From positions 5,149 to 69,148 of the forward strand of contig NIVC01002634.1 of assembly GCA_002269645.1 (NCBI GenBank): a DNA stretch of 64,000 bases. The letters are read 5' to 3'. The translations under genes were made by a program, and so were the position numbers. This stretch comes from Macrostomum lignano. Its lineage: Eukaryota. A model generated the notes under the pieces. The model did not search any database. It was not told the origin of the DNA and saw nothing but the letters and a program-made list of their open reading frames with translations. Below, one piece after another: positions 1 through 64,000 of this stretch. Numbering within the stretch: position 1 is the first letter of the stretch; each line of letters begins with the position of its first letter.

Positions 1-875
1 AGCTTTCGGTGTGTCAGGTGTAGCTTTCAGTGTGTCAGGTGTAGCTTTCAGTGTGTCAGGTGCAGCTTTTAGTGTGTCAGTTGTAGCTTTCAGTGTGTCA
101 GGTGTAGCTTTCGGTGTGTCAGGTGTAGCTCTCACTGTGTCAGGTGTAGCTTTCTGTGTGTCAGTTGTAGCTTTCTGTGTGTCAGGTGTAGCTTTCAGTG
201 TGTCAGTTGTAGCTTTAGTGTGTCAGGTGTAGCTTTCAGTGTGTCAGGTGTAGCTTTCAGTGTGTCAGGTGTAGCTTTCAGTGTGTCAGGTGTAGCTTTC
301 AGTGTGTCAGGTGCAGCTTTTAGTGTGTCAGTTGTAGCTTTCAGTGTGTCAGGTGTAGCTTTCGGTGTGTCAGGTGTAGCTCTCACTGTGTCAGGTGTAG
401 CTTTCTGTGTGTCAGTTGTAGCTTTCTGTGTGTCAGGTGTAGCTTTCAGTGTGTCAGTTGTAGCTTTAGTGTGTCAGGTGTAGCTTTCAGTGTGTCAGAT
501 GCAGCTTTCAGTGTGTCACTTGCAGCTTTCTGTGTGTCAGGTGTAGCTTTCTGTGTGTCAGGTGCAGCTTTCTGTGTGTCAGGTGCAGCTTTCAGTGTGT
601 CAGGTGTAGCTTTCAGTGTGTCAGATGCAGCTTTCAGTGTGTCAGGTGCAGCTTTCTGTGTGTCAGGTGTAGCTTTCTGTGTGTCAGGTGCAGCTTTCTG
701 TGTGTCAGGTGTAGCTTTCAGTGTGTCAGGTGTAGCTTTCAGTGTGTCAGGTGTAGCTTTCAGTGTGTCAGTTGTAGCTTTCAGTGTGTCAGTTGTAGCT
801 TTCAGTGTGTCAGGTGTAGCTCTCACTGTGTCAGGTGTAGCTCTCAGTGTGTCAGGTGTAGCGTCGGTGTTAGAC
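1..875. repeat. 21-bp minisatellite (GTAGCTTTCAGTGTGTCAGGT)n, probably intronic in SNRNP200
   Basis: Period 21 visible directly (AGCTTT at 1 and 22); about 40 copies. Confidence 0.97.
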
Positions 876-994
876 TAATTTATTTTAATGTCAGACCGGA
901 GTGTCATGAAGTCAAGTTGTCAATATCTGGCGTGTACCATACAGTATCATAGAGTTCAATAGTTACAAGTGCTTCTATGATTGACCCTAACCAG

Positions 995-1233
995 ACAAAG
1001 ACGCCATCGGCAAGGCCTTCGTATTCTGCCAGTCCAGCAAGCGAGAGTTCTTCAAGAAGTTTCTATTCGATCCGCTGCCAGTAGAGTCGCACCTGGATCA
1101 CTGCCTGCACGACCATTTCAATGCCGAGATTGTAACTAAAACTGTTGAGAACAAGCAGGACGCTGTAGACTATCTAACCTGGACCTTCTTGTACCGCAGG
1201 ATGACTCAGAATCCAAATTACTACAATCTGCAG
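995..1233 (+). CDS. SNRNP200: U5 snRNP 200-kDa helicase (Brr2), internal exon
   Basis: CCAG acceptor 991-994, GT donor 1234; translates [30 protein letters not shown]...[21 protein letters not shown], matching the Brr2 C-terminal cassette as I recall it; absent from the ORF track. Confidence 0.93.
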
Positions 1234-1269
1234 GTTAGCTTTGTAATGACAAAAGTTTACAAGCTTACG

Positions 1270-1892
1270 ATCGATAAACAGTTTCCTAAATCGATAATCA
1301 GTTTCTTCAATCGATAATCAGTTTCCCCCAATCAATAATCAGTTTCCCCAATCGATAAACAGTTTCCTAAATCGATAATCAGTTTCTTCAATCGATAATC
1401 AGTTTCCCCTATCGATAAACAGTTTCCTCAATCGATAATCAGTTTCCCCAATCGATAAACAGTTTCCTAAATCGACAATCAGTTTCTTCAATCGATAATC
1501 AGTTTCCCCTATCGATAAACAGTTTCCTCAATCGATAATCAGTTTCCCCAATCGATAATCAGTTTCCCCCAATCAATAATCAGTTTCCCCAATCGATAAT
1601 CAGTTTCTCCAATCGATAATCAGTTTCCCCAATCGATAATCAGTTTCCCCCAATCAATAATCAGTTTCCCCAATCGATAATCAGTTTCCCCTATCGATAA
1701 ACAATTTCCTCAATCGATAATCAGTTTCCCCTATCGATAAACAGTTTCCTCAATCGATAATCAGTTTCCCCAATCGATAATCAGTTTCCCCAATCGATAA
1801 TCTGTTTCCCCAATCGATAATCAGTTTCCCCCAATCAATAATCAGTTTCCCCAATCGATAATCAGTTTCCCCAATCGATAATCAGTTTCCTT
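1270..1892. repeat. 20-21-bp intronic minisatellite (ATCGATAATCAGTTTCCCCA)n
   Basis: Units at 1331, 1351, 1371 etc.; fills the SNRNP200 intron 1234-1921. Confidence 0.95.
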
Positions 1893-1921
1893 CAAAATGA
1901 TCTCCCCAAACAAAATCCCAG

Positions 1922-2523
1922 GGCGTGACCCACCGGCACCTGAGCGAGAAACTCTCCGACCTAGTCGAACAGACCCTGGATGACTTGGAGAATTCGAAAT
2001 GCATCAAAATCGTTGAGGACATGGACCTCACGCCGCTCAACCTGGGCATGATCGCCGCTTACTACTACATTCACTACACTACTATCGAGCTGTTCAGCGG
2101 TTTCCTAACTCCGAAAACTAAAATACGCAGCCTAATTGAGATTGTCAGTTCGGCCGCGGAATTCGAAGACCTGCCAATCAGGCACCACGAAGAGGACACA
2201 CTGCGCAAAATTGTACCCCGACTGCCGCACAAGATGCAGAGCGCCAAGTACAACGATCCTCACGTGAAAGCCCAGATACTGCTGCAGGCTCACATGTGCC
2301 GGCTGGCCCTGCCTGCCGAACTGCAAACCGACACAGCCGACGTACTGTTGAAAGCTATGCGACTCATTCAAGCCGCTGTTGATGTTGTCAGCTCCAGCGG
2401 CTGGCTTGCCCCGGCTCTGGCCGCTATGGAACTGTCACAGATGGCTGTTCAAGCCGTCTGGAGCAAGGATAGCATACTGAAACAGCTGCCGCACTTTGAC
2501 CAGGCTCTTATTGACAAGTGCAA
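1922..2523 (+). CDS. SNRNP200: Brr2 exon, Sec63-2 domain
   Basis: CAG|GGC acceptor (phase 0, joins NLQ|GVTHRHLS); [38 protein letters not shown] motifs; AA|GTAAGT donor at 2524 (phase 2). Confidence 0.96.
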
Positions 2524-2594
2524 GTAAGTGCATTTGTCTAGCTCTTATCATCTCAAACAGGGCATGCTTCTTTAAGTCAACCACAGATTTACGT

Positions 2595-3545
2595 CCCAGG
2601 GATTCCCCTAGCTTTCCGCCCTTTCCCCTAGATCTCCGTCCCTGAGATTCCCCTAGATCTCCCCCCAGGGATTTCCCTAGCTTTCCGCCCTTTCCCCTAG
2701 ATCTCCGTCCCAGGGATTCCCCTAGCTTTCCGCCCTTTCCCCTAGATCTCCGTCCCAGGGATTCCCCTAGCTTTCCGCCCTTTCCCCTAGATCTCCGTCC
2801 CAGGGATTCCCCTAGCTTTCCGCCCTTTCCCCTAGATCTCCGCCCCAGAGATTCCCCTGGCTTTCCGCCCTTTCCCCTAGATCTCCGTCCCAGGGATTCC
2901 CCTAGCTTTCCGCCCTTTCCCCTAGATCTCCGTCCCAGGGATTCCCCTAGCTTTCCGCCCTTTCCCCTAGATCTCCGTCCCAGGGATTCCCCTAGCTTTC
3001 CGCCCTTTCCCCTAGATCTCCGTCCCAGGGATTCCCCTAGCTTTCCGCCCTTTCCCCTAGATCTCCGTCCCAGGGATTCCCCTAGCTTTCCGCCCTTTCC
3101 CCTAGATCTCCGTCCCAGGGATTCCCCTAGCTTTCCGCCCTTTCCCCTAGATCTCCGTCCCAGGGATTCCCCTAGCTTTCCGCCCTTTCCCCTAGATCTC
3201 CGTCCCAGGGATTCCCCTAGCTTTCCGCCCTTTCCCCTAGATCTCCGTCCCAGGGATTCCCCTAGCTTTCCGCCCTTTCCCCTAGATCTCCGTCCCAGGG
3301 ATTCCCCTAGCTTTCCGCCCTTTCCTCTAGATCCCCGCCCCAGAGAGATTCCTCTAGATCCCCGCCCCAGAGAGATTCCTCTAGATCCCCGCCCCAGAGA
3401 GATTCCTCTAGATCCCCGCCCCACAGAGATTCCTCTAGATCCCCGCCCCACAGAGATTCCTCTAGATCCCCGCCCCACAGAGATTCCTCTAGATCTCCGC
3501 CACAGGGATTCCCCTAGATCTCCGCCCCATAGATTCCCCTAGAGT
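2595..3545. repeat. 45-bp intronic minisatellite grading into a related 27-bp unit
   Basis: ATCTCCGT at 2701 and 2746 (45 bp); 27-bp CTAGATCCCCGCCCCAGAGAGATTCCT units from about 3325. Confidence 0.95.
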
Positions 3546-3735
3546 TCCATCCGGGAATTCCCGTTCCAGGGATTCCCGAGGATTTCTTCTTAAAAAAATA
3601 CCTCCCCTGGCTTAACTGGGATTTCCACCAAAAATTCTGAGTCTCTAGTATTTTTTTCCTGGGATCCCCACCCTCGGGAGGCATCTACTGGCATCTCACT
3701 AACCCTTTCGCGGCCTTCTTCATCCCTTCACCCAG

Positions 3736-4312
3736 GGGGCTCAAAGTGGAGTCTGTATTCGACCTGATGGAGATGGAGGACGCCGACCGGCTGGAGCTGC
3801 TGTCGGACCTCACCAAAGAGCAGCTGGCTGACGTGGCTCGCTACTGCAATCGCTACCCGAACATTGAGCTCGCCTACGAGCTGGTGGACTCCGACCGCGT
3901 TGAGCCCGGCGGCTCGGTTCAACTGGCCGTCAGTTTGGAACGCGAAGACGAAATCGTTGGGCCAGTAGCGGCTCCGTATTTCCCGCAGAAACGCGAAGAA
4001 GGCTGGTGGCTAGTGGTGTGCGACCCGGCCGCTAACGCGCTCATTAGCATCAAGCGGACCAGTTTGCAGCAGAAAGCCAAAGTGAAATTAGAGTTCGCCG
4101 CCCCGGCGGATCCCGGCGACTACAAGTACACTCTGTACTTTATGAGCGACTCTTATCTAGGCTGCGATCAGGTCTACCAGTTCGAAGTGGCCGTCGGAGC
4201 TTCCGGTGGCGGCGGTGGCATGTCGCCGCAGTCCGGGTCCCGGTCTCCGTCCCCGGCGCCTCCCACCAAGCGATCAAAGCGAGGCGGCGGCGGCAGCGAG
4301 GCAGCTTCTTGA
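3736..4312 (+). CDS. SNRNP200: Brr2 terminal exon (end of Sec63-2) with Gly/Ser/Pro-rich tail
   Basis: CCCAG acceptor, phase-compatible with the donor at 2524; [45 protein letters not shown]; TGA 4310-4312. Confidence 0.96.
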
Positions 4313-4351
4313 CTTTTCCGTTATTGACTGCACGCAAACTAACAACTGTTA

Positions 4352-4357
4352 AATAAA
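4352..4357 (+). promoter_or_regulatory. Candidate polyadenylation signal of SNRNP200
   Basis: First AATAAA, 40 nt after the stop codon. Confidence 0.5.
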
Positions 4358-4439
4358 TTTATGAAAATATACACAAAATCATGTTTTACTACTTACATTC
4401 AGTAGAAAGTAAAGAAAGTAGTACGAGTAAATAAATAAT

Positions 4440-4692
4440 AATAACTGATTACACCTGCCCTAATGGGCAGATGTGCAACCGCCAGTTCAGCCGCTGCGTA
4501 CGGCTGTTCAGTCCAAGGACTGGGGGGTCGCCACACACAGCCTCAATTACCCCAGCTAATGCTGGCACCCATTTTACAGCTGGGTTGAACTGAAGCAATG
4601 CAGAGTTACGCGTCTTGCTCAAGGACACAAATTGTTCCGAGTGGGATCGGGAATCGAACTCTCGGCCTTTAAGTCGGGCAACTTAACTGCAT
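4440..4692 (-). mobile_element. tRNA-derived SINE, degenerate head
   Basis: Box B GTTCGATTCCC (rc of 4649-4659); body TGTGTCCTTGAGCAAGAC...CCCAGCTGTAAAATGGGT typical of widespread SINE central domains; 3' hairpin CTGCCC-ATTA-GGGCAG (4455-4470) followed by (TTA)n. Confidence 0.75.
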
Positions 4693-5612
4693 CAATAATT
4701 AGACAGATAATTAGACTATGAACTATAATACTACTGAATTGAAAGTAGTCTATAATGCACTTACTAAATGGCCGAGGTCAAAAACTCATTTGACCTATAT
4801 CCTCTAATTAATAACATCAATCATCTCTCACCTCTTCATTACTAAATAGCGGTCGAATGACTTATCAAACTAAGCACCAATTAAGTTTCATATTTTTTAT
4901 AATTTGTCTTGGCCTCAAACTAATAATCCGGTTTGTTCTCTCCGAGATGCACTGTTGAATGCATTTGGTGTTCTTTAACAGTGAATTGTCTATAATGCAT
5001 ATGGTTGAAAAAGTTTAAGGGCCGGGAGTTAAACGAATTTTTTTAGCTCAATTATTCAATTCAATTACGTGTTTTTATTACTTATTGTACTTTAATCTAT
5101 TCTGTGTGCACGGCTTGCGTGCCGTGCTTGACAAAGTAATAAACCCGCTCGATCGGCTCTGTGTAAGCTTTGTAAGCTTTAAAAAATATAACCTTAATTT
5201 CTTTATTGACCCGTATGCGTTATTTAATACGGAAAAACTGCTATTTACTTAAGTAGTCCTTGGTATCTAAAAACAATTTGGCTTGGAATTAAGAAATCAG
5301 AGCTCAGACTGAATTTTATCATAGTCAAGTTGTTTTCTATCAGTTTGAAATTCACGATTATTAAGTGGAATAATTTAATTCAAGTAATTTAGTCATACTA
5401 ATTAAACTATCACAGAGCGTCTGCTGCAATTGGGAAATTTCTATAGCATTCTGGCCAGTTCTAAAGTACAGGTAGGATCATAACATTTTTAGGGTGAAAA
5501 AATCCGCGCAGATGTCGCCCATAATCGTAACGGCAAGCTGTGCGTTCTTGACTAATGATGTGAAGAAATGTTAGGGCCTGCTCTCTGTGAAATCTGTCAG
5601 TTTCCCTCCTTG

Positions 5613-5613
<1 letters not shown>

Positions 5614-5651
<38 letters not shown>

Positions 5652-5994
5652 TAGTGTTTGTTTGTCTGTCTGTCTGTCTGTCTGTCTTAGTGTTTGTTTG
5701 TCTGTCTGTCTTAGTCTTTGTTTCTCTGTCTGTCTGTCTTAGTGTTTGTTTGTCTGTCTGTCTTAGTGTTTGTTTGTCTGTCTGTCTTAGTGTTTGTTTG
5801 TCTGTCTGCCTGTCTGTCTTAGTTTCTGTCTGTCTGTCTGTCTGTCTGCCTGTCTGTCTGTCTTAGTTTCTGTCTGTCTGTCTGTCTGCCTGTCTGTCTA
5901 TCTGTCTCTTTCTGTCTGTCTTAGTCTCTATCTGTCTGTCTGTCTGTCTGTCTATCTGTCTCTTTCTGTCTGTCTGTCTGTCTGTCTTAGTGTT

Positions 5995-6027
<33 letters not shown>

Positions 6028-6136
6028 TAGTGTTTGTTTGTCTGTCTGTCTTAGTGTTTGTTTGTCTGTCTGTCTTAGTGTTTGTTTGTCTGTCTGTCTT
6101 AGTGTTTCTTTGTCTCTGTCTGTCTGTCCTAGTGTT

Positions 6137-6193
<57 letters not shown>

Positions 6194-6278
6194 TAGTGTT
6201 TGTTTGTCTGTCTGTCTTAGTGTTTCTTTGTCTCTGTCTGTCTGTCCTAGTGTTTGTTTGTCTGTCTGTCTTAGTGTT

Positions 6279-6315
<37 letters not shown>

Positions 6316-6470
6316 GCCTGTCTGTCTATCTGTCTCTTTCTGTCTGTCTTAGTCTCTATCTGTCTGTCTGTCTGTCTGTCTATCTGTCTCTTTCTGTCTG
6401 TCTTAGTCTCTTTCTGTCTGTCTGTCTGTCTGCCTGTCTGTCTGTCTGTCTGCCTGCCTGTCTGTCTTAG

Positions 6471-6511
<41 letters not shown>

Positions 6512-6600
6512 GTCTCTTTCTGTCTGTCTTAGTCTCTTTCTGTCTGTCTGTCTGTCTGTCTGCCTGTCTGTCTGTCTGTCTGCCTGCCTGTCTGTCTTAG

Positions 6601-6645
<45 letters not shown>

Positions 6646-6672
6646 GTCTCTTTCTGTCTGTCTTAGTCTCTT

Positions 6673-6715
<43 letters not shown>

Positions 6716-6750
6716 GCCTGCCTGTTTGTCTGCCTGCCTGTCTGTCTTAG

Positions 6751-6785
<35 letters not shown>

Positions 6786-6812
6786 TTCTGTCTGTCTGTC
6801 TGTTTCAGTGTC
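5614..6812. repeat. Compound (TCTG)n microsatellite
   Basis: Tetranucleotide runs with TTAG/TTTG variants. Confidence 0.98.
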
Positions 6813-7164
6813 TGATCTGCCCATCTTCCTGTATAAGTGTCAGTCCAAGCATATCGGGGTCTGTTCATCTGTGAAAATCATTTCTCTCGGACTGCAGCTG
6901 GGGCGGTGACGGAACACGCGCTATCACAAAAGTTCAGAGATTCGAAGACAGATCAGCACTGAATCGGAGTTGGTCAGTTCCAATAAGTTCTGAAATCAGC
7001 GACTTGACCAGCTCAGCGGCTATCAGAAGATGGTTTATTGCCGGCACATTTTAAACAAGATTCACAACAAATTACCAGTTTTTTAAGTATTCAGGGCCAG
7101 GTTTGCAAAAAAACTATTTAACCGGTTTCAAAATCGACAAAAATAATACGGGGAGGCAATTATT

Positions 7165-8222
7165 TTACCTAATTTTTTATTCACGCGTCACTCAGCTGGG
7201 CTGCATGTGCTATTTAGGCTAAAATAGTTTTTGCTTTTGTAAAGTCTGCTTAGCTTTATATGTACGAGAAATAACCAGGAAAAATTTGCCTCCCGTCTCT
7301 GTCTGCCTCCTGCGTCACCTTTGTCCTTTCTTGTCCTCTGGGTGTAGCTCAGCTGCACAATCTGTTCTGTCACTCTTTTGTGTTCTCTGTCACTCTCTCC
7401 CTGTGCTCTGTCACTCTCTCCCTGTGCTCTGTCACTCTCTCCCTGTGCTCTGTCACTCTCTCCCTGTGCTCTGTCACTCTCTCCCTGTTCTCTGTCACTC
7501 TCTACCTGTGCTCTGTCACTCTCTCCATGTGCTCTGTCACTCTCTCCCTGTTCTCTGTCACTTTTCTCCTGTTCTCTGTCACTCTCTCCCTGTTCTGTCA
7601 CTCTCTCCCTGTGCTCTGTCACTCCCTCCCTGTTCTCTGTCACTCCCTCCCTGTTCTCTGTCACTCCCTCCCTGTTCTCTGTCACTCTCTCCCTGTTCTC
7701 TGTAACTCTCTCTGTGCTCTGTCACTCTCTCCCTGTTCTCTGTCACTCTCTCTGTGCTCTGTCACTCCCTCCCTGTTCTCTGTCACTCTCTCCCTGTGCT
7801 CTGTCACTCTCTCCCTGTGCTCTGTCACTCTCTTTGTGCTCTGTCACTCTCTCCCTGTTCTCTGTCACTCTCTCCCTGTTCTCTGTCACTCTCTCCCTGT
7901 TCTCTGTCACTCTCTCTGTGCTCTGTCACTCCCTTTCTGTTCTCTGTCACTCTGTTCCTGTTCTCTGTCACTCTTCTCCTGTTTTCTGTCAATCTTCTGC
8001 TGTTCTCTGTCACTGTCTTCCTGTTCTCTGTCACTCCCTTCCTGTTCTCTGTCACTCTCTTCCTGTTCTCTGCCACTCTCTTTCTGTTCTCAGTCACTCC
8101 CTTCCTGTTCTCTGTCACTCCCTTCCTGTTCTCTGTCACTCTCTTTCTGTTCTGTCACTCCCTTCCTGTTCTCTGTCACTGTCTTCTTGTTCTCTGTCAC
8201 TCCCTTCCTGTCACTCTCTCTC
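7165..8222. repeat. Unique module X plus 21-bp minisatellite (CTGTTCTCTGTCACTCYCTYC)n, same family as 11480-13080
   Basis: CTCAGCTGGGCTGC, AAAGTCTGCTTAG and CAGGAAAA shared with 11480-11600 and 33130-33240; array about 7370-8220. Confidence 0.85.
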
Positions 8223-8310
8223 CTTTCTGTCGCTATTATTGCCATTCATTCGCCAACCTGACCAGTTTTCAAGTTCCCTCTCGCTCAACCAAAGCACTCG
8301 CTCAGAAATA

Positions 8311-8488
8311 TCAATTGTATCCCTGGGCAGCAGCCGCAGGCGGTCCAGTTGGGGCGGTGGCACAGCCCCAAAACGGGCAGTCCTTGACGAGGTGGTTGAC
8401 TGAGCGGCAGCGATAGCAGCACTTGGGCAGGGGGCCCAGCGGGCAGTTGGCGGCGAGATGTTCAGACACCTGGCCGCAGTTGTAGCAC
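8311..8488 (-). CDS. lin-28: Lin-28 terminal exon, two CCHC zinc knuckles
   Basis: CCCCAG|G acceptor; CYNCGQVSEHLAANC-PLGPLPK-CCYRCRSVNHLVKDC...QGYN*; phase-2 junction just before CYNC as in LIN28 genes. Confidence 0.93.
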
Positions 8489-8624
8489 CTGGGGAGAGTC
8501 GACAGACCAGCAAACTTATAGGAGCTTTAGCGGGCAGGTGAGATTCGTTCGCCCTAAAATGAGATCTTATTTTCTGTTTGAATACAAGCTGCCCCTCAGT
8601 CCGTTTGAGATCCTAGAGTTTCCT

Positions 8625-9200
8625 AATCCTCACTTTGAGTTCCCTAATTCTCACTTTGAGTTCCCCTAATTCTCACTTTGAGTTCCCCTAATCCTCACTT
8701 TGAGTTCCCCTAATCCTCACTTTAAGTTCCCTAATCTTCACTTTGAGCTCCCTAACCCTTACTTTGAGTTCCCCTAATCCTCACTTTGAGTTCCCCCAAT
8801 CCTCACTTTTAGTTCCCCTAATCCTCACTGAGTTCCCTAATTCTCACTTTGAGTTCCCTAATCCTCACTTTATGTTCCCTAATCCTCCCTTTTAGTTCCC
8901 TAATCCTTACTTTGAGTTCCCTAATCCTCACTTTATGTTCCCTAATCCTCCCTTTTAGTTCCCTAATCCTTACTTTGAGTTCCCTAATCCTCACTTTATG
9001 TTCCCTAATCCTCCCTTTTAGTTCCCTAATCCTTACTTTTAGTTCCCTAATCCTCACTTTGAGTTTCCTAATCCTTACTTTTAGTTCCCTAATCCTCACT
9101 TTGAGTTCCCTAATCCTCACTTTGAGTTCTATAATCCTCACTTTGAGTTCTCTAATCCTCAAAATGAGTTTCCTAATACTCACTTTGAGTTTTATAACAC
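8625..9200. repeat. 21-bp intronic minisatellite (CTCACTTTGAGTTCCCTAATC)n
   Basis: Direct periodicity; within lin-28 intron 8489-9312. Confidence 0.95.
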
Positions 9201-9312
9201 TCATTTCGAGTTTAAGAAGCTCAATTCGAATCCCTAAAGTAAATTCTAGTTAAAATATTATATTTAAGTACATCTCAGTCCCACACTTGCAGCCTCATCA
9301 ATTCAGCCTCAC

Positions 9313-9473
9313 TTCAGCATCCGTCTCTGCCCGACGTTCTCGGCGCCGCGGCACGGAACCCCGCCGGGTCCGGTGACCAGACGAGCCTCAAGGCCCTTCT
9401 CGGCTGCCCGGGTCTCAAACTCCACCAGCTCATCAGGACAGAGGTTTCGAAATCCCGGCATGCAGATGGCGGA
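9313..9473 (-). CDS. lin-28: Lin-28 exon, second half of cold-shock domain
   Basis: AAG|TCC acceptor, AA|GTGAGG donor; SAICMPGFRNLCPDELVEFETRAAEKGLEARLVTGPGGVPCRG resembles LIN28 SKLHMEGFRSL...VEF...KGLE...VTGPGG; 161 nt (phase 0 to 2). Confidence 0.93.
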
Positions 9474-9529
9474 CTTGATGGAGATTCAAGAGGGATGCTG
9501 TTACATTTGGTGGAACTCAAAGATGTACC

Positions 9530-9880
9530 AGTGAAATAGCAACCAAAACTACTCAAGAAAACCACATAGCGACTAAACCTACTGAAAGAAACTCCATTGC
9601 AACCAAAACTACTCAAGAAAACCACATAGCGACTAAACTTACTGAAAGAAACTCCATTGCAACCAAAACTACTCAAGAAAAACACATAGCGACTAAACCT
9701 ACTGAAAGAAACTCCATTGCAACCAAAACTACTCAAGAAAACCACATAGCGACTAAACTTACTGAAAGAAACTCCATTGCAACCAAAACTACTCAAGAAA
9801 ACCACATAGCGACTAAACCTACTGAAAGAAACTCCATTGCAACCAAACCTACTCAAGGAAGCCCCATAGCAACCATACCT
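9530..9880. repeat. 60-bp intronic minisatellite
   Basis: Consecutive 60-nt lines are nearly identical; a longer array of the same unit at 30780-31330. Confidence 0.95.
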
Positions 9881-10094
9881 AGTCACGGCTCAAGAAAACA
9901 ACAGCAATCAAACCTAATAAAAAACTACTCAAGGAAAGCCATAACAAGAAAAAACCGACTCAAGAAAACCCCATACCAACCAAACTTTCTCAAAGAGACA
10001 CCATAGCAATCAAACCTAATACGCCACGACAACCAAAACTACTCAACGAAACCCAATAGCAACCGAGGGCTACTCAAGCCCCGCCGCAGCACAC

Positions 10095-10225
10095 CTGATG
10101 CACGAAGACATTCCGACCTCTGTCGTCCGGCAGGATGAAGCCGAAGCCTCGAGCGACATCGAACCACTTGACCTTGCCCGGCCGCCTCACGGAATTAAGT
10201 ATTTGGGCCGAAAGTTGAAAATCAT
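10095..10225 (-). CDS. lin-28: Lin-28 exon, first half of cold-shock domain
   Basis: TTTGTAG acceptor (phase 1), CAG|GTGTGC donor (phase 0); [28 protein letters not shown] with RNP1/RNP2; the intron after VFVHQ is the conserved LIN28/YBX position; first coding exon not located. Confidence 0.93.
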
Positions 10226-10569
10226 CTACAAAGACGCGAGTGCACAGATCTGTGGCGATTTCAGGCAATATTTGGTGTAATAAAATCTGTTTTGTCGGCT
10301 ACAGAGCACTTACCGAAATTCACCTTAATACTTCCGCTCTTTTGCATTGCTGCTAACAACAGATTATAATTTAGATGCAAGAAAATAGGCCCGTTTGTTT
10401 TCTTCATTCTAAAAAAGAAAACCATGCCGTCTTTTATAAGCAAGCTGCAGCGCTTAAAGACCAATTACCTCAGAACAATTATCCAGTCGCGCTCAGAAGA
10501 TAGGATTTTTCCAAACAAATTCCACACTTAATTATCAGGCTCAAGACTATTTTTTAGCAGAGCTTCACC

Positions 10570-11300
10570 ACCTTAAGAAGCACAGCTGCAAAATTCCCCT
10601 CAGAACTACCAGAAGCACAGCTGCACAATTCCCCTCAGAACTACCAGAAGCACAGTTGCACAATTTTCCTCAGAACTACCAGAAGCAGAGTTGCACAATT
10701 CCCCTCAGAACTACCAGAAGCAGAATTGCACAATTCCCCTCAGAACTACCAGAAGCAGAATTGCACAATTCCCCTCAGAACTACCAGAAGCAGAATTGCA
10801 CAATTCCCCTCAGAACTACCAGAAGCAGAGTTGCACAATTCCCCTCAGAACTACCAGAAGCAGAGTTGCACAATTCTCCTCAGAACTACCAGAAGCAGTG
10901 TTGCACAATTCTCCTCAGAACTACCAGAAGCAGAGTTGCACAATTCCCCTCAGAACTACCAGAAGCAGAGTTGCACAATTTTCCTCAGAACTACCAGAAG
11001 CAGAGTTGCACAATTCTCCTCAGAACTACCAGAAGCACAGCTGCACAATTCCCCTCAGAACTACCAGAAGCACAGCTGCACAATTCCCCTCAGAACTACC
11101 AGAAGCAGAGTTGCACAATTTTCCTCAGAACTACCAGAAGCAGAGTTGCACAATTCCCCTCAGAACTACCAGAAGCAGAATTGCACAATTCCCCTCAGAA
11201 CTACCAGAAGCAGAATTGCACAATTCCCCTCAGAACTACCAGAAGCAGAGCTGCACAATTCCCCTAAGAACTACCAGAAGCACAGTTGCACAATTCCACA
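10570..11300. repeat. 35-bp minisatellite (AATTCCCCTCAGAACTACCAGAAGCAGAGTTGCAC)n
   Basis: Direct periodicity; also at 32060-32930 and inverted in each higher-order unit. Confidence 0.96.
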
Positions 11301-11639
11301 AAAACTACCAGTCGCTATTTTCCTTCGCCACGCGCAGCAACGATTTCTCCCCATCATGTAGGCATCCCAAGCGGAGTAGCATAACAGCAATTATTTAGCG
11401 CAATTATTCAGGTGCAGGTGCAGAGAGCCAAACAATTTTTCTTTCGTTAAAAGCAATCAGGATTTCGGCAGACAAAAAATTCCCATTTTATTCCATCAAT
11501 GCGTCGCTCAGCTGGGCTGCCTCTGCTAGTTAGAGAAATTTTGTTGCATTTGCAAGTCTTCTTAGTTAATAAACAGGAAAATTAGTGCTGCAGCTGTGAC
11601 ACATCTGTGAAACTTCTGTTTGGCGACAGATGTGACACA

Positions 11640-13080
11640 CGTTTTCACTCCCTTTCTGTTCTCCGTCATTCTCTTCCTGTTCTCTGTCACTCCCTTCCTG
11701 TTCTCTGTCACTCCCTTTCTGTTCTCCGTCATTCTCTTCCTGTTCTCTGTCACTCCCTTCCTGTTCTCTGTCTCTCCCTTCCTGTTCTCTGTCACTCCCT
11801 TCCTGTTCTCTGTCACTCTCTTTCTGTTCTCTGTCACTCCCTTCCTGTTCTGTCACTATTTCCTGTTCTCTGTCACTCCCTTCCTGTTCTCTGTCACTCT
11901 CTTTCTGTTCTCTGTCACTCCCTTTCCGTTCTCTGTCACTCTTTTTCTGTTCTCTGTCACTCTCTCCCTGTTCTCTGTCACTCCCTTCCTGTTCTCTGTC
12001 ACTACCTTCCTGTTCTCTGTCACTCCCTTTCTGTTCTCTGTCACTCCCTTCCTGTTCTCTGTCACTCTCTTCCTGTTCTCTGTCACTCTCTTCCTGTTCT
12101 CTGTCACTCCCTTCCTGTTCTCTGTCACTCCCTTCCTGTTCTCTGTCACTCCCTTTCTGTTCTCTGTCACTCCCTTCCTGTTCTCTGTCACTCCCTTCCT
12201 GTTCTCTGTCACTCCCTTCCTGTTCTCTGTCACTCCCTTCCTGTTCTCTGTCACTCCCTTCCTGTTCTCTGTCACTCCCTTCCTGTTCTCTGTCACTCCC
12301 TTTCTGTTCTCTGTCACTCCCTTCCTGTTCTCTGTCACTCCCTTCCTGTTCTCTGTCACTCCCTTCCTGTTCTCTGTCACTCCCTTCCTGTTCTCTGTCA
12401 CTCCCTTCCTGTTCTCTGTCACTCCCTTCCTGTTCTCTGTCACTCTCTTTCTGTTCTCTGTCACTCCCTTCCTGTTCTGTCACTACTTCCTGTTCTCTGT
12501 CACTCCCTTCCTGTTCTCTGTCACTCTCTTTCTGTTCTCTGTCACTCCCTTTCCGTTCTCTGTCACTCTTTTTCTGTTCTCTGTCACTCCCTTTCTGTTC
12601 TCTGTCACTCCCTTCCTGTTCTCTGTCACTCTCTTCCTGTTCTCTGTCACTCTCTTCCTGTTCTCTGTCACTCCCTTCCTGTTCTCTGTCACTCCCTTCC
12701 TGTTCTCTGTCACTCCTTCCTGTTCTCTGTCACTCCCTTCCTGTTCTCTGTCACTCCCTTCCTGCTCTCCGTCATTCTCTTCCTGTTCTCTGTCACTCCC
12801 TTCCTGTTCTCTGTCACTCCCTTCCTGTTCTCTGTCACTCTCTTCATGTGCTCTGTCATTCTCTTCCTGTTCTCTGTCGCTCCCTTCCTGTTCTCTGTCA
12901 CTCCCTTCCTGTTCTCACTCCCTTTCTGTTCTCTGTCACTCTCTTCCTGTTCGTTCTCTGTCACTCTTTTTCAGTTCTCTGTCACACTTCCTGTTCTCTG
13001 TCACTCTCTTCCTGTTCGTTCTCTGTCACTCTTTTTCAGTTCTCTGTCACACTTCCTGTTCTCTGTCACTCTCTTCCTGT
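11640..13080. repeat. 21-bp minisatellite (CTGTTCTCTGTCACTCCCTTC)n
   Basis: Period 21 (12181, 12202); also at 33300-34150. Confidence 0.96.
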
Positions 13081-16000
13081 TGAATGTTACTTTCTTCCTG
13101 TTTAAAGACGGCCTTGTTTTCTTTTTTAGAATGGATTAGAAAACAGAAAGAAAGTGACAGAGAACAGGAAGGGAGTGACAGAGAACAGAAAGGGAGTGAC
13201 AGAGAACAGGAAGGGAGTGACAGAGAACAGGAAGAGAATGACGGAGAACATGAAGAGCGTGACAGAGAACAGGGAGAGAGTGACAGAGAACAGAAAAAGA
13301 GTGACGGAGAACAGGAAGGGAGTGACAGAGAACAGGAAGAGAGTGACAGAGAACAGAAAGGGAGCGACAGAGAACAGGAAGAGAGTGACAGAGAACAGGA
13401 AGGGAGGGACAGAGAACGGAAAGGGAGTGACAGTGAACAGGAAGAGAGTGACAGAGAACAGGAAGGGAGTGACAGAGAACAGGGAGAGAGTGACAGAGAA
13501 CAGGAAGAGAGTGACAGAGAACAGAAAGGGAGCGACAGAGAACAGGAAGGGAGTGACAGAGAACAGGAAGAGAGTGACAGAGAACATGAAGGGAGTGACA
13601 GAGAACAGGAAGGGAGTGACAGAGAACAGGAAGGGAGTGACAGAGAACAGGAAGAGAATGACGGAGAATATGAAGAGAGTGACAGAGAACAGGGAGAGAG
13701 TGACAGAGAACAGAAAAAGAGTGACAGAGAACAGAAAGGGAGCGACAGAGAACAGGAAGGGAGTGACAGAGAACAGGAAGGGAGTGACAGAGAACAGGAA
13801 GAGAGTGACAGAGAACAGGAAGGGAGTGACAGAGAACAGAAAGGGAGTGAAAACGTGTGTCACATCTGTCGCTAAGCAGAGATTGTCACACATGTGTCAC
13901 AGTGGCAGCACTAATTTTCCTGTTTATTAACTAAGCAGACTTTTCAAAAGCAACAAAGTTGTTTTCTCTAACTAGCAGAGGTAGCCCAGCTGAGTGAGGC
14001 ATTGATGGAATAAAATGGGATTTTTTGTGCCTTGCATTTGTCTGCCGAAATCCTGATTACTTTTAACGAAAGAAAAATTGTTTGGCTCTCTGCACCTGCA
14101 CCTGAATAATTGCTGTTATGCTACTCCGCTTGGGATGCCTACACGATGGGGAGAAATCGTTGCTGCGCGTGGCGAAGGAAATAGCGACTGGTAGTTTTTG
14201 TGGAATTGTGCAACTGTGCTTCTGGTAGTTCTGAGGGGAATTGTGCAACTGTGCTTCTGGTAGTTCTGAAAGGAATTGTGCAGCTCTGCTTCTGATAGTT
14301 CTGAGGAGTATTGTACACCTCTGCTTCTGGTAGTTCTGAGGGGAATTGTGCAACTCTGCTTCTGGTAGTTCTGAGGGGAATTGTGCAACTCTGCTTCTGG
14401 TAGTTCTGAGAGGAATTGTGCAACTTTGCTTCTGGTAGTTCTGAGGGGAATTGTGCAACTCTGCTTCTGGTAGTTCTGAGAGGAATTGTGCAACTTTGCT
14501 TCTGGTAGTTCTGAGGGGAGTTGTGCAGCTGTGCTTTTGGTAGTTGTGAGGGGAATTGTGGAGCTGGGCTTCTGGTAGTTCTGAGGGGAATTGTGCAACT
14601 CTGCTTCTGGTAGTTCTGAAGAGTTCATTTGTCATTTTCTTCCTGTTCTCAGTCACACTTCCTGTTCTCTGTCACTCCCTTCCTGTTCTCTGTCACTTTT
14701 TCCTGTTCTCTGTCACTCTTTTCCTGTTCTCTGTCACTCTTTTCCTGTTCTCTGTCACTCTCTTCCTGTTCTCTGTCACTCCCTTCCTGTTCTCTGTCAC
14801 TTCCTTCCTGTTCTCTGTCACTCTCTTCTTGTTCTCTGTCACTCTTCCTGTTCTCTGTCACTTTTTCCTGTTCTCTGTCACTCTTTTCCTGTTCTCTGTC
14901 ACTCCCTTCCTGTTCTCTGTCACTCTCTTCCTGTTCTCTGTCACTCCCTTCCTGTTCTCTGTCACTCCCTTCCTGTTCTCACTCCCTTTTTTGTTCTCTG
15001 TCACTCTCTTCCTGTTCGTTCTCTGTCACTCTTTTTCAGTTCTCTGTCACACTTCCTGTTCTCTGTCACTCTCTTCCTGTTGAATGTTACTTTCTTCCTG
15101 TTTAAAGACGGCCTTGTTTTTTTTTAGAATGGATTAGAAAACAGAAAGGAAGTGACAGAGAACAGGAAGAGAGTGACAGAGAACAGAAAAAGAGTGACAG
15201 AGAACAGAAAGGGAGCGACAGAGAACAGGAAGAGAGTGACAGAGAACAGGAAGGGAGTGACAGAGAACAGGAAGGGAGTGACAGAGAACAAGAAGAGAGT
15301 GACAGAGAACAGGAAGGGAGTGACAGAGAACAGAAAGGGAGTGAAAACGTGTGTCACATCTGTCGCTAAGCAGAGATTGTCACACATGTGTCACAGTGGC
15401 AGCACTAATTTTCCTGTTTATTAACTAAGCAGACTTTTCAAAAGCAACAAAGTTGTTTTCTCTAACTAGCAGAGGTAGCCCAGCTGAGTGAGGCATTGAT
15501 GGAATAAAATGGGATTTTTTGTGCCTTGCATTTGTCTGCCGAAATCCTGATTACTTTTAACGAAAGAAAAATTGTTTGGCTCTCTGCACCTGCACCTGAA
15601 TAATTGCTGTTATGCTACTCCGCTTGGGATGCCTACACGATGGGGAGAAATCGTTGCTGCGCGTGGCGAAGGAAAATAGCGACTGGTAGTTTTTGTGGAA
15701 TTGTGCAACTCTGCTTCTGGTAGTTCTGAGGGGAATTGTGCAACTGTGCTTCTGGTAGTTCTGAAAGGAATTGTGCAGCTCTGCTTCTGATAGTTCTGAG
15801 GAGTATTGTACACCTCTGCTTCTGGTAGTTCTGAGGGGAATTGTGCAACTCTGCTTCTGGTAGTTCTGAGGGGAATTGTGCAACTCTGCTTCTGGTAGTT
15901 CTGAGAGGAATTGTGCAACTTTGCTTCTGGTAGTTCTGAGGGGAATTGTGCAACTCTGCTTCTGGTAGTTCTGAGAGGAATTGTGCAACTTTGCTTCTGT

Positions 16001-17851
16001 TAGTTCTGAGGGGAATTGTGCAACTTTGCTTCTGGTAGTTCTGAGAGGAATTGTGCAACTCTGCTTCTGGTAGTTCTGAGGGGAATTGTGGAGCTGGGCT
16101 TCTGGTAGTTCTGAGGGGAATTGTGCAACTCCGCTTCTGGTAGTTCTGAAGAGTTCATTCGTCATTCTCTTCCTGTTCTCAGTCACACTTCCTGTTCTCT
16201 GTCACTCCCTTCCTGTTCTCTGTCACTCCCTTCCTGTTCTCTTTCACTCCCTTCCTGTTCTCTGTCACTTTTTCCTGTTCTCTGTCACTCTTTTCCTGTT
16301 CTCTGTCACTCTCTTCCTGTTCTTTGTCACTCCCTTCCTGTTCTCTGTCACTCTCTTCTTGTTCTCTGTCGCTCTTTCTGTTCTCTGTCACTTTTTCCTG
16401 TTCTCTGTCACTCTTTTCCTGTTCTCTGTCACTCTCTTCATGTGCTCTGTCATTCTCTTCCTGTTCTCTGTCGCTCCCTTCCTGTTCTCTGTCACTCCCT
16501 TCCTGTTCTCACTCCCTTCCTGTTCTCTGTCACTCTCTGCCTGTTCGTTCTCTGTCACTCTTTTTCAGTTCTCTGTCACACTTCCTGTTCTCTGTCACTC
16601 TCTTCCTGTTGAATGTTACTTTCTTCCTGTTTAAAGACGGCCTTGTTTTCCTTTTTAGAATGGATTAGAAAACAGAAAGGAAGTGACAGAGAACAGGGAG
16701 AGAGTGACAGAGAACAGAAAAAGAGTGACAGAGAACAGAAAGGGAGCGACAGAGAACAGGAAGGGAGTGACAGAGAACAGGAAGGGAGTGACAGAGAACA
16801 GGAAGAGAGTGACAGAGAACAGGAAGAGAGTGACAGAGAACAGGAAGGGAGTGACAGAGAACAGAAAGGGAGTGAAAACGTGTGTCACATCTGTCGCTAA
16901 GCAGAGATTGTCACACATGTGTCACAGTGGCAGCACTAAATTTCCTGTTTATTAACTAAGCAGACTTTGCAAAAGCAACAAAGTTGTTTTCTCTAACTAG
17001 CAGAGGTAGCCCAGCTGAGTGAGGCATTGATGGAATAAAATGGGATTTTTTGTGCCTTGCATTTGTCTGCCGAAATCCTGATTACTTTTAACGAAAGAAA
17101 AATTGTTTGGCTCTCTGCACCTGCACCTGAATAATTGCTGTTATGCTACTCCGCTTGGGATGCCTACACGATGGGGAGAAATCGTTGCTGCGCGTGGTGA
17201 AGGAAAATAGCGACTGGTAGTTTTTGTGGAATTGTGCAACTCTGCTTCGCATGCAATGGCGGGTACAGCACGCCTGTGTAGCATGAGACAGACTAGGCCT
17301 ACGGGCTAAGGTCTGCGATCCTACACACCTGCACCCCCTCTATTCTGGTGCAGGAATGGCAGGAGAACTCTCTCCAAGCTGACTCGCAAGCCGACCCAGG
17401 GGTTCACGCCCCGCATGTGTTCAAGGCAGCTCTAGGGCTGCTGGACTGACTGGGCTCCGGCGGCGGCAACCCATCCGTGGCCTGTTGGCCAAGTTGGGTA
17501 CGGGCTCCGCCCGGAAGTGCACCTGTGCGTATCAGGTACCTCTGGCCACGGCTCTGAGGAACAGGTACCACCCTCTGACCTTAACAGGGTATGCGGCCAG
17601 CCCGCAGGCTCCGGAGGCAGTCCTCCTGCTTCCCTCAAGGACCCAGTGTAGTACCGTGCTGATGGTCCTTTGGTTCGGTCTCTGGTTTTTCCAAGCCGGG
17701 CTCTTAGCCGGGGAGTTTCTCGGTTGCTAGCGGTCGGGCCGGTACGGGCTTAAGCCACCCCCCGGTCGCTACCTCTTGGCCTGGTTGTTGGGTTTGGGGT
17801 TACGGCCCAGCGGCTTCTCACCTTTAGTCCCCACTCGCCTTTCAGCGACTC

Positions 17852-19314
17852 ATGGAGTATTCACTTACCTCCGACACGTCCGAGGCTGCTGGAGCACCAA
17901 CCGAGGTTGGCACCGCGGCCCAGCCGGACATTCGCAACACCGGAACCCCCGGTGCCTCTCAATCTGCCGCTGCCGCCGCTCAGGATAATACCGGAGTGGC
18001 TGGACAAGACAGCGGACCTCAGATTTCAAAAAAGAAGGCCCGTAGCATTGCTCGCTACAAAGCCTTTCTCCAGCGCAAAGCGGAGGAACGGAGGAATGCG
18101 AAAGCCGCCCCCCGGCCACCTCTGAGGAGGGTGCCGGTAACTCTGCGAACCCCGCGGAGGAGCCGACATCCGACAAGGGGGTGGACCCCGCGCGCCGGTC
18201 TGATGCGTCAGGTGCCGCCGAAGCTCCTGGTGCGGCTGGCCCCTCCCGTGACCGGACCTCTGCCCGTGTGGAAGCTCCCACGGCCGTGGAGGGATCCAAA
18301 GCGGGGGGCGCTGGCCAAACCACAAAGCCGAAGCGAACCTACGCGGCTATGGCCAAAAGGCAGCCGGCCCTGGTTATCCAAGGCCAGGAGACGCCTCTTA
18401 CGGCCGAACAGCTCGACCTTATCTGGCGCAGGTTGGACTCCCACCTGGTCAAGATGGCCTTGAGCGGCACTACCATTCGAGTCCAAAAGACGAAAGTCGA
18501 GGACCAAGCCCTCTATATCCAGCCCACCGACAGCCAGTCAGGACAGCAGCTCCTCGAGCTGCTGAAAACCTTCGACTGGGGCACGGAGCTGGAGAACCTG
18601 TTCATCTACAGGGAGGACGAGCGACCCCGGACACACCGGCACCGTGCCTGGATCCCGGCTCGCAGCTGCATCACCAAGGCCGACGAGCTGCGTCACCTGC
18701 TAGTGGCTTCCAACCCGGAGCTACCGGCCAACGGTGTCGTAGTTCACGAGACCATCTCCAAGCCAGGCGGAGACGGTTTCACGGCTATTCTTGGACTGTC
18801 GGATAGCTGGATGCTCCGCTACCCGGACATGTCCATCATCTCTGTCGGGCTGTTGCAGATTCAGCTCTTTAGCTTTGAGTCTGACGCCACCCGCCCACCG
18901 CCCCCGGAGAAGCGTAAGCGGGCAGTCGGGGGCTCTGCCGGGCGGAAACGCCCAGGAAAAGAAGCTCCCGGCCGTCACGACCCCTCCGAGGACGTGGACC
19001 CTATCAGAGGGAAAGCCGCGAAAGCTGCAGCAACAGGCGGACGTGGGAAGGGCCGGAAACCCGCCCGGAACACTATCCGCTCTGGTCTGACTCAGCGCGC
19101 GAAACAGCTGCTGGACACCGCCAAGGCCCCCAACCGCAGCCACCACCAGCCCAGTGTCACCACTGCGGCCCCCCGGAAAACCGGGCCGAGAGCGAGAATG
19201 CCGCCCAGGTAGCGACCCGCCCTCGACCATGGAATCCATCCGGGAGGAGCCCATGGAGCTGGAGCCTGGAGCTATCGGCGAGGCAGAAGAGGCAGCTCTC
19301 CTGCACAACTCGCC

Positions 19315-19318
<4 letters not shown>
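17852..19318 (+). pseudogene. ORF1 of family-1 element, apparently with two frameshifts
   Basis: Pieces 17852-about 18115, 18181-19212 and the C-terminal MESIREEPME...LLHNSP* (19229-19318) align with family-3 ORF1 (41820-43328). Confidence 0.7.
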
Positions 19319-23062
<3,744 letters not shown>

Positions 23063-23639
23063 CTGCCCGTGGTCGCCAGGGGTTAGCGAAATGGGCGGCA
23101 ACGCCTCCTCGCTGTTTCCGGACGCACGGAGCCCCCTGCAGCTAAGTCAAGTAAGTCAAGTAAGCAACTCTGCTTCTGGTAGTTCTGAGGGGAATTGTGC
23201 AACTGTGCTTCTGGTAGTTCTGAAAGGAATTGTGCAGCTCTGCTTCTGATAGTTCTGAGGAGTATTGTACACCTCTGCTTCTGGTAGTTCTGAGGGGAAT
23301 TGTGCAACTCTGCTTCTGGTAGTTCTGAGGGGAATTGTGCAACTCTGCTTCTGGTAGTTCTGAGAGGAATTGTGCAACTTTGCTTCTGGTAGTTCTGAGG
23401 GGAATTGTGCAACTCTGCTTCTGGTAGTTCTGAGAGGAATTGTGCAACTTTGCTTCTGTTAGTTCTGAGGGGAATTGTGCAACTCTGCTTCTGGTAGTTC
23501 TGAGAGGAACTGAGCAACTCTGCTTCTGGTAGTTCTGAGGGGAATTGTGGAGCTGGGCTTCTGGTAGTTCTGAGGGGAATTGTGCAACTCTGCTTCTGGT
23601 AGTTCTGAAGAGTTCATTCGTCATTCTCTTCCTGTTCTC

Positions 23640-26532
23640 TTGACCTACTTTGACTTAGCTGCAGGGGGCGTCCGGCGGATGCAGCGGGGAGGCGGAGGAG
23701 ACCGCCCATTCCGCTAGCCCCTGGCGACCAATGACTTCCGATGAAGTGAAGTCGCTCAGGGGGACCCGTCGGTCTCGCCTGCAGCGCGGTCCTCCTCACC
23801 GACGGTGGGGAAGAAATCAGCTCGTCCGGTGTCCCTGAGGTACCGGGCGAGCAGCGGGATGCTCTCGGGCCTGCAAACGTCGGAGAGAACCGGGTTTGGC
23901 CCGAGGTGAGTAAGCCTGGCCCTGGTGAAAACCGGGCAGTGGCAGATAAAATGCTCGGCGTTTTCACTGCCTGAGCGGCAGAAGGGGCACCGCTCCTCGG
24001 GTACTTGGCCCTGAAGGAAACGGTGGCGAGAGAAGCAGCCATGCCCGGAGAGGGCCATGCTAACTGCTCTGAGGTCTCTGCGGTTGAGCCTGAGGAGGGC
24101 TCTACGCAGGAGAGGGGAGGGGCAGGGGACGGCCGCCCGGGATTGCCTACAGTTCCGGGTGTCGTGCCACCTGCGGAGATGCTCGGAGTCAGCCCAGCGC
24201 TTAACGCGGGAGTTGATCACCGAGGCGGGGATGGGGGCTCCCGGGCCCGGCCCCAGCAGCGCGCCGGCGAAGCCAGCCTTGGCCAGCAGGTCGGCGCGCT
24301 CGTTGCCGAGGAAGCCGGCGTGGCCCGGGATCCATCTGAGCTCCACCTGGTTGCCTAGCGCAAGCCCGTTGAGCTGGGTGTTGCAGTCCAGGACGGACCT
24401 GGAGCTGGTGGTGCAGCGGCAGAGGGCCCGAAGGGCTGCTTGGCTGTCAGAGTGAAAAATAAGCTTCCGACCGCTAAGCTGCCTTCGGCGCAGTTCTGCC
24501 GCGCAGGAGCTGATGGCAAGCACCTCTCTCTGAAAAACACTGGAGTTGAGCCCCGTGTGCTGGGAGTAGCTCCACGCCACTTCTCCCTTGAAGAAGACGC
24601 ACGCTCCGAAGCCTGAAAGACCATGCTTCATAGAGCCGTCAGTGTAACAGTGGACTTCAGAATCGCTCCAGCTGTCACTCGCCTCATGTCGAGGCTGAAT
24701 AGTGACCTTATACCTTTGGCTCAGGAGAAGGGTGGCTGGGATCGAGTCCGAGAGGATGTTGAGCCCGCCACATTCTTCTAGAGCCTTGAGGCAGAGGTCA
24801 GAGTGCGGGATAAGCGACCGCTTCTTAAAGGCCCGCACTTTCTTGAAGGCCACCCCAGCATCCAGAAGACGCCGGGTGCTCTTCGCCGCCTCTCCTTTGA
24901 TATAAATATCCAGAGGAGGGGTGCAGAGGAAGGCATTCATGCCTTCAAAAGGAGTAGAGGGTGGAGCGCCCATAGTCATGCGGCAGGCTCTGCCCTGGAT
25001 TTTGTAGAGAGCGTCGAGGTTACTCTTGACGCCCAGACCGCTAGCCCACACGAGGCTGGCGTAACTGATCGAGGGGCGGATGATTGCAGTGTAAATCCAC
25101 CACAGCTTCCTGGGGGTGAGCCCCCAGGTGGTGCCCACGGCGCGCCTGATCTGAGCCAGGACAGCCAGGGCTTTTTTGGCTTTAGTTTGAATGTGCGGAG
25201 TCCAGTTGAGCCTGTGGTCCAGAGTGAGGCCCAGGCAGCGGACCTGCTTCTCCATGGAAATGTTCTTTCCATAGAGGGTGAGGGGCTTAATGGTCCAGAG
25301 CAGTTTGTTGGTAAACATGACCGCTGTGGTTTTCGACTCTGAGAGTCTAAGACCACATTGGTTTGCCCAACGCTCCGCTCGTCCCAGAAAGCCCTGCAGA
25401 AGATCTCTGATGGTGTCAACCGAGGGGCCCGCGCAGATCGCGGTCACGTCATCGGCATAGCCCACCTTGAGAATGGGGTCGTGGAGATCACTGCAAAGCA
25501 GCTCATCCATGACCATGTTCCAGAGAACGGGGGTGAGAACTCCGCCCTGGGGGCCCCCTTTTTGGACAGGCGCCGAAAGAGAGCTGCCGTTCAGGTGGGC
25601 CACAACAGTGCGGTTCCGGATCATGAACATGATCCACCGGACAAGGTGAGGGTGCGTGGCCCTGGATTCCAGGGCTCTGCAAAAGGCCTCGAAGATGACG
25701 TTGTCGAAGGCCCCCTCAATGTCCAGAAAAAGCGAGAGGGCAAAGCCGCTGCCAAGAACGGCCCTCTCCAGGAAGTCAACAATGACATGGAGGGCACTCT
25801 CGGTAGACCTGCCCGCGCGGAAGGCGTGCTGGTTCTGCGAGAGTGGGAAGCGCTTCAGCTCGACTGAAAGTAGGCGCCAGAGCACCAGTCTCTCGAGGAG
25901 CTTGAGGCAGAAAGAAGTGAGGCTGATAGGCCTGAAGGCCTTCACCGATTGGTAGTCGCTCTTTCCAGGCTTGGGGATAAAGACCACCCGGGCCTCTCTC
26001 CACGCAACTGGTACATAGCCCAGTTCCACACAAGCTCGGAGGAGACGACAGAGGAGGTCCAGAAAGCGGTGGTTTTTCGCCGCCTCGTGCAAGAACGCTG
26101 GGTAGATGCCGTCGGGCCCAGGCGCCTTGAACGGGTTAAAGGACCTTGCCGCTCTAATAATGCGGTCTTTGGTGATTATAGACTTTGCTAGGCCTTGCCC
26201 TCCCACTGTGTGGTCAGGCGGGCCCTGCTGAGTCGGAGATTTAGGGAAGAAACTGTTGAGCATTAGCTCCAGAGTCTCTTCAGAGCTCCCTGTGACCGAG
26301 CCGTCAGGTCTCTTTACAACAGAGAGTTTAGAAAAACGGTCATTTGTGAGTGCCTTAACCACGCGGGCTACGGGGCGAGAGCCCTCAAGCCCTTCGCAGT
26401 ATTGGCGCCACTTGGCCGTCTTGGCCCTTCTGACTTGGCCCTTAAACTCGTGGATCGCACGGGTATAGGCCTCTCTGTCAGATGGGTCTTTGGTTTTGAG
26501 CGCTCGCCTTTGGAGGGTCCTGGCTCGGCGCC
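23640..26532 (-). mobile_element. 5'-truncated LOA-like element, family 2, with an uninterrupted RT-RNase H frame
   Basis: 12-bp TSD CTTCCTGTTCTC at 23628-23639 and 26533-26544; same 3' terminus CCCCTGCAGCTAAGTCAA; inserted in the 21-bp satellite. Confidence 0.92.
23756..26362 (-). CDS. RT-RNase H-CCHC portion of family-2 ORF2 (frame appears open up to the truncation near 26530)
   Basis: 868-aa ORF with PQGGVLTP, YADD, YTDGS, WIPGHAG; upstream codons read EFKGQVRRAKTAKWRQYCEG without a stop. Confidence 0.9.
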   Translation of the reverse strand: MVKALTNDRFSKLSVVKRPDGSVTGSSEETLELMLNSFFPKSPTQQGPPDHTVGGQGLAKSIITKDRIIRAARSFNPFKAPGPDGIYPAFLHEAAKNHRFLDLLCRLLRACVELGYVPVAWREARVVFIPKPGKSDYQSVKAFRPISLTSFCLKLLERLVLWRLLSVELKRFPLSQNQHAFRAGRSTESALHVIVDFLERAVLGSGFALSLFLDIEGAFDNVIFEAFCRALESRATHPHLVRWIMFMIRNRTVVAHLNGSSLSAPVQKGGPQGGVLTPVLWNMVMDELLCSDLHDPILKVGYADDVTAICAGPSVDTIRDLLQGFLGRAERWANQCGLRLSESKTTAVMFTNKLLWTIKPLTLYGKNISMEKQVRCLGLTLDHRLNWTPHIQTKAKKALAVLAQIRRAVGTTWGLTPRKLWWIYTAIIRPSISYASLVWASGLGVKSNLDALYKIQGRACRMTMGAPPSTPFEGMNAFLCTPPLDIYIKGEAAKSTRRLLDAGVAFKKVRAFKKRSLIPHSDLCLKALEECGGLNILSDSIPATLLLSQRYKVTIQPRHEASDSWSDSEVHCYTDGSMKHGLSGFGACVFFKGEVAWSYSQHTGLNSSVFQREVLAISSCAAELRRRQLSGRKLIFHSDSQAALRALCRCTTSSRSVLDCNTQLNGLALGNQVELRWIPGHAGFLGNERADLLAKAGFAGALLGPGPGAPIPASVINSRVKRWADSEHLRRWHDTRNCRQSRAAVPCPSPLLRRALLRLNRRDLRAVSMALSGHGCFSRHRFLQGQVPEERCPFCRSGSENAEHFICHCPVFTRARLTHLGPNPVLSDVCRPESIPLLARYLRDTGRADFFPTVGEEDRAAGETDGSP

Positions 26533-29365
26533 CTTCCTGTTCTCAGTCACACTTCCTGTTCTCTGTCACTCCCTTCCTGTTCTCTGTCACTCCCTTCCTG
26601 TTCTCTTTCACTCCCTTCCTGTTCTCTGTCACTTTTTCCTGTTCTCTGTCACTCTTTTCCTGTTCTCTGTCACTCTCTTCCTGTTCTTTGTCACTCCCTT
26701 CCTGTTCTCTGTCACTCTCTTCTTGTTCTCTGTCACTCTTCCTGTTCTCTGTCACTTTTTCCTGTTCTCTGTCACTCTTTTCCTGTTCTCTGTCACTCCC
26801 TTCCTGTTCTCTGTCACTCTCTTCCTGTTCTCTGTCACTCCCTTCCTTTTCTCTGTCACTCTCTTCATGTGCTCTGTCATTCTCTTCCTGTTCTCTGTCG
26901 CTCCCTTCCTGTTCTCTGTCACTCCCTTCCTGTTCTCACTCCCTTCCTGTTCTCTGTCACTCTCTGCCTGTTCGTTCTCTGTCACTCTTTTTCAGTTCTC
27001 TGTCACACTTCCTGTTCTCTGTCACTCTCTTCCTGTTGAATGTTACTTTCTTCCTGTTTAAAGACGGCCTTGTTTTCCTTTTTAGAATGGATTAGAAAAC
27101 AGAAAGGAAGTGACAGAGAACAGGAAGAGAGTGACAAAAAACAGAAAGAGAGTGACAGACAACAGGAAGGGAGTGACAGAGAACAGGAAGAGAGTGACAG
27201 AGAACAGGAAGAGAGTGACAGAGAACAGGAAGGGAGTGACAGAGAACAGAAAGGGAGTGAAAACGTGTGTCACATCTGTCGCTAAGCAGAGATTGTCACA
27301 CATGTGTCACAGTGGCAGCACTAATTTTCCTGTTTATTAACTAAGCAGACTTTTCAAAAGCAACAAAGTTGTTTTCTCTAACTAGCAGAGGTAGCCCAGC
27401 TGAGTGAGGCATTGATGGAATAAAATGGGATTTTTTGTGCCTTGCATTTGTCTGCCGAAATCCTGATTACTTTTAACGAAAGAAAAATTGTTTGGCTCTC
27501 TGCACCTGCACCTGAATAATTGCTGTTATGCTACTCCGCTTGGGATGCCTACACGATGGGGAGAAATCGTTGCTGCGCGTGGCGAAGGAAATAGCGACTG
27601 GTAGTTTTTGTGGAATTGTGCAACTCTGCTTCTGGTAGTTCTGAGGGGAATTGTGCAACTGTGCTTCTGGTAGTTCTGAAAGGAATTGTGCAGCTCTGCT
27701 TCTGATAGTACTGAGGAGTATTGTACACCTCTGCTTCTGGTAGTTCTGAGGGGAATGGTGCAACTCTGCTTCTGGTAGTTCTGAGGGGAATTGTGCAACT
27801 CTGCTTCTGGTAGTTCTGAGAGGAATTGTGCAACTTTGCTTCTGGTAGTTCTGAGGGGAATTGTGCAACTCTGCTTCTGGTAGTTCTGAGAGGAATTGTG
27901 CAACTTTGCTTCTGTTAGTTCTGAGGGGAATTGTGCAACTCTGCTTCTGGTAGTTCTGAGAGGAACTGAGCAACTCTGCTTCTGGTAGTTCTGAGGGGAA
28001 TTGTGGAGCTGGGCTTCTGGTAGTTCTGAGGGGAATTGTGCAACTCTGCTTCTGGTAGTTCTGAAGAGTTCATTCCTCATTCTCTTCCTGTTCTCAGTCA
28101 CACTTCCTGTTCTCTGTCACTCCCTTCCTGTTCTCTGTCACTCCCTTCCTGTTCTCTTTCACTCCCTTCCTGTTCTCTGTCACTTTTTCCTGTTCTCTGT
28201 CACTCTTTTCCTGTTCTCTGTCACTCTCTTCCTGTTCTTTGTCACTCCCTTCCTGTTCTCTGTCACTCTCTTCTTGTTCTCTGTCGCTCTTTCTGTTCTC
28301 TGTCACTTTTTCCTGTTCTCTGTCACTCTTTTCCTGTTCTCTGTCACTCCCTTCCTGTTCTCTGTCACTCTCTTCCTGTTCTCTGTCACTCCCTTCCTTT
28401 TCTCTGTCACTCTCTTCATGTGCTCTGTCATTCTCTTCCTGTTCTCTGTCGCTCCCTTCCTGTTCTCTGTCACTCCCTTCCTTTTCTCACTCCCTTTCTG
28501 TTCTCTGTCACTCTCTTCCTGTTCGTTCTCTGTCACTCTTTTTCAGTTCTCTGTCACACTTCCTGTTCTCTGTCACTCTCTTCCTGTTGAATGTTACTTT
28601 CTTCCTGTTTAAAGACGGCCTTGTTTTCTTTTTTAGAATGGATTAGAAAACAGAAAGGAAGTGACAGAGAACAGGAAGAGAGTGACAGAAAACAGAAATA
28701 GAGTGACAGAGAACAGAAAAAGAGTGACAGAGAACAGGAAGAGAGTGACAGAGAACAGAAAAGGAGCGACAGAGAACAGGAAGAGAGTGACAGAGAACAG
28801 GAAGGGAGTGACAGAGAACGGAAAGGGAGTGACAGAGAAAGGGAAGAGAGTGACAGAGAACAGGAAGGGAGTGACAGAGAACAGGAAGAGAGTGACAGAG
28901 AACAGGAAGAGAGTGACAGAGAACAGGATGGGAGCGACAGAGAACAGGAGGGGAGTGACAGAGAACGGAAAGGAAGCGTCAGAGAACAGGAAAAGAGTGA
29001 CAGAGAACAGGAAGAGAGTGACAGAGAACAGGAAGGGAGTGACAGAGAGCAGGAAGAGAATGACGGAGAATATGAAGAGAGTGACAGAGAACAGGGAGAG
29101 AGTGACAGAGAACAGAAAAAGAGTGACAGAGAACAGGAAGGGAGTGACAGAGAACAAGAAGAGAGTGACAGAGAACAGGAAGAGAGTGACAGAGAACAGG
29201 AAGAGAGTGACAGAGAACAGGAAGGGAGTGACAGAGAGCAGGAAGAGAATGACGGAGAATATGAAGAGAGTGACAGAGAACAGGGAGAGAGTGACAGAGA
29301 ACAGAAAGGGAGCGACAGAGAACAGGAAGGGAGTGACAGAGAACAGGAAGAGAGTGACAGAGATT

Positions 29366-30142
29366 TGCAGTTCAACGTACTAGGCGTCTCGTCAGCAGCA
29401 CCTGCCGGGCTTGGTTGGTTCAGGGAGGGCTGAGTTAGCCTCTCGTAGGCTTGAGGTTGGGCTTTAGTGGGGTCTCAGTCAGACCAGTACAAGCAGATTC
29501 AGTGTACGCAAAGGGCACTTAGTTAGACACTGACGCACACGGGAGCTTAGTGGATTCTCCGCAGATAAGAAGCCTCCTTGACGGAAACAAGGGGAGAGGG
29601 GTCCTATTTATAGCCGGGAGACACCCACGCACAAGACCTCGTGACTCGTTCTATTTTTAGAACTGACGTCACTTGGGGTCTCGGGCAGGGTCTCAGTGCG
29701 CGCAAGACCTCGTGACTCGTTCTATTTTTAGAACTGACGTCACTTGAGGTCTCCGGCCAGAGTACACGCGGCTGTGACTCAGTTGCTATTTTTAGCAACA
29801 TGAGTCACTCCTCTCCTTAGAGAAGGGAGAGGTCCGAAAGCACGTGATTCTCCCGGTAAACAGGGCCAACGAGTGCAGTAAACATGTTTACTGCACTTTA
29901 AGACTCCAAGAACGCAAGATCTGTCATGTGAGCAAAACGGGACGGGAACGAAACAGAAACAGCCTACAGCAGAGAAGCTGAGGGCTGAGAACAGAGACGC
30001 AGAAGGGCAGAACAGGCCAAGGACAGCAACAGACGGACAAGGGGGCGGGAAGCTGACCAGCGGCAGACAGCAACCCAGGGCGAGGGCGAGGGAGACTGCT
30101 GACAAAGGGGCCCGCCAAACACTAAACTAGCGGCTCACTACA
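29366..30142 (-). mobile_element. Solo LTR, 777 bp, no TSD
   Basis: Minus strand TGTAG...CTGCA termini; TATAAATA at 29612-29605; 71-bp tandem duplication, each copy with TGACGTCA (29664, 29735); flanks are two different satellites. Confidence 0.65.
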
Positions 30143-30554
30143 CAATCCTCACTTTGAGTTCCCTAATCCTTACTTTGAGTTCCCTAATCCTTACTTTGAG
30201 TTCCCTAATCCTCACTTTTAGTTCCCTATTCCTCACTTTGAGTTCCCCTAATCCTCACTTTTAGTTCCCTAATCCTCACTTTGAGTTCCCTAATCCTCAC
30301 TTTGAGTTCCCTAATCCTCCCTTTGAGTTCCCTAATCCTCCCTTTTAGTCCTCCTAATCCTCACTTTGAGTTCCCTTATCCCACTTTGAGTTCTCTAATC
30401 CTCAATATGAGTTTCCCAATTCTCACTTTGAGTTTTATAACACTCATTTCGAGTTTAAGAAGCTCAATTCGAATCCCTAAAGTAAATTCTAGTTAAAAAT
30501 TATATTTAAGTACATCTCAGTCCCACACTTGCAGCCTCATCAATTCAGCCTCAC

Positions 30555-30715
30555 TTCAACATCCGTCTCTGCCCGACGTTCTCGGCGCCGCGGCACGGAA
30601 CCCCGCCGGGTCCGGTGACCAGACGAGCCTCCAGGCCCTTCTCGGCTGCCCGGGTCTCAAACTCCACCAGCTCATCAGGACAGAGGTTTCGAAATCCCGG
30701 CATGCAGATGGCGGA
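30555..30715 (-). CDS. lin-28: Lin-28 copy B, second CSD exon
   Basis: Splice sites intact; 2 substitutions versus 9313-9473, both synonymous (CTG>TTG, CTT>CTG). Confidence 0.8.
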
Positions 30716-31588
30716 CTTGATGGAGATTCAAGAGGGTTGCTGTTACATTTGGTGGAACTCAAAGATGTACCAGTGAAATAGCAACCAAAACTACTCAAGA
30801 AAACCACATAGCGACTAAACCTACTGAAAGAAACTCCATTGCAACCAAAACTACTCAAGAAAACCACATAGCGACTAAACCTACTGAAAGAAACTCCATT
30901 GCAACCAAAACTACTCAAGAAAACCACATAGCGACTAAATCTACTGAAAGAAACTCCATTGCAACCAAAACTACTCAAGAAAACCACATAGCGACTAAAC
31001 CTACTGAAAGAAACTCCATTGCAACCAAAACTACTCAAGAAAACCACATAGCGACTAAACCTACTGAAAGAAACTCCATTGCAACCAAAACTACTCAAGA
31101 AAACCACATAGCGACTAAACCTACTGAAAGAAACTCCATTGCAACCAAAACTACTCAAGAAAACCACATAGCGACTAAATCTACTGAAAGAAACTCCATT
31201 GCAACCAAAACTACTCAAGAAAACCACATAGCGACTAAACCTACTGAAAGAAACTCCATTGCAACCAAACCTACTCAAAAAAACCACATAGCGACTAAAC
31301 CTACTGAAAGAAACTCCATTGCAACCAAAACTACTCAAGGAAGCCCCATAGCAACCATACCTAGTCACGGCTCAAGAAAACAACAGCAATCAAACCTAAT
31401 AAAAAACTACTCAAGGAAAGCCATAACAAGAAAAAACCGACTCAAGAAAACCCCATAGCAACCAAACTTTCTCAAACTTTCCCATAGCAATCAAACCTAA
31501 TACAAAAAACTGAAACGCCACGACAACCAAAACTACTCAACGAAACCCCATAGCAACCGAGGGCTACTCAAGCCCCGCCGCAGCACAC

Positions 31589-31719
31589 CTGATGCACGAA
31601 AACATTCCGACCTCGGTCGTCCGGCAGGATGAAGCCGAAGCCTCGAGCGACATCGAACCACTTGACCTTGCCCGGCCGCCTCACGGAATTAAGTATTTGC
31701 GCCGAAAGTTGAAAATCAT
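31589..31719 (-). CDS. lin-28: Lin-28 copy B, first CSD exon
   Basis: Splice sites intact; 3 substitutions versus 10095-10225, all synonymous (GCC>GCG, AGA>CGA, GTC>GTT). Confidence 0.8.
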
Positions 31720-34373
31720 CTACAAAGACGCGAGTGCACAGATCTGTGGCGATTTCAGGCAATAATTTGGTGTAATAAAATCTGTTTTGTCGGCTACAGA
31801 GCACTTACCGAAATTCACCTTAATACTTCCGCTCTTTTGCATTGCTGCTAACAACAGATTATAATTTAGATGCAAAAAACCCGGTTGTTTTCTTATTCTA
31901 AAAAAGAAAACCAGGCCGTCTTTTATAGGCAAGCTGCAGCGCTTAAAGACCAATTACCTCAGAACAATTATCCAGTCGCGCTCAGAAGATAGGATTTTTC
32001 CAAACAAATTCCACACTTAATTATCAGGCTCAAGAATATTTTTTAGCAGAGCTTCACCACCTTAAGAAGCACAGCTGCACAATTCCCATCAGAACTACCA
32101 GAAGCACAGCTGCACAACTCCCCTCAGAACTACCAAAAGCACAGCTGCAAAATTCCCATCAGAACTACCAGAAGCAGAGTTGCACAACTCCCCTCAGAAC
32201 TACCAGAAGCAGAGTTGCACAATTTCCCTCAGAGCTACCAGAAGCAGAGTTGCACAATTTCCCTCAGAGCTACCAGAAGCAGAGTTGCACAATACTCCTC
32301 AGAACTACCAGAAGCAGAGTTGCACAATACTCCTCAGAACTACCAGAAGCAGAGTTGCAGAATTCCCCTCAGAAATATGAAAAGCAGAGTTGCACAATTC
32401 CCCTCAGAACTACCAGAAGCAGAGTTGCACAATTTTCCTCAGAACTACCAGAAGCAGAGTTGCACAATTCTCCTCAGAACTACCAGAAGCACAGCTGCAC
32501 AATTCCCCTCAGAACTACCAGAAGCAGAGCTGCACAATTCCCCTCAGAACTACCAGAAGCAGAGTTGCACAATTCTCCTCAGAAATACCAGAAGCAGAGT
32601 TGCACAATTCTCCTCAGAACTACCAGAAGCAGAGCTGCACAATTCCCCTCAGAACTACCAGAAGCACAGCTGCACAATTCCCCTCAGAACTACCAGAAGC
32701 AGAGCTGCACAATTCCCCTCAGAACTACCAGAAGCAGAATTGCACAATTCCCCTCAGAACTACCAGAAGCAGAATTGCACAATTCCCCTCAGAACTACCA
32801 GAAGCAGAATTGCACAATTCCCCTCAGAACTACCAGAAGCAGAGTTGCACAATTCCCCTCAGAACTACCAGAAGCACAGTTGCACAATTCCCCTCAGAAC
32901 TACCAGAAGCAGAGTTGCACAATTCCACAAAAACTACCAGTCGCTATTTTCCTTCGCCACGCGCAGCAACGATTTCTCCCCATTATGTAGGCATCCCAAG
33001 CGGAGTAGCATAACAGCAATTATCGTATTCAGTGCAATTATTCAGGTGCAGGTGCGGAGAGCCAAACAATTTTTCTTTTGTCAAAAGCAATCAGGATTTC
33101 GGCAGACAAATGCAAGGCACAAAAAATCCCATTTTATTCCATCAATGCCTCACTCAGCTGGGCTACCTCTGCTAGTTAGAGAAAATAACTTTGTTGCTTT
33201 TGCAAAGTCTGCTTAGTTAATAAACAGGAAATTTAGTGCTGCCACTGTGACACATGTGTGACAATCTCTGCTTAGCGACAGATGTGACACACGTTTTCAC
33301 TCCCTTTCTGTTCTCTGTCACTCCCTTCCTGTTCTCTGTCACTCTCTTCCTGTTCTCTGTCACTCCCTTTCTGTTCTCTGTCACTCTCCCTGTTCTCTGT
33401 CACTCCCTTCCTGTTCTCTGTCACTCTCTTCCTGTTCTCTGTCACTCCCTTCCTGTTCTCTGTCACTCTCTTCCTGTTCTCTGTCGCTCCCTTTCTGTTC
33501 TCTGTCACTCTCCCTGTTCTCTGTCACTCCCTTCCTGTTCTCCGTCATTCCCTTCCTGTTCTCTGTCACTCTCTTCCTGTTCTCTGTCACTCCCTTCCTG
33601 TTCTCTGTCACTCCCTTCCTGTTCTCTGTCACTCTCTTCCTGTTCTCTGTCACTCCCTTCCTGTTCTCTGTCACTCTCTTCATGTTCTCTGTCATTCTCT
33701 TCCTGTTCTCTGTCACTCCCTTCCTGTTCTCTGTCGCTCCCTTCCTGTTCTCTGTCACTCCCTTCCTGTTCTCTGTCGCTCCCTTCCTGTTCTCTGTCAC
33801 TCTCTTCCTGTTCTCCGTCATTCCCTTCCTGTTCTCTGTCACTCTCTTCCTGTTCTCTGTCACTCCCTTCCTGTTCTCTGTCACTCCCTTCCTGTTCTCT
33901 GTCACTCTCTTCCTGTTCTCTGTCACTCCCTTCCTGTTCTCTGTCACTCTCTTCATGTTCTCTGTCATTCTCTTCCTGTTCTCTGTCACTCCCTTCCTGT
34001 TCTCTGTCGCTCCCTTCCTGTTCTCTGTCACTCCCTTCCTGTTCTCTGTCGCTCCCTTCCTGTTCTCTGTCACTCCCTTCCTGTTCTCTGTCACTTCCTT
34101 CCTGTTCTCTGTCACTCTCTTCCTGTTCTCTGTCACTCTCTTCCTATTCTCTGACTGTTTTATCCATGCTATCCCATCATGGCTGTTATATTCTATCCAC
34201 CCCTTATCAATTAGTGGCATGGTTTAAGAAAATAAAAGGCGAAAGTCGCAATAGCGAAGAAAGCAATGTTTTTCATCCAGAAACGTCTCAAAATTGGGAC
34301 ATTGCACCATTCAAACTGAGCTAAAGCTAATTATTCATTTTTATTGACTTATTCAATTAGTTCATTCACTATA

Positions 34374-34559
34374 TTAGTGAGTGCCTCTTTCAGACATCGA
34401 CCGGCCGCGGTTACTAACAAGGCAGTTGCTAACGCCACCTCCCAGGGTGCTCTCTGTGAATTCAAAGATCATTTGCTTGACGGTGAGGCCGCCATGGACA
34501 GACACGAAGGTGTCCAACTTGTGATTCACGGCACTCTGGTTGGCCCGTTCCAGGTGCAC
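34374..34559 (-). CDS. Possible terminal exon of an unidentified gene
   Basis: CTCTAG|GTG acceptor, GC-richer island in AT-rich flank, open 61 codons (VHLERANQSAVNHKLDTFVSVHGG...); no family recognised. Confidence 0.25.
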   Translation of the reverse strand: MHLERANQSAVNHKLDTFVSVHGGLTVKQMIFEFTESTLGGGVSNCLVSNRGRSMSERGTH

Positions 34560-34855
34560 CTAGAGAAATCTGTCAGTAAAATATAATTTACGAATACTAC
34601 TTACTAAACTAAGTAATAAGGCCGAATTGAAGGCTCGATTTTTTGCACTAAATAACCAAGCAGCCCTCACCTTCATCATAACTTGAAAGAATAGTTAGGA
34701 ATGCCTTTTGCCTACATCTATTGTTTGACGATAAGCAGATATCATACATGTATTCAGCCTACTAAAAATTTGCGATTAAAACGTTATCAAGGCCAAGAAT
34801 TGTCCCAGACTCACTTCTACGCTCCAGAGTCATTCCAGAGTTGTTACAGGTACAA

Positions 34856-34893
<38 letters not shown>

Positions 34894-35089
34894 GCAACAA
34901 CACCCACCGGACTCTACGTTCGGTCTACAACCTTGTTGTAGCTCCTACTTGGCGCCGCGTTTTTGTCGCGGAGGGGAAACACGCCCAATGGGGGTGTACG
35001 AAGAGCGCCATAACCCGGACACTGCGTCCAGCGAGCGTGATTGTACTGGAAGAGGAGCCCGTATCGGTTTTAACACCGGGGGAGCCAAG

Positions 35090-35158
35090 TATCCGGCCCG
35101 CTACCTCCCCGCTCTTCTGTTGCTCAGGGCCGGCGATGTGGAGACCAACCCGGGGCCT
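35090..35158 (+). other. 2A/StopGo ribosome-skipping peptide YPARYLPALLLLRAGDVETNPG|P
   Basis: Exact D(V/I)ExNPGP (35135-35158) preceded by a Leu-rich helix, upstream of the PHD-like fingers and APE. Confidence 0.88.
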
Positions 35159-37864
35159 GCCAACAGCTGCGGATACGTCAGCTGCGGCCGCCCTCTGCGT
35201 GGCAAGTTCCTCACCTGTGCGAGATGTAACAGCCGCTTCCATCTGCAGAAGGACTGCTCCGGGTTGAGTCGCTGGGCCGCGAACAAGGCCGCGGACGCCC
35301 AGGAATGGCACTGCGCCAATTGCGTGATCAGACCCACCACCCAGACAGACTTGTCGTCCTCTGACCAATCGTCCACCTCTACCTGCCAGCCCACGGAAGA
35401 GCACGCCACCCGCAGGCAAGCCCTGCTCAACCGTATCCGGCAAGAGAAACCTAAATGCAATCATTGTCGGAAACCGATGCGCGTCAGCTCCACCATCGCC
35501 TGCTGCAATGCCTGTGAAGGCTTCTTCCACAACGCCTGCACGCAAGCCTCGCGCGACCAGATCAAAAAAGAAATCAGTCGCGGGCTTTGGAGATGCGGTC
35601 ATTGCACTGAAGCCGCCTGCCTCCAAGGCCCGCCCTCCCCTGAGGACCCTGACCCCACTCCTGCTGGGGGGAGCCACCCGGAAGAGGGGTGGGACTGCAA
35701 GAAACCCGAGCTCAAAATCATTCAATGGAACGCGGACGGGATCAGCAACAAAATGGGGGAGCTTGAGGACCTCGCATCTCGGCTTCAGGCCGACGTTATT
35801 GCGGTTCAAGAGTCGAAGCTCACCTCCTTCAACAAAACCCCCCGCATCCCGGGTTTCAGCACATTCGCAAGGACCGTAGAACCGCCCGCTGCGACCCGAA
35901 CGTAAAAGGCGGCGGCCTGCTCTTCTTTATCCGGCAAGGCATCCCGTTCAATAAACTCCAAGGATGGTCTGGAGGAACCACCGAAGGCTGTAGAATATCG
36001 ATCAGCACCTCGGCCAGACAAAAACTTGTCATCGCCAACATTTACCGCCCCCCCCATCCGGCGCGTGGAAGGCGAAGATCACCGTGAGCACCCCAGTGTC
36101 GATTCCTGGCTCAGATGCTTTCACAGGGAAATCCTGCTTGGTGACCTAGCAGGATGGGTTGGTGATCGGAGCCGAGCTCGGTGAGCGGTTTTCCGCTCAG
36201 AACACACCACACACACTGCCTGGGGCAGCGATCCCAATCAAGGACCTGAAGGTGCAGCACAAGCTCAGTGCCTGGTCGACCGGTGCAACTCCGTGGACTA
36301 CCGCATCCTGAACTCAGGGGAACACACCTGCGTTGACAGGCGCACCGGACGGACTAGTGCCCCCGATCTCACCATCGCTAGCCAATCTGTCGCCGACCTC
36401 TGTAAATGGCAACCGCTCACCGAGCTCGGCTCCGATCACCAACCCATCCTGGTGACCGTCCGGGAATCCCGCGAAACCTCGAAAATCAATGACGGCTCCA
36501 TCAAGAAACAGATTGCCAGGCTCTGCTCGGGCATGCTTAAAGCAGTCAAAGCTGCTATCCCGCTCAAAAAAGTCTCTGCCAAAAACAAGCCATACTGGGA
36601 TGAAGAACTTACCGAAATTCGCGACACTCGGAACCGGCTTAGGGAATCTGGCGCCCATCCTGGCGAGTGGCTCGAAAAAAGTCACGAACTGTCCAAACTC
36701 TGTGCCATTAAGAAAGCCGAATTCTGGAAGGAGTATATCAAGAAAATGTCCGACTCTGCCGACCCAAAACAAGTCTGGAGGACCAATAAGTGCCTCAGCA
36801 ACGGCAAGCAACAAGCTCCTCCCAACGAATCTCTCATTGTTGACGGTCGAGAACTGCGCACCGACAAGAAGAAGGCCAACGCCTTTGGCCGCTATTACCA
36901 AAACATCAGCACTCTGAAACACTCGGCGGCAGACCGCAAGGTCAAAGTGGCCACATCCCGTCGCCTGGCCCAATACTCCACCGACGACGACCTTTACTGC
37001 CGTGACTTCACCCCTGGTGAGCTGGAACGGGCCATTGGCAAACTTGACCCCAGCAAAAAATGCGGTCCCGACGAAATCGAAGCTGCCTTCTTCATCCACC
37101 AGCCGGACTCTTGGATGACGGCCTGGCTGGCCGTCTTCAATCGTTGCTGGCGTACCGGACACTGCCCTGGAGTCTGGAAAAAGGCCGTTATCGTCCCTCT
37201 GCCAAAAGACGGAAAGGACCCCAAAGACCGCGGTAGTTACAGGCCTGTCAGCCTCACCTCCGTCTGCGGGAAGACCCTCGAACGGCTTATCCTCGATCGC
37301 CTCTATCGCTGGCTCGAGCTTCACAACATCATTCAGCCCTGGCAGGCCGGTTTTCAACGCAGTCGCGGCTGTGAAGAGCAAATCGCCCGCCTCGTTCAGT
37401 CTATTCAAGATGGCTGGGAGAAACGCCCGCACCTGAAAACCGTGGCCGTCATCATCGACTGCTCTCGCGCTTTCGACCGTGTTTGGCGCGCTCGCCTTAT
37501 TGGTCGCATGATGGATGAAGGCGTCCCTGCCTGTATGGTGCGTTGGTTCACCAGCTTTCTAGAAGGCAGGCAGATCGCTGTGCGGATCGGCTCCTCGCTT
37601 GGGAAATGGCGCAGACTGAGGGAAGGCGTCCCCCAGGGCGCCGTCAGCTCGCCTGCCCTTTTCCTCCTCTATGTTAACAAGTGGTCCGGCCACACCATGC
37701 CCCTCGTCGACTACAGTGGCTATGCAGACGACCTTGCCCTCTGGAGCACGGGCCGGAACCTCCCGGAAATCCAGGCTCGCCTCCAATCCGCCCTGCAACT
37801 TGTCGAGGAATGGGCCGCTCATCTGCGCATCGACATCAACCCCTCAAAAACTGAGGCATGCCTC

Positions 37865-38220
37865 AGGGGGCCGTAGCCCAGCGGTAGCGCAGCTGCTCTG
37901 GTGTGCCAGCGACCCAGGCTCGATTCCAAGTGCAGTCACATTAATTTGGGACTGAATTGGAATCTCGGCTTGGCTCTGCTCGTGCAATTAACGGCCTTGA
38001 GAGCCAACCGCCCAAGGCGCAGTGAAGTGTACATGACTAAATATAAAGTTAGGGCCGCAGTACACTCCTGTGTGAGTGTGTGCCTGCGTACGTATCCGCG
38101 CGCTTGTATGCCTGCTCAGGGGAGTCGGCGGAATGGGCAGTAATGCCTCTCGCCGGTTGTGTGCCCATGTCGCTTAAAGTGTGCCAGGGTGCACACAACC
38201 CCCCTGCCTCTAAAAAAAAA
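37865..38220 (+). mobile_element. tRNA-headed SINE with a LOA-type 3' structure and A10 tail
   Basis: 12-bp TSD GAGGCATGCCTC (37853-37864, 38221-38232); box A TAGCCCAGCGG 37874-37884; box B GGCTCGATTCC 37917-37927; removing it restores KTEACLFSRD in the Ingi RT frame. Confidence 0.9.
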
Positions 38221-39787
38221 GAGGCATGCCTCTTCTCTCGTGACAGATCTGACCGTCAACGAAACCCCAGCCTTACCCTCCGGGGCCAACAGATTCTTTT
38301 CAAGCAGGAGATTAAGTTTCTCGGAATCTGGATTGACCAAGGTCTGCTATTCGAAAAGCAAACTGACTCCGTCAGGGAGAAAATGTTTCGCCGAGCTGCC
38401 ATTCTCCGTGCCCTAGCCCACCGTGAATGGGGCTGGGATCGCAAGCTACTGCTGCGAGTCTACCGGGCTCTTGTGGAATCCGTCGTGTGCCACGCCGCCG
38501 CGGCTTGGACGCCCTGGCTATCTGCGACCCGTCTCAACGCCATCGACCGTGCCCAGCGCGAGGCCCTCCGGGTTGTCACTGGTCTCCCTCGCTCGACACC
38601 GGTTGAGGCCATCTACTTTGAGTCGGGAATCCTTCCCATCAGCCTCGAAGCCCGCCGAAGATCGCTACTTGCGGTTGAGAAAGCGCTCCGCAGACCCCCC
38701 CCCCCACCCCCGACGACCCCTTCTGGCAGCTTTGCGAGCGCCGCCAGGACACCCGGCTTTCTGCCAACCGTGGCCTCCGCGAACAAGCTAGACGAATCAC
38801 CGATGAGCTCCTTGGCGGACATTGCCTTGCTAACAGCCACATCCGGCTCCCACCCTGGAACTCTTTGGCCGACGCCGGAGTGCGCATGTTCACTAAGCTG
38901 CTGTTCGAGCCACTTGAAACCGACGCCGTCCAGGCGGTCCAAGCCACCACGACCGCGCGCTGCCCGAACGCCGCCACTTACTTCACCGACGGATCCGTCT
39001 CGGGTGGCGTTAAAAACGGAGGCGCGGCCTGGATTCTCTTGAGCCAGGACGGCTCTATCAGCCGGAGCGGGCGAGTGGCCGCGGGCCGCTGGTGCAGCTC
39101 CTTTGAGGCTGAACTCATCGCCATCTTCCAGGCGCTAAGCGACATCACTGCCAACCCCCCGAAAGAGGCTGCCATTCTCACCGACAGCCAGAGCGCCATC
39201 GCGGTTCTAAAATCCGATCGTCCATCCACTAACCCGCTCGTGGAGAGCGTTAAGAATGCCTTTACACCGCCGCCCGTCGTTCGAAGATCATCCTGCAGTG
39301 GGTGCCCGGGCACGCCGGAATCCCCGGAAACGAACTTGTGGATGCCGAGGCCAAACTAGCGGCCACGCTGCCTCAGGAACATGTCGGCATCACCCTGGAT
39401 TCGGCGAGGGCCCGCATCCGAGGGGCTGTTAATTACTCGCCCAACATGACAGGCCACCTGTTTGAGGTCTATGGCCAAAAGATTACGATGCATGAGAGCC
39501 CGCACAGACAACAGGTCCTGGTCTCGCAGGTCAGCCCCAGCAGCTAATCGCCGGGCACTGTCCTGCATCGACCTACTACCGCAACCGCATTAGCATTGAG
39601 GTCGGGGGCAACTGCCGTCTCTGCGCGGAAGAGGTTGATCAGTACCACCTCCTCAACTGCCCGGCCCTGGACGTCCAACGCCGTACTCACTGCATTACCG
39701 AAATGTGTCAACTCGCTCGCTCAGACGCAGTGGCGCTTCTCCTAGGGGCCATCGGTTGGTGTCCCCTTTAGGAGAGGCTCACCGCAT

Positions 39788-39985
39788 TCAACAACAACAA
39801 AAGCAACAACAACAACAACAAAATACGCGACCCAGCATGCACAGTCACAGTTAGAGCAGGGCACGTCAGATGGCGCGCCGCAGAGCCTGGGAGCGAATAA
39901 AGTCCGCTCCGTTGGCAGTGTCGGGCGCCCCAGCGTCGCACAGCAGGCAGTCCACGTATCGGCGGGTTCGGGCCTGACCCCGCCT
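39788..39985 (-). mobile_element. RTE 3' end (RRGQARTRRYVDCLLCDAG...ALRRAI*, 3' UTR, (TTG)n tail), inverted relative to the RTE body
   Basis: Minus-strand translation continues in frame from ...LTLQGPFR at 47376, sharing AGG. Confidence 0.85.
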
Positions 39986-41819
39986 TCTTCGCCGGCATCG
40001 TGAACGCGCCCGCGTCGCCGCTGCCCGCTAGCTTTGCGCTCCCACTGGACACGCCGCTCCCAGCTGAGGAGGATATCTGCACCAGACCAGTCACCACGCA
40101 GGACGTTGTGCTGTACGCGCGGAAAACATCAGGCGGCAAGGCGCTCGGCCCCGACGAAGTCCCGGTCGAAGCGCTGCGGCTCCGCTGTGTGGCCTCCCAG
40201 GTCACAGGCGTCATGAACCGCGTGCCCGCCGGCGCTCCTGCGCCTACCGAGTGGACCGTCGCGCACATCGTGCCGATCCCGATGAAGGCAGGGACAACGC
40301 GGAAAGAAGACCACCGCGGGATCTCGCTGATGTCCTGCACCGCGAAGCTCTTCAACCGGCTGCTGCTCGATCGTCTGCAGTCGGTGCTGGACCCGTACCT
40401 GCGGTACGAGCAGAACGGATTCCGGCCGCAACGCGGTACAGTGACACAGATCCTCGCACTCCGCCGTGTCATCGAGGAGGCGCGCATCCGCCAGTCTACG
40501 CTGATCATTGTCTTCGTTGACTTTCGAAAGGCGTTTGACTCAGTGTTGAGAGCCGCGCTTCCCTTTGTCCTTCGAGCCTAGCGGGTACCCCAGCAGCTAA
40601 TCGACGCTGTCATGGTGCTATATTGCGATACTCGAGCTGCTGTGGTGACGGGGGACGGCCTGTCTGACCTGTTCGATACTTCATCAGGAGTTCTGCACGG
40701 CGACACGCTAGCTCCGTTCCTCTTCGTGCTGCTGCTGGACTGGGTGCTTCGGACCTCACTCCCCACGGCTAATGACGGCTTCCTGCTGCGCAGACGCATC
40801 GATCGCCGCCACGGCGGAAAGCGCCTAGGCGTGCTTGGCTACGCCGACGACCTCGCCCTCCTGTCCTCGTCCGTTGAAGGCGCCCAGCGCCAGATCGACA
40901 GGCTGGTCGAGGTGGCATCGAGCGTCGGTCTGATCGTCAACACGCTGAAGACCGAGGTGCTGACTGTGCCGGCCGACATCCCAGCGGACCTGACGTGCCG
41001 CGGCGCAGAAGGGCAGACGACCAGGCTTGCATGCTGCAAGCGGTTCACCTACCTCGGCGGTCTGGTGCCCCACGTGGAAGAGGACCTCCGGCGGCGCAGA
41101 GGACTTGCCTGGGCGGCCTTTCGTTCGATCCGAGCCGTCCTCCAGTCCGAAGCGCTGCCCGACCGCCAGAGGGCTCGGCTGTGGCAGGCGGTGGTCGAAA
41201 CCGTCCTGCTCTACAACGCCGAGACGTGGACGCTGACGGCTACGCTAGAGCGGTAGCTGGACTCGGCGCACTCAGGGCTGCTCCGAGAGCTGACGAGAGT
41301 GCACGCGAAGGCGTATTCAGCATGCCAGTGAAGTATGAGACAGACCAGGCCTTTGGGCTAAGGTCTGCGATGCTTCACGCCTGCCCCTATCTTTAGCAGG
41401 TCAAGGCTGGTGGGAGGTCTGCACCCTCTATTTGCCTCTGGCAGCCGCAGACCCCCCCCCCACGCTGTCTCGCAAGTCGACCCAGGGTACTCGTCCCCGC
41501 GTGTGTTCAAGGCAGACCCTAGGGCTGCTGGACAGACTGGGCTCCGGCGCTGGCGACCCTATCCAGTGGCTTCGGCCGAATTTGGGTATGCGGGTCTGGC
41601 TCGCCGACCTGCAGGCCGTGGTACTGCTCAACGTACTCTCTAATGCCTAAGGTGTTGACCGTGCCGATGGGCTGGAAGGCCGGGGAGTAGTCCGGTCGCA
41701 AGCGGTCCCCCTCCTGGTGTCGGGCCAGCCTTGAGGGTTCGATTGGCCTACTGCCCGGTCAGGTGGAGCGGCCGGGTGGGTACCGCGCCCCTTTGAGGGT
41801 AGCCCACCAACCTTTTATC

Positions 41820-43328
41820 ATGGCCTTCGAGCCGACTATGGATAAACAAGCTATTTCTAGGGACGGGGACCCTTCTAAACCCCAACCTCAGTCCGAAGGA
41901 CCGGCCGGCCCTGCTGGCAGATCCCAACCGACTGATTCAACTGTGGCAAAGGAAGGACCGGCTGGCTCTGCTGGCAGATCCGACCAGAGCTACCAAACTC
42001 AAAATACCCAAAGACCTGCCAGCTCCGCTGGTGGATCTAAGGGAACCGCGAGCTCTGAGCCTAAAGGACCGGCCAAATCTGGCAGATCCGATGAAGCTCA
42101 GCGGGCTCGGCTTGAGCGCAAACGCGCTAAACAACGCGCCAAAAGGCAGGCCAAGAAGGGAGCTGCGGGGGCCAAAGCGGCGGCGTCCACCATGGATGCT
42201 GAAGCGACTGGAGTCCCAAGGCAACCAGGCGGGCCGGCCGGTGGAAGCTCCAGTAGTTCAGCGGCGGCGCTCCCTGGAGCTGCTGCCGCGGCTGCTGAGG
42301 CCGAAACCACGGCGCAACAAATGGCCACTGCCAACAAGGAGGTTCCTTCGGGAGCTACCTTTGCGGCGAAGGCCAAGGCCAAAATCCCGGGAGTGATCAT
42401 CCAAGGTCGCGACCAGGACTGGACCACTGATCAGCTTCAAAAAGTGTGGAGTGCTGTTGACTCCTATCTGATTGAGCTGACTGTCGAGGAGGGAATCTCC
42501 ATCGGCATTGAGCGGATGGTGCTGCGAAGCACATTCGTTCTTATTGCTCCTAGCAGCGAGGAGGACGCTCGGCGGCTGCTCCAGCGGCTGCCGACGGTCT
42601 CCTTGGATGCTGACCTTGGCGGAGCTCTTTTTCTTCGCGAGGGCCAGCGTCCAAAGACGATACCCTACGTGGTTTTCGTCCCTGCTAAGAGCACCGCAGC
42701 TGGACCACCTGACGTTATCCGCCGGGTCCTACTGCGTCTGAACCCCGACCTCCCTGCTAGTGGACTGGTGTATCACCGCCGAGTCCGCAGGGGGGAGACG
42801 GGCAACTCAATTGTCCTCGGCCTTTCCAGCACTTGGGCGAGTCGGTACCCTAATGGATCCTCTTTCCAGCTGGGTGCCCTCAAGCTCAAGATGCGCCGAG
42901 GAAAGTCTGCCAAAGGGAAGGCTACTGCCAACCCCGGCATCTCCGGCAAGAGCGGGGCGCAGTCTAAGGCCCAAGGAAAGGCGCAAGCCGATCCCAAAGC
43001 CAAAGCTGTGTCTCGCCCCTCTGCTAGCAGCAGTTCGGCAACCGCGGTAACGGCTCCGGCCAAGCCCCGGGAACCAAATCTGCCAGTCGGAGAAGGAGTT
43101 GAGGACGAGGCCGGGTCTTCGGAATCCGAGCTCTCCTCGGCCACCCTGGTGGGGTCTGAAGGTAAAGATGCAGATGAGGAAGCTTCCTCCATCCTGTCGT
43201 CGGAGCCTGAGGACTCTGCTGGGGGGGCCGGTGGGGGTGAGGAGGCCATGGACGTCGACCAACTCCCATCTCCCAGTCAAGCCCCAGCGGCCTGGGACGA
43301 GGACGATCTGTTGTCCAAGTCTCCTTGA
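41820..43328 (+). CDS. ORF1 of family-3 element, open
   Basis: ATG at 41820; low-complexity N-terminus, basic stretch, globular core aligning with family-1 ORF1, acidic tail ending LLSKSP*. Confidence 0.8.
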   Translation: MAFEPTMDKQAISRDGDPSKPQPQSEGPAGPAGRSQPTDSTVAKEGPAGSAGRSDQSYQTQNTQRPASSAGGSKGTASSEPKGPAKSGRSDEAQRARLERKRAKQRAKRQAKKGAAGAKAAASTMDAEATGVPRQPGGPAGGSSSSSAAALPGAAAAAAEAETTAQQMATANKEVPSGATFAAKAKAKIPGVIIQGRDQDWTTDQLQKVWSAVDSYLIELTVEEGISIGIERMVLRSTFVLIAPSSEEDARRLLQRLPTVSLDADLGGALFLREGQRPKTIPYVVFVPAKSTAAGPPDVIRRVLLRLNPDLPASGLVYHRRVRRGETGNSIVLGLSSTWASRYPNGSSFQLGALKLKMRRGKSAKGKATANPGISGKSGAQSKAQGKAQADPKAKAVSRPSASSSSATAVTAPAKPREPNLPVGEGVEDEAGSSESELSSATLVGSEGKDADEEASSILSSEPEDSAGGAGGGEEAMDVDQLPSPSQAPAAWDEDDLLSKSP

Positions 43329-43367
43329 TGGCCCTGGGCTCTAGCCAGACATTGCATTTAATACAGT

Positions 43368-46300
43368 ATGACTAAGCTCCACGCTGCCAAAGGAGCGACA
43401 TTCTGTCTGCAAATAAATCTACAGCATTGCGTATCTGCGTCAGTAAATCTGATGAAGATTGCTGAGCTGTACAGGCCAGGCCTCATCCTGATCCAGGAAC
43501 CCTGGATGCGCAACGGTAAGTTGCCCAACATTCCCTCTGGCTACTCTGATTTTTATGTGTGTGGCCCGGGGAACAGCCGCCCTAGAGCGGCTATCCTCGC
43601 TGCTAGCCATCTCCAGGCTTGGCTGAGGACTGATCTCTCTGATGGAGACCTTTGCGTCATCCAATCTAATCATTTCTCTCCGCGTACGTGTCTTGTTGCC
43701 TCGGTTTATATCCCAGGCGACAGAGACCCTGCTCCCGAGAGTTTACTGCGCCTTGCGCAGTACTGCCAGTCCCAGAACGCTGAGCTGTGCTTAGGGGGCG
43801 ACCTCAACGCGCACCACAAGCACTGGGGCAGCAAAGATACCAACACTAGAGGAGAGGAGCTTCTGGCCCTCATCTCTAACACAAACCTCATGCTCTGCAA
43901 CCGCGGCAGCACTCCTACCTTTAATAATGGCAGATGGACCGAGGTCCTCGACGCCACACTCGTTACCCCAAGACTCTTTGACAGAGTTGAGGAGTGGAGA
44001 GTCTGGTCTGAGGAGCCCTCCCTGTCTGACCACTGCTTTATCGCCTTTAACATCGCGGACACTAAAACCCAGTCTCCGATCACTTGGAGGCGCAATATCC
44101 GCAACACTGATTGGGCGGCCTACAAGGCTGCCCTTGATCTGCACCTGCAGGAACTCACGGACTTACGTCCGATTGAGACCTGCGAGGATGTGGATCATAT
44201 GGCTGAGACGCTGACAGGTTGCATTATTGCAGCCTACGAAGCGGCTTGTCCTGCTCGCGCCTACAAAGGCAAGACCTCGGCGCCGTGGTGGAACCCGGAG
44301 CTGGGGAAACTCAGGCGGAAGGCCAAAAGCCTTCATCGCCGTGCCATGAAGACCGGAAACCCGGAGGACATGGAGCTTTTCCGGCAAGCCTCCCGCAATT
44401 TCAAATCTGAAGTGCGCAAGGCCAAGGAATGTAAGTGGCGCCAATTCTGCAATGAATTGGATCAAGACAGACCTACTTCTAGGCTTGTCAAGGCCCTTAC
44501 AATGGACAAAATGTCCAAATTAGCCATGATCAAAAAAGATGATGGCTCTCTTACTAAAGACCCTGAAGAAGTGCTTCAGCATATGCTTAGCACATTCTTC
44601 CCGAGGGTACCTACTGCTAGACCTGAGCCCAACCATTGGATGGATGGAGCCACCCTAGCGGCGGGCATTGTCACTGAAGACCTAATCGCACGTGCGGTCA
44701 GAACCTTCAAACCCTTCAAATCTCCTGGACCTGATGGTATCTACCCTGTTCTCCTTCGTGAAGCAGCCAAGATACCCTCGTTCCTGAGACTCACCCGCAA
44801 TCTTATGCGGGCCTCTATCCAGCTGGGATACGTTCCCAAATGCTGGACTGAAGCTCGAGTAGTCTTTATTCCCAAACCTGGGAAGGGTGACTACCAAAGC
44901 GTCAAGGCCTTCCGGCCTATTAGCTTAACGTCAGCAATGCTTAAGCTCACTGAGAGGCTTATTCTCTGGCGGCTGCTCTCCTGCGAGCTGACAGCGATGC
45001 CCCTCAGCAATAATCAGCACGCCTTCCGTACCGGGAGGTCGACTGACAGCGCCCTGCATGCGATTGTCGAGAAGATTGAACGGGCGGTACTGGGTGACGG
45101 TTACGCCCTGGCTCTCTTTCTTGACATTGTTGGCGCCTTCGACAACGTTATCTTTGAAGCGTTTCAGAGGGCCCTTCAAAATCGCAAAGCTCATGCTACC
45201 CTCATACGGTGGATCATGTACATGATCTCCAACCGTACGGTCACTGCCCAACTTCTTGGGAAACTGCCTCCACCAGAGTCTGTAAGGGTGGACCCCAAGG
45301 CGGAGTCCTCACCCCGACGCTCTGGAACCTGGTCATGGACGCTCTTCTGAGTGACTCCCGACCCGACCCCGTCTTCAAAGTCGGGTATGCTGATGACGTC
45401 ACGGCCATTGTGGCAGGACCGTCTCCCAGCACGCTCAGGGATCTGATGCAGAGCTTTATCCGCAAAGCAGAATCCTGGGCCAATGACAATGGTCTGGAAC
45501 TCTCTGAGCCCAAAACCGTTGCCATTATGTTTACCAGCAGACTACGCTGGAACATACGTCCTCTGCAGCTCTACGGCAGAGATATTGCCTTCGCGCACCA
45601 GACCAGATGTCTCGGGGTCACACTTGACCACCGGCTCAACTGGTCCTTCCACGTGAAAGCAAAAGCCAAGCGTGCCTCAGCCATCCTGGCCCAGCTCCGA
45701 CGAGCACTTGGCACTTCTTGGGGTCTATCCCCAAAGCGGCTTTGGTGGATCTATACTTCCGTAGTTAGACCTGCCATTACGTACGCCTCTGTCGTCTGAG
45801 TTAGCGCTACCCAGGTCAAAAGCCATGCAGACCTGCTTAACACGATCCAAGGCAGAGCGTGTAGGCTCATCTGCAACGCCACCAGGTCCACGCCCTTTGC
45901 TGGCATGGGGGCCTTCCTTAATCTACCGCCTCTTGACCTCTTCGTCAGGGGTGAGGCGGCTAGAACGATGCGGCGTCTAATTGATGCCGGCTTCAAATTC
46001 ATTTACATGAGAGCACCTGCTAAGCGGAACCTTGTCCCGCATAGCGACCTGTGCCTCAACTTTCTCAACGAGTGTCAGGCCAATCGCGTCTTCACCGATC
46101 GCATTGCCTCAACGCTCAACCTGAGACAGCGCTACTCCGTAGCTATCGACTCGCGCGATAACATCAATGACCAATGTAACCTTGGTGAGCTTCATTGCTA
46201 CACCGACGGTTCTAAGCAGTCAGCCAACACCGGCTTTGGTGTTGGAATCTTTCTGAACGGGAGGTCATCGCTACCCACGCTCAATACACTGGGGTCAACT

Positions 46301-47106
46301 CCAGTGTTTTCCAAAATGAAGTTCTGGCCATCAGCTCCTGCACTGCAGAGCTTCTCGCCACTGGCGTTACTGGTAAGAACATCATTTTCCATTCGGACAG
46401 CCAAGCTGCCTTGCACGCCATCAGTGGCTGCAGCACCAACTCTGCTACAGTCCTCGACTGTATCAAACTCCTCAACGTGTTGGGTTCCACCAACAAAATT
46501 ACCCTTAAGTGGGTTCCGGGGCATGTGGGGATCCGAGGAAATGAGTTGGCTGACACCCTTGCAAAAGTTGGTGCCTCCGGCTCCTCTCTCGGCCCCGAAC
46601 CCCTTGTCCCGATTCCTGGCTGTGTCATCGACTCGCGCATCAAAGCGTGGATCAGGACCCAGCACCGCTCGACTTGGGCGAACTGCACTACCTGCAGGCA
46701 ATCCAGAGGCGCTGTCCCTCAGCCCTCTCACCAGCTCCGGAAGCTCCTCTTGCGCCTCTCGCGCAGAGACATCCGGGCTGCCACCATGACCCTCTCTGGT
46801 CACGGCTGCTTCTCCAGGCACCAGTACCTGCAGGGCAACGCCACCAACGCCACCTGTAGTTTCTGCAACTCAGGTGACGAAACCGCTGAGCATTTCGTCA
46901 GCATCTGTCCCGCCTTCACGCGGGCCAGACTCACTTACCTCGGGCCACACACATCTATTACTGAAGCGTGCAAACCCGAAAACTTTAATCAGCTCATGCG
47001 CTACCTTCGGGCCACCCGCAGGGCTGAACTCTCCTTTCCAGAGAGCACTATAGCTGCTGGCGACACTGGGGGACCTCCCTGGGCGGCGCCAACCCTCCGT
47101 CCATAG
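43368..47106 (+). pseudogene. ORF2 of family-3 element (APE-RT-RNase H-CCHC), with frameshifts and a probable TGG>TGA nonsense at 45797
   Basis: Pieces 43368-45350, 45209-45799, 45905-about 46260 and 46411-47106 are collinear with families 1 and 2. Confidence 0.88.
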
Positions 47107-49140
47107 CGACGCGTCGGCCGTTCAGGGACTAGCGGAATGGGCGCCCGCGCCTTCCCGCTGTGTCCCCTCCGGGACAGCCCTGCAGCTAAGTCAAGTAAGT
47201 CAAGCTGACGAGAGCGTCGGGACCGAGGCCCTGTATGATCGGGCCAAGCTGCAGCGCCCGTCTATCATCCTGCGCCGGCGGTGACTTCAACTGGCGGGTT
47301 ACGTGATCCGGGCCTAGGGCTACTGCCCCAACCTGTTCAGGACGTCCTGCTGCTCACCTTGCAGGGTCCGTTCAGGTTGCTAAGGTAAAAACATTTTTTG
47401 TTTTATCGTATGCAAGTTTTTTATTAGTTTGAAAATGCAATACCCGAAGTATTTAGAGACAAATTGATTTTTAACTAGTATTATTGGTTCATTGAGTTTA
47501 ATTAAACCTATTTTTTTCATCTTAAAATTTAACTTGAACTGTCATAGATCATCCGAGGAATTCTAAATCTAGCAACTGGAATGACAACTAAAATATCAGC
47601 TATACAAGATGAGGCCAAGATTAGAGATTGCAAGCGTGCGACGTAAACACAGAGTATTTAAAAAAAAGGATCGTATTTCAAAGTATATTTCCGAAACAAT
47701 AACAAAAGCAGAGGAATGAAACGCGACACAAGAAGACGTTGAAATTATATCAATTTCTAGATGTAACAAGTAGGCACGAGTATTTCAAGCAAGCAAAGCA
47801 AGAGTAGATGGCTTATAAACTGTATTGAGAAACTGTAACAAAGAGTAAACAAAAAGAAACGAAAACTGCAAGCAAAATTCAGAAATGTCTGGCAAGCAAA
47901 GAAAGAACACAGCAATAAAACTAAATGAATCTCACTTTTGCCAGGCCAGTTACGCCAGTCTGGCTATACGCAAAATTGTTAGCGGGCACCACGCATCAAA
48001 ATCAATCTCTCGTCAACTTCCTCTTCACTTTGTTTGCTTTGTCTCAGCTTGATTGATCCGCTTTGTTAGCATCTTGGACATGCAATTAAAAAACCTGTTG
48101 ATGATCTCGCGGACCGGATCATGGCCAGCGGTGCAGTGTGTCCTACCATGCTACCAAATGGAAAGTCACCATGATCTGTCAGCACGAGGTCCATCACGAG
48201 ATAAAATGTCTCCCTTTGATTGGAAGATGCTGATTCTTCTTAGTGGCAATCTAAGTTGATGCGGTAAACAAAATCCTGTGTCTGTGGCAGTCGCAGTAAG
48301 CCTCATCTTGTATAAAAAAGTCCTCACCGCTACTTCAGTTGTCAATCCAGTAGGATTTAGAATTCCTTGGATCATCTGTTACAGATTTCAGTATAATTGT
48401 GAAGAGAATTTGGCCAGTTCTAGGGTGTAGAATATTGAAAATATTCTAGGGTGAAAAAAATCCGCGCATGTGTCGTCTATAATACAATGGTTGAGTTAGG
48501 CCCCTAGCTAGCCCCCTACTCGATTCTTGATTCATATAATTAAGTATATAAAAATATTAGGGCACTCTCTATTACCATTAAATCTTTCATTTTTCTTCCT
48601 TTGCTCAGCCCAGTCACTGATCCAACAATTGACAATGATCTGAAAAGTGAAGCATAGTTCATGTATATAACTTTGGCCGATCGGTTTTTACCGACGTTAA
48701 ACCGACGTTAAAATGTACATAGAGGGGGTGGGGTGGCTGCACACTGATGACAAATAGAATGGGGTGGCTGACAGGGAAATCCCCAAGGCCACCACAAGGC
48801 GCCTTACCAATAAAAAGCAAGGCAAACTAAGCAAGTGGCGTGATTCTGCATTGAGGACTCACTCGACACTCCTTACCTCTGTCTCTGTGCGCAACTACAT
48901 GTATATACTGTTTGCATTTAAATACATTGCCGACGTAATTTTTTTCGACGCTAACTTTTCATCTTTAAATACACTGCTGATGTAAGGGATAGCGACGTTC
49001 GCCAGCCGACTTTTGCGAGACGACGTTCGCCATCAGACGTTTGCCAGCCGACGTTTGCCAGCCGGACATTAGTGTGCGGCAATGGGTTAAAGAATTATGC
49101 CCTCTCTAGGCTTACATGTACTTGCATTTGAAAACTGCTA

Positions 49141-52100
49141 AAAAAAGCCCTGGCTGTCCTGGTCCAGATCAGGCGCGCCGTGGGCATCACCTGGGGGCTC
49201 ACCCCCAGGAAGCTGTGGTGGATTTACACTGCCATAATCCGCCCCTCGATCAGTTACGCCAGCCTCGTGTGGGCCAGCGGTCTGAGCGTCAAGAGCAGCC
49301 TCGACGCTCTCTACAAAATCCAGGGCAGAGCCTGCCGCATGACTATGGGCGCTCCACCCTCTACTCCTTTTGAAGGCATGAATTCCTTCCTCTGTGCCCC
49401 TCCTCTGGATATTTACATCAAATGATGGGTTTCGACCTTCGGGCTCCTTGTTAGGGGAGCCGTCGGGCCTCAGGCTCAGAAATAAATCAATTAGAGACCT
49501 GGCCCCCACTCCTGTCAGATGGTCAGCCCCATGGTAGCTTGATCGTGTGGCGAGCAGTCTAGGTCCTATAGCTAAGAGAGGGACAGCGAGAGACGAGCAG
49601 GGAGAATTTTGAAAGTAGAAATTAGCTAATCCGTAGATCAACTAACTTGCTGCCACCAGCCCGTGCGCCCTGGCTCACCACACCGGGACTCTCGAAATCG
49701 GGCTTCCGACTAGAAGGGGCTTTGCACTTACCTGCCAACTAGTGTCTTTTTGCTGTCAATCTCGAAGTCATAGCCGATGATAAGGGACACTGCTGGGACT
49801 AGATCGCATTGGCCATGCAGGTACAGAGGGGACTTGTGCATGGGATTCTTGCGGGGGCGAGACTATGGGGTAGCTACATGTACTATTACATTGCTAAATA
49901 CGAAGATATGTACTTTTGGCCTTCAACGCGCCAACTAGCCTCTCATAGCGCTGATGATAGACTAACTCGAACTTCAGAGACCACATGATTCATTTACCCG
50001 AGCCGCTTGGCTACCCTAGAGTGCACAAAGTACATCTCTGGCGCCGATTCTGCACTTCTGGCAGTTTTGCTCACTAATTTGATAGATTGGTCGACTGAGA
50101 ACTGCCTTGCCATTGGTCCACTGTGACCGGCGCCTACTAGCTTAGCTACTCATCTGAGCCATCGGCGAACAAAGAAATAAAACCGATAAAAATAACTGTT
50201 AGATCTAACCTTCTCCTTAGTTCACTTCACACTTCAGATTTAATTGGAGTCTTAGACTACTAGCAGTATTATTAAATGATTTCTGCCTCAGCAACAGCAC
50301 TACTGAACAAAATGAGCAAAAGTGTGCGCCTAATTCAGCTACTGCAACAGGGGACAGATAAGGGATCACCCAATCAAGCAAGTCTAGGTAGCCTCTCACC
50401 CAAACAATCAGAAACTCAACAGCCGGAGACCAGGCAATCCACAGTGACCGAATCGGCTTGATGCTTCGCAGCTGTAGACTCGGGATGATGCTGTCACGAT
50501 CTTCGCTGATAGCTAGCAGGTGATGATCTTTGCTTGATGTTCGCTGCTGTCGACCGGGGGACTCGTCCTTGATGATGATGGGGGAAGTCGCAATCCGGGG
50601 ATCAAGAAACGACGGTCGTGCTCCGGGAACCAGAAGTTGCGCGCTGGGCCCGAGCCAAAGTTGAGTCCGAGCGGGCCAAAAACTCCGGTTTAAATAGCCG
50701 CCAACTGGACCGCAGTTTGTTATAATGGAACACGTCGATTCTGATTGGCTGAGCCGTTTTGTTAAAATGAGCGCCGAATTTTCTGATTGGCTAAGCTTGT
50801 TGCTACCCAGAATCACGTGACCGAGAGATCCTATCAGTTCCCACAGGGTCGTAAAAAGATGACAGGTGCGGCCATAAATCACTCAAAATCGCAACAAAAT
50901 GATTTATGACTTTTCGCGTAGGATTGACAGAAATTAACGAAAAAATATACATTAGAAAGCTCTTATTAAATAGAAAGTGAAGATAATGAAGAGAAATCGC
51001 TAATCGCTAATCCCAAGGTACTTTTAGGGGTAAAACGCATAGCTGTCAAAGCTGTCACACGCTTGAGTGAACACGAACAATAGGCTCTGACCTCATAAAT
51101 CTTGATGGCCTGTCAAAATGATGAGAAAAAAAAGCTACCGCCCGCATCCTCTCAGACCATCTGGCGCCCACCTCAACACTGAGTGAGGCGCAGGTGGCTG
51201 TCAGACCAGCTTCGCAAGCGATGATTTATGACCCAAAAAGCTGCGCCTATGTTATTATGACTACTAGTATGGCCAGACATTATATCTAGTATAGATTCTA
51301 TGAAAATTCGCAGAAAAAGGATAAAAATGCCCATTGCCCACTGTTAGTAGGCAAGTAAGTTCAGAGCCCATGTGCTAGCGCGGGATTTGGGAAAAAGTGC
51401 GTCCTCATCACAAAGTAGAGACGGCGAAGAGCACTTGGCGTCTTCTGGATGCTGGGGTGGCCTTCAAGAAAGTGCGGGCCTTTAAGAAGCGGTCGCTTAT
51501 CACGCACTCTGACCTCTGCCTCAAGACTCTCGAGGAGTGTGGCGGGCTCAACATCCTTACGGACTCGATCCCAGCCACCCTTCTCCTCCCAGCCGATCCC
51601 AGACAAAGGTATATGGTCACTATTCAGCCTCGACACGAGGCAAGTGACAGCTGGAGCGATTCTGAAGTCCACTGTTACACTGACGGCTCTATGAGGCATG
51701 GTCTTTTAGGCTTCGGAGCTTGCGTCTTCTTCAAGGGAGAAGTGGTGTGGAGCTACTCCCAGCACACTGGGCTCAACTGCAGTGTTTTTCAGAGCGAGGT
51801 GCTTGCCATCAGCTCCTGCGCGGCAGAGCTGCGCCAAAGGCAGCTTCTTTCAGGGCCAAGTACCCGAGGAGCGGTGCCCCTTCTGCCGCTCAGGCAGTGA
51901 AAACGCCGAGCACTTTATATCTGTCACTGCCCGGTTTTCACCAGGGCCAGGCTTACTCACCTCGGGCCAAACCCCGTTCCCTCCGACGTTTGCAGGCCCG
52001 AGAGCATCCCGCTGCTTGCCTGGTACCTCAGGGACACGGGACGAGCTTATTTCTTCCCCACCGCCGGTGAGAAGGACCGCGCTGCAGGCGAGACCGACGG

Positions 52101-52224
52101 GTCCCCTGAGCGACGTCACTTCGATGGAAGTCATTGGTCGCCAGGGGCTAGCGGAATCGCGGTCTCCTCCGCCTCCTCGCTGCATCCGCCGGATGCCCCC
52201 TGCAGCTAAATCAAGTTAAGTCAA
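49141..52224 (+). mobile_element. Truncated, degenerate family-2 LOA copy split by a solo LTR
   Basis: 49141-49422 and 51411-52224 are near-identical to the rc of parts of 23640-25180; same 3' structure and TAAGTCAA-like tail. Confidence 0.88.
49423..51410 (-). mobile_element. About 2-kb solo LTR (Gypsy-like) or LTR-like insertion
   Basis: TGATG...CATCA termini, 4-bp TSD CAAA (49419-49422, 51411-51414); on the minus strand two AGCCAATCAG boxes (50792-50783, 50750-50741) upstream of TATTTAAA (50696-50689). Confidence 0.8.
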
Positions 52225-52355
52225 CCTCCCTGGCGATCAATTCACTTCTTGAAATCGGTCGCGCAGCGCCCGGATGTCGCTAGTGTACATGTATGTGTAC
52301 GTGTAGAACTCAGAACTCTGCCGATTGATTCTCCAGCCACTGGTTGGCAAGGTTC

Positions 52356-52500
52356 CTAGAGACTTAGCTCTTCGTTAGACTCGAAATGGGGCCCACGGAG
52401 CAGCCGCTTATTTGCATGCAAAAGTTGACAGAGCAGCTTACATGTAATTATAAAGTTGGAGGGTGCCAGGTCTGGTGAATTGGCCAGGGCCGCGTCGCCA
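52356..52500 (-). pseudogene. Mariner transposase C-terminal remnant
   Basis: SPDLAPSNF...LRGPHFESNEEL resembles the mariner YSPDLAPSDF...L.G..F.S.EE motif. Confidence 0.55.
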
Positions 52501-52732
52501 TGGATTTTATGGTGGGGGGACAAAGCCGGGAATTCTACATGTACATGTACATGACTGAATTCGTACACGTACATTTTTTTTCAGAATCGGTGTTCTCATC
52601 GCTCATTTTGGCGCCGCAGGCATTTAGCAACAGTAAAAGGTATCAAAGCAACCGGTGTAACCAAAAGTGTCCGAACTACATGTATCTACTAGCAGCATCA
52701 AAGCGTGGCATAGCTGCTGAGGCTGGACCTGG

Positions 52733-53874
52733 AGCTGCGGTCTCAGGTTCTCTGAGTCTAAAACCGTGGCTATTATGTTCACCAGTCGCCGAAACTGGAG
52801 GATCGAACCGCTCTCCCTCTATGGCAAACCCGTTGCCATGGAAAAACAAACCAGATGTCTGGGCATCACCCTCTCGACCACAGGTTGAACTGGACTCCAC
52901 ACGTCCAAACCAAAGCCCGCAAAGCTCTCGCGATTCTCGCGCAGATCTGCAGAGCTTTTGGCGCTACCTGGGGCCTCACACCCCGTCGCCTCTGGTGGAT
53001 TTACTCTGTCATCGTGAAACCGGCCATCTCCTTCGCCGGCTTCATTTGGAACAGTTCCCTAGAGGTGAAAGGGGTTCTCGATGCTCTTAACAGGGTGCAA
53101 GGCCGCGCTTGTCGAACTATCATGAGCACGGATCCCTCTACACCCTGTGCTGGTATGAACTCCTTCCTGGACATCCCCCTTAACCTCTTTGTCAGAGGGC
53201 AGGCAAAGAAGACCAACCCGACCCGCCGTCTGCTTGACGCGGGTGTCCCCATCCAGAAGCAGTTCGCCTTCAAAAAGCAGAACCTCTGGCCGCACGAGAC
53301 CTGGAAGCAGTAGGAAGCATGCTGACCCTCTCGGACGGAATCCCGCCCACGCTTTGCCCTCCGCTGAAATTCAAAACCAGCATTCCACCACGCCATGAGG
53401 CTAGGGACAACCGGAAACCCCGTGAAATCAACTGCTTCACTGACGGGTCCCAAATCAACTCCGCCTCTGGCTACGGCTACTGCTTCGTGTCCATTCTGGA
53501 GGGAGAACTGTTGTGGCCTTCTTCCCAGCACACCGGCACCTGCTCCACCGATTTCCAGAACGAAGTTCTCGCCATCAGCTCCTGCGCCATCAGCGCGTCT
53601 GGGGGAAGGAGATGATCTTCCACTCGGTCAAGCGGCGATCCACGCCCTTGAGCGCACACCATCACCTGCTCTCGTACAGTCCTCGACTGCATCAGGCAGC
53701 TCAACCGCTTAGTCGCATCTAACAAGGTGTCCCTATCCCCGGGCACTCGGGCCACCCTGGCAACGAGCTGGCCCATCGCCTGACCAAGGCTGGCTCGACA
53801 GGTTCCTTTACTGGTCCCCTTGCCCGTGGCCCCCTCCCCCAGATGCACGGAGCCCCCTGCAGCTAAGTCTAAGT
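52733..53874 (+). mobile_element. 5'-truncated, degenerate family-1 LOA copy with internal 3' deletion
   Basis: High identity to about 21435-22565, then jumps to the terminal GCACGGAGCCCCCTGCAGCTAAGTC. Confidence 0.88.
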
Positions 53875-54868
53875 AAAAAATTCCCTCTAAGATGTACATG
53901 TTACACCACGGGAGAGCTCTAATCGGACTCATCTTCACTTCCCCATCCCCATGCCGCTTCGAATCCATCTTGGAGGAAAGACATTAATCTAGGAGGAAAA
54001 TTCTCTTTTAGAAATTTATTTATGCATGCGAATAACAGTGAAAAAGTTGGACTAAAAACGGTTTTTGACGCTGAGACATGCGTCGAGAATGATTGATAAA
54101 AGTTTCAGAGCAATTGATTGAAGCATTGAGACGCAGCGATAAATCAAACTTTTTGTTGATCAACGATCTTCAACCAAGATCAACCAAAACTTTGATTTAT
54201 CGCTGCGTCTCTATGCTTCAATCATTTGCTCTGAAACTTTTATCAATTCTTGACGCTGTCTCAGCTTTGCAATGACATCTTAGACACATGGTTGCCTTTT
54301 GTATTTTTCGAGATATTCGCTTCCAAAATGTGTTTGTAAGGGGTGCCAAATGAATTCGTCTTTCGACATAATTTGCATTCGTGCCGATGTTTTTTCCTTT
54401 GGGACAGAAAATTTCTGCTCACAAATTTTTAAACCTGAATATGGCGTCAGAATAAGGAATATATCCCGAAACATGAATTCATTTTTTGTTTGAACTATCT
54501 GTTCGAAGGAAAAAATATCTGTCGGGAGAATATTGAGGCTTTTCATATTACCAATTCCAGAAACAGAACCGGTTCGGATCTTCCAAGAAAAACAGCAGTA
54601 TAACTATTTAATTCTGTTGAATGTTTGACTGCCTTAACAGCCTCACTTTGCACGATTTTTCACTTTCTTCTTGGCGATTATCATTCAATAATAAAAACTT
54701 TATAGCACGTATCTCCCTCGACCCTCTAGTTATGGAGACAAAAAGTTATACTTCACAAATTGCTTCTGGTTCTGGAACCAGAACAAGCAATATGAAAAGG
54801 CCCTATCTGTCGGGGAGAAGAACCCACACATAGGGGCCTATCACAGCCTTAGCAACTTTAGGCCTACT

Positions 54869-54980
54869 GGCGATCCTGAAGATTCCCGCGTTTAATTATT
54901 TTACGGAATTATTTCGCCCTCTATTCAAGGGTGGTGGGGGGTGGGGGTTATAATTAAACGCGGGAAAGTTAATGATCGCC
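54869..54980. mobile_element. 112-bp MITE, Merlin-like
   Basis: Termini GGCGATC/GATCGCC, internal 16-bp perfect IR (54883-54898 and 54951-54966), 8-bp TSD GGCCTACT (54861-54868, 54981-54988); superfamily inferred from GG termini plus 8-bp TSD. Confidence 0.7.
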
Positions 54981-57900
54981 GGCCTACTTTTTTATTTTTT
55001 TTTGATATTTTTTGTTTTTATTTTTGTATAATGTAACAAAGAGAATATTATTTTTTGAAATAAAAAACTATGTAAAATTATATTATTTTGCTAATTTTTA
55101 TGCTAGATTCATAGATGGTTGACAGTTTGACCTTTTCTCCCCTTGGCCTCTCAGTCCATTGTACTAGGCCTAGGTCTAAGCCTAGTATAAGTCCTAGAGA
55201 AAGAATAACACATTTTATATAAACCATGCAAAGTTAATGTTCTTGGTGTTATTCTGTAGATTTCTCTTTTTTTATATTCTAAAGGCCTATTGGGAGAATA
55301 GAATTTTTTTTACCAATTTAGGCCTAATTTCATTGATAGGCCTATATAATATAGTATACTAAATAAAATATCTTGAAAATTCTGTATAATTATAAATTTT
55401 ATCTTAAATATTTCTATTTATATAGCATTAGCCGTAGGTGTTACAATTTCTATGTTTCTGTTATAGGGCTACTTTTCTAATTCCTATTATTGAATGTCCT
55501 AAAGCTGCCACCAAAGTTGTCCTAGGGTTATTTCTTCTTATTAATCTTACTGGTTATTACTTGCCTTTTACTAGTAGCACATGTACCGATGTATATCTAT
55601 TGGTAGTGTATCTGTGTATGTACTTTTATTGGTAGCATCTGTACTTCTATTGGTAGTGTATGTACTTCTACTAGTAGCATGTGTACTTCTATTGTACTTT
55701 CTGGCCTGAGCAGTCTTTTAGGCACTGTCTATCCTATTCCTATACCCTTCTAAAGATATTATTCTCTCAGTCCTGGGCATTCCTGGGATCAGAGGGTCAC
55801 AGCTTACTTGCTGGGTATTCTGCCCTGAGGCGGGTTTCTTAGACTCTGAGTCTGGACTTCTCTACCTTGTGGTAGAATTTCTGCTTTCTAAAGGCGAATT
55901 CTCAGATTCTAGATCTGGATTTCTTGTTCTTCTAAGAACGGTTTGAACTCTCCAATTTTGGGGCTTCTTAATGCTTTTACCTAAATAACTAAATCAATAA
56001 GTATTGAATAAGGCTTCAATTTCAAGATACTAGAACAATTTCAAGCTTGAAGCAAGAAGACTGACAAGGTAAACTGAAACAAAAATGAAGACGAAAATGA
56101 TTCATTTTTCTTGGCATCCAGCAGGCTCCCTTTTATAGTAAAGTTTTGTGATACAGTTTATAACAAATGATAATATTCAAAATATACAGAATATTTTGCT
56201 TATGGAAAATGTTTATAATTTTTGTACAGTATAACAATAGTAGTACTTTCAAAATGCACAATTCCTAGAAACTAATGGCATAAAAATGAGGCCTATTACA
56301 TTTTTTATAACTCATTAAGATAGCCTATCTTAATTCTTATCTTTCTTTCAATTCAGAGAGATAAATAGGCCTATTTATTCTCAATATAAATGAAAAGAGC
56401 TATTTAATTCCCATGGCCATGGTTTAAGATTCTAGGTCTATACTTATATAGTATAAATAATAAATACTAGGCCTATGTTCTAAATCATATAGTGTGTATA
56501 TGCCAAAAAAATTGGGCATGCATTGGCCTTGCATGCTAAAAGTAGGCTAAGCATACACAGTTGGTATGCATCACTCAAAAGAAAATAGTATGCATGCATA
56601 CCTGGTGTGCACTTTATAGAATCACGTAGAAGAGTTAGTGTTAAGTAGAAAAAAGATGCAAAAAGTTTCTTTTTAAGTTCAATTTCAAGCTTTCAAGCTT
56701 TTAAGCTTATATTAAAGTATTTAAACAAATCTTTGCATGTATCAATTTTCTACTATAAATAGTATCCTTGAAAAACTATAAAAATCAACCAAATTATCTG
56801 CCAAAAAGGTTTTTATACAATTCAAAAACTTATTTAGTGTCACAACACTGACATAATTTTCAGAATAGGCAGGCAAGCAATTTTTTGGCATACATTTATA
56901 ATTATTCAATTTTTGTTTAGGCATGCACCTAGCATAATCTGGACTATGGGATAGATATAACCTTAGCCATTCTTGTTTCTTATACAATATATAAATTAGA
57001 TATTGTTAATAAGTGATAGGTTAAACTATTATTGTTATTCTTTATTCTCCCATTATATTATAGTAAATAATGAAGAAACTATTGGTATTATTATAGTACT
57101 ATAGGGCAAGTTTTAGGAAATTAATTAGCTTTAGATATAGATTTGCTATAGGAAAATTAGATATAGCTATAGATATAGATGTCAGTAATTTTTGCATTTG
57201 TAACTCTAAGTGACCTTCATGAAATTTTCATATTGTAGGATTCTATCAAAATCTAAGATAAATTTTTAACCTTTACTTGTTGCAATATTACTAATGTTTT
57301 TACTCAGGAAACATGTCTATAAATAGACTAATAAAATAACAAAATCTTATCTATAAAACATTTTTGCTTTCAGATATAAGACAATAAAGGTGGACACTAA
57401 AGACAATATGACATTAAAGGTTGTGGCACTTTTGTTTGTGCCATTAAGTAAAAGGACTTTGTAGTATATGATCATACAGTATGATTGTAAATTGTTAAAT
57501 ATTGGATTTTGTTTATGGCTGTATATAAATACTGTATTAATCATATTAAAATCCCAATTTTGTTTTTTTAATAATATAATTTTATTGAAGGTTCCAATTT
57601 TTGGTTTAAACTATTTGTTTCTTAGCTGTGGTATTTTCTGAGCTTATTTATTCAAAATTAGTTTTTTGTATATATAATTTGTTTAATATTATCAGTGTCC
57701 AAATACTTTTTTCTATTCATTTTTAGAAAAAAAGTAAGGTTTTTGTTTAAAATGTTTTTTTTGCAATAATTGTCTGTACAAATCCTTGTTCAATTTTTTT
57801 CTGCTGAACACATTTATGTAGGCATATGTTTGCTGTTGTGTACTTTGTTGTTGAAATCTCTTCTGTGATTCAAGATTCTTTCCTTTTTTAACTGATAAAT

Positions 57901-58069
57901 TTAGTGCATGGTGTCCTTGTTTTTAGATTTTGTTCATAATCTAATTGTTTGTTAATACATGCTAACAGGGATCTGTTGGTCAGTCTGGCTGCATTGACAT
58001 TCCACCTTGAGATTAGAATTGGATTTTTATCACTCTGGTTATACAGTCGCCCTAGTAAAAATTATCATC

Positions 58070-59220
58070 CCTAGTTGCTGGGCCACCACCACCCACCTAT
58101 ATCCTCAGTTGCTGGGCCAGCCTCCCAGAACCTCAGTTGCTAAGCCAGCCTCCCAGATCCTCAGTTGCTGGGCCAGCCTCCCAGATCCTCAGTCGCTGAT
58201 ACAGCCTCTCAGATCCTCAGTTGCTGAGCCAGCCTCCCAGATCCTCAGTCGCTGAGCCAGCCTCCCAGATCCTCAGTTGCTAAACCAGCCTCCCAGATCC
58301 TCAGTTGCTGGGCCAGCCTCCCAGATCCTCAGTCGCTGATACAGCCTCCCAGATCCTCAGTTGCTGAGCCAGCCTCCCAGATCCTCAGTCGCTGAGCCAG
58401 CCTCCCAGATCCTCAGTTGCTAGGCCAGCCTCCCAGATCCTCAGTTGCTATGCCAGCCTCCCAGATCCTCAGTTGCTAGGCCAGCCTCCCAGATCCTCAG
58501 TTTCTCAGTTGTTGGGACAGCCTCCCAGATCCTCAGGTTCTTAGTTGTTGGGCCAGCCTCCCAGATCCTCAGTCGCTGAGCCAGCCTCCCAGATCCTCAG
58601 TTGCTAGGCCAGCCTCCCAGATCCTCAGTCGCTGAGCCAGCCTCCCAGATCCTCAGTTCTTGGCCAGCCTCCCAGATCCTCAGTTTCTTAGTTGTTGGGC
58701 CAGCCTCCCAGATCCTCAGTTGCTAAGCCAGCCTCTATGATCCTCAGTCGCTGAGCCAGCCTCCCAGATCCTCAGTCGCTGAGCCAGCCTCCCAGATCCT
58801 CAGTTGCTAGGCCAACCTCCCAGATCCTCAGTCGCTGAGCCAGCCTCCCAGATCCTCAGTTCTTGGCCAGCCTCCCAGATCCTCAGTTGCTATGCCAGCC
58901 TCCTAGATCCTCAGTTGCTAGGCCAGCCTCCCAGATCCTCAGTTTCTCAGTTGTTGGGCCAGCCTCCCAGATCCTCAGTCGCTGAGCCAGCCTCCCAGAT
59001 CCTCAGTTGCTAGGCCAGCCTCCCAGATCCTCAGTCGCTGAGCCAGCCTCCCAGATCCTCAGTTCTTGGCCAGCCTCCCAGATCCTCAGTTTCTTAGTTG
59101 TTGGGCCAGCCTCCCAGATCCTCAGTTGCTAAGCCAGCCTCTATGATCCTCAGTCGCTGAGCCAGCCTCCCAGATCCTCAGTCACTGAGCCAGCCTCCCA
59201 GATCCTCAGTCGCTGAGCAC
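58070..59220. repeat. 28-bp minisatellite (GCCAGCCTCCCAGATCCTCAGTTGCTAG)n
   Basis: Period 28 (58203, 58231). Confidence 0.96.
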
Positions 59221-61037
59221 TTCCAACTGTACAGACCCCTGGATGTTTAGCCGGTACTCAGATAGATCCTCAGGCTGCAACAACGCCCCTAATCAGCATT
59301 TATTCCCTTAGAAGCAGCAAAATGCACGCCAACTGTGCTGTCAGATTCCGCTGTACTCAAGAGGCCCTGTGTAGGCAGCTCATTTGTACATAAATGCAAA
59401 TGTTTTCTTGCTGTGTACCTGGATTGATTTTGTTTATCAGACCAAGTATTGTAACCGAAGATGAAGAATATAATGATTATAGAGTTTCTGCGTTGTTTAA
59501 ACTTACACAGATTTTTTTCACGTCCTTTTGCGTCAATTTTTATGCAGATATGGTTTTTAAAATGTTATTGTTATACTCAATAAAAAAGTTAAAATAATTT
59601 TTTTTCTCTATTAAGATTGAAATTTTGACTTTCAAAATAGTTTTTTTGTGCAATTTTTTCTCTGCTGGAAAAGCCACAAGGTACTTTAAAATGACTGAAG
59701 AAAATTGCACAAGATCACTTGTTTGGTTCGTGTAAGGCAAAATACAGTTTAAGTTAAGTGAAAGGTTAGTCATTGTATTGTGTATTATAAGCATCATTTT
59801 AATAGCCAAATGAAGAGGATTAATTATTAAATATAAAAGTGTTTCCCACTATTACACTAGTGTTAATGCTCTTTATAACAAGTATTCAATCAAGGTTACA
59901 GAGCAGTGTTGAAGTGTGTTGAAACAGCAAATCTTGAGACAGTTTCACATGAAAGACCAATATCTTGTGTGTGTGCACGATTTAGAACTTAGTAAATAAA
60001 AACTTGGGCGTTTAGCATAAGAGTAAAACAAATAATAAAGCAGCAAGACTCATGAGAAAAGGTAGTCATTTCGATGCAAAAGTACATGCACCCAGAAAAT
60101 TGCTTAGTGAGCTACACAGCTTTTCATAAATAAAAAGGGTTCCATTGTAATATTAATTGTCGTTAATGATGCTGAATGGTCTTAATGAAAGTGCAAAACA
60201 TTTTTTAGTTTAGCCATCTCATTTTTTACACGGGGTCTAATTAAAACAAACAACGTTAACTTAAGTTGTAAATATCTTTGTTTTCATGTTTTGTATGTGC
60301 TAGTTTTTCTTACTCTTATTAATATTAAGAAAAGTTATCTTAATTTATAAATTTATTTCCATCCATCTATCTATCTTGCTAATTTTGTTTACATTTTCAC
60401 CATAATTCTTGTTTCGTGTCAAGAAGACATTTTCACCTACGTGTACAATACAACGCGTGTAGCACCAATGAAAACACAGCGTTGAATCAGCGAAACATGT
60501 AATAATGTCGTTTAGACTGCAAAAACGCGTTTCATTGGCGCAGAAGTGTAACTATTAGCATGACTATAATTGGTGCTAGTGTAGTCATATAAACTAAAAG
60601 AGGTACGAATACAGTACTTACATGCAATTTGAAAACGGAAAATACCAAACACACACAAATCTGTTGCGGCTACTATCTAGTATATGCACTCTTAAAGCAT
60701 ATTACAGCTTGGTCACTTGGATATAATTTGTGTGTCTTCACATTTATAAGAAGAGAAAAAGCACATTCTGTCAAACTTATTCACGCAAGACATTGGCCGC
60801 TAAGCAACAGCTGTATTGGTTGGAAGGATTGACTGCACAGCATTTTCGGATAGCTGCTAAATGGAGGATCACTTGGGTGGCCGTTTTTTATTATTCTATC
60901 CTCAGTTTAACGTTTCACATGTACATCAAAAGGCACTTAATTAATGCCACAGGTACATTTTGTACACATGTAGCTCGTATACTCAAATACGGCGCCTATG
61001 GCTGGCCTCAACCCTTTTGCATCCCCCATACTTGCTG

Positions 61038-61330
61038 CTATACGGGAGCATAGGAATACACAATTCGCTTAGGGACTCTGTGTCCGACCCCGCCGCCGCT
61101 GCCCGCAGCGCCGCTGTTCCGTGGTCGATAGGTGGCAAAGTCAGCTGCAGAGGACCTTGAAGTGTGTCTCCTGTTGTGCGATCTGGGCTGGTGAATTTTC
61201 TCCATTTTGAACGAATTGCAGCTGGTGTAACCGCCGTACGGAGAGGTCGCCTCGTACTGATCTCGCGAACGGTGGCTCCAGAAGTAGTCTTCGTAGTCCA
61301 ACCGATTGGCTTGGCAGTCCGTGAACTCGT
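61038..61330 (-). CDS. Terminal exon of an unidentified gene
   Basis: TTCCAG|AC phase-1 acceptor compatible with the donor at 62096; open to the stop at 61038. Confidence 0.5.
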
Positions 61331-61404
61331 CTGGAATTGGTTGCGATTGTTTTTTTTTTGAATCAGTATTCAAATGGCTCTATACTGTACTGGGCACACT
61401 TGAC

Positions 61405-62032
61405 ACAGAACTAGACACATTCCTGGACACAGCTCCGCATGGCACTAGACACATTTCTGGACACAGCTCCGCATGGCACTAGACACATTTCTGGACAAAG
61501 CTCCGCATGGCACTAGACACATTTCTGGACACAGCTCCGCATGGCACTAGACACATTCCTGGACACAGCTCCGCATGGCACTAGACACATTCCTGGACAC
61601 AGCTCCGCATGGCACTAGACACATTCCTGGACACAGCTTCGCATAGAACTAGACACATTCCTGGACACAGCTCCGCATGGCACTAGACACATTCCTGGAC
61701 ACAGCTCCGCATGGCACTAGACACATTCCTGGACACAGCTTCGCATAGAACTAGACACATTCCTGGACACAGCTCCGCATGGCACTAGACACATTCCTGG
61801 ACACAGCTCCGCATAGCACTAGACACATTCCTGGACACAGCTCCGCATGGCACTAGACACATTCCTGGACACAGCTCACGCGGCACTAGACACATTCCTG
61901 GACACAGCTCCGCATGGCACTAGACACATTCCTGGACACAGCTCACGCGGCACTAGACACATTCCTGGACACAGCTCCACATAGAACTAGACACATTCCT
62001 GGACACAGCTCACGCGGCACTAGACACATTCC
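61405..62032. repeat. 34-bp intronic minisatellite (GGCACTAGACACATTCCTGGACACAGCTCCGCAT)n
   Basis: Period 34 (61441, 61475). Confidence 0.96.
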
Positions 62033-62096
62033 TATTCAGCTAATTCATGCAGCCGATCAAATCTCGCCTGAATCCTGTCCACCTTCATTGGCTCAC

Positions 62097-62277
62097 CATC
62101 AAAATAGTCTTCGTCGTTCAGGTCGTCAAAGGCGTTCTGCTCGTCGAATTCAAAGCTCCCGCCTGGCGCCGTATTGGCCAGATGGTGCATGCCCAACTGA
62201 GCGTAGGCGTCCGGCGCCGCGAATCTAAACTGATCTGTCGGGTAATAGTCCTGCCGGATGTCCGACGGTAGGTCGAC
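62097..62277 (-). CDS. Internal exon of the same unidentified gene
   Basis: Pyrimidine tract + AAACAG|GTC acceptor, GATG|GTGAGC donor, 181 nt open: VDLPSDIRQDYYPTDQFRFAAPDAYAQLGMHHL...FDDLNDEDYFD. Confidence 0.5.
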
Positions 62278-62354
62278 CTGTTTGAGAAGATTAAAAAGGC
62301 GAATTGAGGAGAGTAGAAGGCATGAGGGGCTTCTGGGACAAAATTTTTCACCTC

Positions 62355-62705
62355 CTCCATAATCCCATTAAATCCATCCATATTATCCCTGACAGAATCA
62401 GAAAAAAAGGGGGGTCGCACCTGCTCACAAAACATCGTCCATAATCCCATTAAATCCATCCATATTATCCCCGACAGAATCAGAAAAAAAGGGGGTCGCA
62501 CTCGCTCACAAAACGTCCTCCATAATCCCATTAAATCCATCCATATTATCCTTGACAGAATAAGAAAAAAAGGGGTCGCACCCGCTCACAAAACGTCCTC
62601 CATAATCCCATTAAATCTATCTATATTATCCCCGACAGAATCTTGAAAAAGGGGAGGGGTTGCACTTGATCCGAAAACTTTAATCCCATTAAATCCATCC
62701 ATATT
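62355..62705. repeat. About 81-bp tandem repeat, five copies
   Basis: (C)ATAATCCCATTAAATCCATC at about 62358, 62440, 62521, 62601 and 62681. Confidence 0.9.
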
Positions 62706-63211
62706 ATGACTGACAGAATATGGGAATATGGTCCACTGACACCTGTTATGCTCACTGACACCGACATCCACCCATAGCATGTTCGAAACAATCAGAAAAT
62801 AATCTGCATTCTTCTCCCCACATTCAATCCGCAACGTGCTACCACATCCCTAAGACTTTAAATCATCAGCGCAGGGTCCTCACCCTTTGAAAAAAATTAA
62901 ATTCTCAATAAAAATGTTTCCAGTTGTCTCTCCAGGTTCTTATTATACTCAGCCTAATCCATTGTACAAATCCAAGTACCAATGCAAACTTGAATGCAGC
63001 GAATACATGAGAAAATATTGGCCCAGCGATGATATCAATGTCCCTAATATTAATCAAGCACTTAAATCTCACTGGTTTGAAAAACACGGAGTAGTCATTA
63101 ACAATTTTGACAGCTATTATAACTTTGCTGAAGTTATAAGGCAGTTGTAGTAGCCAACTACACGGTTGTACCTGGCGGCTTATATCGTAATTTTACAAGT
63201 CTGAAGACGAC

Positions 63212-64000
63212 TCACATTCTCTCAATAATAATTGTTAGCACAAACTCTTCCCCGTTAAAATCAACACCAACGCCATCCTCTGTTTCAAACTGCAGAATGA
63301 TTTCATGTATCTCTCTATTACTCAGAATCACTCTTTTCACGGTTTGGCTTTTGCACAAGCATTTTGCCACCAGCAACAGAGTTTGAAATGTTAAAAAGTA
63401 TGTTGCTTCGTTTGCCCTTGAATATCCAATCATGGCTCAGATTGCTGCGAATTAATATATTCAAACCTTTGACAATGTCAGCGATATTTGGCGCCAAGTA
63501 CATACCGGATATTAGCCGGGACACAGCAACAGTGCCAGGCGCCTGCAGCGGGCTTTGGTCTGTGGCGCCACCATAAACTCTCTTTTCAAATCCCAACTCG
63601 CGATACCAAGTGCCATCTTTAAACTCTACCTCTGCGTCCTTATGAACTTGCAAGACAACTCTCATGACAGTTAGATCATAAGTTAATCTAACAGGGAACA
63701 GTTTATTTTCTGGTTTGCTTTCATCCGTATCTCAAAATGCTTTCGTTAGTGAAGTTCTCCAAGAAGTAATTATAAGTATCCACGCTCTGTGTGCTGACTG
63801 GAAATATCACAACCTCTGTTGTAGTACGCTTCCATTTGTAATAAACTTGTTATTTTCCGCTGTCACATTGGGAACATTTGACCACCCAGTGAAATCATTG
63901 AGATAGACGTGGTAATTCGCCTCGGGATCCAAACGAAGTGGTTGCTCCAATTTTTGAATGAAGATTCCGTTTGACTCAGTAATGCGACCCGCTACAGTGA
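63212..64000 (-). pseudogene. Probable Polinton/Maverick (adintovirus) minor capsid (penton) gene, frameshifted
   Basis: Collinear fragments LEQPLRLDPEANYHVYL..WSNVPNVTAENNKF, ELGF, ILIRSNL..ILFNI..GKMLVQKP, IHEIILQFETEDGVGVDFNGEEFVLTIII* follow the motif order I recall for single-jelly-roll pentons; not database-checked. Confidence 0.5.

Follow-up and report, generated by a model that had tools for sequence, protein, structure and literature searches.

A 3′-truncated second copy of a lin-28 gene that differs from the complete copy at synonymous exonic positions only

The 64-kb stretch of DNA analysed here (the window) contains two copies of the exons that encode the cold-shock domain (CSD) of a lin-28 gene. 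A preliminary description of the more upstream pair had noted that it differs from its counterpart at silent positions only. It offered two explanations: purifying selection on both copies, with the extra one serving as a CSD-only paralogue or an alternative cassette, or the joining of two alleles or homeologues by recombination or by the assembler. Which of these accounts best fits the locus is the question addressed here. The extra pair, referred to here as copy B, spans positions 30555 to 31719 of the minus strand, and these limits coincide exactly with the 3′ end of exon 3 and the 5′ end of exon 2. In both copy B and copy A, exons 2 and 3 total 292 nt (131 + 161) and together make up a complete CSD. 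The two copies differ at 5 of these 292 nt, and all five differences are synonymous (copy A/copy B: GCC/GCG, Ala; AGA/CGA, Arg; GTC/GTT, Val; CTT/CTG, Leu; CTG/TTG, Leu). Two of them are transitions and three are transversions; AGA/CGA and CTG/TTG are first-position silent changes, which belong to a rare class of site. The translated peptides are identical. Acceptor and donor are also the same in the two copies, both for exon 2 (ttgtag/AT and CAG/gtgtgc) and for exon 3 (atcaag/TC and AA/gtgagg). The description of a partial lin-28 duplicate with silent-only divergence and intact splice sites was therefore accurate in all three respects (Table 1).

Judged by its domains and closest matches, the gene is a genuine animal lin-28 homologue. 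The CSD scored 69 to 71 bits against the Pfam model PF00313 (cut-off, 27 bits) and retains the conserved KWF, GFGF, and VFVHQ motifs. In the PDB, the best matches of the predicted protein were mouse and human LIN28A (E=8e-29), collinear over the CSD and both zinc knuckles, with Y-box proteins well behind (E ~1e-15). In an exhaustive HMMER search of 1.8 billion representative sequences, the top single-stretch matches were arthropod entries annotated as “protein lin-28 homolog”, again collinear and at 50 to 56% identity. When the protein was aligned with 11 lin-28 homologues, the zinc ligands (C110, C113, H119, C124, C133, C136, H141, and C146), the tyrosine of CYNCG, and the RNP motifs of the CSD were invariant. 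The first knuckle has the unusual spacing CX2CX5HX4C that is common to invertebrate lin-28 homologues, and the second scored 26.8 bits against the Pfam Lin-28A-like second-knuckle model PF21890, for which the gathering cut-off is 27 bits. Two CCHC knuckles directly C-terminal to the CSD are encoded when copy A is read together with positions 8311 to 8488; copy B alone does not encode them. The boundary between exons 2 and 3 falls after VHQ, which we take to be the position of the corresponding boundary in human LIN28A.

A word-indexed search with the CSD as the only query matched protist, plant, and bacterial cold-shock proteins alone, at no more than 56% identity. The assignment to a generic or protist cold-shock protein was dropped once the knuckle exon had been found and the full protein matched LIN28A and arthropod lin-28. 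A metagenome scan detected no close lin-28 relatives and CSD relatives at 45 to 48% identity only, and neither the exact predicted proteins (four isoforms) nor the open reading frames of the window were present in the public collections searched. Rfam and tRNA scans of the window detected no let-7 or other Rfam family and no tRNA.

The two copies differ in what follows them. The zinc-knuckle exon comes after copy A only, and its acceptor (ccccag/G) completes the terminal AA of exon 3 to AAG. Upstream of exon 2 lies a candidate exon 1 (ATGCAAAAGAGCGGAAGTATTAAGGTGAATTTCG followed by gtaagt), which has a consensus donor, ends in phase 1 as exon 2 needs, and is followed by an intron of 89 nt; a second possible exon 2 acceptor, 24 nt farther upstream, also preserves the frame. 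This candidate exon is likewise duplicated, with no differences between the copies. In tblastn searches of the 64 kb, exons 1, 2, and 3 were found twice each and the knuckle exon once. The same searches detected no further lin-28-related sequence in the window and no lin-28-like exon upstream of position 34154. Near copy B, neither a regular-expression search nor tblastn (E up to 10) detected a zinc-knuckle exon or a remnant of one. Leaving aside one long splice that is possible for copy B (see below), the introns of the gene measure 87 to 873 nt. On this anatomy, copy A and the single zinc-knuckle exon constitute a complete gene with a predicted product of 167 amino acids (aa), which would be the same whichever copy provided exons 1 to 3.

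About 220 nt of 5′ region is present in both copies, and each contains a TATA-like motif, TATAAAAG, about 90 nt upstream of the ATG. Over the 55 nt between TATAAAAG and the ATG region, copy B differs from copy A by three substitutions and three indels; the diverged part of the 5′ region lies at 31876-31928 in copy B and at 10381-10439 in copy A. The motif sits within a longer one that is also the core of the foldback units described below and recurs at five satellite junctions. Given this repeated-element setting, we treat TATAAAAG as a putative promoter element and only as a lead. Exon 1 and the promoter are regarded as candidates in both copies.

Table 1. Positions of lin-28 exons, repeat arrays, and mobile elements in the 64-kb window
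Feature	Position	Strand	Remarks
Terminal lin-28 exon, coding part	8311-8488	-	Two CCHC knuckles, CYNCGQVSEHLAANC and CYRCRSVNHLVKDC; stop codon TGA at 8311-8313; single-copy in window
21-bp minisatellite G, copy A, intron 3	8616-9191		Unit GAGTTCCCTAATCCTCACTTT, ~27 copies; proximal block edge; repeat analysis
Copy A exon 3	9313-9473	-	CSD second half, 161 nt; donor AA/gtgagg; differs from B at 9317 and 9390; sequence, tblastn
60-bp minisatellite, copy A, intron 2	9539-9881		5.7 copies
Copy A exon 2	10095-10225	-	CSD first half, 131 nt; differs from B at 10107, 10121, and 10206; sequence, tblastn
Copy A candidate exon 1, coding part	10314-10347	-	ATG CAA AAG ... TTC G/gtaagt (inferred); sequence, tblastn
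TATA-like motif TATAAAAG, copy A	10431-10438	-	~90 nt upstream of ATG; sequence
Copy A, upstream part of block	10576-12500		Array H 10576-11311, spacer 11312-11644, B-like array F 11645 to ~12500
Five tandem foldback-like units	12507-29363		F, core, inverted F, spacer, inverted H; between copies
Near-full-length LINE	18157-22975	+	In unit 3; ORF1 18157-19167, ORF2 19369-22975, two frameshifts
5′-truncated LINE	23819-26530	-	In unit 3
780-bp segment	29364-30143		No other copy in window; directly downstream (gene sense) of copy B
21-bp minisatellite G, copy B	30144-30434		~14 copies; proximal edge of block B
Copy B exon 3	30555-30715	-	161 nt; 30559 and 30632 differ silently from A
60-bp minisatellite, copy B, intron 2	30781-31363		9.7 copies
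Copy B exon 2	31589-31719	-	131 nt; 31601, 31615, and 31700 differ silently from A
Copy B candidate exon 1, coding part	31809-31842	-	Same as that of copy A; sequence
TATA-like motif TATAAAAG, copy B	31920-31927	-	~90 nt upstream of ATG; sequence
Copy B, upstream part of block	32065-34153		Array H 32065-32940, spacer 32941-33296, array F 33297-34153

The duplicated block is larger than the exon pairs. It extends over about 4 kb, takes in the 5′ region as well as the candidate start exon, and occurs as direct repeats on the same strand (block A, 8616 to ~12500; block B, 30144-34153), with copy B located 21.2 to 21.5 kb upstream of copy A. On the plus strand, each block begins with a 21-bp array (G), followed by exon 3, a 60-bp array within intron 2, exon 2, exon 1, and the ~220-nt 5′ region; beyond this lie a 35-bp array (H), a spacer, and a second 21-bp array (F). 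The arrays differ in copy number between A and B: 27 versus 14 for G, 5.7 versus 9.7 for the 60-bp array, and 21 versus 25 for a further array. Homology between the blocks stops at 34153. At the other edge, 412 bp separate exon 3 of copy B from sequence with no other copy in the window, and about 700 bp separate exon 3 of copy A from the intron that leads to the zinc-knuckle exon. Sequence thus diverges within roughly 400 to 700 bp past exon 3, which places copies A and B in different short-range contexts.

Between the copies lie about 17 kb of satellite foldback units and two LINEs, both of which interrupt the third of the five units. The spacers of these units are 99 to 100% identical among themselves. 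The F array of copy A is a composite in which the first ~860 bp are B-like and the last ~500 to 600 bp are closer to the F arrays of the units that follow; its two parts join seamlessly near 12500. Past copy A, the junction from F to inverted F has the same core as that in the four other units. The segment directly downstream of copy B (29364-30143) has no match elsewhere in the window. Among named sequences, relatives of the LINE reverse transcriptase were confined to Macrostomum lignano entries (56 to 63% identity over 11 to 22% of the query), a weak pointer to a flatworm source, and the closest relative of the LINE was a 6.5-kb Logan contig (76% identity). The last exons of an SNRNP200/Brr2 helicase gene lie downstream of lin-28 on the plus strand (1925-2527 and 3746-4312), in convergent orientation; this fragment shares only 66 to 68% identity with its best matches and does not discriminate between taxa.

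This arrangement bears directly on the second account, in which a false join within the 21-bp F satellite would have put two haplotypes or homeologues of one locus one after the other. Alleles of a functional gene would naturally differ at silent sites only, and the observed divergence of about 1.5%, together with the differences in repeat copy number, falls within the range of heterozygosity. Both block edges lie within minisatellites in an extremely repeat-rich region, and the composite F array of copy A, with its seam near 12500, is a possible hiding place for such a join. Assemblies of heterozygous, repeat-rich genomes commonly contain false heterotype duplications, among them partial tandem exon duplications, and these usually occur at gaps or contig ends (PMC8081667). 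In addition, the nearest named relatives of the LINE come from M. lignano, which is a neopolyploid and hard to assemble (PMC10733133), although the assignment to this taxon is tentative.

Several features of the locus argue against a false join. The 64 kb contain no N, whereas false tandem duplications made at the scaffold level usually have a gap. The copies are not placed end to end; ordered units and two LINEs fill the 17 kb that lie between them, and the junction that follows copy A has the core found in four other units. The flanks differ within 412 bp (B) and ~700 bp (A) past exon 3, distances that any long read would span, and kilobase-scale satellites assembled without gaps suggest that long reads spanned each 4-kb block. 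A haplotype carrying exons 1 to 3 in another context would be needed in either case. We therefore disfavour an assembly artefact and regard it as improbable. Were it correct, the locus would serve as a warning, as silent-only divergence between tandem copies is what misplaced alleles of a constrained gene look like.

We then asked how strongly the silent-only pattern speaks for selection. Divergence was measured only on those aligned portions of the gene part that lie outside tandem repeats. The non-coding flanks differ by 11 substitutions (8 events) and 7 indels in 707 nt, and the coding sequence (326 nt) by 5 substitutions and no indel. Substitution densities are the same (1.53% in coding and 1.56% in flanking non-coding sequence; Fisher P=1.0). 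Thus, the exons are overall no more conserved than their flanks, and what is non-random is the position of the changes. Under a chance model in which two transitions and three transversions were placed at random in this coding sequence, the probability that all would be synonymous was 0.0008 if both copies drift and 0.008, given five differences, if copy A is constrained and only copy B drifts. Flank rates provide a second estimate: a dead copy B would be expected to have accumulated about 3.0 to 3.5 amino-acid-changing substitutions or indels, and the probability of none is 0.03 to 0.05.

These figures qualify the original argument that neutral decay should have produced mostly non-synonymous changes. 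Neutral decay of both copies is unlikely, and to this extent the argument holds; the relevant null, though, is decay of the extra copy only, against which the pattern is less striking. Similarly, the silent-only pattern cited for purifying selection on both copies is real, but it is not accompanied by lower divergence in the exons than in the flanks. There is also an excess of synonymous changes, with 5 observed against 1.0 to 1.5 expected from the flanks (P=0.013; Fisher P=0.024), so that synonymous sites appear about 4-fold more diverged than flanking sequence. Selection does not explain this excess. At the P ~0.01 to 0.05 level, the evidence for constraint on copy B is suggestive, not decisive, particularly as it consists of five sites in a case picked post hoc from a scan.

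Two other neutral yardsticks were considered and rejected. Identity over the whole block by BLAST (92 to 95%) is dominated by minisatellite units aligned out of register. The spacer between arrays H and F is 6.3% diverged between A and B, and the apparent dS is about 6%, but this spacer is part of a multi-copy element with its own history; that of copy B is 97.3% identical to the inverted units and nearer to them than to the spacer of copy A. The duplication may be older than the gene-part flanks (1.56%) imply.

The same numbers frame an alternative in which the duplication is real and copy B is a young relic without function, its all-silent pattern owing to luck and to the post hoc choice of the case. 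At about 1.5% divergence, there may have been too little time for disabling changes, coding and non-coding sequence have diverged to the same degree, and finding none of the ~3 to 3.5 disabling events expected in a dead copy is unusual without being extreme. Copy B also lacks the zinc-knuckle exon and a nearby poly(A) hexamer, and 5′-partial duplicates are commonly non-functional. Set against this are the low probability of five silent differences out of five when copy B alone drifts, the fact that two of the five fall in the rare class of first-position silent sites, the absence of indels from the exons compared with seven in the flanks, and the integrity of every splice signal and of the candidate ATG. 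On balance, we consider a functionless relic possible but doubtful.

What copy B could make depends on how exon 3, which ends ...ATG TTG AA, is continued. Reading through its donor (intron retention) yields AAG TGA, and splicing exon 3B to exon 2A (ATGATT...) yields AAA TGA; the two transcripts would encode the same predicted protein of 109 aa, which ends in ...RRMLK and comprises the N-terminus and the CSD without the knuckles. In the transcript joining exon 3B to exon 2A, the premature stop lies far upstream of later junctions. Alternatively, splicing of exon 3B over 22,066 nt to position 8488, with the A exons skipped, yields AAG TGC TAC... and a predicted 167-aa Lin-28 equal to that from copy A. 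This long splice is probably a minor route because the other introns measure 87 to 873 nt and the interval contains a sense-oriented LINE. No canonical poly(A) hexamer was found within 3.2 kb downstream of exon 3 of copy B.

The reading frames also bear on the suggestion of an alternative cassette, in which transcripts would join a shared first exon upstream of 34 kb to one of the two pairs, B or A, and continue into the zinc-knuckle exon. The two pairs are equal in length and phase (131 + 161 nt), the shared 3′ exon is present (8311-8488), and inclusion of both pairs, which adds 292 nt, not a multiple of 3, leads to AAA TGA. Enforcement of this kind through the reading frame is known for some mutually exclusive exon pairs. 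A cassette is nevertheless unlikely because the peptides are identical, so that no protein diversity would be gained, and because each copy has its own start exon: a candidate ATG exon with an in-phase consensus donor, and a 5′ region, precede each pair. The tblastn search upstream of 34154 revealed no lin-28-like exon that could be shared, and use of the B pair would demand a 22-kb skip over two good exons in a gene whose introns are otherwise short. We therefore give a mutually exclusive cassette very little credence.

The reading that we place first, although we hold its full form with no more than even confidence, is a real segmental duplication in which copy B is an intact, 3′-truncated lin-28 paralogue whose coding capacity is under purifying selection. 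According to this model, the 5′ module of lin-28 (the 5′ region, the candidate ATG exon, and the two CSD exons) would have been copied upstream on the same strand. The resulting paralogue would lack the 3′ end of the gene and would have kept its start codon, reading frame, and four splice sites, and the silent-only divergence would reflect purifying selection on a copy that is expressed and whose product matters. Purifying selection on copy B is favoured because all five exonic differences are silent, the splice sites are the same, and 326 coding nt contain no indel against seven in 707 nt of flanks. Expression of copy B, selection on it, and the reality of the duplication as opposed to an error of assembly are inferences. 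Most likely, copy B is a real and young lin-28 paralogue, truncated at its 3′ end, still intact, and perhaps under constraint.

A more specific and more tentative version of this model, which we think rather unlikely in its entirety, is that copy B is an expressed and selectively maintained CSD-only Lin-28 paralogue that competes with or buffers full-length Lin-28 on pre-let-7 and mRNA targets. A CSD-only paralogue was among the options raised at the outset. It fits the anatomy of the locus. The evidence for selection is weaker than had been implied. In human LIN28, the CSD provides most of the binding affinity for let-7, and the knuckle domain is needed for blockade of Dicer and recruitment of the TUTase (PMC6511231). 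Given this division of roles, a CSD-only product would be expected to bind RNA targets without the effector half.

Developmental timing and stem cells are controlled by Lin-28, a conserved regulator in which the roles of the CSD (affinity) and the knuckles (effector) are separable. If our model is correct, a maintained CSD-only copy with its own 5′ region would offer a ready genetic test of these domain roles in an invertebrate and an example of a young partial duplicate that has acquired a role. As it stands, copy B is a partial duplicate of a known gene family, a modest finding unless expression of a CSD-only Lin-28 is shown.

Compared with Lin-28, LIN28A, and LIN28B, the gene has the same order and spacing of domains; it differs in that the predicted protein is short (167 aa), with hardly any C-terminal tail, and in that the three 5′ exons are present twice at this locus. 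The predicted product of copy B resembles stand-alone CSD proteins, such as those of the bacterial CspA type and protist and plant cold-shock proteins, in consisting of an N-terminal tail and one CSD, and the CSD alone matches protist, plant, and bacterial cold-shock proteins at 45 to 56% identity. In contrast to these, copy B would be a truncation of lin-28 that arose less than ~2% divergence ago rather than an old cold-shock protein lineage, and its expression is putative.

False tandem exon duplications, such as that of GABRG2 in the earlier zebra finch reference (Rhie et al. 2021, PMC8081667), likewise present a subset of exons twice in the same orientation in repeat-rich sequence, with about 98.5% identity in the present case. 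Unlike the GABRG2 type, the locus described here has no gap. Structured sequence fills the 17 kb that separate its copies, whose flanks part after a few hundred base pairs.

Finally, in UGT1A and the clustered protocadherins, a cluster of alternative first exons precedes a common set of constant 3′ exons. The lin-28 locus is similar in its geometry: a candidate start exon and a 5′ region are present in each of two upstream modules, and one downstream exon is shared. Its modules differ from those of such clusters in comprising three exons each and in encoding identical peptides. Furthermore, the downstream unit is not free of acceptors: the intact acceptor of exon 2A lies between exon 3B and the knuckle exon, and the proximal module would thereby capture exon 3B out of frame.

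Divergence between the two lin-28 copies is discordant along the duplicated block. It is 1.5 to 1.6% in the gene part (31364-32064 against 9882-10575) but reaches 6.3% in the H-F spacer, which separates the 35-bp repeats of array H from the 21-bp repeats of array F (32941-33296 against 11312-11644). Five of about 88 synonymous sites are changed between the copies, a proportion that resembles the spacer level, unlike the introns.

The interval between the copies holds five tandem foldback-like units, each built from array F, a core, inverted F, a 337-bp spacer and inverted array H. The unit spacers share 99 to 100% identity among themselves; against the spacers of the two lin-28 blocks, their identity is 97.3% for the one upstream of copy B but only 94.7% for its copy A counterpart. 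Each lin-28 copy also carries in its 5' region, but in the reverse direction, the core found where F meets inverted F; this core contains the TATAAAAG motif. Because this motif-bearing core recurs in both 5' regions, the candidate lin-28 promoter may be derived from the foldback-unit repeat family. Segment 29364-30143 (780 bp, unique in the window) carries two copies of a motif of about 45 nt, GCAAGACCTCGTGACTCGTTCTATTTTTAGAACTGACGTCACTTG, plus a palindromic variant.

In both copies, the exon 3 frame runs without a stop across the entire 60-bp intronic minisatellite, giving ORFs of 270 aa (copy B) and 190 aa (copy A). We rejected these ORFs as coding sequence; the frame stays open because the repeat length (60 = 3 × 20) keeps phase, and is thus an effect of periodicity.

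Features of the window outside the lin-28 coding exons
Feature	Position	Strand	Remark
SNRNP200/Brr2-type spliceosomal helicase, last coding exons	1925-2527, 3746-4312	+	Sec63 Brl domain, wHTH
45/27-bp minisatellite	2648-3533		intron between these exons
(TGTC)n microsatellite, 1.2 kb	5615-6803		between helicase and lin-28 genes
Exon 3 frame across minisatellite	9314-9886 (A), 30556-31368 (B)	-
Foldback-like units, five in tandem	12507-29363		array F - 45-nt core - inverted F - spacer - inverted H
Core at F/inverted-F junctions (AAAGACGGCCTTGTTTTCTTTTTTAGAAT...)	13103-13137, 15103-15135, 16632-16666, 27059-27093, 28610-28644
Same core, opposite orientation	10381-10441, 31876-31930		lin-28 5' regions
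Non-LTR retrotransposons (APE-RT-RNase H)	18157-22975, 36293-40953, 42387-47025	+
Non-LTR retrotransposon (APE-RT-RNase H)	23819-26530	-
Non-LTR retrotransposon fragments	49141-53840
ORF, 354 aa	34841-35905	+	weak PHD-finger match
28-bp array	58101-59218		after AT-rich stretch
34-bp array	61410-62033		after AT-rich stretch

lin-28 and the SNRNP200/Brr2-type gene, whose exons match the Sec63 Brl domain with E-values of 1.7e-49 and 2.5e-19, form a convergent pair. The PHD-finger match of the 354-aa ORF (E=6.6e-5, 23.3 bits) falls slightly below the cut-off of 24; this ORF sits a short way upstream of block B and is read from the other strand. Positions 54001-58000 are AT-rich, with 27 to 35% G+C against 44 to 64% in the rest of the window.

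The non-LTR retrotransposons include a nearly complete element that carries two frameshifts and another truncated at its 5' end; the stretch at 36-41 kb holds a second family. The nearest relative is a Logan contig (run ERR14788467), at 76% amino-acid identity.

Follow-up and report, generated by a model that had tools for sequence, protein, structure and literature searches.

A Macrostomum lignano SINE with a probable tRNA-derived head and a structured tail related to the 3' ends of RNase-H-bearing LINEs

A 356-bp insert in the genome of the flatworm Macrostomum lignano is read here as a SINE with a pol III-driven, tRNA-derived promoter head, a body of obscure origin, and a 3' module inherited from the 3' UTR of a LINE lineage with RNase H that resides in the same genome, with a related A-tailed LINE family as its driver. 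We put the probability of this reading at roughly 0.7. The insert is located in a satellite-rich region with several LINEs, referred to below as the window, which is the whole 64,000-nt stretch of DNA that was analyzed. A SINE that borrows the recognition tail of its LINE is a well-known trick, of which the Macrostomum case is a good new example. The more interesting by-product of the analysis is a conserved three-way-junction element of the LINE lineage, which we call the Y-element.

The insert and its head

The SINE interrupts the reverse transcriptase (RT) domain of another LINE and is bounded by a target-site duplication (TSD). The relevant features are as follows.

36293..39042, forward strand: ORF2 of the host LINE (APE end, then RT), split by the SINE; Pfam RVT_1 and Exo_endo_phos_2
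37853..37864, no strand: left TSD, GAGGCATGCCTC, a 12-mer and perfect palindrome
37865..38220, forward strand: the SINE, 356 bp, in sense orientation within the RT domain of the host LINE
38207..38220, forward strand: 3' terminus of the SINE, CCUCU + A9, read from the sequence
38221..38232, no strand: right TSD, GAGGCATGCCTC, an exact 12-bp copy

The 12-mer GAGGCATGCCTC has two exact occurrences in the whole window (37853-64 and 38221-32), where none is expected. When positions 37865-38232 are removed, the host LINE regains its reading frame; the rejoined stretch reads ...INPSKTEACLFSRD... and belongs to the Pfam RVT_1 domain. Since the TSD is exact and the frame is regained on excision, the SINE is a clean retroposition into another LINE, and the event was probably recent. 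A SINE with a 12-bp TSD at this location had been proposed in a preliminary description of the region, and the repeated 12-mer, the restored host frame, and the discrete length of the insert bear that proposal out. The 3' run of ten A residues given in the same description is corrected here to nine. The SINE starts with AGGGGGCCGTAGCCCAGCGG and ends with CCCCCTGCCTCT followed by the nine A residues. The SINE itself contains no long reading frame, and BLAST of the window revealed no second copy within it. The host LINE belongs to a family distinct from LINEs A-D, which are introduced below; its ORF1 has a PHD finger, its tail (~39790-39825) is rich in (CAA)n, and its 3' UTR gave no match to the covariance model of the Y-element (model R1, see below).

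The 5' part of the SINE contains two sequences that resemble the internal promoter elements of pol III genes.

37874..37884, forward strand: box A-like element TAGCCCAGCGG, one mismatch to the consensus TRGCNNAGTGG, at +10 of the insert
37917..37927, forward strand: box B-like element GGCTCGATTCC, one mismatch to the consensus GGTTCGANNCC, at +53 of the insert

The scan for these boxes covered both strands of the window (128 kb) and allowed up to one mismatch per box and a spacing of 30-60 nt. The pair at 37874/37917 was the only one in the window, and shuffled sequences give 0.15 pairs per window. Box B starts 43 nt beyond the point where box A starts, which is the spacing seen in tRNA genes, and +10 and +53 are themselves tRNA-gene positions. 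No tRNA in register was returned by ARAGORN (default and 70-95% thresholds) or by Rfam (gathering score and E ≤ 10), so the term "tRNA-derived head" is based on the boxes and on their positions. The head is not a recognizable cloverleaf tRNA and is at most derived from one. A pol III head of tRNA ancestry, in which the tRNA itself is no longer demonstrable, is thus a reasonable interpretation; of the earlier label "tRNA-headed", the box A/B pair at tRNA-like positions is the part that stands, and an actual tRNA is the part that does not.

No Rfam family reached its gathering score anywhere in the window, and the region 37800-38300 yielded only sub-threshold chance matches. A match to mir-788 in the body of the SINE was rejected as one of chance; it scored 19.5 bits, whereas the gathering score of that family is 90.

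The tail, its LINE counterparts, and its copies

The 3' end of the SINE is predicted to fold into a Y-shaped structure with the following parts.

38117..38206, forward strand: Y-shaped tail, apparently LINE-derived, with the closing stem CAGGGG (38117-22) / CCCCUG (38201-06)
38127..38154, forward strand: hairpin 1, GGCGG-AAU-GGGCA-GUAA-UGCCU-C-UCGCC, with an AAU bulge; stem 2 is closed by a G.U pair
38155..38200, forward strand: hairpin 2, with a 10-bp base GGUUGUGUGC/GCACACAACC and a long imperfect top

The minimum free energy of the tail (38116-38210) is -49.2 kcal/mol, with z = -5.2, and this energy was reached by 0/200 shuffles. The Y-shape was retained when the complete SINE RNA was folded. 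A structure of the same kind is found at the 3' ends of four LINE copies in the window.

17249-23163, forward strand: LINE A, TSD of 13 bp
23076..23142, forward strand: Y-element of the LINE A 3' UTR, followed by (AAGTCAAGT)n
~26142-23639, reverse strand: LINE B, 5'-truncated, with satellite as its flank
23658..23724, reverse strand: Y-element of the LINE B 3' UTR, covariance model R1
41300-47203, forward strand: LINE C, TSD GCTGACGAGAG, 11 bp
47122..47186, forward strand: Y-element of the LINE C 3' UTR, covariance model R1
52141-52224, forward strand: decayed 3' end of LINE D, a fourth LINE copy
52141..52206, forward strand: Y-element of LINE D, with a 1-nt deletion in stem 2; 52 bits, untrained

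The 3' ends of LINEs A-D can be written as CAGGG(G)-nn-AGCGR-AAU-GGGCG-loop-CGCCU-nn-YCGCU-(small hairpin)-CCC(CC)UG-CAGCU-(AAGUCAAGU)n. Separate folding of the 3' UTRs of seven LINEs and of the SINE tail gave minimum-energy structures with a common architecture, in which a closing stem is combined with two neighboring hairpins, 1 and 2. In hairpin 1, a first stem of 5 bp is followed by the AAU bulge of 3 nt, a second stem of 5 bp (GGGCN), the loop, and 1-2 nt on the returning strand. The common fold, together with the 26-bit score described below, upholds the earlier observation that the SINE tail and the LINE 3' UTRs of the window share one order of helices. The pairing CGGCG/CGCCG that had been assigned to stem 1 is replaced here by GGCGG/UCGCC, which is chosen by both the minimum-energy fold and model R1 and is near to the LINE pairing AGCGG/CCGCU. 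The TSD lengths also agree, as previously noted, with 12 bp for the SINE, 13 bp for LINE A, and 11 bp for LINE C.

Covariance model R1 was trained on the 3' UTRs of LINE A, LINE B, LINE C, and a related LINE (L001) only, and was run over 95.6 kb on both strands with the filters off. The SINE tail (38116-38210) scored 26.0 bits with all of its 20/20 modelled pairs standard and an E-value of 0.005-0.007, which, like all E-values of this model, comes from a shortened calibration and may be off by about fivefold. The training sequences scored 72-83 bits, the untrained LINE D 52, and the LINE relative L002 28.5 (E 0.002). The score of the SINE tail is therefore level with that of a true LINE relative with 47% amino-acid identity, and it stands 11 bits above the next-best match, which was noise (15 bits, E about 1). 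At this score the tail is homologous to a LINE 3' UTR of the same genome. A generic bulged-hairpin descriptor was dropped as a test of significance, as the shape without sequence constraints has ~2.3 chance occurrences per window. Because such a hairpin is common by chance, the match owes its significance to the score of the complete model and to where it lies, at the 3' end of the SINE.

In the register of the model, the SINE sequence CGGCGGAAUGGGCA lies opposite the LINE sequence UAGCGGAAUGGGCG. The strings CAGGGG, GCGGAAUGGGC, GCCU, and CCCCUGC are identical in the SINE and the LINEs and occur in the same order, with 11/11 nt of GCGGAAUGGGC shared with LINEs B, C, and D and with L001. Only two compensatory pairs separate the SINE from the window LINEs: the basal pair of stem 1 is A-U in the LINEs and G-C in the SINE, and the uppermost pair of stem 2 is G-C in the LINEs and A-U in the SINE. 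The real differences between the two tails are the terminus and hairpin 2, the sequence of which is unrelated to that of the LINE hairpin 2. The preliminary description had suggested recognition by shape, with different paired bases in SINE and LINE. This contrast depended largely on the register of the alignment; SINE and LINEs have the same sequence in the loops, the bulge, and the closing stem, and in stem 1 for the most part, so plain homology suffices. The simplest reading, judged from these alignments, is that the SINE tail arose by ordinary descent from the 3' UTR of a LINE of the same lineage and not by convergence on a shape.

Further copies of the SINE were recognized in M. lignano gene models. 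The head, translated in the +0 frame and compared with protein databases, matches three of them (P0056, HSBP1; P0058, C-type lectin; P0060, GPCR) with 72-90% identity over 31-36 residues, and these amino-acid matches end after about 40 residues. The tail, in the +2 frame, matches a fourth M. lignano model, P0064 (BOX15_Mlig026417g1), which starts with MPLAGCVPMTLNLRQGAHNPPASKKKKK and continues into the C-terminus of a mariner-like transposase; this copy thus sits as an insertion in a mariner-like element. This tail copy extends from the loop of hairpin 1 through hairpin 2 and the closing stem to CCTCT and at least 15 A residues, with PPASKKKKK representing CCTGCCTCT plus at least 15 A; no LINE coding sequence is present upstream of the tail in the gene model. 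The four amino-acid differences of P0064 would correspond to single-base changes that lie where hairpin 2 is unpaired or that convert a G.U pair into G-C. It should be noted that the SINE of the window is the one copy read at full length and the only one in which head and tail are seen linked, the others being amino-acid fragments of gene models. An exact 23-mer of the SINE body retrieved nothing from the JGI metagenome contigs. Taken together, the independent tail copy and the head copies indicate that the SINE is a multi-copy family in Macrostomum and that the CCUCU-poly(A) end belongs to the family; the existence of further genomic copies, presupposed earlier, is thereby confirmed at the amino-acid level.

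The Y-element and the LINE lineage that carries it

In the ORF2 of several window LINEs, APE, RT, and RNase H (Pfam Exo_endo_phos_2, RVT_1, and RNase_H) are followed by a CCHC at the C-terminus. The LINE ORF2 gives partial matches of 56-63% to M. lignano proteins, while its best match, at 76%, is to a Logan contig. The nearest solved structure to the LINE endonuclease is that of TRAS1 EN (R1 clade), and there was no match to L1 EN. Relatives of these LINEs are unnamed in the databases or auto-named 'R1DM-like'; their ORF1 carries DUF4780, a domain for which a literature search gave nothing useful. The combination of APE, RT, and RNase H in ORF2 is that of the LOA clade, a name used for these LINEs in the preliminary description, but it is not diagnostic because I, Nimb, Ingi, Tad1, and Outcast share it. 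The architecture therefore appears compatible with LOA and equally with each of these other clades. LOA elements (Loa, Lian, Baggins, Bilbo) have TSDs of about a dozen bp, and in this respect, as in their ORF2, the window LINEs are like them. An HDV-like 5' ribozyme has been reported for LOA (PMC5786205), although it is not universal in the clade, whereas the 5' UTR of LINE C gave no Rfam match to such a ribozyme at E ≤ 10.

Related LINEs from other samples have kept the Y-element, with stem sequences that differ and with a terminal repeat of their own in each case. The protein identities below refer to LINE A ORF2.

L002: 47% identity; (AAGTC)-type terminal repeat
L003: 37% identity; (GGAACTT)n terminal repeat
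L004: 38% identity; (AAT)n terminal repeat
L008: 37% identity; A-rich terminus, has hairpin 1
L010: 39% identity; (ATG)n terminal repeat

In a seven-sequence alignment (A5), which is fitted to the model, leans towards structure, and has close relatives in five of its seven rows, 92.8% of the cells are paired, as compared to 44-64% when the partners are slid. Compensatory changes are present in 10/20 pairs of this alignment, and 0/500 shuffles reach the observed values. For the more divergent LINEs, a manual table of hairpin 1 took the place of a wider covariance model, MAFFT having misregistered the variable bulges and loops of L003, L004, L008, and L010. The table holds nine sequences, was checked against the raw sequences, and includes L003, L004, and L008, with L010 left out. 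In this table 89/90 cells are paired, and both the AU before stem 2 and the closing G.U are invariant (9/9). L010, found by eye and outside the nine-sequence table, likewise has AU before a GGGCC/GGCCU stem. Every invariant position of hairpin 1 is present in the SINE. The natural covariation that had been ascribed to the SINE and the window LINEs amounts to two compensatory pairs between those partners; the real covariation is among LINE families at 37-47% protein identity.

The Y-element is 65-95 nt long and is kept across LINE families that share 37-47% of their protein sequence and have entirely different terminal repeats. Its conservation across divergent LINEs and its takeover by a SINE suggest that it is likely a recognition signal. 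To our knowledge, outside L2, CR1, and R1 the RNA feature that guides the RT in its choice of template is not known for the majority of LINE clades. The Y-element is absent from Rfam, and no description of it was found in the literature searched. A bolder proposal, which we regard as tentative and rather doubtful, is that the closing stem, the AAU-bulged hairpin with its invariant G.U, and the variable hairpin constitute the RT-recognition module of an entire lineage of RNase-H-bearing LINEs, which may be LOA or its sister and which occurs in flatworms as well as in other animals, and that this SINE is the first shown to capture it. If this is true, the LINE families and the SINE together form a natural series of compensatory mutations that defines the nucleotides read by the protein. 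As invariant and free positions to be mutated, the element offers its AAU bulge, its G.U pair, its closing stem, and a hairpin 2 that varies freely. In addition, M. lignano, a transgenic flatworm model, gains a described SINE/LINE system, and at least four M. lignano gene models contain segments of the SINE that are probably annotation artefacts or exonisations. The general picture of SINE parasitism on LINEs is unchanged.

Mobilization and comparison with known systems

We infer pol III transcription of the SINE, its binding by a LINE protein, and the identity of its driver, and the proposed sequence of events is as follows. The internal A and B boxes would direct transcription of the SINE RNA, the tail of which would fold into the three-way junction made up of the closing stem, hairpin 1 (with its AAU bulge and G.U-closed GGGCN stem), and the variable hairpin 2. 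The ORF2 protein of the LINE lineage, normally the binder of this element in its own RNA, would bind the SINE RNA in trans. Target-primed reverse transcription would then copy the SINE and produce the 12-bp TSD.

The four LINE copies of the window terminate in (AAGTCAAGT)n, whereas the SINE terminates in CCTCT-A9, so there is no shared terminus between them, and the driver is expected to be a related A-tailed family outside the window. Related LINEs elsewhere include one with an A-rich terminus and hairpin 1 (L008) and one that ends in A10 (L005). Given the freedom with which terminal repeats have changed in the lineage, and given that L008 and L005 are A-rich or A-tailed, an A-tailed family of the same genome that is not in the window is the most likely driver. 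A LINE with the SINE hairpin 2 or with a CCUCU-A(n) end was sought with model R1 in the window and in 10 fetched loci, and none was found. The covariance search for the partner, from which the preliminary description had expected an answer, recovered only the known LINE family and the SINE from these sequences, and BLAST of the SINE against the 10 loci gave noise only. The poly(A)-tailed partner postulated earlier thus retains the support of the CCTCT-poly(A) end, which recurs in the second copy and is absent from the window LINEs, but no such LINE was met with in the search.

The main rival to an A-tailed driver is mobilization by the (AAGTCAAGT)n families, in which LINEs A, B, and C would themselves be the drivers and the RT would need only the Y-element, the terminal repeat or poly(A) being irrelevant. 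In these LINEs, hairpin 1 with its bulge and the closing stem are nearly identical to their SINE counterparts, the TSD lengths match, and LINE A and LINE C look young because they have long open reading frames and intact TSDs. However, the termini differ completely, with CCTCT-poly(A) conserved in the second SINE copy, and hairpin 2 is unrelated. In known stringent LINE/SINE pairs, for example, UnaL2/UnaSINE1, the terminal repeat is common to both partners. We consider these LINEs as drivers to be unlikely, though they deserve more weight than any of the remaining alternatives.

Less probable still is that an unrelated, relaxed (L1-like) LINE mobilizes the SINE through its poly(A), with the Y-element being a relic of an earlier partnership or an RNA-stability element. 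The pure 3' A-run in two copies would agree with such a mechanism, as would the lack of a partner LINE with the SINE tail among those found. In contrast, a tail that is unusually stable (z = -5.2), that has 20/20 of its modelled pairs intact, and in which the four changes deduced for the second copy avoid disruption of the helices would not be anticipated for a relic. Moreover, no L1-type LINE was seen in the window, and all LINE ORF2 copies tested have RNase H and/or an R1-like APE.

It is very improbable that the insert is a one-off chimera, that is, a tRNA-like SINE or a pol III transcript that template switching during reverse transcription fused with the 3' end of a LINE and that does not propagate with this tail. 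Head and tail do occur together in only one copy, and the amino-acid matches to the head cease after about 40 residues, but a second, independent locus of M. lignano also has the tail with CCTCT-poly(A), with no LINE coding sequence upstream in the gene model, and the tail copies no LINE 3' end that we have seen, as its hairpin 2 and terminus are unique. Finally, chance resemblance or convergent mimicry of the tail, without common descent, can be dismissed for practical purposes: the BLAST similarity is not significant by itself (27 nt, 81% identity, E = 2.7) and generic bulged hairpins are frequent, but the model score lies 11 bits over the noise ceiling, the match falls precisely on the 3' end of a SINE that is bounded by a TSD, and four strings are identical with their order kept.

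The system of SINE and RNase-H-bearing LINE favored here can be set beside several known ones. UnaL2/UnaSINE1 of eel, the tortoise pol III SINE/CR1, and the salmonid SINEs/RSg-1 likewise combine a tRNA-type pol III head with a structured tail from a LINE 3' UTR, and their TSDs are like those of their LINE, as is the case here. These pairs belong to the L2 and CR1 clades, have a single stem-loop, and share the terminal repeat. The Macrostomum SINE differs from them in its three-way junction, in the RNase H of its LINE, and in a terminus, CCUCU-poly(A), that is unlike that of every LINE seen. In SART1 and R1Bm of Bombyx (R1 clade), retrotransposition reportedly requires a 3' UTR structure plus poly(A). 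As described, these elements are of the same broad APE-type group, and their 3' UTR structure with an A tail is the combination found in our SINE; unlike the LINEs here, they are target-specific, are without RNase H, and have no known SINE.

Recognition of the tail's secondary structure by LINE proteins is established, according to PMC5786205, which cites Ohshima 1996 and Kajikawa & Okada 2002. A literature search, with Repbase, Dfam, and SINEBase outside its scope, returned no description of a Macrostomum SINE or of a LOA-tailed SINE. A parallel comes from bivalves, where the Meta and V SINEs are paired with Nimb LINEs of the I superfamily, with tail homology of 35-61 bp at 72-95% identity, as given in PMC11481361 (Nishihara 2016 and Matetovici 2016 are cited there). 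Since Nimb-tailed mollusc SINEs have already been described, the category would not be new even if the clade proves to be LOA. The Meta and V SINEs are, like the Macrostomum SINE, tRNA-derived lophotrochozoan SINEs with short tail homology to RNase-H-bearing I-like LINEs; their hosts are bivalves, whereas the host of the SINE described here is a flatworm.

The Y-shaped element of LINE 3' UTRs

A conserved Y-shaped element is found in the 3' UTRs of several LINEs, where it consists of a closing stem, a hairpin with an AAU bulge and an invariant G.U pair, and a second hairpin that is variable. The element, which has no counterpart in Rfam, is common to RNase-H-bearing LINEs with protein identities as low as 37%, and the terminal repeat that follows it differs from one LINE family to another. 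It was located at the following positions, those labelled L being fetched loci outside the window that hold LINE relatives.

Positions of the Y-shaped element
LINE A, window 23076-23142, + strand
LINE B, window 23658-23724, - strand
LINE C, window 47122-47186, + strand
LINE D (decayed 3' end), window 52141-52206, + strand
L001, 5881-5954
L002, 4289-4351
L003, ~5613-5678
L004, 5577-5649
L008, ~5387-5421
L010, ~5092-5162

With respect to ORF1, Pfam DUF4780 is present in the relatives L003-L005 and L007-L010; the ORF1 of LINE A and LINE C from the window returned no Pfam match, even at E <= 5.

The SINE, its host LINE and its pieces in gene models

The SINE (window 37865-38220, + strand) is inserted in a LINE of a further family that is without the Y-shaped element and terminates in a (CAA)n-rich tail (39790-39825).

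Window ~34700-39825, LINE that harbours the SINE; PHD finger in ORF1; RT, RNase H and CCHC in ORF2

The target-site duplication, GAGGCATGCCTC (37853-37864 / 38221-38232), is a perfect 12-bp palindrome. The motif TGCCTCT is found both at the SINE end and at the junction of the duplication with the flank, a recurrence that is probably coincidental, given that the second SINE copy (P0064) has kept CCTGCCTCT. Directly after box B, the SINE body (37914-37973) folds as a hairpin, for which Rfam gave a weak, sub-threshold match to mir-788 (19.5 bits, gathering score 90) that we regard as chance.

SINE-derived coding segments were also found within published M. lignano gene models, namely P0056 (HSBP1, A0A1I8GC36), P0058 (C-type lectin, A0A1I8HHG8), P0060 (GPCR, A0A1I8GNL1), and P0064 (BOX15_Mlig026417g1). 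In the last of these, the SINE tail and poly(A) are translated as MPLAGC...PPASKKKKK and joined to the C-terminus of a mariner-like transposase. These segments are probably annotation artefacts or exonisations.

Nested LINEs and their satellite setting

LINE C (41300-47203, target-site duplication GCTGACGAGAG) is nested in a LINE fragment from a different family.

Window 39900-41290 and beyond 47215, RT-bearing LINE fragment surrounding LINE C

Satellite arrays, whose repeat units measure 21, 35, 45, 60, 28, or 34 bp, dominate the window together with (TGTC)n, and a single 35-bp array contains both LINE A and LINE B, oriented tail-to-tail.

Window 1-16900, satellite arrays
Window 23164-23608, satellite arrays
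Window 26500-34200, satellite arrays
Window 58100-62700, satellite arrays

The G+C content falls sharply to 27-35% at 54000-58000, compared to 45-63% elsewhere. In its richness in satellites, the window looks like heterochromatin that gathers nested retroelements.
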